Of a DNA stretch of 64,000 nucleotides, positions 1-64,000 are shown piece by piece. The translations under genes were made by a program, and so were the position numbers. The notes under the pieces were generated by a model that was not told the DNA's origin, did not search any database, and saw only the letters and a program-made list of their open reading frames with translations. Numbering within the stretch: position 1 is the stretch's first letter; each line of letters opens with the position of its first letter. Source of the DNA: an uncultured delta proteobacterium (GTDB lineage: Bacteria > Desulfobacterota > Desulfobacteria > Desulfobacterales > JAHEIW01); contig CAVPNL010000008.1 in NCBI GenBank assembly GCA_963706575.1, positions 64,001-128,000 on the forward strand, written 5' to 3'.

Positions 1-3000
1 TCTATAGCCAAGAACAATATTGCTTTCAATAATGGTGATGACTATGCCGGCACCTTTAACTCTGCCTCTGATTATAATCTGGGTGAAGATGCGGCGTTCA
101 GTGGAGACGACAATTATGTCCAGACGACCCAAACCGCAGCGCAGATGTTTGTTGACCCAACCGGTTCACCTCCTGATTTCCACGTCTTAGCCACTTCGGA
201 TGCGCGCGACGCCGGCATAGCCCTTTCTGCTGATGCTAATCTGGCCTTTACAGACGACATCGACGGCAACACCCGCTCAGGGACCTGGGAGATCGGAGCT
301 GATGAGTATATGTGTAGCCCAATCAGCTTTGATGCGGCTTCGGTCTCCTCAGGAGATGGCGAAGCGGCTTCCATTAGTTGGTCTCACACGGTTACTAGCA
401 GCGGATCCGATCGCATTCTTGTGGTTGGTGTGAGCTGGCGAAATGGTGGTGCTGGAACACAGACCGTAAGCAGCGTGACATACAATTCTCAGCCGCTGAC
501 CGAAATTCGGAAAGATGAGAAGTTTGACAGTGAATCCAGATCCAGCGCACTGTACTATCTCACCGACCCTCCCACGGGTAGTGCCTATACGATTCAAGTA
601 AACTTTAGTGGAGCCGTCTACCGATCCGTTGGAGGCGCGGTTTCTCTCACCGGCGTTGACCAATCCGATCCCGTGGATGCCGAAAACGGTGTTGCCGGTG
701 CGCTCCCCGACACTAACCCCAGTGTGACGGTCACCACCAATACGGATGGTGCCTGGGTTGTTGATGCCCTGTGTATTCGTGAACCAAGTGGAACGACAAG
801 TGTTAGTCGGTGGACAGACAGAGAGATGGAACCGTCGAACGTCAATGCCCAATGGCATAGATGGTACAGGGTCGACCATGGGACCCAAGTCGCCGGCTGG
901 TGACGTTACCATGAGCTGGACCACGGGGACCAATGAGGGTTACTCGATAAGTGCCGTAGCACTCAAACCGGTTTGCAGTTCTTCCAGCAATCAAACCCCC
1001 AGCGATCCGACGATCAACGATCACAATGACGGCAGCACGACCTCGGACAACACGCCTACCCTGGGTTTCACCCAGTCGGATCCCGACGACGCAGAGCAGG
1101 TCCAATACCGCATCCAGATCGATGATACGGACAACACATTCAGTAGCCTGGTGGTGGATTATACCTCGGCCCTGATGGCCGAGGGGGCCGCAAGTTTTAC
1201 GGTCGGCCAGGCTGAAGGATCGGGCACTTACACCGTGGGCAGCGCCAGCCAGACCCTGGCGGACGGCGACTATTTCTGGCGGGTGATGACCACTGATGAC
1301 GAGTCGGCTGCCAGCGGCTGGACCCAGGCGACTACGGGCAGCAGTGTCGCTTTTACGGTGGATACCTCCGGGTCCGTTGTCTCCTTTATTGGTAGCGGAG
1401 GTATTACGGGAACTTCCTTCTTTTTTGATATTGGTACTGCCGGTACAGATAGATTGGTTGTTATTATCGCAGATGATGAAAGCCAGAATATTGATTTAAC
1501 GGGAGTGAGCGTTGATGGGAAATCCTGCAACTACGTCGCTACGGCAAACAATACCCAGGATGCTACTGGAAACCACCAGGAAATGTGGTACTGCGATGAA
1601 GATGATCTCGGTGCTTCCAGTGGTTCGGTTAATGTAGCAATAACGGGGGGTGATGCGGGTTGGGCAATTCATGCGCATCTTTACACCGGCGTCAATCAGG
1701 GCGGGCCGACTGATTCACAGATAGATGAGACCTCGCTCACCCAAAACGAGATTCTGCCAGCTGCTGTTGATATCCCGGCAAATGGACTTCTCGTCTTTGG
1801 TGCAGCAAATGGACAATCAGGAAGCTACAACGATGCGGATTGGGATACCAATCCCACCGAGGGAAGTGACGACGGGCTGAGTCCTGAAATTGAATTGACA
1901 GAGGTCACTGATGGGCCCCATCCGTCTTCTGCCATATTGGCAACAGCGTATTGGATTTCAGATGTTGGTGCTCAAACAAATAGATTATTCCGAGCAAGAG
2001 GCGACGTCGCTAACAACCGCGGTACAGGTATCATCGCATCATGGGGCGAAGCAGCCGCAGGTAATCAAACGCCAGACAATCCGACGATCAACGACCACAA
2101 TGACGGCAGCACGACCTCGGATAACACGCCAACGTTGGGCTTTACTCAATCGGATCCCGACACCTCGGAGCAGGTCCAGTACCGGATTCAGATCGACGAT
2201 ACAGACAACACCTTCAGCAGTCTGGTGGTGGATTACACCTCGGATTTTATGGCAGAAGGGGCGGCCAGCTTCACCGTAGGTCAGGCGGCAGGATCGGGCA
2301 CATACACTGTGGGCAGTGCTGGGCAGATCCTGGCAGACGGCGGCTATTTCTGGCAGGTGATGACCACAGATGACGAATCGGCTGCCAGCGGCTGGACCCA
2401 GGCCACCACCGGCAGCAATATCGCCTTTACAGTGGATACTTCGCCAACTGCTCTATACCGCTCGGTGGGCATTACGGGCACCGCCCTTACAAACGGCAGC
2501 GGCAATGCACTCACCATTTCGGGTTCTACCGCGACATTCGGAAGTGCACTTGCGAACAACATCGGGGTAGGCGATGTCATTGAGTACGACTCGGACGGCA
2601 ACAGCTCCATCGATGCGCTGGCATTTATCCACGGCCGCACTGACTTTCAGACCTATACGGTCAAAGACAAAGACGGGAATACACCCACAGCAGTGACCGG
2701 AGACAACGATTGGGCCATTTATCGGGCTTACACCTCGCTGGCCAATTGGGAGTCTCAAACCGAAAATGCCAACATTACCGAGCCCACCGAAGATGACGTC
2801 AACCCCTCAAAAGATCTGATCACTGCCAATACGATAATGATGGTGGCCTGCTACGGGGATGGGGCTGATTCAAGTTCGACAGTGGCGATTTTAAGTACCG
2901 ACTGGACCACCGGTGCGGACAACTATATCAAGATCTATACACCGACTTCTTTGGCCGAGGTCGGCACCAGTCAACGTCATAATGGCGTTTACAGCACGTC

Positions 3001-6000
3001 TGCATACAGATTTGAACCAGCGCCGTCAGCTGATTATGAGCCCCAATTGGAAGTAAAAGTGGATTGCTGGATTGAGGGACTGCAGTTTTCGCGTCCCTCA
3101 GGCTATAAAGGCGTATCTGTATTATTGGATACCGACGGCGCTGCGGATACATTTAGCTTTAGCCACAACATTCTAAAGGCGGCGGATCAGCTGACCGATA
3201 CTGACGACTGGGGCGGCCTGCAAATATATGATTCGGGTACCAGTATTGTCAAAGTTTGGAATAACATCGTCTACGATTATAATATTCCTGCAACCGCCTA
3301 TTGGCAATTTGGTCTTAATAACACTTCCGCAGATGTTACCGGTTACTTTTACAACAATACGGCAATTAACTGTTATGTTGGCATCATTGGATACTTAGAT
3401 GGTATCGAAGTAATTAACAATATTGCTCAGGACGGCGTCTATGGCTATGGTAACTGGGAATCCGACCATGCTAACACGGGCTATAACATTTCAGACCTCT
3501 CCGATGCTCCGGGCAGCAACTCCCAGAATTCCATCACCCTGACCTTTGCCGATAAAGACGGTGACGACTTTCACTTGGACAGCACGGATACCACCGCCAT
3601 CGGTGACGGACTGGACCTTTCGTCGACCTTCAGCGACGACATCGATGGCGATTTGCGCAGCAGCTGGGACATCGGAGCGGACGAATATACAGCCGGCGGC
3701 GGCAATCAGACGCCCGATGATCCAACGATAAACGACCACAATGACGGCAGCACGACATCGGACAACACACCCACCCTGGGCTTTACCCAGTCGGATCCGG
3801 ATGCCTCCGAGCAGGTCAAATACCGCATTCAGATCGATGCGACCGACAACACCTTTTCCAACCTGGTGGTGGATTACACCTCGGATTTTATGGCCGAAGG
3901 GGCTACCAGCTTCACCGTGGGCCAGGCGGAAGGGTCTGGCACTTACACCGTGGGCAGCGAGAGCCAGACACTGACAGACGGCGACTACTTCTGGCGGGTG
4001 ATGACCACCGATGACGAGTCGGCTGCCAGCGGCTGGGCCCAGGCCACCTCCGGCGCCAGTGTCGCTTTTACAGTGGATACTGCTGCCGCCTGTTCCGGTG
4101 TGGTGTTCAATGCCCTATATGAAGGTACAACCCAGATTGCGGCGAGCGGATATATAGCAACGGTTGACATCAACGATGTGGATATGTCCAAATCCTTTCT
4201 GGTGTTCAGCGCCGCTGTTGACGACAATAATCCTCAGTGCACTCAGATTCGGGGTAATCTATACGATGCCGGTTCCGGCGACATTAAAATCGATTTCGAA
4301 CGCTACGAATCTACCTGCCCGATAGCCGATATCCGCTATTACGTGGCGGAATTTTCCAGCGGGGTGAGCGTGCAGCGCGGCACTAAGACCACTATGAGTT
4401 CAGACACCATAAATGTTCCCCTGAGCCCCACGGTGGATACCAGTAAAAGCTTTCCGCTGATCAGCGGCTTTGTAAGTAGCACGACACACAACGGTAATGA
4501 TTTTATCGAAGCTGAAATTACCGCCAACAATAATCTGCAGCTGAGGAAAAATACCGCTGACGGGACCGCCAAGGTTGACTGGCAAGTCATCGAGTATGCG
4601 TGCAGTACGGTTCAAAAAAATACCATCTCGAGCTGGGCAACCGGGTCGACAACCGACACACTCAGCCCCACGGTGGACCTGTCCAAATCATGGCTGATTT
4701 ACAGCTATAAAACCGATAATGGCGGTGATGCCACCATGTCGGAAAACATGGTGCGCGGGCGAATCACCGCTTCCAATGAGCTTACCTTTGACAGAGATGA
4801 TACCGGTTCCAACATCGATCTGACCTGGTATCTCGTTGAGTTTACCGATGCCACCACAGTTAAACACGGCACAGAAGATTTTGCGGCTGGTGACAGCCAG
4901 GAAAATGTCACCTTGTCACCGTCGGTTAACCTGGCGAGTACCATGGCGCTTGGTGGCATGTATATGCGGGGAGGAAAGAGCACGCATGACAGTGATGACA
5001 ACCCCGGCTACGGCTGGTTTACCTTTGATTTAACGGCCGACAACAACCTGCAGATTACCCGAAACGCAAATGCGGGTGCGGCTGCTGATGTGGGCTGGTT
5101 TGTGATCGAGTTTGATGCCCCTGCAACTGCCCCCTGGTATAATACCGACTGGCAGTACCGAAAACACCTCCGAATTGACTCATCCCGTGTTGCCGGTAAC
5201 CTTAGCAACTTTCCGGTGCTGATCAGCACAACCGATGCGGACTGGATAGAAGACAGCCAGGGTACTCCCGGTCATGTGGCTCAGACAGACGGCGGTGATA
5301 TCGTTTTCACAGCCTCGAACGGCACCACCAAACTGGATCACGAGATAGAGACTTACAATCCTGTCACCGGCGAGCTGGTTGCATGGGTAAAAGTGCCTTC
5401 GCTTTCAGCTTCGACGGACACCAACCTTTACATTTACTACGGCAACACCTCCCTGGCCGAGGCCTCAAACCAGTGGAATACTGCCGGGGTGTGGAGTAAC
5501 AATTTTAGAGAGGTGTTCCATTTAGATGAACCTTCCGGAACGCTAAACGATTCAAGTGCCAGCGGTTACACCGGTGCGGCCGGGGGCAGTGTGGCACAGG
5601 GCGTTTCCGGAAAAATATCAAAAGCGGTCGAATTCGATGGCTCGATAAACTCTCATGTGACTCTGTCTGACGGGAGCATGGCGGCTGACCAGACCTGGAC
5701 CTTCTCTGCCTGGGTCAGGGCAGACACAATCGCGGGCGAATGGGATGCGATTGTCCACAAGGGCAGGGATTCGAATGATGACTGGCAGGGTTTGTGGATA
5801 AATGGCAGCAATCGTCTGTCCCTCGGCTGGGAGGCGGATGGCGGCGGCGGTAACGTTGACGGCAGTGTGCTTTCGGCGGGCAACTGGTACTATGTTGCCG
5901 GGACCTATGATGGCACCAATCGAAGGCTTTATCTGAATGGTGGATTAGACGGCGGCCCGGATCCATCAGGACCTCACGACACGAGCATCGACGAAGGAAC

Positions 6001-9000
6001 CCAAATTGGCGAGGATTATCCCAATGGCAGCGCATTGGATGGCATCGTTGATGAAGTTCGCATTTCTACGATTGCGCGGCCTGCAGAGTGGCTCGCCACC
6101 GAGTACAACAATCAGCGGGCGCCTGCGGCCTTTTACACCGTGGGGATCGAGGAAACCGATGGCACCGACGCCGACCCCTTAAACAACGGCTGGCAATACA
6201 GCAAGAAAATTACCATTCTGGCCTCGGAAGTGGCAGCTGACCTGACAAACTTCCCGGTGCTCATCAGGACCACCCACGCCGACTGGAAGGAGACCTCAAA
6301 CGGCGGCAACGTGGCCCAATCCGACGGCGGGGATATCCTTTTTATGGCAGGTAACCGGATCACCAAGCTCGATCACGAAATCGAGATTTACGATGAGATC
6401 ACCGGTGAACTGGTGGCCTGGGTGGAGGTTCTCTCACTTTCAACCTCTCAGGACACCGACATCTACATCTTCTACGGCAATGCAAATGCGGTTGACCAGT
6501 GGAACCCCACCGGCGCAGGCGTCTGGGAGCCGAATTACGCCGGTGTCTGGCATATGAAGGAAACGCCGACGGTTGATTCCTATTCCTATGATTCAACAGC
6601 AGAAGATAATGATGCAACTTTTATGACGATGGCCAGCGATGACCAGGTGCCCGGAAAGATTGACGGCAGCCTTGATTTTGACGGAGGAAGTGACTATCTC
6701 GATCTCCCGGATGCCAAGCTGCAGGCCATTGATTCCGCCATTACGGTTTCGTGTTGGGTTGAACCGGATGTAGATAATAGTGAAATGGCGATTTATAGTG
6801 CGGGGCTGAACAGCGGCAATAATCAAGGTGTATATATTCAAATGAACTCCGACGGTACCCTCGGTTTTGAAACGGGTAACGGAACTACTTGGAATTTCCT
6901 AGACTCCTCAACAACCATTTCTACCAGTGGGACGCATATTGCCGCAACCTGGAATGGCACGACAAAGAAAATCTACATTGATGGATCAAAGGAACTTACC
7001 GAGTCTGGCTTTACAGGGCCAATCGATTACAAAGGAAGCGATACATTCATTGGATTGGGATGGCTACCGTCGGAGAGACCTTTCGACGGTGTTATCGATG
7101 AATGCCGTGTTTCCAAGGTCGCCCGCTCCGCCGCCTGGATCGAGACCGAGCACAACAACCAAAAAACGGACTCTACCTTTTATGTGATCGATGATGATTG
7201 GGTGGGTCCATGCTGGGACGGCAATTATGCTTACCGGAAAAAATTGACGATTACGGCCGGCAGTGACGATATCCCCGCTGGCTACTCGGTATCGGTGACT
7301 CTGGATCACGCTGCGCTAGTTTCTGCCGGCAAGTCTCTGGCGAGCGGAGATGACCTGCGGGTGGTGCACTGGGATGGGTCGAATTGGACTGAGCTTGACC
7401 GTGTTCTTGAGCCGCTTTCCGCCTGGGACGACGCATCGACTCAGATCTGGTTTGCCCTGGTCGACCCAATCTCTGCCTCCAGCGCGGACAGCACTTACTA
7501 TCTGCACTACGGTTATCCCTCGGCCAGCAACCCGCCGGATGACTGGGCCAATGTCTTTATGGTGGGAGACGATTTCAATGACGGCACTCTGACGAGCGGA
7601 ATGACAACTTCGACTGCCGGCACCGCGAGCATAACCGAGACCGGAGGGGAGGCCTTTATCGACCTGGGTACCGATGAGAACAATGACGCAGGTATCATCG
7701 TAACAGCGGACCCCCTGCCGAGCGATAAAAAATTTGCCATCCGGCACAAGACCAAGCTTGTGAGCGGTGGTGGGGTAGCGTTCGCCCCCGCTGAGGCCAA
7801 AGCCCTCGGTATTCTCCAGTGGGATGAGCCCGGGCCAACGGTGGCAGATAGCTCCATCGAGGGCACCAGGCGCCGGATTGTAGCCTTGCATTTCGTTGAT
7901 GATCAAGCGTGGATTCAGTACAACCCTGACGCACATGGCGGATCACAGCAGGCCGCCTGGAACGGAACGAACTGGGTCGAAGGCTGGTGGAATAAGTGGG
8001 GGGATCTTTCCCTGGATACGTACTACATATACGACCTGATCAGCAACGGAACAAACTGGTACGTGCGAGTGAGTAACGCCAGCGGCACGGTGCTCACCGA
8101 AACAGACCCCGTTGCCTGGTCGGTTATAGAGGACTATGACCCGGGTGATCCCTTATGGTTCTACTGGGGCGAGGTATACACGAACGCCTACTATGCCGAT
8201 CAGAAGAGCGACTGGGTTTATGTGCGCCAATACGTCGATTCTGAGCCGACAAGCTCAGCTGGGCGGTGAGGAAAATGGCTGCGACGGAGAAGCCACCGCC
8301 GTCAGCCTGATTTCCTTTACGGCCAAAGGCGCGGGCGCTGCGGTTCAGGTCAACTGGCAAACCGCCCAGGAGGTGTCCAATGTGGGCTTTAACCTGTACC
8401 GGGCAGACAGCCGCACAGGGCCGTTTGAAAAGATCAACGCCAGTTTGATTCCGGCGCTGAGCTTCTCTGCTTCGGGCCGATCCTATGGCTTTACCGACAC
8501 AAACGTGGTGTTGGGCAACCTGTACTATTACAAACTTGAAGACATCGATGTATACGGCACACGCACCTTCCATGGGCCCATCTGTGTGGACTGGGATGGC
8601 GACGGGCTTCCCGATGACTGGGAGATCAGATACGGGCTAAATCCTTGGGCAAATGATGCCAACATCGACTCAGACGGTGATGGGCTGACCAACCTGCAAG
8701 AATATGAGCTGGGCACAGATCCGTTTAACCCCGATACCGATGGAGACGGGATTCCAGATGGCCAGGAAGCCAGGAAGCGAGAAAGCCAGGAAGCTGAAGG
8801 CACGCATCAGCTTAGCCGCGGGGTGGAGGTGATCGCAGAAGATGAAAATGGGATTACCTTAGCGCTTTACACCGGCTCATTTTTTACCGAGAGCGTTTAT
8901 GCCGACGGTATGGAATACGAACGGCTAAAGATTGACGATTACGTGCACGGTTTTAGCACAGATATGGGCAAACCCGAGCTGCCCCTTAAAGGCATCCTGG

Positions 9001-12000
9001 TTAATATCCCAGAAGGGCAGATCGGTGAGCTGTCCATATTACAGACCGTCGTTGAGACCCATAGCGGTTATCAGATCTTTCCGGTACCGGCAAACAGCGT
9101 TGATGATCAGGGTGTGGCAGCGGCAGTGGCAGAGAGCTTTGTAAAAGACGAAGCCGCCTATCAACAAGATGCCTTTTACCCGCAAGCAGTCGCGCAGTTA
9201 GGTGATCTGTTTGCCTTCCGTGATCAAAACAAACAGCAGCTGCTGTTTTACCCGTTTGCCTTTAACGCGGTAACCGGCGAACTTAACCATTACAAACGCA
9301 TTCAGGTGCGTATTGACTATGTCAATGATCTGTATGCCAAAGTTGAAGATCACAGCGTTAGCCCCTGGTCGGTGCCGGTCTCAGCGCCAGCGGATCTGTC
9401 AGAAACACTGGCCTCGATGGGCACGATGGCCATGGCCTTTGGTGCCTCACCGCTGATTATAAACCCGCTTTCACCGGCGCTAACCTCTATGGGTGTGATC
9501 ATGGGCGCTGTGTGGTCGCCGCCTGCTGACGGGGTCAGCACAGCCTACAAGATCATGATCTTAGAAGAGGGCATCTACCGGCTTGATGCCGATTTTTTTA
9601 CCGAACACGGCATCGATATCGGCAGCATCGATCTTGGCAGCGTGCGGCTCTATTACCTCGGAGAAGAGCAGGCCATTTTTGTCAACGATCAGGATAGCCC
9701 CGGTGTTTTTGATGCCAACGACTTTATCGAATTTTACGGCCAGCCGGCAGCTGATCAATATGCCAAATACAGTGCCCAAAACATCTACTGGATGGTGACC
9801 GCAGGCGGTGTCGGAGCCCCCAAACGCATGGTTGCCGTAGACGGCAATCCCGCAGCCGGGCCGGTGGCCACAACGCACAGCGCTTCTGTGCACTTAGAAG
9901 ACGATGAATACTATGTGGGGCTTGCGCCGGGGACAAACGATCGAGACCGCTGGTATTTTGATGACTTTGTGCTGGGAACTGATTTTACCGGCGGGCCTAA
10001 TCCGGTGCAGGTGCCCTTTGACCTCACCTTGCCGGGAGTTATCGGCCAGGGGAATCTTACCATCTCATTGTGGGGCTATTATGACACCGGCCATCAGGTG
10101 GAAGTATGGGTTAATGACATTTCCCAGGGCACTTTTAGCTGGAGCGGTGTTGCCTTTTATGAGGTGAGCCTGAGCGGGCTTACTTTAACCGAAAACACCA
10201 CCGTTAAGCTTGCCTGCCACACCGCTATGGACGGGTTGATTGTCGACTACCTTGAGGCCAGTTATCCGCAAAGCTTTGCCGCGGTCAATGACACACTCAA
10301 GTTTAGCCACGACAGCGGTTATCGCTATATCATTGATGATTTTAGCACCGATGCAGTTACGCGTTTTTGACATCACCGACACAGACGCAGTGGCCCAGGT
10401 GACGAACTTACAAATTAGCGGTGCAGGTCCCTTTAGCCTTGAGTTTGAACCGCCGCCAAGCGGTCTAATCGACACCTTTGTTGTCATCGGCACCGATGAT
10501 TATAAGATTCCAGACGGTATTGTCGAAGACACAGCCTCTGATCTGGCCGACACGGCCAATCAGGCCGATTACATCTTAATTACCTACCAAGACATCGGCT
10601 GGGACGGTGGTGGCAGCGCCTATGGCTGGTTAACGGATTTGGTTACCCTGCGGGAAGATGGTGATCTCAGTGTTAAAGTGGTTAATGTCAACGACATCTA
10701 TGATGAGTTCAGCTACGGGATAACCACCCCGGTGGCGATCCGTGACTTTTTGTCCTATGCTTACGACAACTGGCGCACGCCGGCCCCGCAGTATGTGCTG
10801 TTGGTGGGCGACAGCACCTATGATTTTAAGGACAACTACAACCGGGGCACCGTAAACCATGTGCCCGCTTATACGGTGTTTACCGATTATATGGGAGAGA
10901 CGGTCACAGACGAATACTTTGTGACCATCAGCGGCGATGATGCGCTGGCTCGATATGTACATCGGGCGGCTTCCGGCCCAAAACGCAGCCGAAGCCACGG
11001 CGATGGCTAATAAGATAATTGCCTATGAAACCGGGCTAAACAACGGCAGTTGGGAGAAAAACGTAGTATTGGTCGCCGATGATCAAACCGAGGCCTATGA
11101 GGCGGTCTTTGAGACCATCAATGAGGATGCCGCAGCGCTTCTGGCCTGCTAAGATGGTGGCGCTTAAAGGGCTATTTAGACGATTATCTGCTGTCTGGTG
11201 ATTTAAGCACTGACATCACCAACTGGATCAATGACGGGGCGTTGATTGTCAATTACAGCGGCCATGCCTCCTTGCAGCAGTGGGCCGCCGAGGCGGTTTT
11301 TGTAAATGCCGATGTAAACACCCTGACCAACACAGGCAAATATCCGTTTTTTATCTCCATGAGCTGTTTGACCGGCTACTTCGGGTACCTGGATGCAGCC
11401 CTGGGCCCGCAGCCCTCATTGGCCGAACAATTGTTGCAGGCCTGCCGACAAAGGGGCAGTGGCTGCGCTGATGCCCACGGGCATGACCACCACAGCGGGG
11501 CAGCACATATTAAACAACGCGGTCTTTGAGGCCTTTTTTGTAAACGATATCAGACAGTTGGGACCAGCGATCGCCGCTGCCAAACAAACCCTTTTAGCCA
11601 ACGGTGATGCCTATTTTGAGCAGATATCACAGACGTTTTTGCTCTTTGGTGATCCGGCACAAACATTGAAGATCCCGCTTCCCAGAATGCCAAGCGGGGT
11701 TGCGGCCTATTGGGAAGGTAACAATGTGCGCATCAGCTGGAATGCAGCCTTAGATAGCAACGGCAACGCGGTTGCGGGCTACAATATCTATCGCGCATCT
11801 GCCCCGGCTGGTCCTTACAGCAGGGTCAACACCGAGCTTGTCACCGGCACTGAGTTTGTCGACACAGACGGTGCTGTGGGCATCGATTCTGGCGGTGGCG
11901 GCAGCTCCGGCAGCTATTATGGGGTTACAGCGGTTGACAGCTTCGGTGATGAAAGTGCGCAGTCTTTAGGCATTAGCCCGGCTTCGGTTGCATCAGCGGC

Positions 12001-12142
12001 CGAGGCACCGGTGGCAGCCTGTTTTGTGGGTACGGTGACCGGGTCAATACCGGCGGGGCTGTTCTGGATTTTGGCAATCTTTACCAGCGCTGTGATTGTC
12101 GCCCATTGGCGCTCCCGCTATATGCGGGATTTCACTTCTTGA
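1..12142 (+). CDS. Giant modular surface protein 1 (5' end outside window; several frameshifts): Ig/FN3-like repeats, beta-helix-like region, DUF2341 + LamG domains, C25 peptidase, Cys-TM C-terminal tail
   Basis: ORFs 145..903, 746..8269, 8136..10370, 10240..11010, 10937..11152, 11242..11529 and 11393..12142 join end to end by single-base shifts. DUF2341 motifs (LSNFPVLI...HEIE...GELVAWV...YYGN), LamG motifs ([10 protein letters not shown]), C25 motifs ([31 protein letters not shown]). Confidence 0.85.
989..1366 (+). repeat. Intragenic 378-bp (126-aa) Ig/FN3-like repeat, copy 1 of 3
   Basis: [33 protein letters not shown]...AFTVDT recurs at 2063..2440 and 3704..4081. Confidence 0.95.
2063..2440 (+). 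repeat. Intragenic 378-bp repeat, copy 2 of 3
   Basis: Near-identical translation to 989..1366. Confidence 0.95.
3704..4081 (+). repeat. Intragenic 378-bp repeat, copy 3 of 3
   Basis: Near-identical translation to 989..1366. Confidence 0.95.
8295..12110 (+). repeat. 3.8-kb constant block, copy 1 (PTAV/FN3, Ca-binding repeats, C25 propeptide + peptidase, FN3, C-terminal tail)
   Basis: Colinear and highly similar in DNA and protein to 29576..33402. Confidence 0.95.
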
Positions 12143-12198
12143 TTAGATATATTAAGGTGTTCAAACGGCACACGGCGCACGGTAAAGCGGAATGAATG

Positions 12199-12291
12199 AA
12201 TCGTGGCTGGAAGCCACTCCCACGATCTTTAAGTAATGCAATATTCCTCTAATCTATTTCCATAAAATGTGGGAGCGGCATCTTGCCGCGA
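12199..12291. repeat. REP doublet (GTGG family), copy 1
   Basis: AATCGTGGCTGGAAGCCACTCCCAC - 45 bp - GTGGGAGCGGCATCTTGCCGCGA; inverted copies at 38356 and 60190. Confidence 0.85.
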
Positions 12292-12392
12292 AAAAAATAA
12301 GGTGGCCCTTCGTAGCCGCCAATCGATGGCCGGCGCCCATCTTCGCCCTATCGGGCTACGCAAGGGCACGTGGTGGTAGACTCTACGCTCCC

Positions 12393-12698
12393 TCAATTAG
12401 TTCCAATTTTTTTCTTTATGGCTTTGAGCTCGTCAGGATTAAAAGCAAAGTTCTTGCCTATCCGTGTGTAATCCAATTTGCCGGCTTTTACCCATCTTCT
12501 TATGGTAATTTCTGCAACCTCTAGATATTCAGCGGCTTCTTTAAGCGAGAATGGTGACTTTCTAATGTCGTCGAATACTTCACCGTGGGTATAGAGATTT
12601 TTTTCAAATCCTTGTCGTGCAATGGTAGCAAATAATTTTTCCCTTTCAGGTACGGGCATTTTTAAAATATCTTTATAAACTTTTTCTGCCGTGATCAT
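12393..12698 (-). CDS. Helix-turn-helix (excisionase-like) protein, probable antitoxin
   Basis: FSLKEAAEYLEVAEITIRRWVKAGKL motif; directly downstream of a RelE/ParE-like gene; RBS before ATG 12698. Confidence 0.8.
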   Translation of the reverse strand: MITAEKVYKDILKMPVPEREKLFATIARQGFEKNLYTHGEVFDDIRKSPFSLKEAAEYLEVAEITIRRWVKAGKLDYTRIGKNFAFNPDELKAIKKKIGTN

Positions 12699-12700
12699 AG

Positions 12701-12985
12701 TCAATCACCTTCCTTTACGTATTTTTTAAGTTTGCGGTAAAAATTTTCATGAGATCCAACCATATAAAACAACATTTCATTTGGAGAAACCTTATAAGCA
12801 ATCAATAGCCTCTGTTTTTTGAATGAAAATTTGTGGACCCGAAATCCCAGTAAATCCCCCTTTTTTGATTCTCCTATCGATGGATTTTCGAGGATCTTTT
12901 CAATTTCATCTTCACTCGAAAGCTGCAACGGTCTTGTCTGTTTTTTAACAAATTTTCTAAACGGGGATTTGTAAAAAGTTTCCAT
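12701..12985 (-). CDS. Type II toxin, RelE/ParE superfamily
   Basis: Basic protein of about 94 aa with NPSIGESKKGDLLGFRVHKF...LIAY...GSHENFY motif. Confidence 0.88.
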   Translation of the reverse strand: METFYKSPFRKFVKKQTRPLQLSSEDEIEKILENPSIGESKKGDLLGFRVHKFSFKKQRLLIAYKVSPNEMLFYMVGSHENFYRKLKKYVKEGD

Positions 12986-12994
12986 GATCAAATT

Positions 12995-13023
12995 AATGAT
13001 AACTTATTTTATCATTTTGTCAA
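12995..13023 (-). promoter_or_regulatory. Sigma-70 promoter of the TA operon with overlapping operator palindrome
   Basis: Minus strand TTGACA-N16-TATCAT; perfect inverted repeat AATGATAA-N6-TTATCATT at 12995..13016. Confidence 0.65.
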
Positions 13024-13333
13024 TCATTTTTAGAAAATCAAATTTAATTTTACATGATAATCTAAATTTCATATTTATATAATCATGTATAAACGAATAT
13101 TAACTTTACCTTTCAGTTAAACAGAAACCTGTTTTTATCAATAAAATCCTTCCTCGAAAAGCGAACCTTTGAACCCTGAACCTGGAAACTATGGACCCCA
13201 ATCTATTAAATCATTTAATAGCCTCTAAAAACACTTGCCATCCCGGCCTCAGTTTAATGGGCACTTTTGACGATTATTTTCCTTACCCCATGCCCCCCCG
13301 CAAAAATCAATATTTCTAACAATATTTTTAGCT

Positions 13334-13360
13334 TAAGTTAATTTAAGGAAATACCGATAA
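13334..13360 (+). promoter_or_regulatory. Sigma-28-like promoter motif upstream of giant gene 2
   Basis: TAAG-N15-ACCGATAA. Confidence 0.4.
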
Positions 13361-13528
13361 CCAAAACAAGCAGTATTAAAAGAGGTGAATTGCGCCTTTT
13401 TTTGAAGGTGAGCGCTGAAAAAGTCAAGCCCGCTATAAAATAATTTTAAATTTTTGCCGAATAAGGCGGATTTCGCGGCAAAAATAAACCTAAAAATACA
13501 ATAATTACAGCTACTTATGATTGGAGCC

Positions 13529-13544
13529 TGGCATGTATTTTGCA
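13529..13544 (+). promoter_or_regulatory. Sigma-54 (-24/-12) promoter upstream of giant gene 2
   Basis: TGGCATGTATTTTGCA, GG-N10-GC. Confidence 0.75.
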
Positions 13545-13682
13545 GCTAAATATTTAAATTTATTTGAAATATTGTTAGTGGAAGCTTTGCAAGCTGCAAA
13601 TTGGGGGGCGAATGAAGCCAACATCATCAAAAAATGATTCAGAATCCATTTATTAGCAATATCAACCAGCCGCTTTTCAGCA

Positions 13683-16600
13683 GTGCAACGAGCAGTCTGG
13701 ATTTGCCTGATTGCGGCTGTTGCTGTTTTCGGCGCCATGAACCCGGTTCACGCGCTGATCTTTGAAGATGGTTTCGAAAGTGGTGATCTGAGTGCCTGGA
13801 GTGGAAGTAGCACCGAGCCGGGCGATACGATCGCTGCTTCCACCGAACAGGTCAATTCAGGAACCTACTCGGCTAAAGCCGTTGTTGACACCGATGTTGA
13901 TGCCAATCAGGCAATGGTCTGGATAAATTTTACCGGTCAAACCACCGTTTATGCCCGAATATATATCTACGTGCCTTCCAGTTTTTCGACCTCTGACTAT
14001 GTTACTGTGATGCAATTTCTCAATGGCTGGTCCAACATCCTCTCAGCTGCCATTGACGATGACATGACCCTCTATTTATACAATCAAGTGGGTGGCGAAG
14101 CTTACGGATTTGGTGTGGGTTCAACCCTCTCAAAAGATGAGTGGCACTGCCTGGAAATGATGGCGGTTATTTCTCCGACAGTGGGCGAGGCGCGGCTCTG
14201 GTTGGATGGTAACCTGGAAATCGAGGCCACCGGGAAAAATCTGGGGTCAAACACGATTGATAAATTTTCCGCCGGCTATTACTGGGGTGCTCCGTATACC
14301 GAGAGTAATACCTTATACATCGATGATGCTGCCGTGGACACCTCACCAATCGGTACTTTAGGTGAAGCAGCCCCCTGTGATGAATGGTGGGATGACACCT
14401 ATCTCAAGCGCAAGAAGATCACGATTACAGCCGGCACCGAGCAAATCCCCAGTGGCTATTCGGTTTCTGTGACCTTCGACCACGCCGATATGGTCAGCGA
14501 AGGCAGCGCCCAGGCTGGCGGAGATGACGTTCGTGTAGCCTATTGGAACGGCGACCACCTGGACGGAGCTGGACCGCGCCGTGGATCCGCTCTCCTCCTG
14601 GAACGATGCCGCCACCAAGATCTGGTTCAAGAGCCAGGCGGCCATCATGGCGAGTAGCTCTGATGACAGCTACTACATCTACTATGACAATCCCTCGGCC
14701 AGCAATCCCCCCGATGACTGGGCCAACGTCTTTATGGTGGGCGACGATTTCAATGACGGAACGTTGACGAGCGCAATGACAGCCTCGACTGCAGGTACTG
14801 CAAGCATAACCGAGACCGGAGGGGAAGCCTTCATCGATCTGGGAACCGATGAAAACGCCGATGCAGGCATGCTCGTAACGACCAGTGGGTTACCGGGCGA
14901 TAATAAATTTGTAATTCGGCACATGATGAAAGTCGTGAGCGGGGGCGGCGCCAGCAATCCCGAGGCCAAGGGGCTTGGCCTTTATCAGCTGGCTACTCAG
15001 CCCGGAGTGACCACTTCCGGCACCGAAAACTCGCGCCGGCGCATGACGATCTTCCAGCGCGTCGATACCGATGTCATGATCATGTACTTTGACAGCGGGG
15101 GACAGCACTACACCTGGGACGGCTCCACCTGGAATGCGGGTGTGTGGGGCGTGTGGGGATCCACGCTGCCGCTGAACACCTACCACATCTTCGAGCTGAT
15201 CAGCGATGGCACAAACTGGTATCTGCGCATCAGCAATGCCAGCGGTACGGTGTTGACGTCCACCACACCCGTCGCCTGGTCGAACACATTGGATAACAGC
15301 GATCCCTATTGGTTTTACTGGGGGGAGCCGTACACCGACTATTACTACGTTGATCAGCGGAGCGACTGGTTCTACGTGCGCAAATACTCAAGCCAGGAAC
15401 CAATCACCTCAGTGGGCGGGCAGGAGTGTTATCAGGGTTACTGCTACCGTCGTTCGATCACCATCGATGGGGATGAGGTAGGCGGGGCAAGCGGGTATCT
15501 GACCGATTTTCCCGTGCTTGTCAATCTCTCCGACACCTGGCTGAAGACTGCTCCGGACGGCGACATCCAACATGCCAGCGGCTGGGACATTAATTTCAGG
15601 GGGCTCGATAGCACGACCTGTAACGGAACAGCGCCCTGCGATCTGGATTTCGAGATAGAAACCTACGATGGCAGTGCCGGCAAGCTTGTCGCCTGGGTGC
15701 GGGTGCCCCAGGTGTATGCCGGGGACAGCGATCCCGGCAATGACAGCGTCATCTACATGTACTACGGGAGCGGCTGTGTGGCCGACGACCCCCAGAATGC
15801 AACCGCTGTCTGGGATTCGAACTACAAGGCTGTCTTGCACCTTGCCGAAAAGTATGACCTCGACTTTGACGGGGCGGCTTCCTATGTGGATACAGGCTAC
15901 AATACCCACCACACCCAGACCACCATCGAGGCATGGATCTTTCCTGAGACCTTTGGGCAGAGTAGCCTGGGGCGAGTGATTGACAAGCGCGAGGGCGGGG
16001 CTCAGGTCCTCGTCCTATATCTGTGGGATACAGGGCGGCTGGCTTTTGAGAGAATGTTCGATGGTAATGCCGGGATGTGGCAAACCCCGACAGGCACGAT
16101 AACCCTGAATACCTGGCAGCATATTGTCGTGACGTACGATGAGTCCGATCCTGCCAATGACCCCTCCATTTACATAAACGGGCAACTGCAAACCCTTAAT
16201 GAATCCAGTACACCATCAGGGACCGCCTTAACGAACACCGACGATTACATCATTGGTGCTCGGAACTGGGGATCGGGTTGGGACAGATTCTGGGACGGGG
16301 CCATGGATGAGCTGAGGATATATAACAGGATACTCAGTTCTCAGGAGATCAGCGACCGTTACCTCGGTAAGAAAGAACCTTCCAGAGAAGGGCTGGTCAT
16401 CGAGTATTTGATGGACGAGGGTTCCGGCAATACGGTCTCAGACTCCAGCGGCAACGGCCGTGACGGGGACATGACCGGACATGCGGCAGCATGGATCAGG
16501 CCCCGGGCCCATGACTCCACGGCCAACAGCAATTTCGGGAAAAGAAGCGTATCGATGGCGGCCCCGGTGGAGCGCATAAACGGTTGTGACCCATTCGATA

Positions 16601-19600
16601 ATGAAGGGGTCGGGATCCCTGATCCGGGCGGGAGCTGGGAGTTTGCCGATGGCGGGTTGGATGCGGGCACGAGTGATTTTACGATCTCGGCCTGGTTCTA
16701 CTGGTCGTCTTCGATGACTCAGCGGTATCCCACCATTGTGTACAACGGTGGCGGCGGGCCCGCTGAAGCAGGATATTGGTTCAACTTTGACAAGGATACC
16801 AACGGAATAGATGTTCGGGTTTCCAACGGCACGGAAAGGTTTGTCGCAAACTCGAACACCGGTCTCGGTATGGCTGCCGGCGAATGGAATTATGTGACCG
16901 TCGTCTTCGATCGGGAGCCGACCCTTGATACGGCTTATTTCTACCTCAACGGCGATCCGGTAGGATCGGAGTCCGACAATTTGATCGCGGGTGATTCGGC
17001 GTCGAGCACCATACCTACTGTGTGGATCGGCACAAACTCCTTCATAGGCAACCTCGATGAAGTGCGTATCTCCAGTGAGGTGCGGACAGCCGATTGGATT
17101 AAGACGGAATTCAACAACCAGACCTCTCCATCTACCTTTTCCGTGTTAGGCGGCGCAGCACCGATCGGGGTCGTACTTGATGAGCACAATTCCGGCCAAT
17201 TATCAGACCAGTTTGACACTTCGGTCAGCCATGACAATCTGGGCCTGTTCCGCTTTCAACTGGCCAACAACACCGACAGTGCGGTCACGGTAGACCAGAT
17301 CGTCTTCAACCTTTCCGCCATTTCCGGAATTGTGACCAGTGATCTGAGCGATCTTAGAATCTTCGATGGATCTATGGACGTGGCTACCGGCGGTACGCCA
17401 TCCATTGCCGGTGCAACCGGGACCATCACCTTCAGCGGCAATTTTGTTATTGCGGCCAACACAACGGTGAATTACACCTTGCGGGGCGATGCCGGCAATT
17501 TGGACGGAGAAATTGACGACACCCTGACCATCGCTCTGAGTGTCACCGACATTGATCTGCTGTCAGATACCGTAAGCGGCACAGCGCCCACCAACGTTAC
17601 GCATACCACCGACGATCCCACGGAATTCACGATCCAGATCGTCGGCAGTGCCGACGATTCCCATGCGGCTGATAATCTGGACGATGCATCCACTTACATT
17701 GCCTCTACCAATGTGGATATCACGGCGCATATGAACGGCCTGAGTTCGAAATATAACGGTGGTTTCAGATTCAACGGTGTCAACATTCCGCCCGGCGCCA
17801 CCATCGACAGCGCCACATTCTCCGGATATATCTATAATATTGGGAGCGATAACTTATATTGCACGATTTATGGCCATGATGTGGCCAACGCACCCGATTT
17901 TTCAACCAACACATACATCAAAACGACAGGCCAGCGCCCGCGCACCACGGCCAGCGTTACCTGGCAGTCGGACTTCGGTTCCACCGGGTGGAAGGACAAA
18001 GATGTCACCGGGATTGTGCAGGAAATTGTCGATCGGGGCGACTGGAGCAGCGGCAACGCCATTGCCCTGCTGTTCATATCCGATGATCGGGTATCTCCAT
18101 ACCCTGCCATGTTCCGTTCCTACGACGGCGCGGCTGCCGAGGCAGCCACATTAACCATCGATTACACCCCACCCAACATGCTTTATCGCTCGGTGGGCAA
18201 TACGGCCACCGCCCTGGCAAGCGGTACGAGTCCGAGTAACGCATTGACCATTGCGGGATCCACAGCCACCTTTGCCAGCCCCTTGTCTGAAAATGCGATC
18301 GGCGTCGGTGATGCCATTCAGTACGATTCGGATGACGATGGCACCATCGATGCCATTGCCTTTATTCATGGGCGTACGTCGCAATCAGCATATACGGTCA
18401 AGGACAAGGACGGCAATCCGCCGACGCAACCCAGGCCGCAGATACCGACTGGGCAATTTACCGCTGCTTTCTCGAGCTCGATGACTGGCAGGATCATATC
18501 GTCTCAACGGTCAACTCGGGCATTGGGGAGGAGCGCATCGAAGTTGGGGTTGCCTACAAGGACGGGGTCTTTGCGCCAACGGTCGAAACCTGGTTCGATG
18601 ATTATACCACCGACGCCACTCACTACTTGCAGTTGACCGTAGCCCCGGGTCAGCGACACAACGGCACGGCCGGGAGCGGGGTAATCGTTGATGGCGGTAG
18701 TATGCCGGCATCGAGTGGTCACCTGTTCCGTGTCAGGGACCCCTATTTCAGAATGGAGTGGCTGGAGATCAGAAACTACCCGGGTGACACAGCCAACGGA
18801 CAGCCCATCTACCTGGACGAAGTCGACGCCGCGGACAATTTCTTCTCACACCTGATCATTCATGATTACACCAGCACCGCGCGAGGGGGATTCAGCGTTT
18901 ACGAAAACGCCACCGTTCGCAATTGCATCATTTACAACGGTGACGTGGGGGTCCGGACATACAGCAGCGAGGCCGTACTCGTCCCCACCCTAACGCTCGA
19001 GAACGTAACGGTTTACGGGATGACAGCCGACGGTGTGTATCATAGAGCCGGAACGCTCGTTGCCAAGAATACAATTTCTGTGGGCAATGGCGGCCAGGAC
19101 TTTGACCTGGACAGTGGCAATAGCGCCAATGGTGCGCCGGTTGTGGTTGACGGGAGCTCGGGTTACAATCTTTACAGTACGGTGGATGCCGGCGTTCACC
19201 CCGGGAGTAACAACCAGTCCCCGCCTGCAAGCCTGGAAGACCTGTTTGTCTCCATTGTCGCCTCCTCAGAAAATCTGCATCTTGAATCCAGCGGCCACAA
19301 CGCTCTCAATACCGGTGTAAATTTGTCGTGCTTCTTTCACCGACGACATCGACGGCAACACCCGTACGGGAACCTGGGACATCGGAGCGGACGAGGTCGT
19401 TGCAATGGAACTCTACCGCTCGGTGGGCACCACTGCTACCGATCTGAATACCAGCTCGCGCACGGTGGAGATCTCCGGTACCACGGCTACTTTTTCCGGT
19501 TCCATGCCGGACAATGTTGGGGTGGGTGATGTGCTGGTGTACAACAACGGCAGCGCCCAGCTGGCATTTATCCACGGCCGTACTTCCGCTACGGTCTTTA

Positions 19601-22600
19601 CGGTCACAAACAAAGACGGCGGTACACCCGCAGCAGCTTCAGCGGGAACATCGGTGGGTGTTTATCGGGCCTACACCTCGCTAAGCAACTGGGAATCACA
19701 GACCGAAAATGCAAACATCACCGAACCCACCGAAGATGATGTCAACCCTTCAGTGGACCTGACTGCAGCCACCGGCGATAATACCATCATGATGGTGGCC
19801 TGCTACGGCGATGGAGAAGACACGGCTTCTACTTTTATTGATAGCTGGACCACGGGGCCGGACAACTATATCAAGATCTATACGCCGGTTTCTTTGAGCG
19901 AGGTTGGCACGAGCCAGCGGCACAATGGAATCTGGGATACCTCGGCCTACCGCATATCAATGGACGGGACTTATTTCGCTCCGATAGGGATACGGGAGCG
20001 TTACGTCCGTATCGATGGGCTGCAAATAGATAGTAATCTTGAGTATAATAATGAATCGAACGGAATTCATGTCAGTGATGATAATGCTGATGCCGCGGTG
20101 GAGATTCATATTTCCAATTCAATTTTTCGGATGACGAGCGCCCCCCCAACTACCGCGGCATTTGGTATTGGCGCCTTGAATCAGTTTGGTGGAGCGAACA
20201 GCCTTTACGTTGCCAAAGTATGGAATAACATCATCTATGGCTATGCTGTTAGCGGCGGTGGCGGTAACTGTATATACGCTCAAAATAACGGCACCGTTTA
20301 TGCTTACAACAACACGTGTGTCGGCGGCAGTGGGGCTGGAAACGGGATAGCGGCATGGGATAATATAGATTTCTATGCCAAAAATAACATCTCTGTTGAT
20401 TTTACGGATCCATACAAAAATACTTTTCACGCGGACAGTACCAATAATGTCTCCGATATCGGGGATGCACCGGGCAGCAACCCGATCAATGGAGAGCCCA
20501 CTTTTGCCAATAAGGCCGGAAATGATTATCACTTAGACAGCAGTGATACAGTGGCGCAGGGGGCAGGCGCGAACCTCGAGTGGGACGCCATTCTCCCCAT
20601 CACCGACGACATCGACGGGGATGCCCGCCCGACCGGCGCCAATACCTGGGACATCGGTGCGGATGAGTATCCAGTCAATCCGAACTCATCGCCCAGCGCT
20701 CCCACAACGCCTTACTGCGACGATAACACTTCCCAGAGCGGGCAGACGAATCCGAGCGGTATTACCGACCCCACCCCGGCTTTCAGCGCGATTTACAATG
20801 ACCCAGATTCAGGGGACATTGCAAACAAGTACCGGGTGGAAGTCAACACCGCCAGCGATTTTGGCGGCACGGAGATGTGGGATTCGGGCGCCGGCGGCAC
20901 CAGCATGACCAACACCACCGCAGGCGATCGCTGCCCGGATATCACCTATGCGGGCACGGCCCTGGCCAGCGACACCACCTATTACTGGCGCATTACCTTC
21001 TGGGACGATGATGACACAGTAGGTACGGTAAGCGTCACCCAAAATTTTACCACCGGGACGATTCCCACCAGCACCAAAAGCTGGGGTGAAAATAGCAGCA
21101 GTAATGATTATACCAGTGTTACCGAAGACACCTTTATGGACTCGGGCAGCAATGACCAGGAGGAAGGTTCATGTACCGGCAATGATGCCGTTCGAATCGG
21201 CTACAGAACCGATGCCGGCACACGCGCCATGCGGTCTTTGATAAAATTTGACCTTACTCAACTTGGCAACCTCATTTCCAGCACCAGCGATATTGTCTCA
21301 GCGACACTAAATGTAAAGATAGGCCAGAAAAACGGCAATGATATCGATGTGGATGCCTTCCGGGTATTGAAAAGCTGGAGTCAGGGCGACGAATGCCATA
21401 ACGTGGCCGAATCCGGTGAAACCACCTGGCGTTATCAGTCTTACAACGGCACGGAGTGGACATCATGGGGCGCGGATAGTGCCGGTAACGACCGGGCCAG
21501 CAGTGCTGATGATACCACCACAATAACTGCATCAGGCTGGGTTTCTTGGGATGTCACCCAGTCCGTTAAAGATATGGTCGTCGACGGTAACTACGACGGC
21601 TGGGTACTTAAGTCCCAGAGCGAAAGTGGAACCAATTGGTCCGCCTTTTATAGCAGCGAACACAGCACTGAAGCCGACCGGCCCTATCTGGAAATCACGT
21701 ATAACAATGATACAGCCTGCGGCTATGCTTACAAGCGGGCCATCACCATCTGATCACAACGATGTCATCGGCGACAGCGGTGATACGGTGGATCTGATCG
21801 ATTTTCCGGTCGTGATAAAAGAGTCCGGCACCTGGCTCAGAAACAGCGGCTACACCGACGGGCGCATCGAAAATGGGAATGGCTATGACATCATCTTCAA
21901 AGATTCCACCGAAACGCTGACCCTGGCGCACGAAATCGAGTATTATTATGAAGGATCGGAGGCCGCCAATGGAGAACTGGTGGCCTGGGTGAAAATCCCC
22001 ACCCTGGATGCGGATGCCAATACCGTCATTTACATGTACTACGGCAACAGCTGTGTTACGGCAGAAACTCAAGATAAAACCGCGGTGTGGGATACCGCTA
22101 ACGGCTGGCGGGGGGTCTGGCATTTGAAAGAAAGCACCGGGACGCAATGCAATGACAGCACCTCAAATGCCAACAATGGAACACCCAGTTCACCGGAACC
22201 ACCGGAGCAGGTATCAGGAAAGTTCGATGGGAGCCTTTACTTCGATGATGACGGTGATGCCAATGAGCGCAACATTTTGGTTTCGGACGACGACAACAGC
22301 CTCGACCTGCCCTCCGCCATGACAGTCTCTGCCTGGGTGAAGACCGCCGATACGGATCCGGATGTCGGTGTCATCCTGATGAAATGGTCTGACACCGCAT
22401 CACAGAAAAATTACTGGCTCGGCAAACTGAATGACACCAGCATTGCTTTTTATGTGGACGATTCGGAGAATGTGACGGCCTCATTGAGCCTCATCAATGA
22501 TGGAACCGACTTCCACCACGTCGTGGCTGTCGCCGATCCGACCGGCGGCTCCGAAGAGTTGCGGATTTATGTTGATGGTATTGAGAGAAATTTCGTTGTC

Positions 22601-25600
22601 TGGGACGGAACTTCCAGGACCGAGGATGCAGATTTTCGAATTGGAAATAGTACGACGGTCTTGCAGGAATTTGGAGGTACGATTGACGAGGTCCGCGTTT
22701 CCAGCGTCGTGCGCACCGACGGCTGGATTCAAACTTCATTCAATAACCAGGACGATCCCTCTGCTTTTTATGGAATTGGCGGTGAAGGTCCTGTCGGCGG
22801 CACAGCCGACCTTGATCAAATTCACTACCGCTGGCGCGACGATAATGGCGGCGAGACAGGCGGGTTTGATACCGGCACGGGTGTTGATGGATCGGTTACC
22901 ATCGCGACTTCAAAAAATCTCAATACCGATGTGCTTGGATCCCTTCGCTCCACCAACCCTGATGGCATCGCTACTGCAGTTTCTTCATTTGGCAGCGCCA
23001 CCGGCGGCACAACGCTTACAGTAGCATCGGCAAGCGGCTTTGCAGCTGATGATGAAATTTTGCTGATAAATCTTCAGGGGGACGCCACCAACTACGGAAA
23101 TGTCGGCAATTATGAGTTTCTTGAGATCCAGTCCATATCGACCAATACCTTTACGTTTAAGACCGCGATCCAGAAGATATACGGCGCGACGACTTCAAAT
23201 TTAGATTTGACGGGTCAAAAAGTGTTCGTCCAGCGTGTTCCGCAATGGACCGATGTGACCATCGAAGACGGCGGAATCTTAATGTCTGATTACTGGATCG
23301 CTTCAAAAGGCGGTGTCGTCGCTTTTAGAGCCACCGGTGCGGTTACCGTAAATACCAATGGCAGGATCTGGGCTGAAGGTAACGGATACAGGGGAGGGCC
23401 TCAGAACACAGATGCGTCCGTGGACTCGTGGCGCTATAAAGGCGAGGGTTTTATCGGCGGTTTCAGCACTGCAGGATCAGACGGGTCGGCCAACTCAGAA
23501 GGCGGGGGACCGGGCCATTCGGACGGAGATAATGACGTTGGCACGGGTATCGGTGGTGGTGGCGGCGGCGGTTACGGATCGACGGGATCTGACGGAACAA
23601 TTACCCAGGGAACCGGTTTTGAAGGTTTAGGCGGAAGCACCTATGGCGCTCTGGAGCTCACCAAATTATACCTGGGCTCGGCCGGCGGCAGCGGCGGACA
23701 CGATACCGATGCTGCCGGCAGAAACGGCGGGGCTGGCGGCGACGGCGGCGGTATCATTTTTATTGCAGCCGATACCATAATCGTCAACGGTACGATTACC
23801 GGTGACGGTGAAGACGGAAATGCGAGTACCGACGCCGGGTGCGGCGGCGGCGGGGGTAGCGGCGGATCAATCCTTCTTCAGGCGAACACGGCAACATTGG
23901 GCACGAATAAAGTCACCGCTGTCGGGGGTTCCGGGGCAGCTGGATTAAGATCCTGTGATGGCGGCGCTGGCGGGGTCGGGCGCATCCGGGTTGAAGTGGA
24001 TGCCGCCAACCTGTCCGGTACGACCAATCCAACGGCCTCTGAGGCGGACACGCCAGATTCAGGGACGGGTGCCGACTTCCTGGAAGATCAAGACACTCCC
24101 CATACGGGGCTTGACAAATCCACGACGATTCGTCTGAGACTGGAAGTTTCCAATGAAGGCGATGTATTCGCGGATTCTGTTCAATACCGTCTCGAGTATG
24201 CCACATCCACCGGCGGGCCCTGGACAGCGGTGCCCGACACGGCCACAACCGAACACTGGCAGATGTCTGCTTCCGACTATATCAGCGACACCGGAGAAGC
24301 GACGACGGATATTACCGGCGGACTGACCAATGAAAATACCACATTTATGCCCGGAGAGCTCAGAGACAACACCGCCATAACTAACGGCATTACTCTGTCG
24401 GCGATTCAATTCACAGAAATTGAATATTCCATCGAAGCTACCTTCAATGCCACCAATAGCGGGACCTATTACTTCCGTGTAACCAATAGTGGTTCATCGA
24501 CCGACTTTAGCTATTCGGTTTATCCAGAGGTGACACTTAGTTGCGGGTATGCTTACAGACGGGCCATCACCATCGATCACACCAAGGTCATCGGCGACAG
24601 CGGCGATACGGTTGATCAGATCGATTTTCCCGTAGTGATAAATGAATCTGGAACCTGGCTCAGAAACAGCGGCTACAGCGACGGACGCATCGAAAATGTT
24701 AACGGCTATGACATTATCTTCAAAGATGCCACCGAAACAACTACCCTGGCGCACGAAATCGAATATTACAACGCCGGCTCCGAGGCTGCCAACGGGGAGC
24801 TGGTGGCCTGGGTAAGGATCCCCACTCTTGATGCGGATGCAAATACCGTCATTTATATGTATTACGGCAATAGCTGCATTGTAAGCACAACAGAAAATCC
24901 GGCCGGGGTTTGGGCCAATGGGTATGTGGGGGTATGGCATCTTCATGATGATTACAACGACAGTACCTCAAATGCTAATCATATGACTGCTTCTGGAACG
25001 CCGTCTTATACGTCCTCCAAGATTGCCGGCGGCGTCGATTTTGATCAGAGTGGGGCTAACCAGTATCTGAGTCGCACAGACGCCAATTGTGTGGAAATTC
25101 CGGGAAAAAGCGACGGCAGCGGCGCCGATGATTTTACCTTCAGTCTCTGGATGAACCTAGATGATGAAACGACAAGGCATCCGTTTATGTCAAAGCAGTC
25201 ATCTGCCGCCGGGCGCGGTTACGTCTTTTCGAGAGAGGATTCTAACGATACCTATAAAGGGTATATGGAGGTTTACAACTCCAGCTTTGCCCAACACAAT
25301 ATTTATTCAGATTCGCTCAACCAGGACAAATGGTACTACGTGGTGGGAATTTACGATGGTGTCGACGATCTGACGCTCTATATTGCTGACGAAACCGGTT
25401 GGCTAACCAACTCCCCCTGGACTGCAAACCAGCCCAGCCATGGCGCTCCTCGCGACAACACCGCAGATTTTCACATCGGCCGCTATTACTGGGATGCAGG
25501 TAACAATTATCATTTAGACGGAACGCTGGATGAAGCCCGAATTTCCAATACAGTTCGAAGCCAGGGGTGGATTGAGACCGAATACAACAACCAGACCGCT

Positions 25601-28600
25601 CCATCTACTTTTTACGGAATGGGCGGTGAAGGGCCTGTCGGCGGCAACTTTGCACCCACGGCACCAACGACACCTTACAGTAACAATAATACCGCCCAGA
25701 GCGGTGCGACCAACCCGAGCGGGATTACCGATACCACCCCGGCATTCAGCGCCATATACAACGATCCGGATTCAGGAGACATTGCAAACAAGTACCGCGT
25801 GGAGGTCAACACCGCCAGCAATTTTGGCGGCACGGTGATGTGGGATTCGGGCGCATCGGCGGCACGAGCATGGCAAACACCACTGCGGGCAACCGCTGCC
25901 CGGACATCATCTATGCGGGCTCGGCGCTGGAGGATAGCACCACCTATTACTGGCGCATTACTTTCTGGGACGATGAGGGCACCGAAGGGACGGTAAGCGC
26001 CACCCAGAATTTTACCACCGGTGCGATTTCATGCTATGAGCTTTTTGACTACCGCAAGTCAATCACCATTGATCGGAGCAAGATTGCCAACCCGGCCCTG
26101 TTGGCGATCGCCTTTGATGCGGTTTCCAGCGCCGAGACGGTTCCGGCCGGCGGGGCCACCAGCCTGACCTGGTCGCACACCCTCGGCTCCGGACAGGACC
26201 CGATCCTGGTTGTGGGGGTGTCCATTAGAAACAACAGCAGCCAGCAGGTGAGCTCTGTCACCTACAATGGAACCGCTCTGACCAAAATAGACGTCGTGGA
26301 CAACGCCACCTACGTTCGCGCAGAGCTGTGGTATTTGCCAAAGGCGAGCTTGCCGGCTCCGGGGACCTACGATGTTGTGGTCAACATGACGGCGACCGCC
26401 AGGTTTGTTGCCGGCGCGTTTTCTTTGTTCAACGTGGACCCGACCACGCCTCTGGGCACCTTTGCCTCCAATACCGGAAGCGGGAATCCCACCTGGGCCG
26501 CTTCTGTGGATGTTCCCAGCGCGAGCGGCGAGATCGTGGTTGGAACCCTTGCCAAGCAATACGACGATCCGGTCAAGCCGGAGCAGGGTCAGCACCAGGC
26601 TGATCGCTGGAATCACACGACCAACGACGCTTCCGCCAACAACGTGCTGGGAGTCGGGACCCTGAGAGGCGGCGAAGCTCCCAATGCATCACCATACTGG
26701 GCGCTGGGTGGGACGACCAACGGTCAGCAGTGGGCGATCGCCGGGGTGTCGGTCAAACCGACGACAGAAGCTGCGCCCCAGATCACAACCCTCACGGATT
26801 ATCCGCTGCTTTACAGCGTCACCGATTCCGACATGCAAGCGAATGTAATCAACGCCAACGGGTGGGACATTATCTTTCACGCTTCAGATGATACCACCTG
26901 CGGTGGCGCCGGGCTGGCCCCGTGCATCCTGGATCATGAAATCGAAAAATACGATCCGGCTACCGGCAAGCTGGTGGCCTGGGTTCGGCTGCCTTCGGTC
27001 AATGGGGTGGGGGCGACTTCAGATACGGTTATTGATATCTCCTACGGCAACACCTGTATCAGCGCACCGACGGCCAACAAAACCGGGGTGTGGGATTCTA
27101 ATTATATGGAAGTGTGGCACCTTAGCGAAAGCTCCGGCGACGCCAGCGACTCGACTTCCAACGGTTACGTCGCTGCGGTGCAGGCCGACCCGGGGACACC
27201 GACCCATCCGGATGCCAAGATCGGCGGCGGCTACCAATTTGCCGGCGACTCCTGGCTTTTGACCAACGACGGCCAGTTTGCCGTGGCCAACGCACCGCTG
27301 ACCATAGAAGGCTGGTTTCACATCGACAGCGGAACCCCGAGCTGGGTGGGGATCGCCACCAAAAACCGTGATGTGAGCTGCTCCGACAACCCGCCCTATT
27401 GCGACTGGGCCGGGGTCTGGATCGGCGGCTCCGGTGAGCTGACCTACGCGTGGGACTGGCACAACCAGGCCAACATTGAAGGCGGTGCCGCGCTTTCCAC
27501 AGGTACCTGGTACTACGGTGCCATCACCTTCGATGGCGGGATTCGCACCGGCTTTCGAAACGGTCTGCGCGACACCGTCGTGACTTCGCCCAACCCCAGT
27601 CCCGGCACCTATACCGATATGACCATGCCCACCCGCATGAACAAAGACCTGGACGGCGGCGGCATGATGAGCGGCATCATCGACGAGGTGCGCATCTCCA
27701 CCGCAGCGCGCACACCGGGCTGGATCTTAAGCTCCTACAATAACATGAACAACCCGGGCGACATTGGAAGCCCCGGCTTTTATACGGTGGGGCCTCAAAT
27801 CGATGAGAGCTGCAATGACCCATTTGCCTACCGGCGGCTGATCACCATCGATCATAACGAGGTGGGATTGGACAACAATCCGGGCAGCCTTACGAATTTC
27901 CCGGCGCTGGTCAGCCTGTCGGGAAGCTGGTTGCGGACCACTATCGCAGACCCTACCAAGGGACGGATAGAACATTACAAGGGCTGGGACATCGTATTCA
28001 GAGCTTCCGACGAAGTCACCCATCTGGATCATGAGATCGAATACTACGACGGCTCGGCATCCGGCGGTGATGTCACCCGGATTGACAGCTGGAGCACCGG
28101 CACCGGGGATCCCACCGGTCCATACACGGTGCCGGCCGGCAGCAATCGGCTGCTGGTTCTTGTCACCGCCTTAGAGTGCAGCGCCACTCTCCGCACCATT
28201 GACGGGGTAACTTTCGGCACCACGCCCATGACGCGGGCCGAAACAACATACCTGGAAGGATCTCCGGGAAATTACATCAAAGTGGAGATCTGGTACCTGA
28301 AAGATGCCGACATTCCGGCGGGCAGCCAAAGCTTTGACATCAGTTACAGTTCAGCCCCGACAGCTGCACTGCACGCCTGGGCAACATTTGAAAATGTCGA
28401 TCAGATCAACCCGCTGGTGCACAAAAACACAGGCTCCGATGCCAATCCTGTTGAGGCTGCAGTCGATGTAGTCGACGGTGGAATGTCGGTTGCAGGCGTC
28501 ATATGCGGTATTGGGCAACAGATCTTATACCTGGGGAAACGGCTGGTCTGAGACCACGGACGAGGACGATACGCTCCGGGTTGTGTCGACGGCGGAGCAC

Positions 28601-31600
28601 GCCGCAGCGGCAGACGGTACCGATACCGCCAGTGCGACTGTTAGTGTCACCGTCCCATGGCAGACGCTTGTCGTTGCCAGTCTGCGGCCGTCATCGGCCG
28701 GCGATCTGGTGGCCTGGGTGCGTATCCCCAGCCTTGCCAAGAATGCCGATACCCAGATTTACATGTACTACGGCAACAGCTGCATTGCCAACAACACCGA
28801 AAATCCGGCAGGCGTCTGGGTCAACTACGCCGGTGTGTGGCACTTAACGGAAAACGGCAGCGGAGCTGCCGGTGAATTCAAAGACAGCACCCAATACGGC
28901 AATCACGGACAGGGGGGTGAAGGGGTTTCTCAATTTATTCCCACCCGGGTAGCCGGCAGGATAGTTACGGGCAGGATTTTGTCATTACACCGTGATAGTA
29001 ATGCAAATGGGAGCGGACGAAGGACAATTAATTGATTGTGGAAATGATGCCAGCCTGGATATCAGCGGTAATGAAATTACGCTTGAGGCCTGGGTTAAGC
29101 ATTCGATCGTTCCTGACTTTGGTGATTGGTACGGGATTCTGAATCACAAGGGTTGGGACTACGGTTATCGCATATTTATTCCTGACAATAGTCTTAAGCT
29201 CAAGTTTTCAGCTTCCCGGAGATACGGATAGCCTTATCTAGCGCCGGGGATATTACTTGCCGGGGGCTGGCATCATGTTGTCGCCACTTATGATGGCGCC
29301 AATATGAGGATTTATATCGATGGCGTAAAAGACGCAAATGAAAGGTCTAAACCGAGGTAATATTGAATCCGTGCCGCCGGACGGAAAATGAAGTCTGGAT
29401 CGGGCACGGTGATCAGCCAAAGGACGTGGCATGGAGTTATCCATGGGAGGGCCAGATCGACGAAGTCCGCATTTCTGCGACTGCCCGATCGGCGGACTGG
29501 ATTGCCACCGAATACAACAACCAGAGCTCATCGCTTACGTTTTTGAGTGTGGGTGCCGAGGATGCTGGCGCGCCCACCGCGTTAGTCTGATTTCCTTTAC
29601 GGCCAAAGGCGCGGGGCAACGCGGTGCAGGTCAACTGGCAAACCGCCCAGGAAGTGGCCAACGTGGGCTTTAACCTGTACCGGGCAGACAGCCCCAGCAG
29701 GTCAGTTTAAAAAGATCAACAACAGCCTGATTCCGGCGCTGAGCTTTTCAGCTTCAGGCAGATCCTACGGCTTTACCGACACCAACGTGGTGTTAGGCAA
29801 CCTTTATTATTACAAGCTTGAAGACATCGACATTTACGGCAAGCGCACCATGCACGGGCCCATCTGCGTGGACTGGGACGGCGACGGGCTTCCCGATGAC
29901 TGGGAGATCAGACACGGGCTCAACCCCTGGTTAAATGATGCCAATCTTGATTCTGACGGCGACGGGCTGACCAACCTGCAAGAATATGAGCTGGGCACCG
30001 ACCCGTTTAACCCCGATACCGACGGCGACGGGATATTAGATGGCCAGGAAGCCAGGAAGCGAGAAAGCCAGGAAGCTGATGGAACGCGCCAGCTTAGCCG
30101 CGGGGTGGAGGTTGTGGCTGAAGATGAAAATGGGATTACCCTTGAGCTTTACACCGACTCCTTTTTTACCGAAAGCGTTTATGCCGACGGTATGGAATAT
30201 GAGCGGCTTAAGATCGATGATTACGTGCACGGTTTTAGCAGCAGAAGTGGGCAAACCCGAGCTGCCGCTAAAAGGCATCCTGGTCAATATCCCCGAAGGG
30301 CAGATCGGTGAGCTGTCCATTTTACAGACCGTCGTTGAGACCCATAGCGGTTATCAGATCTTTCCGGTGCCGGCAAACAGCGTTGATGATCAGGGTGACT
30401 GCAGCCGCTGTGGCAGAAAGCTTTGTTATCGATTCTGAGGCCTACGCCACAGATGCCTTTTACCCGCAAGCAGTCGCGCAGTTAGGTGATCTGTTTGCCT
30501 TCCGTGATCAAAACAAACAGCAGCTGATCTTTTACCCGTTTGCCTTTAACCCGGTCACCGGCGAGCTTAACCATTACAAACGCATTCAGGTAAGAATCGA
30601 CTATGTCGATGACCTGTTTGCCAAAGTTGAAGATCAAAGTGTTAGCCCCTGGACGGTGCCGCTGCCCGCACCATCTTCAGGGGATCTGTCCGAGACACTG
30701 GCCTCGATGGGCTCTTATGCCATGGCCTTTGGGGCATCTCCGTTGATTGTAAACCCGCTGTCACCGGCGCTGACCTCTTTGGGTGTGATCATGGGCGCGG
30801 TGTGGTCACCGCCTGCTGATGGGGCAGCCAGCGCCTATAAGATTATGGTCGCAGAAGATGGCCTTTATCGGCTTGACAGCGCCTTTTTTGCCAACAACGG
30901 CATTGATCCCGCCGACATCGATTTAGATACCGTGCGCCTCTATCATATGGGTGAAGAAATCGCTGTTTTGGTCAACGATGCCGACACCCCCGGTGCCTTT
31001 GATGCCAACGATTATATCGAGTTTTATGGCAGCAGCCGGTAGCGGCTCAATATGCCAAATACGCGGCCCAAAACATCTACTGGCTGGTGACCGCTGGCGG
31101 CATCGGATCGCCCAAACGCATGGTCACAGTCGATGGTAGCCCCGGCAGCCGGGCCGGTGGCCACCGAGCACAGCGCTTCTGTGCGCTTAGAAGACGATGA
31201 ATACTATGTGGGGCTGGCCCCGGGCACAAACGAGCGCGACCGCTGGTTTTTTGATGACTTTGTGCTGGGCACTGACTTTACCGGCGGGCCAAATCCGGTG
31301 CAGGTGCCCTTTGACCTCACGCTTGCCGGGAGTTATCGGCTCGGGTAATCTGACCATCTCGTTGTGGGGCTATTATGACACCGGCCATGAGGTGGAAGTG
31401 TGGGTCAATGATGTGTCCCAGGGCACTTTTAGCTGGAGCGGCGTTGCCTTTTATGAGGTGAACTTGAGCGGGCTTAATTTGACTGAAAACACCACCGTAA
31501 AACTAGCCTGTAACACCGCCATGGACGGGCTGATTGTCGATTATATCGAGGCCACTTACCCGCAAAGCTTTGCTGCGGTCGCTGACAGCCTCACATTTAG

Positions 31601-33424
31601 CCACGACAGCGGCTACCGCTATGTCATCGATGATTTTAGCACCGATGCCCTGCGTGTTTTTGACATCACCGACCCAACTGATGTGGCCACAGGTCACCAA
31701 CATGCAAATTAGCGGCGCAGGTCCTTTTAGCCTTGAGTTTGAACCGCCGCCAAGCGGGCTGACCGACACGCTTTCTTGTCATCGGCACCGATGATTATAA
31801 GATCCCTGAGGCGATCATCGAAGATGTACCCTCTGATCTGGCCGACACCGCCAACAGCGTCGATTACATCTTAATTACCCACCAAGACATCGGCTGGGAC
31901 GGTGGTGGTGCGCAATATGGCTGGTTAACCGATCTGGTGGCCCTGCGTGAAGATGGTGATCTTAGAAGTTAAGGTGGTTAATGTCACCGACATCTATGAT
32001 GAGTTTAGCTACGGGATCAGCACCCCGGTGGCGATCCGTGACTTTTTGTCCTATGCCTACGGCAACTGGCGTACGCCGGCACCCCAGTATGTGCTGTTGG
32101 TGGGCGACAGCACCTATGATTTTAAAGACAACTACAACCGGGGCACCGTAAACCATGTGCCCGCTTACACGGTGTTTACCGATTATATGGGTGAGACCGT
32201 CACAGACGAATACTTTGTGACCATCAGCGGCGATGATGCGCTGGTCGATATGTACATCGGGCGGCTGCCGGCCCAAAGCGCAGCCGATGCCACAGCGATG
32301 GTAAATAAGATCATCGCCTATGAGACCGGGCTTAACAGCGGCAGCTGGGAGAAAAACGTGGTGTTGGTCGCCGATGATCAAACCGAAGCCTATGAGGCGG
32401 TCTTTGAGACCATCAACGAGGATGCCGCAGCGCTGCTGCCGGCTAAGATGGTGGCCTTAAAGGGCTATTTAAACGATTATCTGCTCTCTGGTGATTTAAG
32501 CACTGACATCACCAACTGGATCAATGACGGGGCGTTAATTGTCAATTACAGCGGCCATGCCTCATTGCAGCAGTGGGCGGCAGAGGCGGTTTTTGTCAAT
32601 GCCGATGTAAACACTTTAACCAACACCGGCAAATATCCGTTTGTTATCTCCATGAGCTGTTTGACCGGCTACTTCGGGTACCTGGATGCAGCCCTGGGCC
32701 CGCAGCCCTCACTGGCCGAAGCACTTGTTGCAGGCTGCCGACAAAGGGGCCGTAGCAGCGCTGATGCCCACGGGCATGACCACCACAGCCGGTCAGCACA
32801 TATTCAACAACGCGGTTTTTGAGGCCCTTTTTGTAAACGATATCAGACAGTTGGGACCTGCGATCGCCTCTGCCAAACAAACCCTTTTAGCCAACGGCGA
32901 TGCCTATTTTGAGCAGATATCACAGACCTTTTTGCTCTTTGGCGATCCGGCGCAAACCTTAAAGATCCCGCTGCCCAGAATGCCCGGCGGGGTAAAGGCC
33001 TATTGGGAAAACAACTCGGTGCGCATTCGCTGGAATGCGGCCCTTGACAGCAACGGCAACGCGGTTGCGGGCTACAACATCTACCGTGCCAGCGCCCCGG
33101 CAGGCCCTTACAGCAGGGTCAACACCGAGCTTGTCACCGGCACCGAGTTTGTCGACACTGAAGGGGCGGTGGGCATCGATGAGGGCGGTGGAGCCGGCGG
33201 CAGCTATTACGGGGTCACAGCGGTTGACAGCTTCGGGGATGAAAGTGCGCAGTCACTGGGTATCAGCCCGGCTTCGGTGGCTTCATCGGCCGAAGCGCGC
33301 GGCGGCAGCTTGTTTTGTCGGTACTGTCAGCGGGTCAATACCCGCAGGGCTGTTTTGGATTTTGGCGATCTTTACCTTCGCTGTGGTTATTGCGCACTGG
33401 CGCATGGCACACGGCGCACGGTAA
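13683..33424 (+). CDS. Giant modular surface protein 2 (about 6,500 aa, many frameshifts): signal peptide, DUF2341/LamG arrays, beta-helix-like, DNRLRE-like and Gly-rich domains, C25 peptidase, Cys-TM C-terminal tail
   Basis: Signal peptide (...[23 protein letters not shown]). ORFs 13683, 14581, 18627, 19405, 21551, 25840, 28478, 28992, 29363, 29787, 30040, 30308, 31133, 31197, 31534, 31947, 32686 and 33035 chain together; the C-terminal part is colinear with gene 1. Exact start uncertain. Confidence 0.82.
20692..21057 (+). repeat. Intragenic FN3-like repeat (PSAPTTPY...TQNFTTG), copy 1 of 2
   Basis: Recurs at about 25652..26022. Confidence 0.9.
21718..22054 (+). repeat. Intragenic DUF2341 repeat (CGYAY...YYGNSC), copy 1 of 2
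   Basis: Near-identical copy at 24542..24877. Confidence 0.92.
24542..24877 (+). repeat. Intragenic DUF2341 repeat, copy 2 of 2
   Basis: Near-identical to 21718..22054. Confidence 0.92.
25652..26022 (+). repeat. Intragenic FN3-like repeat, copy 2 of 2
   Basis: Matches 20692..21057. Confidence 0.9.
29576..33402 (+). repeat. 3.8-kb constant block, copy 2
   Basis: Colinear with 8295..12110. Confidence 0.95.
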
Positions 33425-33470
33425 AGCATAGCGCATAGGGCAGAGCGCAAAGGGTTCAGAGGATCAGAAT

Positions 33471-33528
33471 GTAGGGCGGCCCTCCGTGGCCGCCTATAGT
33501 GTGAGGTCGGCACGGAGGCCGACCCTAC
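33471..33528. repeat. REP doublet (GTAG family)
   Basis: GTAGGGCGGCCCTCCGTGGCCGCC ... GGTCGGCACGGAGGCCGACCCTAC; degenerate copy at 35584..35645. Confidence 0.75.
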
Positions 33529-33589
33529 TTTATCAACCAAAAAAAAGGAACCTTTGAACCCGGAACCCTAAACCTTGAACCTATAAATA

Positions 33590-33605
33590 TGGCACATTGT
33601 TTGCA
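33590..33605 (+). promoter_or_regulatory. Sigma-54 promoter upstream of the PqqD/precursor operon
   Basis: TGGCACATTGTTTGCA, GG-N10-GC. Confidence 0.8.
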
Positions 33606-33739
33606 GTTATTCGATCGGATGCGGTTGGCTGAAGTTCAGCTTTACTGTGTGTTTACTAAGGATTGCAGGATAAAAGTGGTGAGCAGACAGCAGCATAACT
33701 TATTAAAATTTAATGGAATATTCAATCGGAGTTGAAACG

Positions 33740-34033
33740 ATGCCGGAAATTGATCAGGTGTTTCGAAAAAATGATAATTTTGTCTTCCGCCAAATCGATG
33801 ACGAAACCATCCTGGTTCCCATCAAAGACAACCTGGGCGATATGGGGTCTATTTATAATCTAAATGAAGTCGGCGCCTTTGTATGGGAACAACTGGATGG
33901 CCACAAAACATTAAGTGATATCAATAAAATGTTGACCGATGAATTCGATATACCTGAAGGGGAGTCAGAGGAAGATTTAATTGAATTCGTAAGCCAACTC
34001 AAAGAAATCGATGCCATAATTCATAAAGAATAA
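33740..34033 (+). CDS. PqqD family protein / RiPP recognition element
   Basis: FRQIDDETILVP...IYNLNEVGAFVWEQLDG...EFD...DLIEFVSQL; GGAG before ATG 33740 (alternative start 33713). Confidence 0.92.
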   Translation: MPEIDQVFRKNDNFVFRQIDDETILVPIKDNLGDMGSIYNLNEVGAFVWEQLDGHKTLSDINKMLTDEFDIPEGESEEDLIEFVSQLKEIDAIIHKE

Positions 34034-34069
34034 AAGAAAAAAACGTATCGGAGAAATGGAGTTAGATAT

Positions 34070-34234
34070 ATGGAAAAGAAAAAAAAGAAGAGATATGTGA
34101 AACCCAAATTAACAAAAATCTATCTGGATGCAGAATGTGCGGTGCTGGGGGCCTGTAAATTTTCAGGCGGCAGCGGACCCAACGGTAGCAATTGCGGGCT
34201 TCCGTTCCCGGCCTGTAACCAATCATCGTCCTGA
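34070..34234 (+). CDS. Putative RiPP precursor, 54 aa: MEKKKKKRYVKPKLTKIYLDAECAVLGACKFSGGSGPNGSNCGLPFPACNQSSS
   Basis: Hand translation; GGAG 8 nt upstream; YxxPxL RRE-binding leader motif; 36 nt after the PqqD gene; below the ORF-track cutoff. Confidence 0.88.
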   Translation: MEKKKKKRYVKPKLTKIYLDAECAVLGACKFSGGSGPNGSNCGLPFPACNQSSS

Positions 34235-34414
34235 TGGCCGGTTAATGCATAAGGGCCTCATTTTAGGGATCCGACAGCGCAGCATGCACCCGGCTTCGCT
34301 CTGGCGAGCCATGCCGCGACCGGCGGTGGTCGACCTTACATTTTGAGCAAAAGCTGTCTGGATTCGCACCCGAGAGGCTCTGTCCTAATTCAAAAACGAA
34401 TTTGACTTCTGACC

Positions 34415-34493
34415 GTCATGCCGGACATGATCCGGCATCCCGAACTGTAACGCTCTTAAAAAGCACTGGATTCCGGGTCAAGCCCGGAATGAC
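34415..34493. repeat. Palindromic interspersed element (paired hairpins)
   Basis: GTCATGCCGGACATGATCCGGCATCC ... GGATTCCGGGTCAAGCCCGGAATGAC. Confidence 0.8.
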
Positions 34494-34652
34494 AAAAATG
34501 CTCATTTCCGCCGCTTGAGAATTATGACACATTTTCATTTGAAGGAATAAAAATTTTGACAGGCGAAGACCGGCACTGCTTCCTGTAATTGCGAACGCTC
34601 CATTAAATTTTGAATCCTTCATAAATCGAAAACTCACATAAAAGAGATATCG

Positions 34653-35501
34653 ATGGCAGATAACCTTACATTTAAAATCGGCGACATCGGAATTTCGTTT
34701 GACGGTGAACCCCAAATAAAGCAAAGCGAAATCAAAGCAGCCTATCGTCCGTTTATCAGTGCGGACGCGCCGGACATTGCCCTGCGGATGCATATGGATT
34801 CTCCGGGAATTCCGGCCGGAGAAAAAATATTCGACAGTTTGCCGATCTGGGCACTTTACCGTCACAATGATAGTTTGATCATCAACCTTTTCGAAACCAT
34901 GAACGGATTGAAACGGTCTTTATGCATCTCGCGGGATTTTAATCAGGCTGACCTGTATTTTACAGAACCGAATGGTTCCTTTCTCGATCCGTTTTTTGGT
35001 CCGACCATCGAGCTTCTGATGGTGAACTACCTGGCCCGCGTCGGGAGTATAATCGTTCATGCTTGCGGCATCGACTATGATGGGAAAGGCCTTCTGTTTG
35101 TGGGCGAGTCCGGCGCCGGGAAAAGCACTCTGACCAGAATCTGGAACAAAGAAAAGGGTGTCGAAATTTTAAGTGACGATAGAATCATTATCCGCAAGAT
35201 GAATGATCAGTACTGGATGTACGGGACCCCATGGCATGGCGATGCCAGGTTCGCATCCCCGGCGAAAGTCAAACTGGAAAAAGTCTTCTTTATCAAACAT
35301 GGCCCGGCAAATTCCGCCAAAGCAGTGGCCGGAAGCTTTCCGGTGCTGCAATTCCTGAAGGCTTCATTTCCGCCATACTGGGATAAAAACAGCATGAAAT
35401 TTGCGATGGAATTTTTCAATGATCTGGTTGCGGCGGTCCCGTGCCGGGAAATGTCGTTTGTGCCGAACAGCAAAATCGTCGAATTTGTTAATCGATATTA
35501 G
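34653..35501 (+). CDS. HPr-kinase-like P-loop protein (PadeK/ScmC-like RiPP-associated kinase fold)
   Basis: HACGI...LFVGESGAGKST...LSDDR...GTPWHG. Confidence 0.82.
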   Translation: MADNLTFKIGDIGISFDGEPQIKQSEIKAAYRPFISADAPDIALRMHMDSPGIPAGEKIFDSLPIWALYRHNDSLIINLFETMNGLKRSLCISRDFNQADLYFTEPNGSFLDPFFGPTIELLMVNYLARVGSIIVHACGIDYDGKGLLFVGESGAGKSTLTRIWNKEKGVEILSDDRIIIRKMNDQYWMYGTPWHGDARFASPAKVKLEKVFFIKHGPANSAKAVAGSFPVLQFLKASFPPYWDKNSMKFAMEFFNDLVAAVPCREMSFVPNSKIVEFVNRY

Positions 35502-35690
35502 GACTGAGTGCTGAGGACTGAGGACTGAGATAAGATAGCAGAGGTCAGATGTCAGAGGACAGAAGACAGATGACAATCAGAAAGTAGGGCGGCCCTCTGC
35601 GCCCGCCAGTTGAGGTTGGCACGGTGGCTCGGTGTCTGGCCCTATTTAATTGTTTTGCCGTGCGCCTTGTGCCGTGCACCTTGAGCCGAA
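35499..35690. repeat. Short heptamer tandem repeats flanking a degenerate GTAG REP
   Basis: ACTGAGG/CAGAGGT-type and TGCGCCT/TGTGCCG-type units. Confidence 0.65.
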
Positions 35691-35756
35691 CTGCTGGTAT
35701 CACCAGTGTGTGTTTTAGATTAAAAGAAGTAAGAAATAAGCGATCCGGTCACAATA

Positions 35757-36875
35757 ATGAATTTTATTGAATACCAAATACTGCTGGCTGCCAGCGACAA
35801 TGAACCCGGCACGGAGCAACGGCAAAAGCTGCTGGGATTAATATCACAACATTTTGATCAGGACCGACTAATCGAAATGGCGGTGCGCGAGGGGGTTGCC
35901 GGTCTTTTATATAAAAATTTGAAAAAAATCGGTGTCCTGGGATATCTTGGCCACAGGCAGATTGAAAAACTCCAATCTTTTTATTATTCTGCTGTACGTT
36001 TGAACCTCAGATTGCTGCATGATCTAAAAGAAATTCTGCAAAAACTTAATCTATCAAAGACTAAGGTCGTGCTATTGCAGGGAATCCCTCTGTTGCAGCA
36101 AATCTATAAAGATATTGGACTGCGCCCCCTGACAGATATCGATTTGTGGGTTTTGCCCGAATATTTCTCGGGGGTTGAAAGTACACTTGTCAAACTGGGT
36201 TATCGGAGTGATCCGCTCTACCCGAAGACCTTTAAAAGAAATTCCACGCTAATTGACGTGAATACCCACATTCTGTGGGCAGATCGCATCAAAAGCAGGC
36301 GCTTCCTTATAAACGCTGGTCAGCAGGATATCTATGAGAACTGCCGGGCCATTGATATTGAAGGCGAAACCGCTGATTGTCTGAGCCGGACGGATCAGGT
36401 CATATACCTGAGCCTGCATGCATTTAAGCATAATCTGGACCGGTTGATCTGGCTGGTGGATATTAAAAATTTGCTGAAGGGATGGGAGGCTTCCGATTGG
36501 GTAGCCCTTGACAAACGTTCAAGGGAGCTTGGCATAAAGCATGTCGTAAGTTATATCCTGTTCTACCTGGATCATCTCTTTGAATTCCAGTTTCCCCCGG
36601 ATGCCCGGGCGATTTATGAATTTACAAAAATAAGTTATCTGGAAAGATACATCCTGCGGAAACGGTTGCTGGGAAAACCGCTGGCGGTATGGGGCCCGCT
36701 AATACTTTTACCTTTGGATAAAAGTTTGTACAGGCGGGTATGTTTTATTTTCGAAAACCTGTTTCCCAGACCACGGGTTTTGAGGCAAATATTTGCAAAA
36801 GCTCCTGATTTCAGCTTCTGGCAACTTTATTTGAAAAGGGCCCGGCAGATATTGGCGCATACCAGAAACAATTAG
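35757..36875 (+). CDS. Nucleotidyltransferase family protein (NTP_transf_5-like)
   Basis: VVLLQG...Y...LRPLTDIDL, LSLHAFKH...LIWLVDI. Confidence 0.85.
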   Translation: MNFIEYQILLAASDNEPGTEQRQKLLGLISQHFDQDRLIEMAVREGVAGLLYKNLKKIGVLGYLGHRQIEKLQSFYYSAVRLNLRLLHDLKEILQKLNLSKTKVVLLQGIPLLQQIYKDIGLRPLTDIDLWVLPEYFSGVESTLVKLGYRSDPLYPKTFKRNSTLIDVNTHILWADRIKSRRFLINAGQQDIYENCRAIDIEGETADCLSRTDQVIYLSLHAFKHNLDRLIWLVDIKNLLKGWEASDWVALDKRSRELGIKHVVSYILFYLDHLFEFQFPPDARAIYEFTKISYLERYILRKRLLGKPLAVWGPLILLPLDKSLYRRVCFIFENLFPRPRVLRQIFAKAPDFSFWQLYLKRARQILAHTRNN

Positions 36876-37020
36876 AACCCATCTCAAAAATGCATCTAAC
36901 GCCCAAGGGCTTTGTTGCAAACCGATTCAAAATACTCGAATACTGCCGTGTATGCTCCGTTTTTGAATCGGTTTGCGTCGCGCCCTTGAACGTGATCTAC
37001 TATTTTTGAGACGGGTTCTA
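36873..37020. mobile_element. 148-bp MITE-like palindromic element
   Basis: Terminal inverted repeats TAGAACCCRTCTCAAAAAT; internal perfect IR GCAAACCGATTCAAAA/TTTTGAATCGGTTTGC; lies between convergent genes. Confidence 0.75.
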
Positions 37021-37032
37021 TATTTAAGGCTT

Positions 37033-38268
37033 TTAGCGAACTAACATTTCTTGATCAGAAATAGGTGATATTTCGACTCTACGGTTCAATGCACGTCCGG
37101 TTTCATTTTCGTTGGACGCCCTATTGATCGTAAATCCAAATCCCTTCGGAAACAGCCTGTCTTTTTCAATTCCCTTTTCTACAAAATAATTTTTGACTGT
37201 TCCGGCACGTTTTTCGGACAACCTCTGATTATATGCAGCAGTGCCGACATTGTCGGTGTGGCCTTGTATTTCAATTTTCGCATCCGGGTTTTGTCTTAAC
37301 ATGGCTGCAATTTTATCCAGATCAGAATAATACCGAGACTTGAGCTCAAATCTATTAAAATCGAACAGAATATCGTCCAAATTGCCAGTCTGGTGTTTTT
37401 GGATTGCATCGTCATTATTCACCGCGATGTTCGCACTGTTCTGATCCGTTTCCTTAACCACTTTTACAACAGTTGTTTGCGCTGGACAGCCGTCCGGGCT
37501 AACGGCAATGCCGTTGGGTGTATCAGGACATATATCCGCAAAATCAGGGATTCCATCTCCGTCGCCGTCTTTTTCCGACCGACCGGTATTGTCGACTTTT
37601 TTTAAAACCATTTTGGGTGCGTTAAACTGAATAATTTTTAAACTGGATTTCGTCAGCGTTAACTCAGATACGGCATCCGGGGCCAGGCGAATTTGATTCT
37701 GATTTAAGGTTCCGCTGATAAGATCACCATTTTCAAGCAGGATGGTTGTGTCTGCCTGATAGCCTTCGGTAAATTCTATTCGATTGATTTCACCGGGTTG
37801 AATCGAGTCGGCATTATAATTGGCTCGAATTTCAAGCGCGGCGTCTAAAAACCTACCGGAAAATCGGTCGTTGTTCTTCATTGTAAAGATTGTGGTCGTT
37901 ATAGGATAACTGGGCTCCCTGATTTCCCGCTTTATTCTTTGGATCTGTTCTCTACCCAGCGCTCTTTTTTGTCCGTCTTCCTCTATAAATTGAATGCTTT
38001 CGTTCAACAGGGTACCGCTGAATCGATCATTGTTGATAGTTTCAATCGTCCAGCGGCCAATGGGTCCGTCTTTATAATCAATGCTCTTTAAAAGTGCATT
38101 TTTGATGCTGACTTTGCCATAGGGGGTCTGAACGCTGAAAGCGGGGCTTTGAATGGTTCCGAAAATTTTATCACCGTTTTTGATATAAACGAAATCCGCC
38201 TGACCCAAAGCCGGGCAAATTAACGAAAATACGGCCAGAATGATAAAAGTGCCTATAATTTTATTCAT
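37033..38268 (-). CDS. OmpA-family peptidoglycan-binding protein with N-terminal duplicated domain and TSP3-like repeat
   Basis: Signal peptide; DGDGDGIPDFADICPDTP; ILFDF...IQGHTDNVG...NQRLSEKRA...NRRVEI. Confidence 0.9.
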   Translation of the reverse strand: MNKIIGTFIILAVFSLICPALGQADFVYIKNGDKIFGTIQSPAFSVQTPYGKVSIKNALLKSIDYKDGPIGRWTIETINNDRFSGTLLNESIQFIEEDGQKRALGREQIQRIKREIREPSYPITTTIFTMKNNDRFSGRFLDAALEIRANYNADSIQPGEINRIEFTEGYQADTTILLENGDLISGTLNQNQIRLAPDAVSELTLTKSSLKIIQFNAPKMVLKKVDNTGRSEKDGDGDGIPDFADICPDTPNGIAVSPDGCPAQTTVVKVVKETDQNSANIAVNNDDAIQKHQTGNLDDILFDFNRFELKSRYYSDLDKIAAMLRQNPDAKIEIQGHTDNVGTAAYNQRLSEKRAGTVKNYFVEKGIEKDRLFPKGFGFTINRASNENETGRALNRRVEISPISDQEMLVR

Positions 38269-38355
38269 TGGTCTTGTGTCTCCTGTGTTTCTTTAAGCTA
38301 TCTCAATTTGCCGCCAGCGACTAACATTCAAGGCTTTGCTGTAAATACTCGAATA

Positions 38356-38425
38356 TCGCGGCAAGATGCCGCTCCCACTGATGACAATGCGAAATGCGAT
38401 GTGGGAGTGGCTTCCAGCCACGATT
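38356..38425. repeat. REP doublet (GTGG family), copy 2
   Basis: Reverse complement of the 12199..12291 arms, 22-bp spacer. Confidence 0.85.
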
Positions 38426-38442
38426 CTTGTGTTTTTCTTATT

Positions 38443-38469
38443 ATATCGGTTAAATATTCAAATACTTAA
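38443..38469 (-). promoter_or_regulatory. Sigma-28-like promoter motif upstream of the OmpA gene
   Basis: Minus strand TTAAGTAT-N11-ACCGATAT. Confidence 0.45.
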
Positions 38470-38549
38470 CAAAAATTGTGATGGGATGGAGACCGGGTTG
38501 ATTTTTTAGGCAGTCGGCAAAGCGGGCATTAAATATTTTTATAATGATT

Positions 38550-39203
38550 TCAAATAGTTAAAAGACCGAGGGTAAAGATGGCCAGGTTGCCCAGGGAATG
38601 AATCGTTATCGGAACCAGAAGATTTTTCTCGATTTCATATGCAACTGCAAATAGGATCCCGCCGATGAGCTGGGTGACCGGAATGGCAAGCCCGGAAGAG
38701 GGGGAGTGGGGCAGTACAAATAACAGGGTGCTTAATAATACAGCTGCGGGTATTCCCCATCTTCGGAAAAAGCCATAAAGGATGCCCCGGAAAAATATTT
38801 CTTCGGCAACGGGTCCGATCAACGCCCCTACCAGCAAAAAGGTGATGAACCTGTTGCTTTCAGAAGGCAGCTGCATGCGAAAGAGCGCCGTAACCTTGAT
38901 TCCCGCAAGATAGGTGATAAATAAAACGACTCCGGCCGCGACTCCGAATGAGATCGCCCAAATCAAGCCGCTTTTAAGTCCCCTGTATATTTGGGACAAT
39001 GACAGCCCGATGATCGAAAGCCGGTTTTCCCGGAATTTGATGAGGGCCAGCAGAAAAATGATCTGCACAAGACGTGCCAGACCCACACCGGTCAGGGGAG
39101 CCAGAAGATTATGGCTGAGCAGCATTCGTGCCGTGAGTTCGATCGCCGCGATGCCTAAAATGGATATGATTAGGGTGCTTAATTTAATTTCGTTTGCCGC
39201 CAT
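38550..39203 (-). CDS. CPBP (type II CAAX) family intramembrane glutamic endopeptidase
   Basis: PVAEEIFFRG, FVLPH and ITIHSLGN motifs; multi-TM. Confidence 0.92.
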   Translation of the reverse strand: MAANEIKLSTLIISILGIAAIELTARMLLSHNLLAPLTGVGLARLVQIIFLLALIKFRENRLSIIGLSLSQIYRGLKSGLIWAISFGVAAGVVLFITYLAGIKVTALFRMQLPSESNRFITFLLVGALIGPVAEEIFFRGILYGFFRRWGIPAAVLLSTLLFVLPHSPSSGLAIPVTQLIGGILFAVAYEIEKNLLVPITIHSLGNLAIFTLGLLTI

Positions 39204-40673
39204 CCAAGTGCTCGCAGTGCCTTGTAGGCATACCATTGAAGGTACCAGTCATCTGATGTCTTAATTACCTGCATGATTCTGCCAATCGCTTCTTTATTTT
39301 TCCTTCTACCCAGACCATACAGTGCCATCGAAGCAACATTGGGATGGGTGTCATTTACAAAGCCTAAAAGATCTCTATAGGTCCCCGGTTTACGGGAATT
39401 GGCCAATGTTCTGACGAACCAGTAACGCTCAGCAATATAATCGCTTTTTAATAGTTCCGGGTAGGTATGAAACTGTTTTATCTCTAAACCGTTTTGATCA
39501 ATAAACTTCAATGCTGCAACCCGATCCTGCCAGCGGCCCGAGTCCAGCGCGTCCGAAAGGTTTCTTTCAGAAATATTACGAGTCCTATTCAGCTGAAAAG
39601 AGAATATAAAAACCAGGCACAGAACAAAGCACAGGATGGAAGCAATTAGAGAAGAGCTTCTTAAGTTAAAGAAAATGCCAAACAAAATACTGATTATCCC
39701 ATGCACGATGACATAAACGGCCAGTGGAAAGCCGGACAATAACGAAAACATGGTGATCTTTCGAAAAAAAGCCCATGTGTCGCTCTTTTGTTCAAATTCC
39801 GTTATTGCTCCATGAGGGTCGAAGAAAAATTTTTTAGCAGATATTCGCAAAACAGGGCGGTCATGACTTTTGAAGATAAAGTCATCTCCTGTTGAAACAA
39901 CCTTGAGGTCGGCATCGATGTTCCGCTGAATCGGGATGTAGTCATGGTTGAGAAAAATATTTTCAAGCATCCGGACGACCTCGGCTTTTTGGCTTTCGAT
40001 CCTTCCGGTCTTGAGCATCTTCTGATTCAATGATTTGAAAACCTCGGCAGGATACAGCGTATATTTGTAGTAAAATTTATTTATTTTCGAGCCAACAGGA
40101 TTTGAGAGTAAATAGATATCGCGAAAGTCGGTAAACATCCGGCTGTCGATTTGCCAGGCTAAAAACAGTGCCAGCACAATGACAGGTATGATATGAAGGA
40201 TTTCATTTGGGGTGCCGATTCTGCTTATTCAGATAAGACATTTGTTTTGCGGCAGTAATAAATACAACCGGCGGGATTAGCAGGAAGTATAAAGTTACAA
40301 AGAGTTTAAACCCATGAAAATTAAAAGCTGCCAGGCAGGCCACCCAGAGTAATAGAAAAACGTAAAGAAGAAATATCCTGCGGTAGAATAGGCGGTCCCA
40401 AATCCATGCCAGCGCTAATGAGAGGAAGGAAATTCCTGCGCCAATGCTGAATGTAAAAAAAAGACCTCCAAAAAAAGCCGGTGCTGCTTTGCGTAACTGG
40501 CCCATTACGTGGGAATTGGGTATTGTCAGATAACCCGCACCTTTTATTGCCAACAGGCTGTCATAAAGCACGGTGTTGGATAAATAAACATGAACCATTG
40601 CCAGAATCTGAGCCAGGGTCAGGCCGATCAGTAGTGAAGAAAAGGGGTATAGGCTATTTAATCTCTTTCGCAT
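39179..40673 (-). CDS. Multi-TM membrane protein with C-terminal HEAT-like repeats (frameshift near 40203)
   Basis: ORFs 40203..40673 and 39179..40177 join; overlaps the CPBP gene start. Confidence 0.7.
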
Positions 40674-40793
40674 GACGGTTTATGACCCATTAGGGTAAAA
40701 GCGCGAAAAACCTTAATTTTAGACAATCTGCGAAGAATTTTGGATATTCAAAAATTTGCTAAGCACCCATTGATATGATATATTTTCTTAAGA

Positions 40794-40852
40794 TAAGCGT
40801 TTTAAATTTTTAAAAAGGGCATGTTCTTTATTTTAAAAATTTAAAACGCTTA
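40794..40852. promoter_or_regulatory. Perfect 22-bp inverted repeat in a divergent intergenic region
   Basis: TAAGCGTTTTAAATTTTTAAAA-N15-TTTTAAAAATTTAAAACGCTTA. Confidence 0.6.
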
Positions 40853-40900
40853 ATCTATAATTTTATCATTATAATGACCCATTTGGTCAAGAAAAAGAAC

Positions 40901-41101
40901 TATAAGCGGTTTGAAAACCCCATCTCCCCGCTCAATGGAGCGGGATTTCGCATCTAATTTAAAGAGATTTAAGGGGCTCAAAAGGCTTCTTGGTTGCGTC
41001 GTCTAGCCTTGCTGAGCACCTTAATCTAAAAAGATCAGAAGCGAAGTCCCGCTGGCAAGCGGGGCCCTTGGACCTGATCTGAGGTTTTGAAACCACTTCT
41101 A
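40901..41101. mobile_element. 201-bp MITE-like element related to 36873..37020
   Basis: Imperfect terminal IRs TATAAGCGGTTTGAAAACC / GGTTTTGAAACCACTTCTA; shares the GCCCTTG-N-AC-N-TGATCT subterminal motif. Confidence 0.6.
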
Positions 41102-41114
41102 AGGAAAAATCAAA

Positions 41115-41816
41115 TTGATCGTTGCCGTTCATCAACCTCAGTATCTGCCCTGGATCGGCTATTTTGATAAAATGAGAAGGGCGGACGCTTTTTGCTATCT
41201 GAATGATGTTCAGTATAAGAAAAATGAATGGCAAAACCGAAATCGGATTAAAACCGCTCAGGACTGGCAATGGCTAACGGTGCCGGTGCGCTATCGTTTT
41301 CCTGAGAAAATTAATGAAGTCCAGATTAATAATACGACCCAGTGGAGCAAAAAACACCTTCAGGCGCTGAAAACCAATTACAGCCGTGCGCCATATTTTA
41401 AAGCGTATATCTCAATCTTCGAAGATATTTTTTCCAAAGAATGGGAGCTCATATCTGAACTCAATATCCATCTGATAGAGCGTCTTAAAGATGCCCTGCA
41501 GATGCAGGAAAAGACGACCATCATCTCATCTGAGCTCACGCTTAGAGAGGAGCCGACCGACCGACTGATTGATATTTGCAAAGCCCTGGGAGCGGATACG
41601 TATCTCGCAGGCCAGGGCGGGGCAGGTTATATGGATGTGGTGCGGTTTGAAAAGAATGGGCTGAAGGTGATCATGCAGGAGTTTAAGCATCCGGCCTATT
41701 CACAATTGTTCGGAGATTTTCAGTCCCATCTGTCAATTGTGGATCTGCTGTTTAACTGCGGTCCGGAGAGTATGAACGTCATCCGTGAAACGAACGCAGA
41801 GACTGCGAAGATTTAG
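41115..41816 (+). CDS. WbqC family protein
   Basis: HQPQYLPWIGYFDK...QNRNRIK...LSIVDLLFNCG. Confidence 0.93.
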   Translation: MIVAVHQPQYLPWIGYFDKMRRADAFCYLNDVQYKKNEWQNRNRIKTAQDWQWLTVPVRYRFPEKINEVQINNTTQWSKKHLQALKTNYSRAPYFKAYISIFEDIFSKEWELISELNIHLIERLKDALQMQEKTTIISSELTLREEPTDRLIDICKALGADTYLAGQGGAGYMDVVRFEKNGLKVIMQEFKHPAYSQLFGDFQSHLSIVDLLFNCGPESMNVIRETNAETAKI

Positions 41817-41822
41817 AATAGG

Positions 41823-41958
41823 CCTCACGCAAAGCCGCAAAGGCGCAAAGTTAAAAATGATCGGGCAATATTTATTCGGTTTAACCACAGAGATCACAGA
41901 GAGCGCAGAGACAAGCTCTAAAAATCTGTTCTCTGTGGTCTCTGTGATCTCTGTGGTA
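41823..41958. repeat. Short tandem and inverted repeats (CGCAAAG-type; CACAGAGAT nonamers with inverted copies)
   Basis: ACCACAGAGATCACAGAGAGCGCAGAG ... CTCTGTGGTCTCTGTGATCTCTGTGGT. Confidence 0.75.
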
Positions 41959-42003
41959 AATTATACGATATAAATCCAATTTATTGCATAAGCAGGAGTC
42001 AGT

Positions 42004-42627
42004 ATGCAAAAAGCGACAATTCTGGCAATTGGCGCGCACCCGGATGATATCGAATTCGGTTGCGGCGGAACCATTATCAAGTATACCGAAAGAGGCCACC
42101 GCTTATTCCTGCACATTATGACCGCAGGCGGTCTCGGGGCCGAAACCGCCACGCGGATTGAAGAACAGGAAGCTTCCAAAGCGATTCTGGGAGCCGAGGA
42201 TATCTTCTGGGGCGGGTATGATGATACGCACCTCGTTGTGGATGTTGAACTCATCGGGAAGATTGAAAAAATTATTAAAAAGGTCAAGCCGGATTTTATT
42301 TTCTGCAATTTTCCGGAAGATACGCACCAGGATCACCGGCACCTGTCGCAAGCGGTCATGTCGGCCACGCGATATATCCGCAACGTTTTGTTTTTCGAAG
42401 GGCCCACAACCCAGAATTTCAAACCCCATGTTTTTGTGGATATCTCCGATACACTCGACAAAAAAATCCAAGCCCTTAAAGCCCATAAGTCCCAGGTGAT
42501 GAAAACCAATATTGAAGACCTATCAATTGTGGAAGTTGCCCGCTCCAGCGCGAATTTTCGCGGAATTCAAGGCCGAGTTAAGTTCGCGGAAGCGTTTCAC
42601 AGCTTACGCCTCTTTATCAACATATAA
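42004..42627 (+). CDS. PIG-L/LmbE family N-acetylsugar deacetylase
   Basis: AHPDDIE and HQDH motifs. Confidence 0.93.
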   Translation: MQKATILAIGAHPDDIEFGCGGTIIKYTERGHRLFLHIMTAGGLGAETATRIEEQEASKAILGAEDIFWGGYDDTHLVVDVELIGKIEKIIKKVKPDFIFCNFPEDTHQDHRHLSQAVMSATRYIRNVLFFEGPTTQNFKPHVFVDISDTLDKKIQALKAHKSQVMKTNIEDLSIVEVARSSANFRGIQGRVKFAEAFHSLRLFINI

Positions 42628-42722
42628 AATAGATAAAAGACTTTAATTTTAGGCATTTTAGGCACTTCGAACTTTAGGCATTTCTACAAAAACCCCGCAT
42701 TGTTTGAATATTTAAAATAAAT

Positions 42723-43811
42723 TTGAAAAAGCAAGCTGCACCAAATTTGAAACACATACCTCATTCCCGTCCGACGCTGGGCGAAGAAGAGGTTCGTGCC
42801 GTTTCGGCGGTTATCGAGTCAGGAAATATTGCCGAAGGGGAAGTCGTTCAAAGATTTGAGCACGCCTTTGCCGAAAAGATAGGTGTCAGGCATGCAGTGG
42901 CGGTGAGTTCCGGAACCGCAGCTTTGCATCTTGCCCTTCTGGCAATGGGAATCGGCCCCAAGGATGAAGTCATAATTCCAAGTTATGTCTGCGCAGCCCT
43001 GCTGCATGCGGTGCAATATGCCGGGGCGCAACCCGTATTGGCAGAGATCGATCCGCTGACCTATAATATTGATCCGGATGATGTTAAAAAGCGAATTACC
43101 ACCCGCACCAGGGCCATCATTGTGCCGCATATGTTTGGTCTGGCTGCCGATCTGGATCGGCTCCTAAAATTGGATGTGCCGATCATAGAAGACTGCGCCC
43201 AGGCTGCGGGGGGCACCCATCATCAAAAACCACTCGGAACATTCGGGGATGCCGCCATATTTTCCTTTTATGCCACTAAAATGATGGCAACCGGCGAAGG
43301 GGGGATGGTTACCTCTAATTCGCCTGAATTCATAGCGCGCATACGGGACTTGAAAACCTATGACGGGAAAATAGCTGATACCGTTCGCTACAACTATAAA
43401 ATGACCGATGTGCAGGCGGCGTTGGGAGAAGTTCAGCTTGCGCGTCTTCCTGATTTCATCGCGCAAAGAAGAAAAATTGCCCGAACGTACTGTGAAGATT
43501 TCAAATTATTGAATATAAAGCTTCCAGTCGAAATAGATGAACACATCTATTATCGGTTTGTTGTTGGCTTAGAAACCGACTGTGAAGGGTTTATCCGAAA
43601 ACTCGTGCAAAAGGCGGTGGGGTGTGCGCGTCCGGTATTTTTGCCCATTCACCGTCATCTGGAAAAAGACGGATATCCGGTTACCGATAAAGTCTGGGAA
43701 ACGTCTTTGTCCATCCCCATCTATCCTTCCCTCAACATCAGTGCGATCAAACAAATAATTGCCTGTTTTATTGGCGAATATGAAAAGCACAAAAGCTCGG
43801 CAGACGGCTGA
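42723..43811 (+). CDS. DegT/DnrJ/EryC1/StrS sugar aminotransferase
   Basis: SSGTAAL, EDCAQA, SFYATKMMATGEGG. Confidence 0.95.
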   Translation: MKKQAAPNLKHIPHSRPTLGEEEVRAVSAVIESGNIAEGEVVQRFEHAFAEKIGVRHAVAVSSGTAALHLALLAMGIGPKDEVIIPSYVCAALLHAVQYAGAQPVLAEIDPLTYNIDPDDVKKRITTRTRAIIVPHMFGLAADLDRLLKLDVPIIEDCAQAAGGTHHQKPLGTFGDAAIFSFYATKMMATGEGGMVTSNSPEFIARIRDLKTYDGKIADTVRYNYKMTDVQAALGEVQLARLPDFIAQRRKIARTYCEDFKLLNIKLPVEIDEHIYYRFVVGLETDCEGFIRKLVQKAVGCARPVFLPIHRHLEKDGYPVTDKVWETSLSIPIYPSLNISAIKQIIACFIGEYEKHKSSADG

Positions 43812-43929
43812 CGTGCCGGGAAAATTTTGCCAGTATTTTGACAGTAATGGTTACTGATACGATCCCGGCCTTTATGATTTTTTCTAAATAATTTTAATAG
43901 TTACAATCCTTCAAATTCACCTTGCCTAA

Positions 43930-43945
43930 TGGCACGAAATGTGCA
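43930..43945 (+). promoter_or_regulatory. Sigma-54 promoter upstream of wecA-like gene
   Basis: TGGCACGAAATGTGCA, GG-N10-GC. Confidence 0.75.
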
Positions 43946-44127
43946 ATCTGCAATAAACGATGTGTTTTTAAATCCAGCTGTTATCAAGAATTACGTATAA
44001 TTTACAAGGTATTAGGCGCCTTATGGCATCCGGTTCCTTCGTTGCGGCAACATTAGTCGGCTAAAAAATCCGGTATGTCAAAAAGGTTCTCACTACCGCT
44101 ATGGTTTTATAATTTTGACGTTCACCT

Positions 44128-45417
44128 ATGGTTCAAATTGTAAAAGGCACAACCTCCAGCAGCTATGTTGAGCCCGGTGCTCTTCCCAACAGATCTATAC
44201 GGGAAACTAGCGGTTTCGAACTGGTTGCCGGAAGCACAAAAAGGGAAGTCGAGAAAAGTCCAAACATCCTGAACATCAATTTGTTTATTTATATTTCTGC
44301 GGCTGTTGTGGCATTTATTCTCTTTCTTCCTCAGGTGCGGGGATTTTTCTCAGAAATCGGTTGGAGATGGGCTCATATTTTGTGCCTGTCATTTTCGCTT
44401 TCTTTTTTTATGAATCCGGTTTTTGCCAGGATTGCAAAAAAAATGAATATTCTCGACATTCCGGATGCCAGAAAACTTCACAAAGAAGCCACCCCTCTTC
44501 TCGGGGGTGCGGCTGTTTTTTTCGGTTTCAGTCTGGCCCTTCTGACGAACGGAATTTTTTCCAAACCGATTGTGGTCATTCTGATTGCATCGTTGATCCT
44601 TTTTGGAATCGGCATCCTGGATGACATTAAGGAAGTATCTGCCGGGTTAAAACTTTTGACTCAATTGGCGTGCAGCCTGCTGGTTATGAGCAGCGGAATT
44701 ATACTGCGCGTTTTGCCGGTGGATCTCGGTATTTTTGCAACCATTGGAAATTCCCTTTTAACGGTGTTCTGGATTATCGGCATTGCCAACGCCATGAATT
44801 TTTTTGACGGCATGGATGGACTGGCAGCAGGTCTGGGGGCGGTGATCTCCTTTTTTCTGGGTGTGGTGGCCTTTCAAACCGGCCAGCCCTTTTTAGGATG
44901 GGTTGCAATTGCTATGCTGGGCGGTTGTCTGGGGTTTTTACCGTTCAATTTCCGGATAAAAAAAAATGCAGCCATTTTTTTGGGCGATGCCGGCAGTGTC
45001 GTGATTGGATTCATTCTGGCATGTGTGGCGGTCTACGGAGATTGGGCCCAGGGTAATCCGGTTGTCGCCCTGGTCTCGCCGGTTTTGATTTTCTGGATTT
45101 TAATTTTCGACATGGTGCACATTACCGTTGATCGGATACTGACCGGCAAAGTTAAAAATTTCAGGCAATGGATAGAATACGTGGGCAAAGATCACCTGCA
45201 CCACCGTTTAGCAAATGTCCTGGGCGGCAGAAAGCAAAGCGTGCTGTTTATCTATCTGCTCGGCCTGTGTCTGGGAACCAGTGCAGTAGTGCTGCGTAAT
45301 GCCAGACCGACGGATGCCATTCTGCTGATTATCCAGGCTTGCATAATGGTTGTGTTGATAACGGTTCTGGAAAGGCGCGGCCGGAAGGCGAACGGAACAC
45401 TGAAATCTAAACCTTAA
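44128..45417 (+). CDS. wecA: Undecaprenyl-phosphate GlcNAc-1-phosphate transferase (WecA/MraY family)
   Basis: DIPDARKLH...PLLGG, LDD, NAMNFFDGMDGLA, FLGDAGS, HLHHRL. Confidence 0.88.
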   Translation: MVQIVKGTTSSSYVEPGALPNRSIRETSGFELVAGSTKREVEKSPNILNINLFIYISAAVVAFILFLPQVRGFFSEIGWRWAHILCLSFSLSFFMNPVFARIAKKMNILDIPDARKLHKEATPLLGGAAVFFGFSLALLTNGIFSKPIVVILIASLILFGIGILDDIKEVSAGLKLLTQLACSLLVMSSGIILRVLPVDLGIFATIGNSLLTVFWIIGIANAMNFFDGMDGLAAGLGAVISFFLGVVAFQTGQPFLGWVAIAMLGGCLGFLPFNFRIKKNAAIFLGDAGSVVIGFILACVAVYGDWAQGNPVVALVSPVLIFWILIFDMVHITVDRILTGKVKNFRQWIEYVGKDHLHHRLANVLGGRKQSVLFIYLLGLCLGTSAVVLRNARPTDAILLIIQACIMVVLITVLERRGRKANGTLKSKP

Positions 45418-45677
45418 TCAGTAAAGACTATTTTGTACAAAGCGTTATTAACCACGAAGAACACGAAGAATTAAAAATCGAGGAAGAAGTTGCTAAATGT
45501 TTAAGTAATTGCGATTTTAAATTGCTCTTCGTGCAAATGGCTCATCTTTTCGTTGCGTGGGTGATTCGATCCACGAACCAATGACATGATACTTTATTGA
45601 GGCTTTAAGCAAATATCAAAATCCAACTTTCATTTTCGGTATAGTTGAGTTGAACGGAGTTAAACTTTGAGATAAAC

Positions 45678-46718
45678 GTGGTGCAATTCAGGGAAATCGA
45701 AAATAAGCCGCAGGCATTAAAGGGAACCTCTGCCGATAAAAAGGCCAGATTACGTTTTGCAAAGCTTGGCGGAGACCTGCCCAAAAACAACAAAAGCGGG
45801 GCATCGGCGATACCTGATGAAAGCCGAAAGCTTCTCTATGAGGAGGCTTCTGCCTACATCGGTGACGTCTTAAATGCTTTGCGCAGTCGCAAAGGGTTCA
45901 CGCTGGAAAAAGGGTTCGAGGTGATTCAAAAAATCGTTGCCGGAAACTATCCGCAGGATCCGGTTCTCATCCTGGCGCTGCATCAGGATGATTTACGTCG
46001 ATATGTAACCCAGCATCCTGTCAATGTTGCCGTTTTCGCGATAAAAGTGGCGGATCACCTCGGCTTTGCAAAATCGATACAGGTAGAAATCGGCATGGCT
46101 GGCTTATTACATGACGTTGGGATGGCTGTTGTTCCGGATAAAATTCTTTATAAACAGGGTAAGCTCAACAATGAAGAGATGAAGATTTTCAGACAACGCC
46201 CCAATTTCAGCTCGAAAATCCTTCGGACGTTAGGCCCCGAGTATGCCTATCTGGCGGAGTGTGCAGCTCAGGTTTATGAGAGAATAGACGGTTCCGGCTA
46301 CCCGCGCGGCCTGAAGGCAGCTGAGATGCATGAATACGCCCAGATCATCGGCCTGCTGGATATGTATGAGTCCCTGATTCACTCCAGGCCCCAAAGGGGT
46401 AAAAGAGCACCGTTCGCGGCTGTAAAAGAAATTATTAATACCAGCAAAAATCATTTTAAGAAGGAATATTTAAAAGCGCTTTTGAGCGTTTTTACCGCGT
46501 TTCCGATACACAGTTATGTGCGCTTGAATTCGGATGCCATCGGAAAAGTCATCGAGACTTATCCGGACCAGCCGCTGAGGCCCAAAATCCAGATCATATA
46601 TGATTCTCAAAAGCGAAAAGTCTTAACTAAAAAAATTGTTGCGCTGCCGGAAGACCCGCTATTGCATATTATTGATTCGATCACTGAAAATGAAATTGGC
46701 AAATTAACCGGCCCATGA
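45678..46718 (+). CDS. HD-GYP domain protein (degenerate active site)
   Basis: LLHDVG; VYERIDGSGYPRGL in place of HHE; RPQR. Confidence 0.85.
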   Translation: MVQFREIENKPQALKGTSADKKARLRFAKLGGDLPKNNKSGASAIPDESRKLLYEEASAYIGDVLNALRSRKGFTLEKGFEVIQKIVAGNYPQDPVLILALHQDDLRRYVTQHPVNVAVFAIKVADHLGFAKSIQVEIGMAGLLHDVGMAVVPDKILYKQGKLNNEEMKIFRQRPNFSSKILRTLGPEYAYLAECAAQVYERIDGSGYPRGLKAAEMHEYAQIIGLLDMYESLIHSRPQRGKRAPFAAVKEIINTSKNHFKKEYLKALLSVFTAFPIHSYVRLNSDAIGKVIETYPDQPLRPKIQIIYDSQKRKVLTKKIVALPEDPLLHIIDSITENEIGKLTGP

Positions 46719-46760
46719 GCCATAGATTTAATTAAAAGAAATATTTTAAAGGTATTTGGT

Positions 46761-46788
46761 TTAAGTTTTTAGACCCTTTTGCCGATAT
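46761..46788 (+). promoter_or_regulatory. Sigma-28-like promoter upstream of ATPase-wza-wzc operon
   Basis: TAAG-N15-GCCGATAT. Confidence 0.55.
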
Positions 46789-46950
46789 ACCTGGTGTACC
46801 AAAGAGGATTTTTACAAACTAACTAAACCGCAATCAATTCAATTGCTTAAATTTATATTAGGATAAAAATGGAATCAGTTGAAAATCTGATGGAATACTT
46901 TCGGGGAGAAAGAGATTCATCATAATTCATAATTAAAGAAACGGTGTTAT

Positions 46951-47754
46951 ATGTATTTAGAGCATTGGGGTCTTCAAAAATCGCCTTTCGGAAATGTGCC
47001 CTCACGGGATGTTTTTTATCGGTCCCCGCAGCATGAGGAAGCCCTGCGCCGTTTACTATATGCAATCGAACATCGTAAAGGGGTTGCCATGCTTACCGGA
47101 GAGGTGGGGTGTGGAAAAACCACGGTGACCAAGGCGCTCAGCAATCACCTCAACGGGGACAAGTTTCATTTTCAGATGCTGTCAAATCCGGCGCTTCAGC
47201 CCACCGATCTGCTTAAAGCGATTCTTTTGAAATTGGGCGATACCAGCTCCGATAATGGATCCAAAACGGTGTTGTTGGACCGGCTGCAGAAATTACTTTT
47301 TCAAAATGGAGAGCAGGGAATCAGCACGGTATTGGCCATCGATGAGGCCCATGTGATTTCGAATCAGGCGACGCTAGACGAGCTACGGATGCTACTCAAC
47401 ATTCAATCGGATGATGAGTTTTTGATTACGCTGGTTCTGTTGGGGCAGCCCCCGTTGCTGAAAAATATTTCCGAGCTGCAGCCACTGAAGGAAAGAATCA
47501 GCATAAAATTTAATCTTGAGCCGCTGGATATAGAAAATACCCTGCGGTATGTCGTTTTCCGGCTCAAAACAGCCGGGGCCAGTCGCGGAATTTTTACGAG
47601 GGAAGCGATTGAAGCCCTTTATGAATTTTCAGGAGGAATACCCCTGCGAATAAACAATGTGAGTGACCGCTGTTTGCTGATTGGCCTGATGCAAAAAGCC
47701 AAAGTGGTGGACAGCAAAATTGTCGAGGACGCCATCGAGGACCTCAAATCTTAA
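46951..47754 (+). CDS. ExeA/GspA-like AAA ATPase
   Basis: MYLEHWGL..PF, GEVGCGKTT, IDEAH, LLGQP, GGIPLRIN. Confidence 0.92.
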   Translation: MYLEHWGLQKSPFGNVPSRDVFYRSPQHEEALRRLLYAIEHRKGVAMLTGEVGCGKTTVTKALSNHLNGDKFHFQMLSNPALQPTDLLKAILLKLGDTSSDNGSKTVLLDRLQKLLFQNGEQGISTVLAIDEAHVISNQATLDELRMLLNIQSDDEFLITLVLLGQPPLLKNISELQPLKERISIKFNLEPLDIENTLRYVVFRLKTAGASRGIFTREAIEALYEFSGGIPLRINNVSDRCLLIGLMQKAKVVDSKIVEDAIEDLKS

Positions 47755-47792
47755 GGAGTATCGAATACAAAAAAAGGATTAGGATTAGAAAA

Positions 47793-49955
47793 ATGACTAC
47801 CCATTCAAGGATTGAATCGGTATTGGCAGGATGCCTGGCAATGTTGCTTGTTCTGGGCTGTGCCCAGCACAAAGCCTATCAAGCATCACCGGACAGGCCG
47901 GAGAGACTGCAAGCGGCCGGTCTGGTGTTCGCCGGTAAATTCCACTCGGTTGTAATTGCAGACATGGATAATGACGGGAACCCGGATATTGTCGGCGGCG
48001 CCAGCACACCGGGTTTGGTCACCATCAGTTATGGTGACGGCAACGGCGCTGTGTCTGAACCGCAGTTTCTTCCCGTCCATGGTGAGGTCCGATCGGTTGC
48101 GGTGGCGGATTTCAACGAAGACGGGCTTAACGACATTGTTTTTTCCGTCCAAAGAGAAACCGCTGGAATTCGCCTGTGGATGAATCAGTCCGATCGCAAA
48201 TGGAAGCAGGAAAACGGTCCGACACGGTTAAATAAGTACCAGAATATAAAGACAGCCGATGTAAATGGTGATGGACACATGGATGTTATTGCCGCCAATT
48301 CCACTGAAGATTCAAATGCCGGTGTGCAAGTCTGGTTAGGTAATGGAAAAGGCGGATGGATTGCGGAATCCGGTCCTACGACATTGGGGCGTTACATGGA
48401 TGTGGCGGTAGCGGATCTCAATAAAGACGGTTTTCCGGATCTGATCGGAGCCGGCTGGGGAATATCCGGCGCCCTGCGTGTCTGGATTGGAGATGGAACC
48501 GGCAGGTGGCTCTCCATCGCGCCGTTAAATAAAGGAAGCTACTATGGCGTCAGTGTCGGTGATCTGGACGGTGATGGAAACCTGGATATCCTGGCCGCAA
48601 CCCACAAAGGCGGGATCCAAATGTACATCGCAGACGGGAAAGGTGACTTCAACTGGCTTGAGAAAGGACTGGAAGTAGAGTCATTAGGAGAAAGTAGTTT
48701 CTGGAATGCAGTTTCTGTGGATCTGAATGGGGATGGCCGCAACGATATTATTGCCAGTTCCCTTGATTCCATGGGTCTTCGGGCCTGGTTAAATAAAGGT
48801 AAACATAGCTGGGAGCAATTCGACGGACTGTTTCCGTCCACCGGGATTTATCATGGGATAGCTCTGGCTGATTTGAATGCCGATGGGCATCTGGATATCT
48901 GTGCGACCAGTTATGGTGAAGGCATTCAAATATGGCCGGGAAATACAGGGGCGGCGATAAAAGCAAGACAGATGGAAATTGAGCAGCTGCCGACGGCTGA
49001 CAGACTTGCTGCCATGCAAGCTCCTCTGGAGAATGCGGTTTTTGCCACCGTAAACGGAATTGAGGAATACAAAGTTGGTCCCGGAGATCTTATCGAAATT
49101 ACCTACTGGGAGGCAAATACGCCCAAAAAAGAAGAAATTGTGATTCGACCGGATGGGAAAATTTCCTTTGGCTTTGCGGAGGATTTATACGTAAATGGTC
49201 TAACGCTATCACAACTGGATAATTTACTCACAAAGCATATCAAGAAATATTTACGAAAGCCACGATTGGATGTGATCGTAAAAGAGTATAACAGCAAAAC
49301 CGTTACTTTATTGGGAGCTATCCAATATAGAAATCAAGCTGATACCGGACCCGGTAAATATAAGCTTAGGGGGAAAACGACCCTGCTCGAGAGCCTTACA
49401 AAGGCTGGCGGCCCATCTGAAAGGGCCAATTTGAACAGTGTCAATATTCGCCGAAAAAATGGTGATTCAGTTAACATCAACCTGTTTAAGGCCATAAATC
49501 AGGGGGATCCCAGTAAGGATTTTGTGCTCGATGATGGCGATGTTGTTTTTATTCCGACACTGGATAAGGACGGCCGAAGAGTATATGTATTTGGTGAAGT
49601 CGAAACCCCCGGAACCTATACTTTTGAGAGCGAAAAGATACGTCTGATCGATGCGATTTCTGAAGCCGGCGGGCCCACCGTGTTTGCGTCTCAATCTGAT
49701 ACCAAGATAGTCCGTGGAGATATTACCAAACCAGAAGTCATCACCGCAAATCTCAAGGGATTGCTGGAAAAAGGCGACCAATCCCAAAATGTTGCACTTC
49801 TAGCCGGGGACCTGGTGTATGTCCCGCGCAGTGGTTGGGGAAATATCAATTTCTTTGCCAAGCGGATCCGACCGCTGCTGGAACTTATCCTCTGGCCTGC
49901 GAGAGTTGTCAATGATTGGGATCGCGCCTATGATGTCATTACGAATGAGGAGTAA
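47793..49955 (+). CDS. Lipoprotein: FG-GAP/VCBS repeats fused to polysaccharide export (Wza-like, SLBB) domains
   Basis: LVLGC lipobox; repeated DxNxDGxxDI; YKVGPGDLIEI...IRPDGKIS; SLBB repeats. Confidence 0.88.
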   Translation: MTTHSRIESVLAGCLAMLLVLGCAQHKAYQASPDRPERLQAAGLVFAGKFHSVVIADMDNDGNPDIVGGASTPGLVTISYGDGNGAVSEPQFLPVHGEVRSVAVADFNEDGLNDIVFSVQRETAGIRLWMNQSDRKWKQENGPTRLNKYQNIKTADVNGDGHMDVIAANSTEDSNAGVQVWLGNGKGGWIAESGPTTLGRYMDVAVADLNKDGFPDLIGAGWGISGALRVWIGDGTGRWLSIAPLNKGSYYGVSVGDLDGDGNLDILAATHKGGIQMYIADGKGDFNWLEKGLEVESLGESSFWNAVSVDLNGDGRNDIIASSLDSMGLRAWLNKGKHSWEQFDGLFPSTGIYHGIALADLNADGHLDICATSYGEGIQIWPGNTGAAIKARQMEIEQLPTADRLAAMQAPLENAVFATVNGIEEYKVGPGDLIEITYWEANTPKKEEIVIRPDGKISFGFAEDLYVNGLTLSQLDNLLTKHIKKYLRKPRLDVIVKEYNSKTVTLLGAIQYRNQADTGPGKYKLRGKTTLLESLTKAGGPSERANLNSVNIRRKNGDSVNINLFKAINQGDPSKDFVLDDGDVVFIPTLDKDGRRVYVFGEVETPGTYTFESEKIRLIDAISEAGGPTVFASQSDTKIVRGDITKPEVITANLKGLLEKGDQSQNVALLAGDLVYVPRSGWGNINFFAKRIRPLLELILWPARVVNDWDRAYDVITNEE

Positions 49956-50121
49956 CCGTAATATCCGGCTGCCTCACTTATAGGCCGGGTGGAACACTCT
50001 ACATTTTCGTCCCCACGAAAAAATTTAAATTAAGCAGGCGAAGAGTTTATAATTCGAGATATAAGAAGCCGCAAATATTGACTTATAATACTATCGCACG
50101 AATGAGTGAAAGTTTTATCGA

Positions 50122-52354
50122 ATGGCTCAATATGATGTAGATTTAAGAGAATATTGGCGAATTATCCGCAAAAGAAAGACCTACATTATTCTTTTGGTCA
50201 TATTTGTTGGAATCTGCAGTCTCGGATTTTCCAAATTCAAAGAACCTGTGCCTCTTTACGAAGCTGTTGCCGCGATAAAGATTGATCGGTCTGCCAATAT
50301 CGGTTCGATTCTTACGGGCGCTTACTGGAATCAAGCCGAAAATATGGATACCCATGCCTACATTATTAAAAGCTTTCCGGTCCTGGCGAAAGCGGCACAG
50401 TCAATGGGTAAAATCCCGCAAGATCTTTCCCTGGATGATATCCGCAGTAATAAAGACACACCTTTCTGTGATTCAGCAGCTGAAGGCCATTGTGGAGACA
50501 GAACCTCAGGAAGGCACCAACATCATTGATATTAAGGTTGTCTTAAAAGATCCTTACGAAGCGGCGTCAAATGCCAATAGATTTGCAAGCGCTTATCGGG
50601 ATTACAATATCGAGGAGAAAAATAAAAAAACATTTGAGACCAAAACTTTTATTGAAGAACAACTGCGTATGACTTCCAATAAGCTCAAGGAAGCAGAGAA
50701 GGAATTACAGTCATTTAAAGAAGGCTATGCCTTGATTTCAATGGATACCCAGACGCAAAACACGCTTGACAAACTTTATGCTGTTGAAACTGCGTATGAA
50801 AAGATTAAAACAGAGAAAGAAGAGGTGGCCGCACAGCTGCGATTGCTGGAAGATGACAAAAAAGGATCCATAAGGCGGTCAAAAGAGGTGTTTTTCTCCA
50901 CGAGTCCGGATTCGCCTCTATACACGTATAAAGAGAAGCTGAGTGAATTATTCTTAAAGCGACAGACATTGCTGATTAATTTTACAGCCAAGCACCCCCA
51001 GGTAAGAGAAATCGATGATCAGATTCGGGCCATAATTTATGAGGCCCAAAAGGAGCTAAAGACATTATTACGCTCACTTGAAGCCAAGGCAAAAGATTAT
51101 TCGGATAAGCTGATTCAGCTGCGGGAAGAAAACAAACGTCTGCCGGAGAAAGCCTTACAGCTGGTCAGACTTCAACGGGAAGTCGATCTGCAGGCTTCAT
51201 TGTATTCCCAGCTAAAGGAGAAATATCAGGAGACCTTGATTCAGGAATCCAGCAAGGTAGAAGAAGTATCTATTGTTAAACCGGCGGTGCCCCCGGATAA
51301 GCCTTCAAACATTCCATCAAAGTTAATTGTCATGGGGACCGGGCTTGTCATGGGGTTGATTATCGGTATTGTATTTGCGTTTCTGGCCGAAATATTCGAC
51401 ACCTCGATGGGTAGAATCGAGGATGTCGAAGAGCTGCTGCAGGTCCCGGTTTTGGGAGTGATTCCTTTTCTTGAGGGCGAGATCGTTGATAAAAGCCGAA
51501 GCAAGCATAGAGAACCCGAAAGGACGCGAACAAGGGACCTGGTTACCCACTACAAACCGGGCTCTATGGGAACGGAAGCTTTTCGGGCATTGCGGACAAA
51601 CCTGCAATTTCTAAGGCTGGAAACGAAGGGCAAGGTATTTCTGATTACCAGCGCTTTTGTTCAGGAAGGTAAAACGGTTAATGCAATCAACCTGGCATTG
51701 ATTATGGCCCAGGCCGGCAACAGAGTGCTTCTGGTCGATGCGGATCTTCGCAAACCGCTGGTCAACAAATATTACGGCCTGCCGATCAGTCCCGGACTTA
51801 CTGACCATGTGCTGGGGAATTATCACTGGAAGGAGGTAACCAATACCATATCCGATATCATGCTGGGTGACTTCGGAATTGACGACATTCTGATAACGCC
51901 GGGTATGGATACGCTTCACATTTTGACCGCCGGGACAAAACCCCCGAATCCGTCTGAAATATTGACGTCCAATCGCTTCCGCGAGTTTTTAAAAGAGGCC
52001 GTTATAAATTATGATTTTATCTTCATAGATGCCCCACCCGTGATGCCGGTAGCCGATGCCTCTGATATTGCCACCCTGGCCGACGGGGTGATCCTGGTTT
52101 ACATGACCGGGAAAATCGGTCGAGGCGTACTAAGGCGCGTTAAGTCAAACCTTGAGAATGTCGATGCCAAATTAACAGGCGTTATCTTGAATAAAATTAA
52201 ATCAGATGCCGGGCCGGAGTACTACCAGTATCATTCTTACTATTACTATGGGAGCGAGCCGCAAGTTAAAAAAGGGAAAAAAGTTAAAAAACTTAAAAAG
52301 TTAAAAAAGCCAAAATTTCTGCAAAAAAATCAGACAGGCCAATCCAAAGAGTAA
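50122..52354 (+). CDS. wzc: Polysaccharide co-polymerase / tyrosine autokinase (frameshift near 50455)
   Basis: DLREYWRII N-terminus; EAFRALRTNL, EGKT, VDADLRKP, IDAPP; C-terminal Tyr cluster EYYQYHSYYYYG. Confidence 0.9.
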
Positions 52355-52486
52355 AAGTTGTTGGGTCGGTAGCGCGCATAGTCTCTGCCGGGTTTTTTCT
52401 GGCAGGATTTGGGATTTGCCGTTCCGGAATGGCTTGCTCTGCGGGATCTCTGGGGTTAGATTAAAATAAATAATCAAACAAATACC

Positions 52487-53913
52487 GTGCGCACAAATCT
52501 CCTATTAGTATTTTTTCTTGCGATTGCCCTCCTATCGGGATTTTTGATCTCACAATACCCTCCCACCATATTAATCTGGGTGACATTAGCCTTGGCTGTT
52601 TTCATTGTTTCCTTCGTAAAGATCGAATGGGGGCTCTATATCCTAATATTTTCCATGCTTTTGAGCCCCGAAATTACGATTGGAGAGACTACCGGTGCAT
52701 CTATTGGGAGGGGCGTGACACTTCGTTTTGAAGATTTTTTGCTCGTCGTGATTGGATTCAGCTGGTTTGCCAAAAATGCCGTAAATAAAGAGATAGGCCT
52801 TTTTTTAAAAACACCTTTAAATAAACCGATCCTCTTTTATATTTTAGCCTGTTTAATATCGACGGCTTTTGGCATCATGGACGGTAGGGTTAGTGCAAAA
52901 ACCGGTTCTTTATTTGTGTTAAAGTATATTGAATATTTTATTGTATACTTTATGGTGGTCAATCATTTGAAAAGCACCGACCAGATAAAACGCTTTGTTT
53001 TTTGTCTCTTGCTGACCTGTTTTATAACTGGCATTATTGGGAATTCTCCAAATTCCGGGAGGGGAGAGAGTCAGCGCCCCATTTGAAGGAGAAGTTGGTG
53101 AACCCAATACCTTTGGCGGATACCTTTTGTTTCTGGGTGCAATTACAGCAGGACTGTTGCTAAAAGCGGAAGACGGTCGATCAAAGCAATTGTTCATTTT
53201 TCTGCTTCTTGCTATTGTTCCACCCTTCCTATTTACCCAGTCCCGCGCTTCCTATCTGGGCTTAATCATGACATGTTTTGTCATCGGGATGCTGACCCGA
53301 CACCGCATAATTATTACAGGCTTTTTAACAATGTCACTTTTGTTGAGTCCATTGTTTCTTCCCCAGGAAGTTAAAGATAGAATTCTTTACACATTTACCC
53401 AACCCGAGGAATCCGGGCAGATTCATATCGGGGAAATTCGTTTGGACACATCGACCTCTGCAAGGATAGCGAGCCTTAAACAAATTATAGAAGATTGGCC
53501 AAAGAAACCGATATTCGGTTACGGTATTACGGGATATATATTTATAGACTCTCAATATCCCAGAGTGCTGATAGAAACAGGTATAATAGGATTAATCGCC
53601 TTCCTTTATCTTCTATATTCCATTTTGAAATTAGCCATTAACCGTATGAAGGAAGTAAAGACGCCATATTTTAAAGGGCTTGCGATTGGGTTTTTTGCCG
53701 GCTATATCGGTCTTTTATTTCATGCGCTGGGTGCCAATACCTTTATTATCGTCCGAATCATGGAGCCGTTCTGGTTTTTTGCCGGTATTATTGCCGTACT
53801 TCCAGCTCTGGAAACCCAAGCAACAGGAACAACCGCAGGAAGATCATCCCCGCATTCGAAGGTTTGCCTCAGCAAAAACATCGCTTCCAGTCAATCCTCG
53901 GCTTCAATCTTAA
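52487..53913 (+). CDS. O-antigen ligase / Wzy-like polymerase (frameshifts near 53040 and probably 53820)
   Basis: Multi-TM; EPNTFGGYL, TQSRAS, PIFGYG...ETGIIGL; 3' end uncertain (53913 or 54050). Confidence 0.82.
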
Positions 53914-54146
53914 AAGTCCAATTAACGGCAGACGCTGCAAACAGACGCAGATTTAGATTTTTAATTAGCCACAGACCCGTCTTCGCTTTACGAGCTTACG
54001 CCGCGGCAGGCCCACAGACTCAATCTTTTATTCAGCCACTCCCGCGATAATGTGTCGTTTTTTTCGACTATATGCTTTGCCATGGTTCTAGGGATACTGG
54101 GGCCAGATGAAAAGAATTGTTTGTGTGAGTCTGTGTGGGTCTGTGG

Positions 54147-54698
54147 CTAAAAAAATATCAGGTGCCCTTTTCTGTTCAACCACTCAGAAGCCAGAAAGAG
54201 CCCGGAAATGGTTTTCCCGTCGCTGATTTCGCCCGTCAGAATCATCTGCAGGGCATCATTAAATTTTACCGGATGAACATTTAGCATTTCATCATCATCC
54301 AGATGTTGCTGGGCCGGCTCGAGATCTAAAGCCAGAAAGATATGAATGCGTTCATCTGAATAACCCGGTAGGGGTGTAATGGTAGCCAACTGATGCCAGT
54401 CTATTGCTGAATATCCGATTTCTTCAATCAACTCTCTTCTGGCACAGGTTATGGGAGATTCCTCGGGGTCCAGGGTTCCGGCAGGTATTTCCCAGATGAA
54501 TTCCCGGATGGCATGGCGGTACTGCTTGATCAATACGACTTCCTCACTATTGATCATCGGGACCATCGCGGCGGCGCCCGGGTGCTGGATAAAATCCATA
54601 TCCGATGTCACTCCATTCTTCAGGGTGTAATTTTCCGTAACCAGATTAAACACCCGGCCCTGATGTAAAGTGGCACTACTATTTATCGTTGCAGACAT
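54147..54698 (-). CDS. NUDIX hydrolase (ADP-ribose pyrophosphatase-like)
   Basis: KQYR...EIPAG...ARRELIEEIG, ISDGKT. Confidence 0.9.
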   Translation of the reverse strand: MSATINSSATLHQGRVFNLVTENYTLKNGVTSDMDFIQHPGAAAMVPMINSEEVVLIKQYRHAIREFIWEIPAGTLDPEESPITCARRELIEEIGYSAIDWHQLATITPLPGYSDERIHIFLALDLEPAQQHLDDDEMLNVHPVKFNDALQMILTGEISDGKTISGLFLASEWLNRKGHLIFF

Positions 54699-54922
54699 TA
54701 TCGGCTCCCTAATCGTCTTTTAATGGGGTTGTCGGTGAAAAATGAACTATACCATAAATGCTAACAAAGCAAAAAAGCAGTTCAATCCAAATAGCACAAT
54801 AAAGGACTTGTTATACATCAAAAAATAGAATAAATTATTGTAATATAAGCACATAAATTTAAAGATGAATTGGAGCGGATCCAGTTTTCGGATTGAACCG
54901 GAATCTTTCACCTGGAGGAATT

Positions 54923-56251
54923 ATGCCAAAGACGCCAACGATTAAAACCGCACTGCCGGGACCGCGCGCAAAGCAATTGATTAAGCTGGACAAATCTTAT
55001 GTCTCACCGTCTTACACCCGGGTTTACCCGCTGGTGGTCGATCAGGCCGAGGGGTTGTGGGTGCATGACGTTGATGGGAATGTTTTTCTGGATTTCACGG
55101 CCGGCATTGCCGTCACTGCCACCGGTCACTGCCACCCGCATGTGGTCAAGGCCATTCAGCGCCAGGCCGAGCAGTTGCTGCACATGTCCGGAACGGATTT
55201 TTACTACACCCCTCAGATTCAACTGGCCGAAAAGTTGGCCGGCCTGGTCCCCGGCAAAAGAGCCAAGCGGGTATATTTTGGGAATTCGGGCGCGGAGGCC
55301 GTTGAGGCCGCTTTCAAACTGGCGCGCTGGCATACCAAGCGCGAACTCAATATCGCCTTTTTTGGCGCTTTTCACGGGCGAACCATGGGTGCACTGTCGT
55401 TGACCGCCAGCAAAACAGTGCAAAAAAAACACTATAATCCCCTAGTGCCGGGGATTACGCATATACCGTATGCCTACTGCTATCGGTGCGCTTACAATCT
55501 TTGTTACCCGGCTTGCGATTTGTTCTGTGTGAAATGGATTGAAGATACGCTTTTCCGAACAACCGTACCGGCGGAAGAGGTCGCTGCTATTTTTGTCGAA
55601 CCCATACAGGGCGAAGGCGGCTACATTGTGCCGCCTCCCGGATTTCACAAAGAAATGTATCGAATCGCCAAACAGTACGGCATCCTTTACGTTGCGGATG
55701 AAGTGCAATCCGGCATGGGGCGCAGCGGCAAAATGTTTGCCATGGAACACTTCGATGCCCAGGCCGATATTACGGCGATCGCCAAAGGCATTGCCTCCGG
55801 GCTGCCCCTCGGGGCCATGGTGGCACCTGCAAAAATCATGGACTGGGAGGCCGGATCCCATGCGTCGACTTTCGGCGGCAATCCGATATCCTGTCAGGCG
55901 GCCATGGCGACCATCGAGCTGTTGGAAAAGAGTTTAATGAAAAATGCAACGGTCCAGGGAAAACGTCTTATGCAGGGGCTGAACGAACTGCAAAAAACAT
56001 ATGAATGCATGGGGGATGTGCGCGGCAAAGGCCTGATGGTCGGCGTGGAATTTGTAAAGGATCGTGAAACCAAGGAACCCGCCACGGATTGGCGGCCCAG
56101 GATCATCCGCAAAGCATTTGAAAAAGGCCTGCTGATTTTAGGCTGCGGAGAAAACAGCATCCGCTTCTGTCCGGCGCTGACGGTCAGCGCCAAAGAAATT
56201 GATCTGGGGCTTACTATTTTTGAAGAGGCTGTTCGAGAAGTTTGCAGGTGA
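54923..56251 (+). CDS. Class III aminotransferase (4-aminobutyrate/acetylornithine family)
   Basis: NSGAEA, FHGRT, EPIQGEGG, DEVQSG, AKG, STFGGN; GGAGG RBS. Confidence 0.93.
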   Translation: MPKTPTIKTALPGPRAKQLIKLDKSYVSPSYTRVYPLVVDQAEGLWVHDVDGNVFLDFTAGIAVTATGHCHPHVVKAIQRQAEQLLHMSGTDFYYTPQIQLAEKLAGLVPGKRAKRVYFGNSGAEAVEAAFKLARWHTKRELNIAFFGAFHGRTMGALSLTASKTVQKKHYNPLVPGITHIPYAYCYRCAYNLCYPACDLFCVKWIEDTLFRTTVPAEEVAAIFVEPIQGEGGYIVPPPGFHKEMYRIAKQYGILYVADEVQSGMGRSGKMFAMEHFDAQADITAIAKGIASGLPLGAMVAPAKIMDWEAGSHASTFGGNPISCQAAMATIELLEKSLMKNATVQGKRLMQGLNELQKTYECMGDVRGKGLMVGVEFVKDRETKEPATDWRPRIIRKAFEKGLLILGCGENSIRFCPALTVSAKEIDLGLTIFEEAVREVCR

Positions 56252-56462
56252 TCTCTGGTTGCTGGCTCCCGGTGACTTGTTTCTGAAAGCCCCAGAGGGC
56301 TGCCCAACTTTTAAGCCTCCCAGCCTTCCAGCATCCTGGCATCCCAGCTTCAAACCGATGCCCTATGAGCTACTTTTTCGGACACCTGAACACTGAAACC
56401 TGAAACCTATTTGTAGACTATAGAAAGCTAAAAAAAGTTGCGTTTTCGGTACCTTATTATTG

Positions 56463-57351
56463 CTACTTGAACTGACTTGAGTCCAGCCAGCGATCAACGG
56501 CTTCGGCCACACCACATTCATTGTTGGATGCCACTACCGGGAATCGGCTTTTTAGGTCATGTGGGGCATTATCTACCACGAAGCTGCAACCGGCCCATTC
56601 CAGCAAATCCAGGTCATTATAGTCGTTGCCGACTGAAAGTGCCCGGTCGGCCTTCAGACCATATGTTGCAGACAGCCATGCAGCGGTTAGACTTTTGGAT
56701 ACAGTCGTCGGGAAAATTTCAATCCAGGTGGATTGTCCGTCCAATGGTGATGTCGTTTGGATAATATTAAAACCCGGCAGTGCGTTTTCCAGCATCGCAA
56801 TAACAGGCCGGTTATCGGCTGGCGGAAGTATCGCCAGCAGCTGGGTTGCATTGCCAAACCCATCGGTTGTTGTTTCCAGCGGTTTGGCAAATTGATGGTA
56901 TAACTCTATGCGTTTTATAAAATCCGGATTGTCGGATGTTGATTCAAAATAGCTGAAAATATGATTGTGCGGGATCGGATGGTGAACCATAAAATCAAGG
57001 TTGTTTGCCTGCAGAATTTTAATCGCCAGACTGACCTCATGAGGTTCCATACTGACTTTTCGGATAATGCGGCCGTCGGGATGCCGGCTAATACCGGCAC
57101 CGCTTGAAAATAAAATAAAATCCACCGGCAGATTTGAAATTGGGACGGTATTGATCGAGTAGATGGAACGACCGGTGGCAATCGCCCTGATGATGCCAAG
57201 CTCTCCGAGCCGTGTTAATGCATTCAGATCGGTATCGGAAAAACTGCGGTCGGAGCGCAGCAACGTTCCATCAAAGTCACAGACGAACAGCCCGCAAGGC
57301 GTTTGGCCGTTGTGCCGGTCTGGCGCCGGAATTTCCTGGGAAATGTTCATA
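56463..57351 (-). CDS. Cof-type HAD hydrolase
   Basis: DFDGTLL, ATGR, GNDYNDLDLL; start uncertain. Confidence 0.88.
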
Positions 57352-57679
57352 TTGTTAAAAACGCTTTCTAAAAACAATATTCGGATTATCTAAGCAAGAC
57401 ACGATCAATTCGGGTAAGATTTGATGACCGAATAATAGGTAAAGGGTAGCGGGGTGTCAATTAAAAACCCGGTCGTCATGTTTGCTGAAACCATGGCGCT
57501 TACAAGGAGTGTTGGGAAAACCAACACAAAATAATTGCTAAAGCTATGCGGCTAAAGTGACGATATATAAAATACAAGGGAAATCAGCATGTTCTAAAAG
57601 TTTTTGAACAGACAGAACATCTGAAATCGCGTTTCAGCCTGTGGCCCGGGGGCGACAGTAAAAAACATCTGATACCGGA

Positions 57680-57892
57680 ATGGAAATATCTGTATCGATT
57701 GCGAACGGAGGTTTATTCTTGGAAATGAAAAAGGAGACAATCATTTATTTTGAGCAACTGGGATTTGGGTGGGTCCTGGATCAAATGATATTAAAAGAAA
57801 TACAATTTACGAAATTAAGGGATGAATGCATTACGGACACTTCATTAATAAAAATAATTGAAAATATGCTAATTGAAAATCCCAATTTTTAA
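57680..57892 (+). CDS. Possible small hypothetical protein
   Basis: 70-aa ORF in an AT-rich gap, with a sigma-28-like motif at 57539..57566; no recognisable family. Confidence 0.25.
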   Translation: MEISVSIANGGLFLEMKKETIIYFEQLGFGWVLDQMILKEIQFTKLRDECITDTSLIKIIENMLIENPNF

Positions 57893-58118
57893 TCATTAAA
57901 TAAAAGTTGCCAATGGTTGATCAGTCGTTAGATTTTAGTTTAAAGATAAATTTTAATGGATTGATACGATTTTAAATTGTATAGTGCGTTTATGGCAACG
58001 GCTTCTTATCATTTCAATTATCTCCGGCTTTTAATCTATACCTGATTAGAAGTGGCTTCAGAACAATCTTCCCCCACTCTGGCAAATAGCGCTGGTTCAA
58101 AAATTTGAGGAATGAGAT

Positions 58119-60098
58119 ATGGTAAAAGACGAGCGGGATAATCTAATCTATCGTGGACTGTTACAATCTGACGACGGTATCATTGCCAAAGTTGTGAACG
58201 CCAATTCACGGGTAATCACTTTTCAAACGACATTCGGGCTAAACGATCAACTCATCGAGCACCTCAAAAACCAATCCGAACACATCGTCTTTAGCGAACG
58301 TTCCAGGATTGCGCGTCTCGGCGTGCAGATAAAATGCGAACCGCCCTCGGCTGATGCTCTAGAAGGTGATCGCGTCACATTGACGCTGGTTGCATCACCG
58401 GTCATACCGGGTTATCCCGGGCTCAATGAGCTGCGTGACTTTTTCACGCTGGGCCTGCCCGTCGGTCGTCTGGTTTTCTGCGATCCCGACGCGCTTTTGA
58501 CCTCTGATGAGGTGCTGGAGGCCAACGAACGCTCGCAACTCAAACTACCGGAATCCACTACGATTTCGGCCGATGGCAGTATCGTTATTGCCCCGCATAA
58601 GGTCATCTGTGAGCTGAAGCAACCGCTCGACAAAGAGACCCTGGGACGGATATTACTGCGCGAAGACGGCAGAGAGCTTTTAAACCGCTATCAGGCGCGC
58701 AAGGCTGTCCGGGCCGTAAACATCGCTGCCGGAAAAGGTGCCGTAACCACCTGTTCTATGTATCTTAACGAGCACTATGTGGTTTTGCAGAGCGGCTTTG
58801 AACTGGGCCGAAATCTGCCGGCAACGGTTCTGGATCCTATCAAGACCCGCGGGATTCGGATTTATCTTGAGATTGTCAACCAAACCAAACATCCCATCGT
58901 AAATCCATTGATTGCCGCAAAAGTCTATTACGCCGCCAAATCTAAAAACGGCATGCAGCGGAAAAAAAATACCGGCTTTGGCGCTTTTTTTACTTATAAA
59001 CAAATGCGCCAGCTGGAAAAAAGATTCGATCCCCCGAAACCCAACAGCTGCCACCACCTGGACAAGCCCGTTGCGGTCATCGATAAAAAAACGGATGCCA
59101 TTCAGAACGCGGGCATTTATTTAAACGGTCCCGACCATGCCTGTGAAGCGACCCGGGCTTTGTGTGCCGTAGCGCGCCGGGACTTTTCGCCTTCCAGTGA
59201 ATGCAGTCATGAATATGCCACATCAAAACTGAATGAGGCGGTCAAAAATTCATCCGCCATTCTGGCCATGAAGTATTTCCCTAACTTGATCGAGCATCGC
59301 GACATCATCAATCTGGCATGTGACGGGAAAATTAAGGCCCTATATTTTTATGAGCCTTCCTGTGAGCACGGCCCGTTTCTTTCGCAACAGGATCACAACC
59401 GTCTACAAGAATACGATGCTTTCGGGATAAAGGTGTACTGGGTATCCGGACTAAACAGCTGTCTGATGGTGCACACCATGCGGGATGGAATGGGCTATTT
59501 TGTGCTGCCGGAGCGGCTGGCCGATTTCCACACATCGATGCTTTTCGCGTTTTACGGCTCTAACATGCGGCTTTCGAAAAAGGGCGAATCGCGCCTGGGA
59601 CAGCTGCTGGACGCCCTGATCGAGTTCTGGGGCCAAAGCATCGGGATTGTCACCGGCGGCGGCAGCGGCGTTATGGAACAGGCCAATACGCTCGCGCGAA
59701 CCCGCGGCATTTTGTCCGGTGCGAATTTTTTAGACATCACCGATCAATCCATGACCACCGATGTCGATTTTTGCCAGGTTTTTCAATCCACCTGCCGTCA
59801 TAGCAGGCAAAAATGGTTTGAGGTCGCCTCATTTCCGATTTTTAACGTCGGCGGACTGGGCTCGCTCGAAGAACTGGGCATTACCCTTTGCAATATGAAG
59901 CTATCCATCCTGGAACAGGTTCCGATTATATTGTTTGATACCGAGGGTCGCCAGGGGTTCTGGAATGGCATTGATCGTCAGATCGAAGAAATGATCTCTC
60001 GCGGCCGGGCTCCCGACTGGATCCAGGATAACATTGTCATCACCGATGATCCCAAAGAAGTGATCGATGCGTATCGATCTCGCCTTCAACTCTTCTAA
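58119..60098 (+). CDS. Large LOG/SLOG-family protein with uncharacterised N-terminal region
   Basis: C-terminal FYGS...IVTGGGSGVMEQAN...RQK...VGGLGSLEE. Confidence 0.8.
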   Translation: MVKDERDNLIYRGLLQSDDGIIAKVVNANSRVITFQTTFGLNDQLIEHLKNQSEHIVFSERSRIARLGVQIKCEPPSADALEGDRVTLTLVASPVIPGYPGLNELRDFFTLGLPVGRLVFCDPDALLTSDEVLEANERSQLKLPESTTISADGSIVIAPHKVICELKQPLDKETLGRILLREDGRELLNRYQARKAVRAVNIAAGKGAVTTCSMYLNEHYVVLQSGFELGRNLPATVLDPIKTRGIRIYLEIVNQTKHPIVNPLIAAKVYYAAKSKNGMQRKKNTGFGAFFTYKQMRQLEKRFDPPKPNSCHHLDKPVAVIDKKTDAIQNAGIYLNGPDHACEATRALCAVARRDFSPSSECSHEYATSKLNEAVKNSSAILAMKYFPNLIEHRDIINLACDGKIKALYFYEPSCEHGPFLSQQDHNRLQEYDAFGIKVYWVSGLNSCLMVHTMRDGMGYFVLPERLADFHTSMLFAFYGSNMRLSKKGESRLGQLLDALIEFWGQSIGIVTGGGSGVMEQANTLARTRGILSGANFLDITDQSMTTDVDFCQVFQSTCRHSRQKWFEVASFPIFNVGGLGSLEELGITLCNMKLSILEQVPIILFDTEGRQGFWNGIDRQIEEMISRGRAPDWIQDNIVITDDPKEVIDAYRSRLQLF

Positions 60099-60250
60099 AA
60101 CCTATCTCAAAAATGCATCTAACACCCAAGGGCTGTGTTGCAAAAGCTGCGGCTAAACCCGGTGCAAGCCTACTCAGCATGCTCGCATATCACGGCAAGA
60201 TGCCGCTCCCACTGTTGCCATCGCGAAGTGGGAGTGGCTTCCAGCCACGA
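60096..60250. repeat. Partial MITE left arm plus REP doublet (GTGG family) copy 3
   Basis: TAAAACCTATCTCAAAAATGCATCTAACACCCAAGGGC matches the 36873 arm; REP arms at 60190..60212 and 60228..60250. Confidence 0.8.
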
Positions 60251-60400
60251 ATATTAAGCGTGATTTTCTTTTATTAGACAGTTTAAAGTCTATCTTCATT
60301 ATCACTGCCCACTGCCCGCATCTAGCCTCGAGCTAAAAATCATGGTTCCCGAGGACCACGAAACAGGGTTTTTGTTGATTCGTAGGATGAAATTCGGACA

Positions 60401-60844
60401 TCAATTTCCAAGCTTGTAGCGAATCCTCAGAACACCGTCCTGGAAAGTGGTGGAGGTGATTCGAAACTCTCCGATTTCGGCGGTTGATTTGACATGCGGG
60501 CCGATGCAGGGGCAGTGGTCGTAATCACCGATGCTGATAATCCGGATGGGGTCTCCTGCGTCATCCGGCAGCTTTTCCGTATTGAACCGGCTCATGGCCT
60601 CTGATTTTGATATAAACTGCTCGCTGACCGGTAAGTCCGACTGGATAATCCGGTTGACTCGTTTTTGGATCGCTTCAATTTCATCCGCAGTCAATGCTTT
60701 TGCGAAATGATAATCGCATTTTGATTTTTTGCGCTCGATATGCGCATTAAAGCAACGACCACATTGATACATGCGCTCCATGGTTTGGTTCAAAATATGC
60801 TCGGCTGAATGCATCCTCGGCTCATATTTTTTTTTCATTTGCAT
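60401..60844 (-). CDS. AlaX-like tRNA editing domain protein
   Basis: HSAEH and CIGPH zinc motifs. Confidence 0.85.
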   Translation of the reverse strand: MQMKKKYEPRMHSAEHILNQTMERMYQCGRCFNAHIERKKSKCDYHFAKALTADEIEAIQKRVNRIIQSDLPVSEQFISKSEAMSRFNTEKLPDDAGDPIRIISIGDYDHCPCIGPHVKSTAEIGEFRITSTTFQDGVLRIRYKLGN

Positions 60845-60993
60845 TAAATCCTATTGTTAAGGTAATGAAAATTACAAATTTTTTTTGTGACAAATTAAGA
60901 AGGATTTTATTGATCGCTTTTACCAAAAAACAAAGGACCGCGATTGATTGTTAAATCTTATTAAATTTTTAGATTGGTGGAGCTTGTTGCCTG

Positions 60994-61947
60994 ATGAGAA
61001 AATGTCTGATTTATCTTGAATTTCCTGAAAAGTACATATCCCAGTTAAAGAAAATTGCCAATACTTATGAATTTATATCCTGCACAGACAGAACGGAATT
61101 GATGAAACACCTGCCTGACATGGAAATCCTTGTGATCTTCGTTGGTAAATTTGAAGCCGAATTACTTGGATTGGCGCCCAACCTTAAATGGATCCAGACG
61201 ATTACCGCAGGGGTGGATAACCTGCCGCTCAAAGAAATCAATGATCGCCGAATTATTCTTACCAATGCGCGGGGTGTCCACAAGATTCAGATGGCCGAAT
61301 TTGCCATTGCCGCTATGATCAACTTTGCCCGTAATTTTCATGTGATGCAGCGCAATCAGATCAAAGGGGTGTGGGACCGATCGATGCCTCAGACGGAAAT
61401 TTACGGTAAGGCTGTCGGGATTATCGGTTTGGGCAGTATCGGCGAAGAAATCGCCAGAAAGGCATCTTTTTTTGGAATGCGGGTGCTTGGCGTTCGGAAA
61501 AACCCCCAACCGATGAAATATGTCGATCAGGTATATGGGATAGAAGAAATGGATGCGGTTTTTCAGCAATGTGATTATATCATTAATTTGTTGCCTTTGA
61601 CTGCAGGGACCCAAAAAATAATTGATAAGCATTATTTCAACATTATGAAAAAAACAGCCTGTTTTATCAACATCGGCAGAGGACCGACGGTGAATCAGGC
61701 AGATCTGGTGGATGCGTTAAAGAGTAACCAGATTGGCGGGTTGGTTGCCGATGTTTATGAAGAAGAGCCCTTGCCAGAAGATAGCCCTTTGTGGAAATTG
61801 GAAAATGTGATTCTAGCACCGCATATCGCCGGCCTCTCACCGAATTATCTGAAACGAGCCATGGATGTCATTCGGCATAACCTGAAGGTATATGTCAGCC
61901 AATCCGGCGAGATGATGAATATAATTGACTGTAGCAGCGGTTATTGA
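60994..61947 (+). CDS. D-2-hydroxyacid dehydrogenase
   Basis: GLGSIG, INIGRG, DVYEEEPL, PHIAG. Confidence 0.93.
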   Translation: MRKCLIYLEFPEKYISQLKKIANTYEFISCTDRTELMKHLPDMEILVIFVGKFEAELLGLAPNLKWIQTITAGVDNLPLKEINDRRIILTNARGVHKIQMAEFAIAAMINFARNFHVMQRNQIKGVWDRSMPQTEIYGKAVGIIGLGSIGEEIARKASFFGMRVLGVRKNPQPMKYVDQVYGIEEMDAVFQQCDYIINLLPLTAGTQKIIDKHYFNIMKKTACFINIGRGPTVNQADLVDALKSNQIGGLVADVYEEEPLPEDSPLWKLENVILAPHIAGLSPNYLKRAMDVIRHNLKVYVSQSGEMMNIIDCSSGY

Positions 61948-61962
61948 AATATATTAAAGCGC

Positions 61963-63612
61963 CTAAATTTGGCATCCTCGAATCCGGATGGATTTGAGAC
62001 CGGCAAGAAATTTTTTGCTCAGGTTCAGATCGGTTTCATGTTCATACACCTCGCCGTCCGATTCAACCCCTCTGATGATTCCATCATAAAGAAAAAATTG
62101 CAGCAGTTGCCGGCCGGCATTATTGCGATTATCCGGATTTGTGACGTAGTCGGTAGCAGGCGCAGGATCCGGCAGCGGCCGGCCGCTGTCGATTAGCGAC
62201 TTCATGAAGTTAATGATTCTGCTCAGGCGCAAAAGAGTAACCGATTCTTTACGAGCGGTGCTATGAGATATCGGCAGGGCGCTGGATCGCATACCGGAAA
62301 AGTCGTGGGGCAGCAGCCCCAGTGTAGCACACAGCCGGTAGTCTTTACTGCCCGGTGACGGGTAGAATACGGAGGTGCCTGCCAGAACCCTGCGCTCGGC
62401 CAGATAGAGGAGATCCTGGAGGGAATCAGCTGCTTTTTGAAACGGGGCGCCCACGATAATGTAACCGACCGCCTCAAGATCATAGGCCCGGGCCAGGTCC
62501 AGCGCGCTTTCAAATGCCCGGCGGACATCGGGCCGCTGAAACCGCTTCTGCTGCGTCTTTGCCGTGGTGCCCAGCGACAGGTTCAGCGTCCGAAAACCGG
62601 CTGCTTGCATGGCAGCGACAACCTGCTCATCCAGCGATGAGGGCAGCAGGCCGTTCATGGCCCTGAGTTCGGGCAGTTTCCCGGCAAAACGCTGTGTGAT
62701 TTCATCCATTAACCTGAGAAACCAGTTCCGATCCAGTGATAGATTTTCGTCTTCAAAATCGATAAACCCGACATGGTGTTGGTTAACCGCCCTTTCAATT
62801 TCACGGAGTACGGACGCAACACTTCTTTGGCGATAGCTAAGGGGCGAGGAGGCCCCCATTGAGCAATACGTGCACTTCAGCGGGCATCCGCGGCTGGCGA
62901 CCACCACTGTACCGGCCTTTTTGTTACGGCGGTAATAGCGCTGGTCTATCAGTTGAGTGGCGGGCAGCGGCAAATCATCCAGATGGCGCACGCTGACGGT
63001 TTCGCCAACACGCAGACTGCCATCCGGTTTACGATAGACCAGCCCGGGGATATCCGCATAGCCCGTTCCGTTAAGAAGTGCTTTTGCCAACCGCACCATC
63101 GATACCTCCCCTTCGCCCCGCAAGACAAAGTCCACTGCCGGAGACTCCATTACTCGCCCGGGCATGGCGGTGGCATGATGGCCGCCGACGACAATTTTAC
63201 AATTGGGATGGTACGCTTTAACGATCTGTGCGGCCTGGACGGCCTCATAGGTATATGCGCTAAAAAGAGAGGAAATACCCACCAGAAAGGGCTGCGCTTT
63301 TTTAACCCGTTGCCCGATGGTGTCGAAGCTGTAGCCGAAATGTTTGAAGTGATGAAACAGGGCGAAGGGAGATTGATCGGGCCGGCCGTAAAAGGGTCGC
63401 AAATATGCCAATTTCTGCGGCAGATCGACAACACGTGATTTTGCAGTGGCCAGCGCATCCAGAATTTGTACGCAAAAACCGGCCGCAATCAACCCGGCGG
63501 CGATACTGGCCAATCCATATGGGATGGTGCGTTTGGCGGTTAGATAAAAATCGCGAATAGGCGGTTGGATGAGCTGGATCTTGAATCTGGAATCTTGGCC
63601 TAATGGTCTCAT
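61963..63612 (-). CDS. B12-binding radical SAM protein
   Basis: VGGHHAT...GEGE, SRGCPLKCTYC. Confidence 0.92.
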   Translation of the reverse strand: MRPLGQDSRFKIQLIQPPIRDFYLTAKRTIPYGLASIAAGLIAAGFCVQILDALATAKSRVVDLPQKLAYLRPFYGRPDQSPFALFHHFKHFGYSFDTIGQRVKKAQPFLVGISSLFSAYTYEAVQAAQIVKAYHPNCKIVVGGHHATAMPGRVMESPAVDFVLRGEGEVSMVRLAKALLNGTGYADIPGLVYRKPDGSLRVGETVSVRHLDDLPLPATQLIDQRYYRRNKKAGTVVVASRGCPLKCTYCSMGASSPLSYRQRSVASVLREIERAVNQHHVGFIDFEDENLSLDRNWFLRLMDEITQRFAGKLPELRAMNGLLPSSLDEQVVAAMQAAGFRTLNLSLGTTAKTQQKRFQRPDVRRAFESALDLARAYDLEAVGYIIVGAPFQKAADSLQDLLYLAERRVLAGTSVFYPSPGSKDYRLCATLGLLPHDFSGMRSSALPISHSTARKESVTLLRLSRIINFMKSLIDSGRPLPDPAPATDYVTNPDNRNNAGRQLLQFFLYDGIIRGVESDGEVYEHETDLNLSKKFLAGLKSIRIRGCQI

Positions 63613-64000
63613 GAAGTCATTAACAATGGTATGAATTTATGGTTAGCCCTTGGGAAGGGATAGTTCTTGTATTCATTCAAACGTATCCAGCGAAAAGCTA
63701 CAGGCCCGCGTAAATACACTCTTCCGGACACATAGTTGCAGCAAAACACTTCCATGACAATTCTAAAATGGGTATAGGCGTGTTTCACTTGAGCCAAATG
63801 CCGGTCGATTCGTACGTCGAGATTAACTTCTTCTTTGATTTCTCTGATGCAAGCGGCCTGTGCCGATTCGCCGTCTTTAATCTTGCCGCCCGGAAATTCC
63901 CATAAGCCCCCGAGCAGCCCTTCGGCTTTGCGACGGGTGATCAGGACCCGGCCATTTTTAAAAACAACACCGACGGCGATATGATATTGGGGTGTGGCCT
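63609..64000 (-). CDS. mutY: C-terminal NUDIX/MutT-like domain, probably of A/G-specific adenine glycosylase (5' part outside window)
   Basis: Hand translation ...LITRRKAEGLLGGLWEFPGGK...REIKEE...VKHAYTHF. Confidence 0.75.
   Translation of the reverse strand, partial: ATPQYHIAVGVVFKNGRVLITRRKAEGLLGGLWEFPGGKIKDGESAQAACIREIKEEVNLDVRIDRHLAQVKHAYTHFRIVMEVFCCNYVSGRVYLRGPVAFRWIRLNEYKNYPFPRANHKFIPLLMTS

Follow-up and report, generated by a model that had tools for sequence, protein, structure and literature searches.

A probable split RiPP gene cluster with a distant radical SAM/SPASM enzyme in an uncultured delta proteobacterium

Layout of the locus and of its distant half

The window, that is, the whole stretch of DNA that was analysed, comprises 64,000 nt (C8:64001-128000 of contig C8). 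A preliminary description had named a sigma-54 motif, an RRE, a 54-aa peptide, an HprK-like kinase and a nucleotidyltransferase (NTase) within it, and all five were confirmed. The features discussed here are listed below, in window coordinates unless prefixed with C8.

33590..33605, + strand: promoter motif (sigma-54, -24/-12; TGGCAC-N5-TTGC) ahead of the downstream half-cluster
33740..34033, + strand: discrete RRE (PqqD/lasso-B1-like, PF05402), 97 aa counted from the second ATG
34070..34234, + strand: 54-aa precursor peptide, with a homologue family, coding selection and a single copy in the genome
34653..35501, + strand: HprK-like peptide kinase (weak HprK-family matches; His-Lys-Asp-Asp residues H136, K157, D175, D176)
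35757..36875, + strand: nucleotidyltransferase (PF14907 NTP_transf_5, PsmN/LppN-like; DxD 127/129)
13529..33438, + strand: giant C25 (PorU/gingipain-like) surface-protein gene, fourth of four in tandem
C8:7565-9400, + strand, outside the window: ABC exporter, MsbA-like
C8:9569-10741, + strand, outside the window: radical SAM (rSAM)/SPASM enzyme
C8:11334-11936, + strand, outside the window: S26 peptidase, SipW/SEC11-type

The two half-clusters lie on the same contig and strand, approximately 86-87 kb apart, and the exporter, rSAM and S26 genes of the upstream half form the end of a glycosyltransferase operon. Between the halves are type IV minor-pilin/PilY1 genes and the four giant C25 genes, and exopolysaccharide genes (WecA-like, Wza-like and Wzc-like) are found near the peptide locus, as expected from the earlier remark on polysaccharide genes next door. 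The precursor, kinase, S26, NTase and family rSAM genes are each single-copy in the genome and all on the plus strand of C8; the RRE has one distant second match, on C6. All seven cluster genes have intact reading frames and retain their catalytic residues, though the assembly is indel-rich. The four window genes, with their promoter, probably make up one half (RRE, precursor, kinase and NTase) of a single split RiPP pathway. The preliminary description stated that neither a cyclase, a B2 peptidase nor a SPASM enzyme is adjacent and that Asp/Glu are missing from the core, which is literally true but misleading, with rSAM, S26 and exporter encoded at C8:7565-11936.

The sigma-54 motif upstream of the RRE gene is kept in all eight same-genus relatives that have the RRE gene in the fetched locus. 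Exact plus-strand motifs occur four times in C8:1-100 kb (shuffle mean 0.18, maximum 2), and they precede two giant-gene blocks (one at 13529) and the RRE. The same scan placed none directly ahead of the exporter/rSAM genes, a point against the split-pathway reading, in which co-expression of the halves is only presumed. A sigma-70 scan stayed at chance level (6 found, 5.9 expected).

The C25 gene at 13529..33438 belongs to the 86 kb between the two halves, has its own sigma-54 motif and is frameshifted in the present assembly. Comparison with contigs of four DNA runs suggests that these frameshifts are assembly errors, because at several break points single bases are missing from the relatives' short-read contigs.

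The precursor family and the pathway enzymes

The precursor, which has GGAG 11-14 nt ahead of its start, matches no Pfam or NCBIfam family. It consists of a leader with Y9xxP12xL and a core with C29-K30, C42, C49 and the terminal S54. A family of 71 non-redundant homologues has the consensus [YW]xxPxL…EAVLxxCK…C…C…S-stop; the counts given here rest on the 65 parsed by pattern, and the six unparsed homologues left out of them have the same CK in five cases and CA in one (L018). The last residue is Ser/Thr in 64/65, Lys directly follows the first Cys in 63, and 60 keep all three core cysteines. The cysteine spacing is variable (12-17, and mostly 5-7), and the three residues keep their register with leader and terminus across divergent homologues. 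Since their number is odd, disulfides alone cannot use up all of them. YxKPxL, AVLxxCK and the terminal Ser, for which a conservation check had been proposed earlier, are conserved in the forms given by the consensus. The earlier view of the peptide as a genuine RiPP precursor, its YxxPxL leader of lasso type, is supported. The core of the present peptide lacks Asp/Glu, hence has none at lasso position 7-9, and the same complete lack is seen in 37 of the 65 homologous cores.

The precursor is under purifying coding selection. Specifically, nine same-genus copies compared over 22 codons differ pairwise 125/95/338 times at the three codon positions, with 268 synonymous and 151 non-synonymous differences. 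In a peptide-only pattern search of the genome contigs, one of 430 stretches passed, with a match of 24 residues. A reading of LxxC as a lipobox was rejected, as the residue at position -1 varies (A, H, F, G, V) and a hydrophobic h-region is absent.

The RRE scores 61.8 bits against PF05402 (cut-off 23.4), and its closest solved relative is TbiB1 (5v1u, E 8.6e-14). The kinase gives only weak, sub-cut-off matches to HprK-family profiles, and its H136, K157 and D175 are invariant in 17/17 homologues, with D176 conserved in at least 90% of an 11-sequence subset. Profile matches to it occur in 24 of 401 genomes sampled from the phylum, and an alignment search of metagenomes gave at least 74 loci. 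The NTase matches PF14907 at 151 bits and has D127-x-D129 invariant in 23/23 homologues, so the catalytic motifs of both enzymes are intact. Sequence search returned no solved relative of the NTase, Foldseek no match at E <= 0.001, and the ESM Atlas unnamed clusters only; weak fold matches (E > 1e-3) include ANT(2'')-Ia, the structure taken as template in the available part of the PsmN paper (PMC6993621). The NTase is present in just 16 of 34 long peptide loci.

The rSAM was found by a CxxxCxxC scan of the genome, so the genome-wide search for a SPASM partner that had been proposed earlier did produce one, on C8 outside the window. Besides CxxxCxxC it carries seven SPASM-type cysteines, of which C260, C278, C315, C318 and C324 are invariant and C327 and C346 are conserved in at least 90% (n=63); the pattern fits the SPASM-type motif in the accessible text of PMC5682303. 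The Pfam SPASM model does not match it, and the own-genome search with that model gave four other matches, two of them AhbC/D-like by sequence. Among solved structures, SkfB, PqqE and CteB are closest to the C8 enzyme. The thioether-forming SkfB and CteB top the structure search, PqqE (which forms a C-C bond) comes close to SkfB in score, and the best NCBIfam matches are AhbD/NirJ/MftC-type, all far under cut-off. In the phylogeny the enzyme nests in a clade (support 100/98) with rSAMs encoded between RRE and peptide. The S26 peptidase exceeds the TIGR02228 cut-off (55.7 bits against 51.85), has SEC11 as its nearest solved relative and keeps S32 and H70 invariant, with D115 in at least 90% of 36 sequences.

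Co-occurrence, gene fusions and the proposed pathway

Of the 51 informative peptide loci (those with at least 1.5 kb upstream), 47 contain an rSAM, which in 42 lies at most 300 bp from the peptide; the 18 short loci left out include six same-genus ones with the rSAM not adjacent. Kinship among the genomes makes co-occurrence counts overstated; in 61 relatives the kinase is found in 15/16 rSAM-positive genomes and the rSAM in only 1/40 kinase-negative ones, and within the genus the rSAM is found in 6/9 peptide-positive versus 1/13 peptide-negative genomes. No peptide was found in G034 (97% complete, 740 contigs) or G024, both of which have rSAM and kinase. In relatives the two halves are joined in a single operon. 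Genome G053, whose peptide is of the subtype seen here, has it unbroken as ABC-rSAM-S26-C25-RRE::precursor-kinase-NTase, with the one case of an RRE-precursor fusion. An rSAM-kinase fusion occurs three times (G327, G225 and, partial, G194), and S26 is fused to the NTase or to the RRE in further relatives. The RRE-precursor, rSAM-kinase and S26-NTase fusions are compact natural constructs for reconstitution.

The RRE-leader modelling proposed earlier was carried out with the rSAM included. The predicted complex of RRE, peptide and rSAM has an ipSAE of 0.79, against 0.21 for the best of three controls, and its runs share at least 49% of contacts with partner pLDDT of at least 86. The ipSAE mark is reached by 116/157 solved and 2/215 mismatched pairs, although these figures apply to the present case only approximately. 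The score may reflect likeness to solved RRE-rSAM structures. Only peptide residues 13-23 were placed confidently, and the model therefore does not address the crosslink.

Taken from the observed genes, conservation, co-occurrence, fusions and catalytic motifs, the chemistry and function that we infer are as follows. The peptide probably receives a crosslink at Cys and a phosphate on its final Ser and undergoes trimming, perhaps with glycosylation, before it is exported. More specifically, the RRE would bind the Y9xxP12xL leader, a step strongly suggested by its family, the G053 fusion and the model, and in the model the RRE-leader sheet may recruit the rSAM through the N-terminal strand of the latter. 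The rSAM would then, on a somewhat favoured view, form one or more Cys thioethers at C29-K30, the register of which is fixed, or close to it; C42 and C49 would be in further thioethers or one disulfide. The kinase likely phosphorylates or polyphosphorylates the terminal Ser54, like PadeK/PsmK. Leader removal by S26 with help from the RRE, like LppS, is slightly favoured, with the cut predicted after Ala24 to give a 30-aa core V25-S54. The NTase might, by tentative analogy with PsmN, put a sugar or sugar-phosphate on the phosphoserine, and the ABC transporter would export the product into a cell-surface/exopolysaccharide setting.

The preliminary description had proposed a self-contained four-gene operon, whose disulfide-bonded peptide would be phosphorylated and then nucleotidylated or glycosylated with no rSAM step. 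Such an operon would fit the conserved sigma-54 promoter of its own, as well as three peptide-bearing same-genus MAGs of 440-600 contigs in which the family rSAM was not found (G001, 90% complete; G015, 91%; G005, 71%) and a same-genus rSAM with a 1-nt frameshift (G012). The G001 contig ends in the exporter, at the place where the rSAM would come next, and in G015 and G005 exporter, rSAM and S26 were all not found, which fits missing contigs or true loss. The four genes lack a leader peptidase and an exporter, however, and the rSAM frequency in informative loci, the retention of three cysteines, the G053 operon and the rSAM-kinase fusions all speak against a merely disulfide-bonded product. 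The preliminary description had itself named homologous clusters with a radical SAM as a finding that would refute it, and homologous clusters do carry the rSAM, which here is not lost but lies about 87 kb away. In addition, the one rSAM-less locus of a near-closed genome (L077 in G060; 99% complete, 3 contigs) has a Cys-free candidate precursor (n=1). The four-gene proposal is now very unlikely. Decay of the split cluster in the genus, with the four genes as a remnant, appears more improbable still: the peptide is patchy (9/22 genus genomes) and the G012 rSAM is broken, but the intact seven genes, the selection on the peptide and the conserved promoter speak against it. A lesser but real chance attaches to other radical chemistry within the same pathway, in which the rSAM makes no thioether and acts on Lys30 or the backbone (C-C crosslink, epimerisation, oxidation), the three cysteines either pairing as one disulfide with a thiol left free or coordinating a metal or an Fe-S cluster. 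The PqqE score, the sub-cut-off NCBIfam matches, the conserved Lys and the varying Cys spacing would suit it, against which stand the common register of the cysteines, the lead of SkfB and CteB in the structure search and the Cys-free L077 candidate.

The remaining alternative concerns the fate of the peptide, which might be a structural linker and not a diffusible product. The matured peptide, its body rigidified by the rSAM, would be the covalent adaptor of a new surface-assembly system, in which the C-terminal phosphoserine primes or carries a glycan (kinase and NTase) and an amine (the new N-terminus or the conserved Lys30) is the acceptor for the PorU-like C25 transpeptidase domain of the giant, adhesin-like surface proteins themselves. 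This is unlikely; if true, it would link surface proteins with exopolysaccharide in bacteria that lack type IX secretion. S26 is fused in nine loci to C25 proteins (in frame before the signal peptide of 2400-3000-aa proteins) and in two, likewise in frame, ahead of Wza-like exporters, 11 loci compatible with an adaptor, and the half-clusters here bracket the four C25 genes, which is also compatible. C25 giants occur in 17/34 long loci, sigma-54 motifs precede both the giant-gene blocks and the RRE, and LPPs, too, sit in capsule loci in the available account (PMC13381572). Conversely, in half of the long loci the stretch that was fetched contains no C25 gene, the giants here end in a Cys-TM-basic tail of their own, and the fusions may reflect mere adjacency and membrane tethering.

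What the split pathway reading adds is the split layout, the fusion network and the predicted leader cut site. The locus shows that RiPP clusters may be divided by more than 80 kb, so that mining restricted to the neighbourhood misreads them. The cassette unites three logics hitherto separately described: the lasso-type way of recognising the leader and phosphorylating the C-terminal Ser, removal of the leader by a signal peptidase as in LPP, and crosslinking by a radical SAM enzyme. The literature searched, which largely leaves subscription journals uncovered, gave no description or product of this widespread cassette type; RRE-Finder, in the portion at hand (PMC7470986), notes some 300 cases in which lasso-type RREs are found together with rSAMs, as possible classes yet to be characterised, and does not describe the present one.

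Comparison with known systems

The uncharacterised SynChlorMet (TIGR04248-04251) and HPr-rel-A/B (TIGR04352, TIGR04355) systems likewise combine a PqqD-like with an HprK-like protein, and SynChlorMet also an rSAM/SPASM. Scores lie far below the cut-offs (ScmD 41.5/100, ScmC 21.3/125, ScmE 90.9/400, ScmF 77.5/400; HprK_rel_A 22.8/200, HprK_rel_B 38.4/200). Sactipeptides and ranthipeptides (SkfB/SkfA, AlbA, CteB; PMC5682303, as far as available) share an rSAM with CxxxCxxC and seven auxiliary-cluster (SPASM-type) cysteines, RRE dependence and a Cys-containing precursor. They differ by the discrete RRE, lasso-type leader and kinase/NTase/S26 set found here; identity is 14-20%, profile scores stay below all curated cut-offs, and the thioether linkage is here a predicted one.

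The phosphorylated or phosphoglycosylated lasso peptides (paeninodin PadeK; pseudomycoidin PsmK/PsmN), cited as precedents in the preliminary description and borne out by the accessible parts of PMC6993621 and PMC9266682, share the [YW]xxPxL leader, the discrete B1-like RRE, the C-terminal Ser, a His-Lys-Asp-Asp kinase and a DxD NTP transferase. The present cluster lacks their macrolactam cyclase, B2 protease and ring-forming Asp/Glu, and has S26 and rSAM instead. Three PF00733 matches in the genome lie on C3 and C6, none on C8, and the one marginal PF13471 match (26.4 bits, 41 positions) is on C15 only. The earlier view that the peptide is not a lasso thus holds.

The closest parallel is offered by the linear polyphosphorylated peptides (LPP) of Bacillota, lppA-K-B-S-D-N (Popov et al., Nat Commun 2026, PMC13381572), which in the available text already represent a non-lasso pathway of RRE, HprK, NTase, SpI-peptidase and ABC transporter. 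All five core genes are on C8, in two blocks 86 kb apart. According to that text, the likeness extends to a discrete RRE binding a YxxP leader, HprK-like kinase, NTP transferase, MsbA-like exporter, a SpI/SipW-type leader peptidase with a Ser-His-Asp triad (LppS S29/H68/D93, S26 S32/H70/D115), the lack of a lasso cyclase, the polysaccharide-locus setting, and a conserved Glu-Ala at the LPP E(-2)-T(-1) positions counted from Tyr. The motif YxxPxVLxHQxIxFETxxS (phospho-Ser at +3) is matched only in YxxP and the E-[AT] register, with +3 mostly Gly, Ala or Gln in the precursor family. As far as the paper is available, LPP phosphorylation falls on an internal residue (S3) and LppN showed no activity in a heterologous host, which counts against the pathway proposed here. 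LPPs are there described as linear, with no crosslinking enzyme, whereas the rSAM/SPASM is a core gene here, together with a three-Cys core with CK, a conserved C-terminal Ser and the giant C25 link. The main text mentions neither 'radical' nor 'rSAM'; the supplementary domain matrix, in the part available, has Radical_SAM and Peptidase_C25 as column headings, and such a locus may therefore be among its unremarked hits. Its discussion, in the same limited version, poses as open questions what phosphorylated lasso peptides, LPPs and PF14907 enzymes do in capsule loci, for which the C25 and Wza/Wzc linkage is a testable handle. The product belongs neither with the lasso peptides nor with LPP proper, and the cluster is best read, against the available LPP account, as a radical-SAM, three-cysteine relative of the LPP phosphopeptides.

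Two halves of one cluster

The locus is genuine and intact and belongs to a widespread RiPP family built on a radical SAM/SPASM enzyme (rSAM), a kinase and a SipW/SEC11-type S26 peptidase, and the split arrangement of its cluster is unusual. In the assembly (5.67 Mb in 25 contigs, of which the window covers C8:64001-128000), the five peptide-side features were all confirmed where the preliminary description had placed them:

Window 33590: sigma-54 motif in the sequence upstream of the RRE gene
Window 33740-34033: PqqD/lasso-B1-like leader-binding protein (RRE), upstream of the peptide ORF
Window 34070-34234: precursor peptide ORF, 54 aa
Window 34653-35501: HprK-like kinase
Window 35757-36875: PF14907 protein (NTase)

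That description picked out the correct peptide but set the cluster boundary wrongly, presenting a self-contained operon when the rSAM, S26 and exporter genes lie elsewhere on the same contig (C8). The absence of a maturase, its highest-scored feature, is a window artefact, as the family rSAM, located by a CxxxCxxC scan, is encoded outside the window. The remaining features are:

C8:7565-9400: MsbA-like exporter, adjoining the rSAM gene
C8:9569-10741: rSAM, on the strand of the peptide-side genes, same family as rSAMs beside the kinase in relatives
C8:11334-11936: S24/S26 peptidase, on the other side of the rSAM from the exporter
C8:12419-20386 (outside the window, locus L042): sigma-54 motif, then genes for type IV minor pilins and PilY1-like proteins, immediately beyond the S26 gene
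C8:21.5-97.4 kb, including window 1-33438: tandem array of four giant genes carrying LamG, DUF2341, TSP3 and C25 (PorU/gingipain-like peptidase) domains
Window 38550-39236, minus strand: CPBP/Rce1-like intramembrane protease
Window 41115-54050: exopolysaccharide genes (deacetylase, DegT-type aminotransferase, WecA-like, PEP-CTERM-type ATPase, FG-GAP/Wza-like, Wzc-like, and one that we take to be WbqC-like)

The exporter/rSAM/S26 block closes a glycosyltransferase operon, and the 86 kb from the S26 gene to the RRE promoter hold the minor-pilin/PilY1-like genes and the four giant genes. The genome has one copy each of precursor, kinase, S26, NTase and family rSAM, and the order from S26 to the sigma-54 motif and minor-pilin/PilY1-like genes recurs in a relative (G007). 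Contig C6 encodes a second protein with a PqqD-like domain (146 aa; C6:781991, L002:1237-1677), which is unrelated; a different radical SAM gene, at C6:778443, is about 2 kb away. The intergenic sequences at window 34279-34519 and 35484-35724, which have very high depth in sediment metagenome contigs, are dispersed repeats common to many genomes.

Each giant C25 gene ends in an ACFV-G…transmembrane-basic tail, and contig C6 carries a fifth C25 gene; the many frameshifts in the array are probably assembly errors. The CPBP/Rce1-like protease, weakly similar to the JDVT-CTERM sortase MrtJ (39 bits against a cut-off of 75), is a candidate processing enzyme for these tails.

The precursor family

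The small peptide ORF is not a chance ORF. Its sigma-54 promoter motif is kept in all eight same-genus relatives whose RRE locus was retrieved, and divergence among nine same-genus copies is third-position-biased and mostly synonymous. Kinase-anchored loci of related genomes and metagenomes, among the matches listed, gave 78 distinct peptides, reduced to 71 by an 80% redundancy filter, of which 65 were parsed. In all of these the leader motif opens with [YW]xxP, 20-21 residues ahead of the first Cys; Glu stands at -6 from this Cys in 52/65, followed in most by Ala-Val-Leu, Lys comes directly after the Cys in 63, the core has exactly three Cys in 60, and 64 end in Ser or Thr. No NCBIfam model matches the ten precursors tested (this peptide and nine homologues), nor any Pfam model the one tested. 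In the studied clade (8/65), a fourth Cys, Cys23 (window 34136-34138), replaces the conserved Glu.

Related precursors were also seen. A sister family, [YW]xxPx[IV]…FE[TVS]xx[AL]xCGK…C…S-stop (L180, L184, L186, L191, L192, L194, L195), retains the FE[T] motif of the linear polyphosphorylated peptides (LPP) of Bacillota and has its first Cys at +5, the offset of the studied family, and it bridges the two. In G041, a distinct 46-aa YxKPxI precursor with a CPPCS end (L070:8659-8796) adjoins a divergent member of the rSAM family. In G060, a kinase, RRE, S26 and ABC cassette without a nearby rSAM has a candidate precursor (L077:9361-9501) that is Cys-free, carries Ser at the first-Cys position and ends in a long proline run.

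Gene association, fusions and the predicted complex

The rSAM is present in 47 of the 51 peptide loci that extend 1.5 kb or more upstream, a filter that removed 18 short loci (six from the same genus), and in 42 it lies no more than 300 bp from the peptide; in two of the other four, both from the same genus, it is encoded on a different contig. The 34 loci of at least 12 kb contain RRE in 32, rSAM in 30, S26 in 26, C25 in 17, NTase in 16 and ABC in 7; kinase (33/34) is there by construction, and fusions were entered by hand. Against the association, the family rSAM was not found in three peptide-positive same-genus MAGs, in one of which the contig breaks off within the exporter; another same-genus genome has a frameshift in its rSAM, and the peptide was not detectable in two relatives carrying the enzymes. 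Trees built from 29 kinase/rSAM pairs place the distant rSAM within a clade of operon-resident enzymes (support 100/98), and the similarity matrices of the two proteins are correlated (rho 0.76, non-independent).

In G053, with the gene order of the studied genome but a single C25 gene between S26 and RRE, the operon is unbroken (ABC-rSAM-S26-C25-RRE::peptide-kinase-NTase), and one ORF (contig C9, L065:11369-11968) joins RRE, a short linker, leader and a three-Cys core ending in GS. Fusions tie the parts together elsewhere too. The rSAM is fused to the kinase in three genomes (L111:8819-10825, L122:9289-11361, L107:5160-6713). S26 partners include NTase, RRE, ABC, kinase, C25 giants and Wza-like proteins, and individual loci join it to (i) methyltransferase, GNAT, NTase, RRE or ABC domains (L108, L110, L130, L133, L137, L169, L177), (ii) C25 giants of 2400-3000 aa, S26 lying in frame ahead of the signal peptide (L145, L146, L150, L151, L152, L154, L157, L161, L168; partial in L147, L149), and (iii) likewise Wza-like polysaccharide export proteins (L142, L156). 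If that signal peptide is cleaved, S26 would stay in the cytoplasm, tethered to the membrane.

The rSAM carries the SAM-cluster motif and seven auxiliary Cys (C260/C278 and C315-x2-C318-x5-C324-x2-C327-x18-C346), an arrangement fitting the SPASM pattern in PMC5682303, although the Pfam SPASM model does not match it; its predicted structure (pLDDT 95) is closest to SkfB, CteB, PqqE and SuiB (14-20% identity). S26, closest to SEC11, keeps Ser32, His70 and Asp115; in the kinase, the His-Lys-Asp-Asp set known from lasso precursor kinases is retained (PMC9266682), and the NTase has a DxD similar to D134/D136, essential in PsmN (PMC6993621). A three-chain prediction places the distant rSAM on the RRE-leader complex, peptide residues 15-19 pairing with rSAM residues 2-6 and the core unplaced (ipSAE 0.79, against at most 0.21 in three controls; contact agreement at least 49%, partner pLDDT at least 86). 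The ipSAE mark is reached by 116/157 solved and 2/215 mismatched pairs, rates only approximate for this complex, and the score may partly reflect solved RRE-rSAM structures.

Proposed pathway and relation to known systems

The leader would be bound by the RRE and the core crosslinked by the rSAM, most likely through at least one Cys thioether. The preliminary description had suggested a possibly disulfide-bonded product; disulfides alone cannot account for an uneven count of Cys, and a single thioether is present in SkfA, on which the top structural match SkfB acts (PMC5682303). The kinase would phosphorylate the terminal Ser, leader removal would fall to S26 with the RRE, the NTase may add a sugar to the phosphate, and the ABC exporter would secrete the product. 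Counted from the leader Tyr, the conserved Glu-Ala aligns with E(-2)-T(-1) of LPP, and this register, together with the +5 offset between FE[T] and Cys in the sister family, predicts cleavage after Ala24, leaving a 30-residue core; alternatively, Val-x-Gly offers a signal-peptidase-type site after Gly27. The constant exopolysaccharide/giant surface-protein setting, and sigma-54 motifs that the locus has in common with the pilin and giant genes, point to a product role in surface or biofilm assembly; that the peptide links C25 surface proteins to the glycan is improbable.

No description of the radical-SAM variant was found in the literature covered, which includes few subscription journals and no bioRxiv supplements. 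Lacking cyclase, B2 and acceptor, the cluster falls outside the lasso peptides, and its profile scores place it outside SynChlorMet; whether it is a sactipeptide or ranthipeptide hinges on the linkage type in the product. Precursor motif, phosphosite and linearity set it apart from LPP (genes lppA-K-B-S-D-N; PMC13381572), and the pathway is best likened to an LPP-like one with an added radical SAM step and a lasso-type C-terminal Ser.
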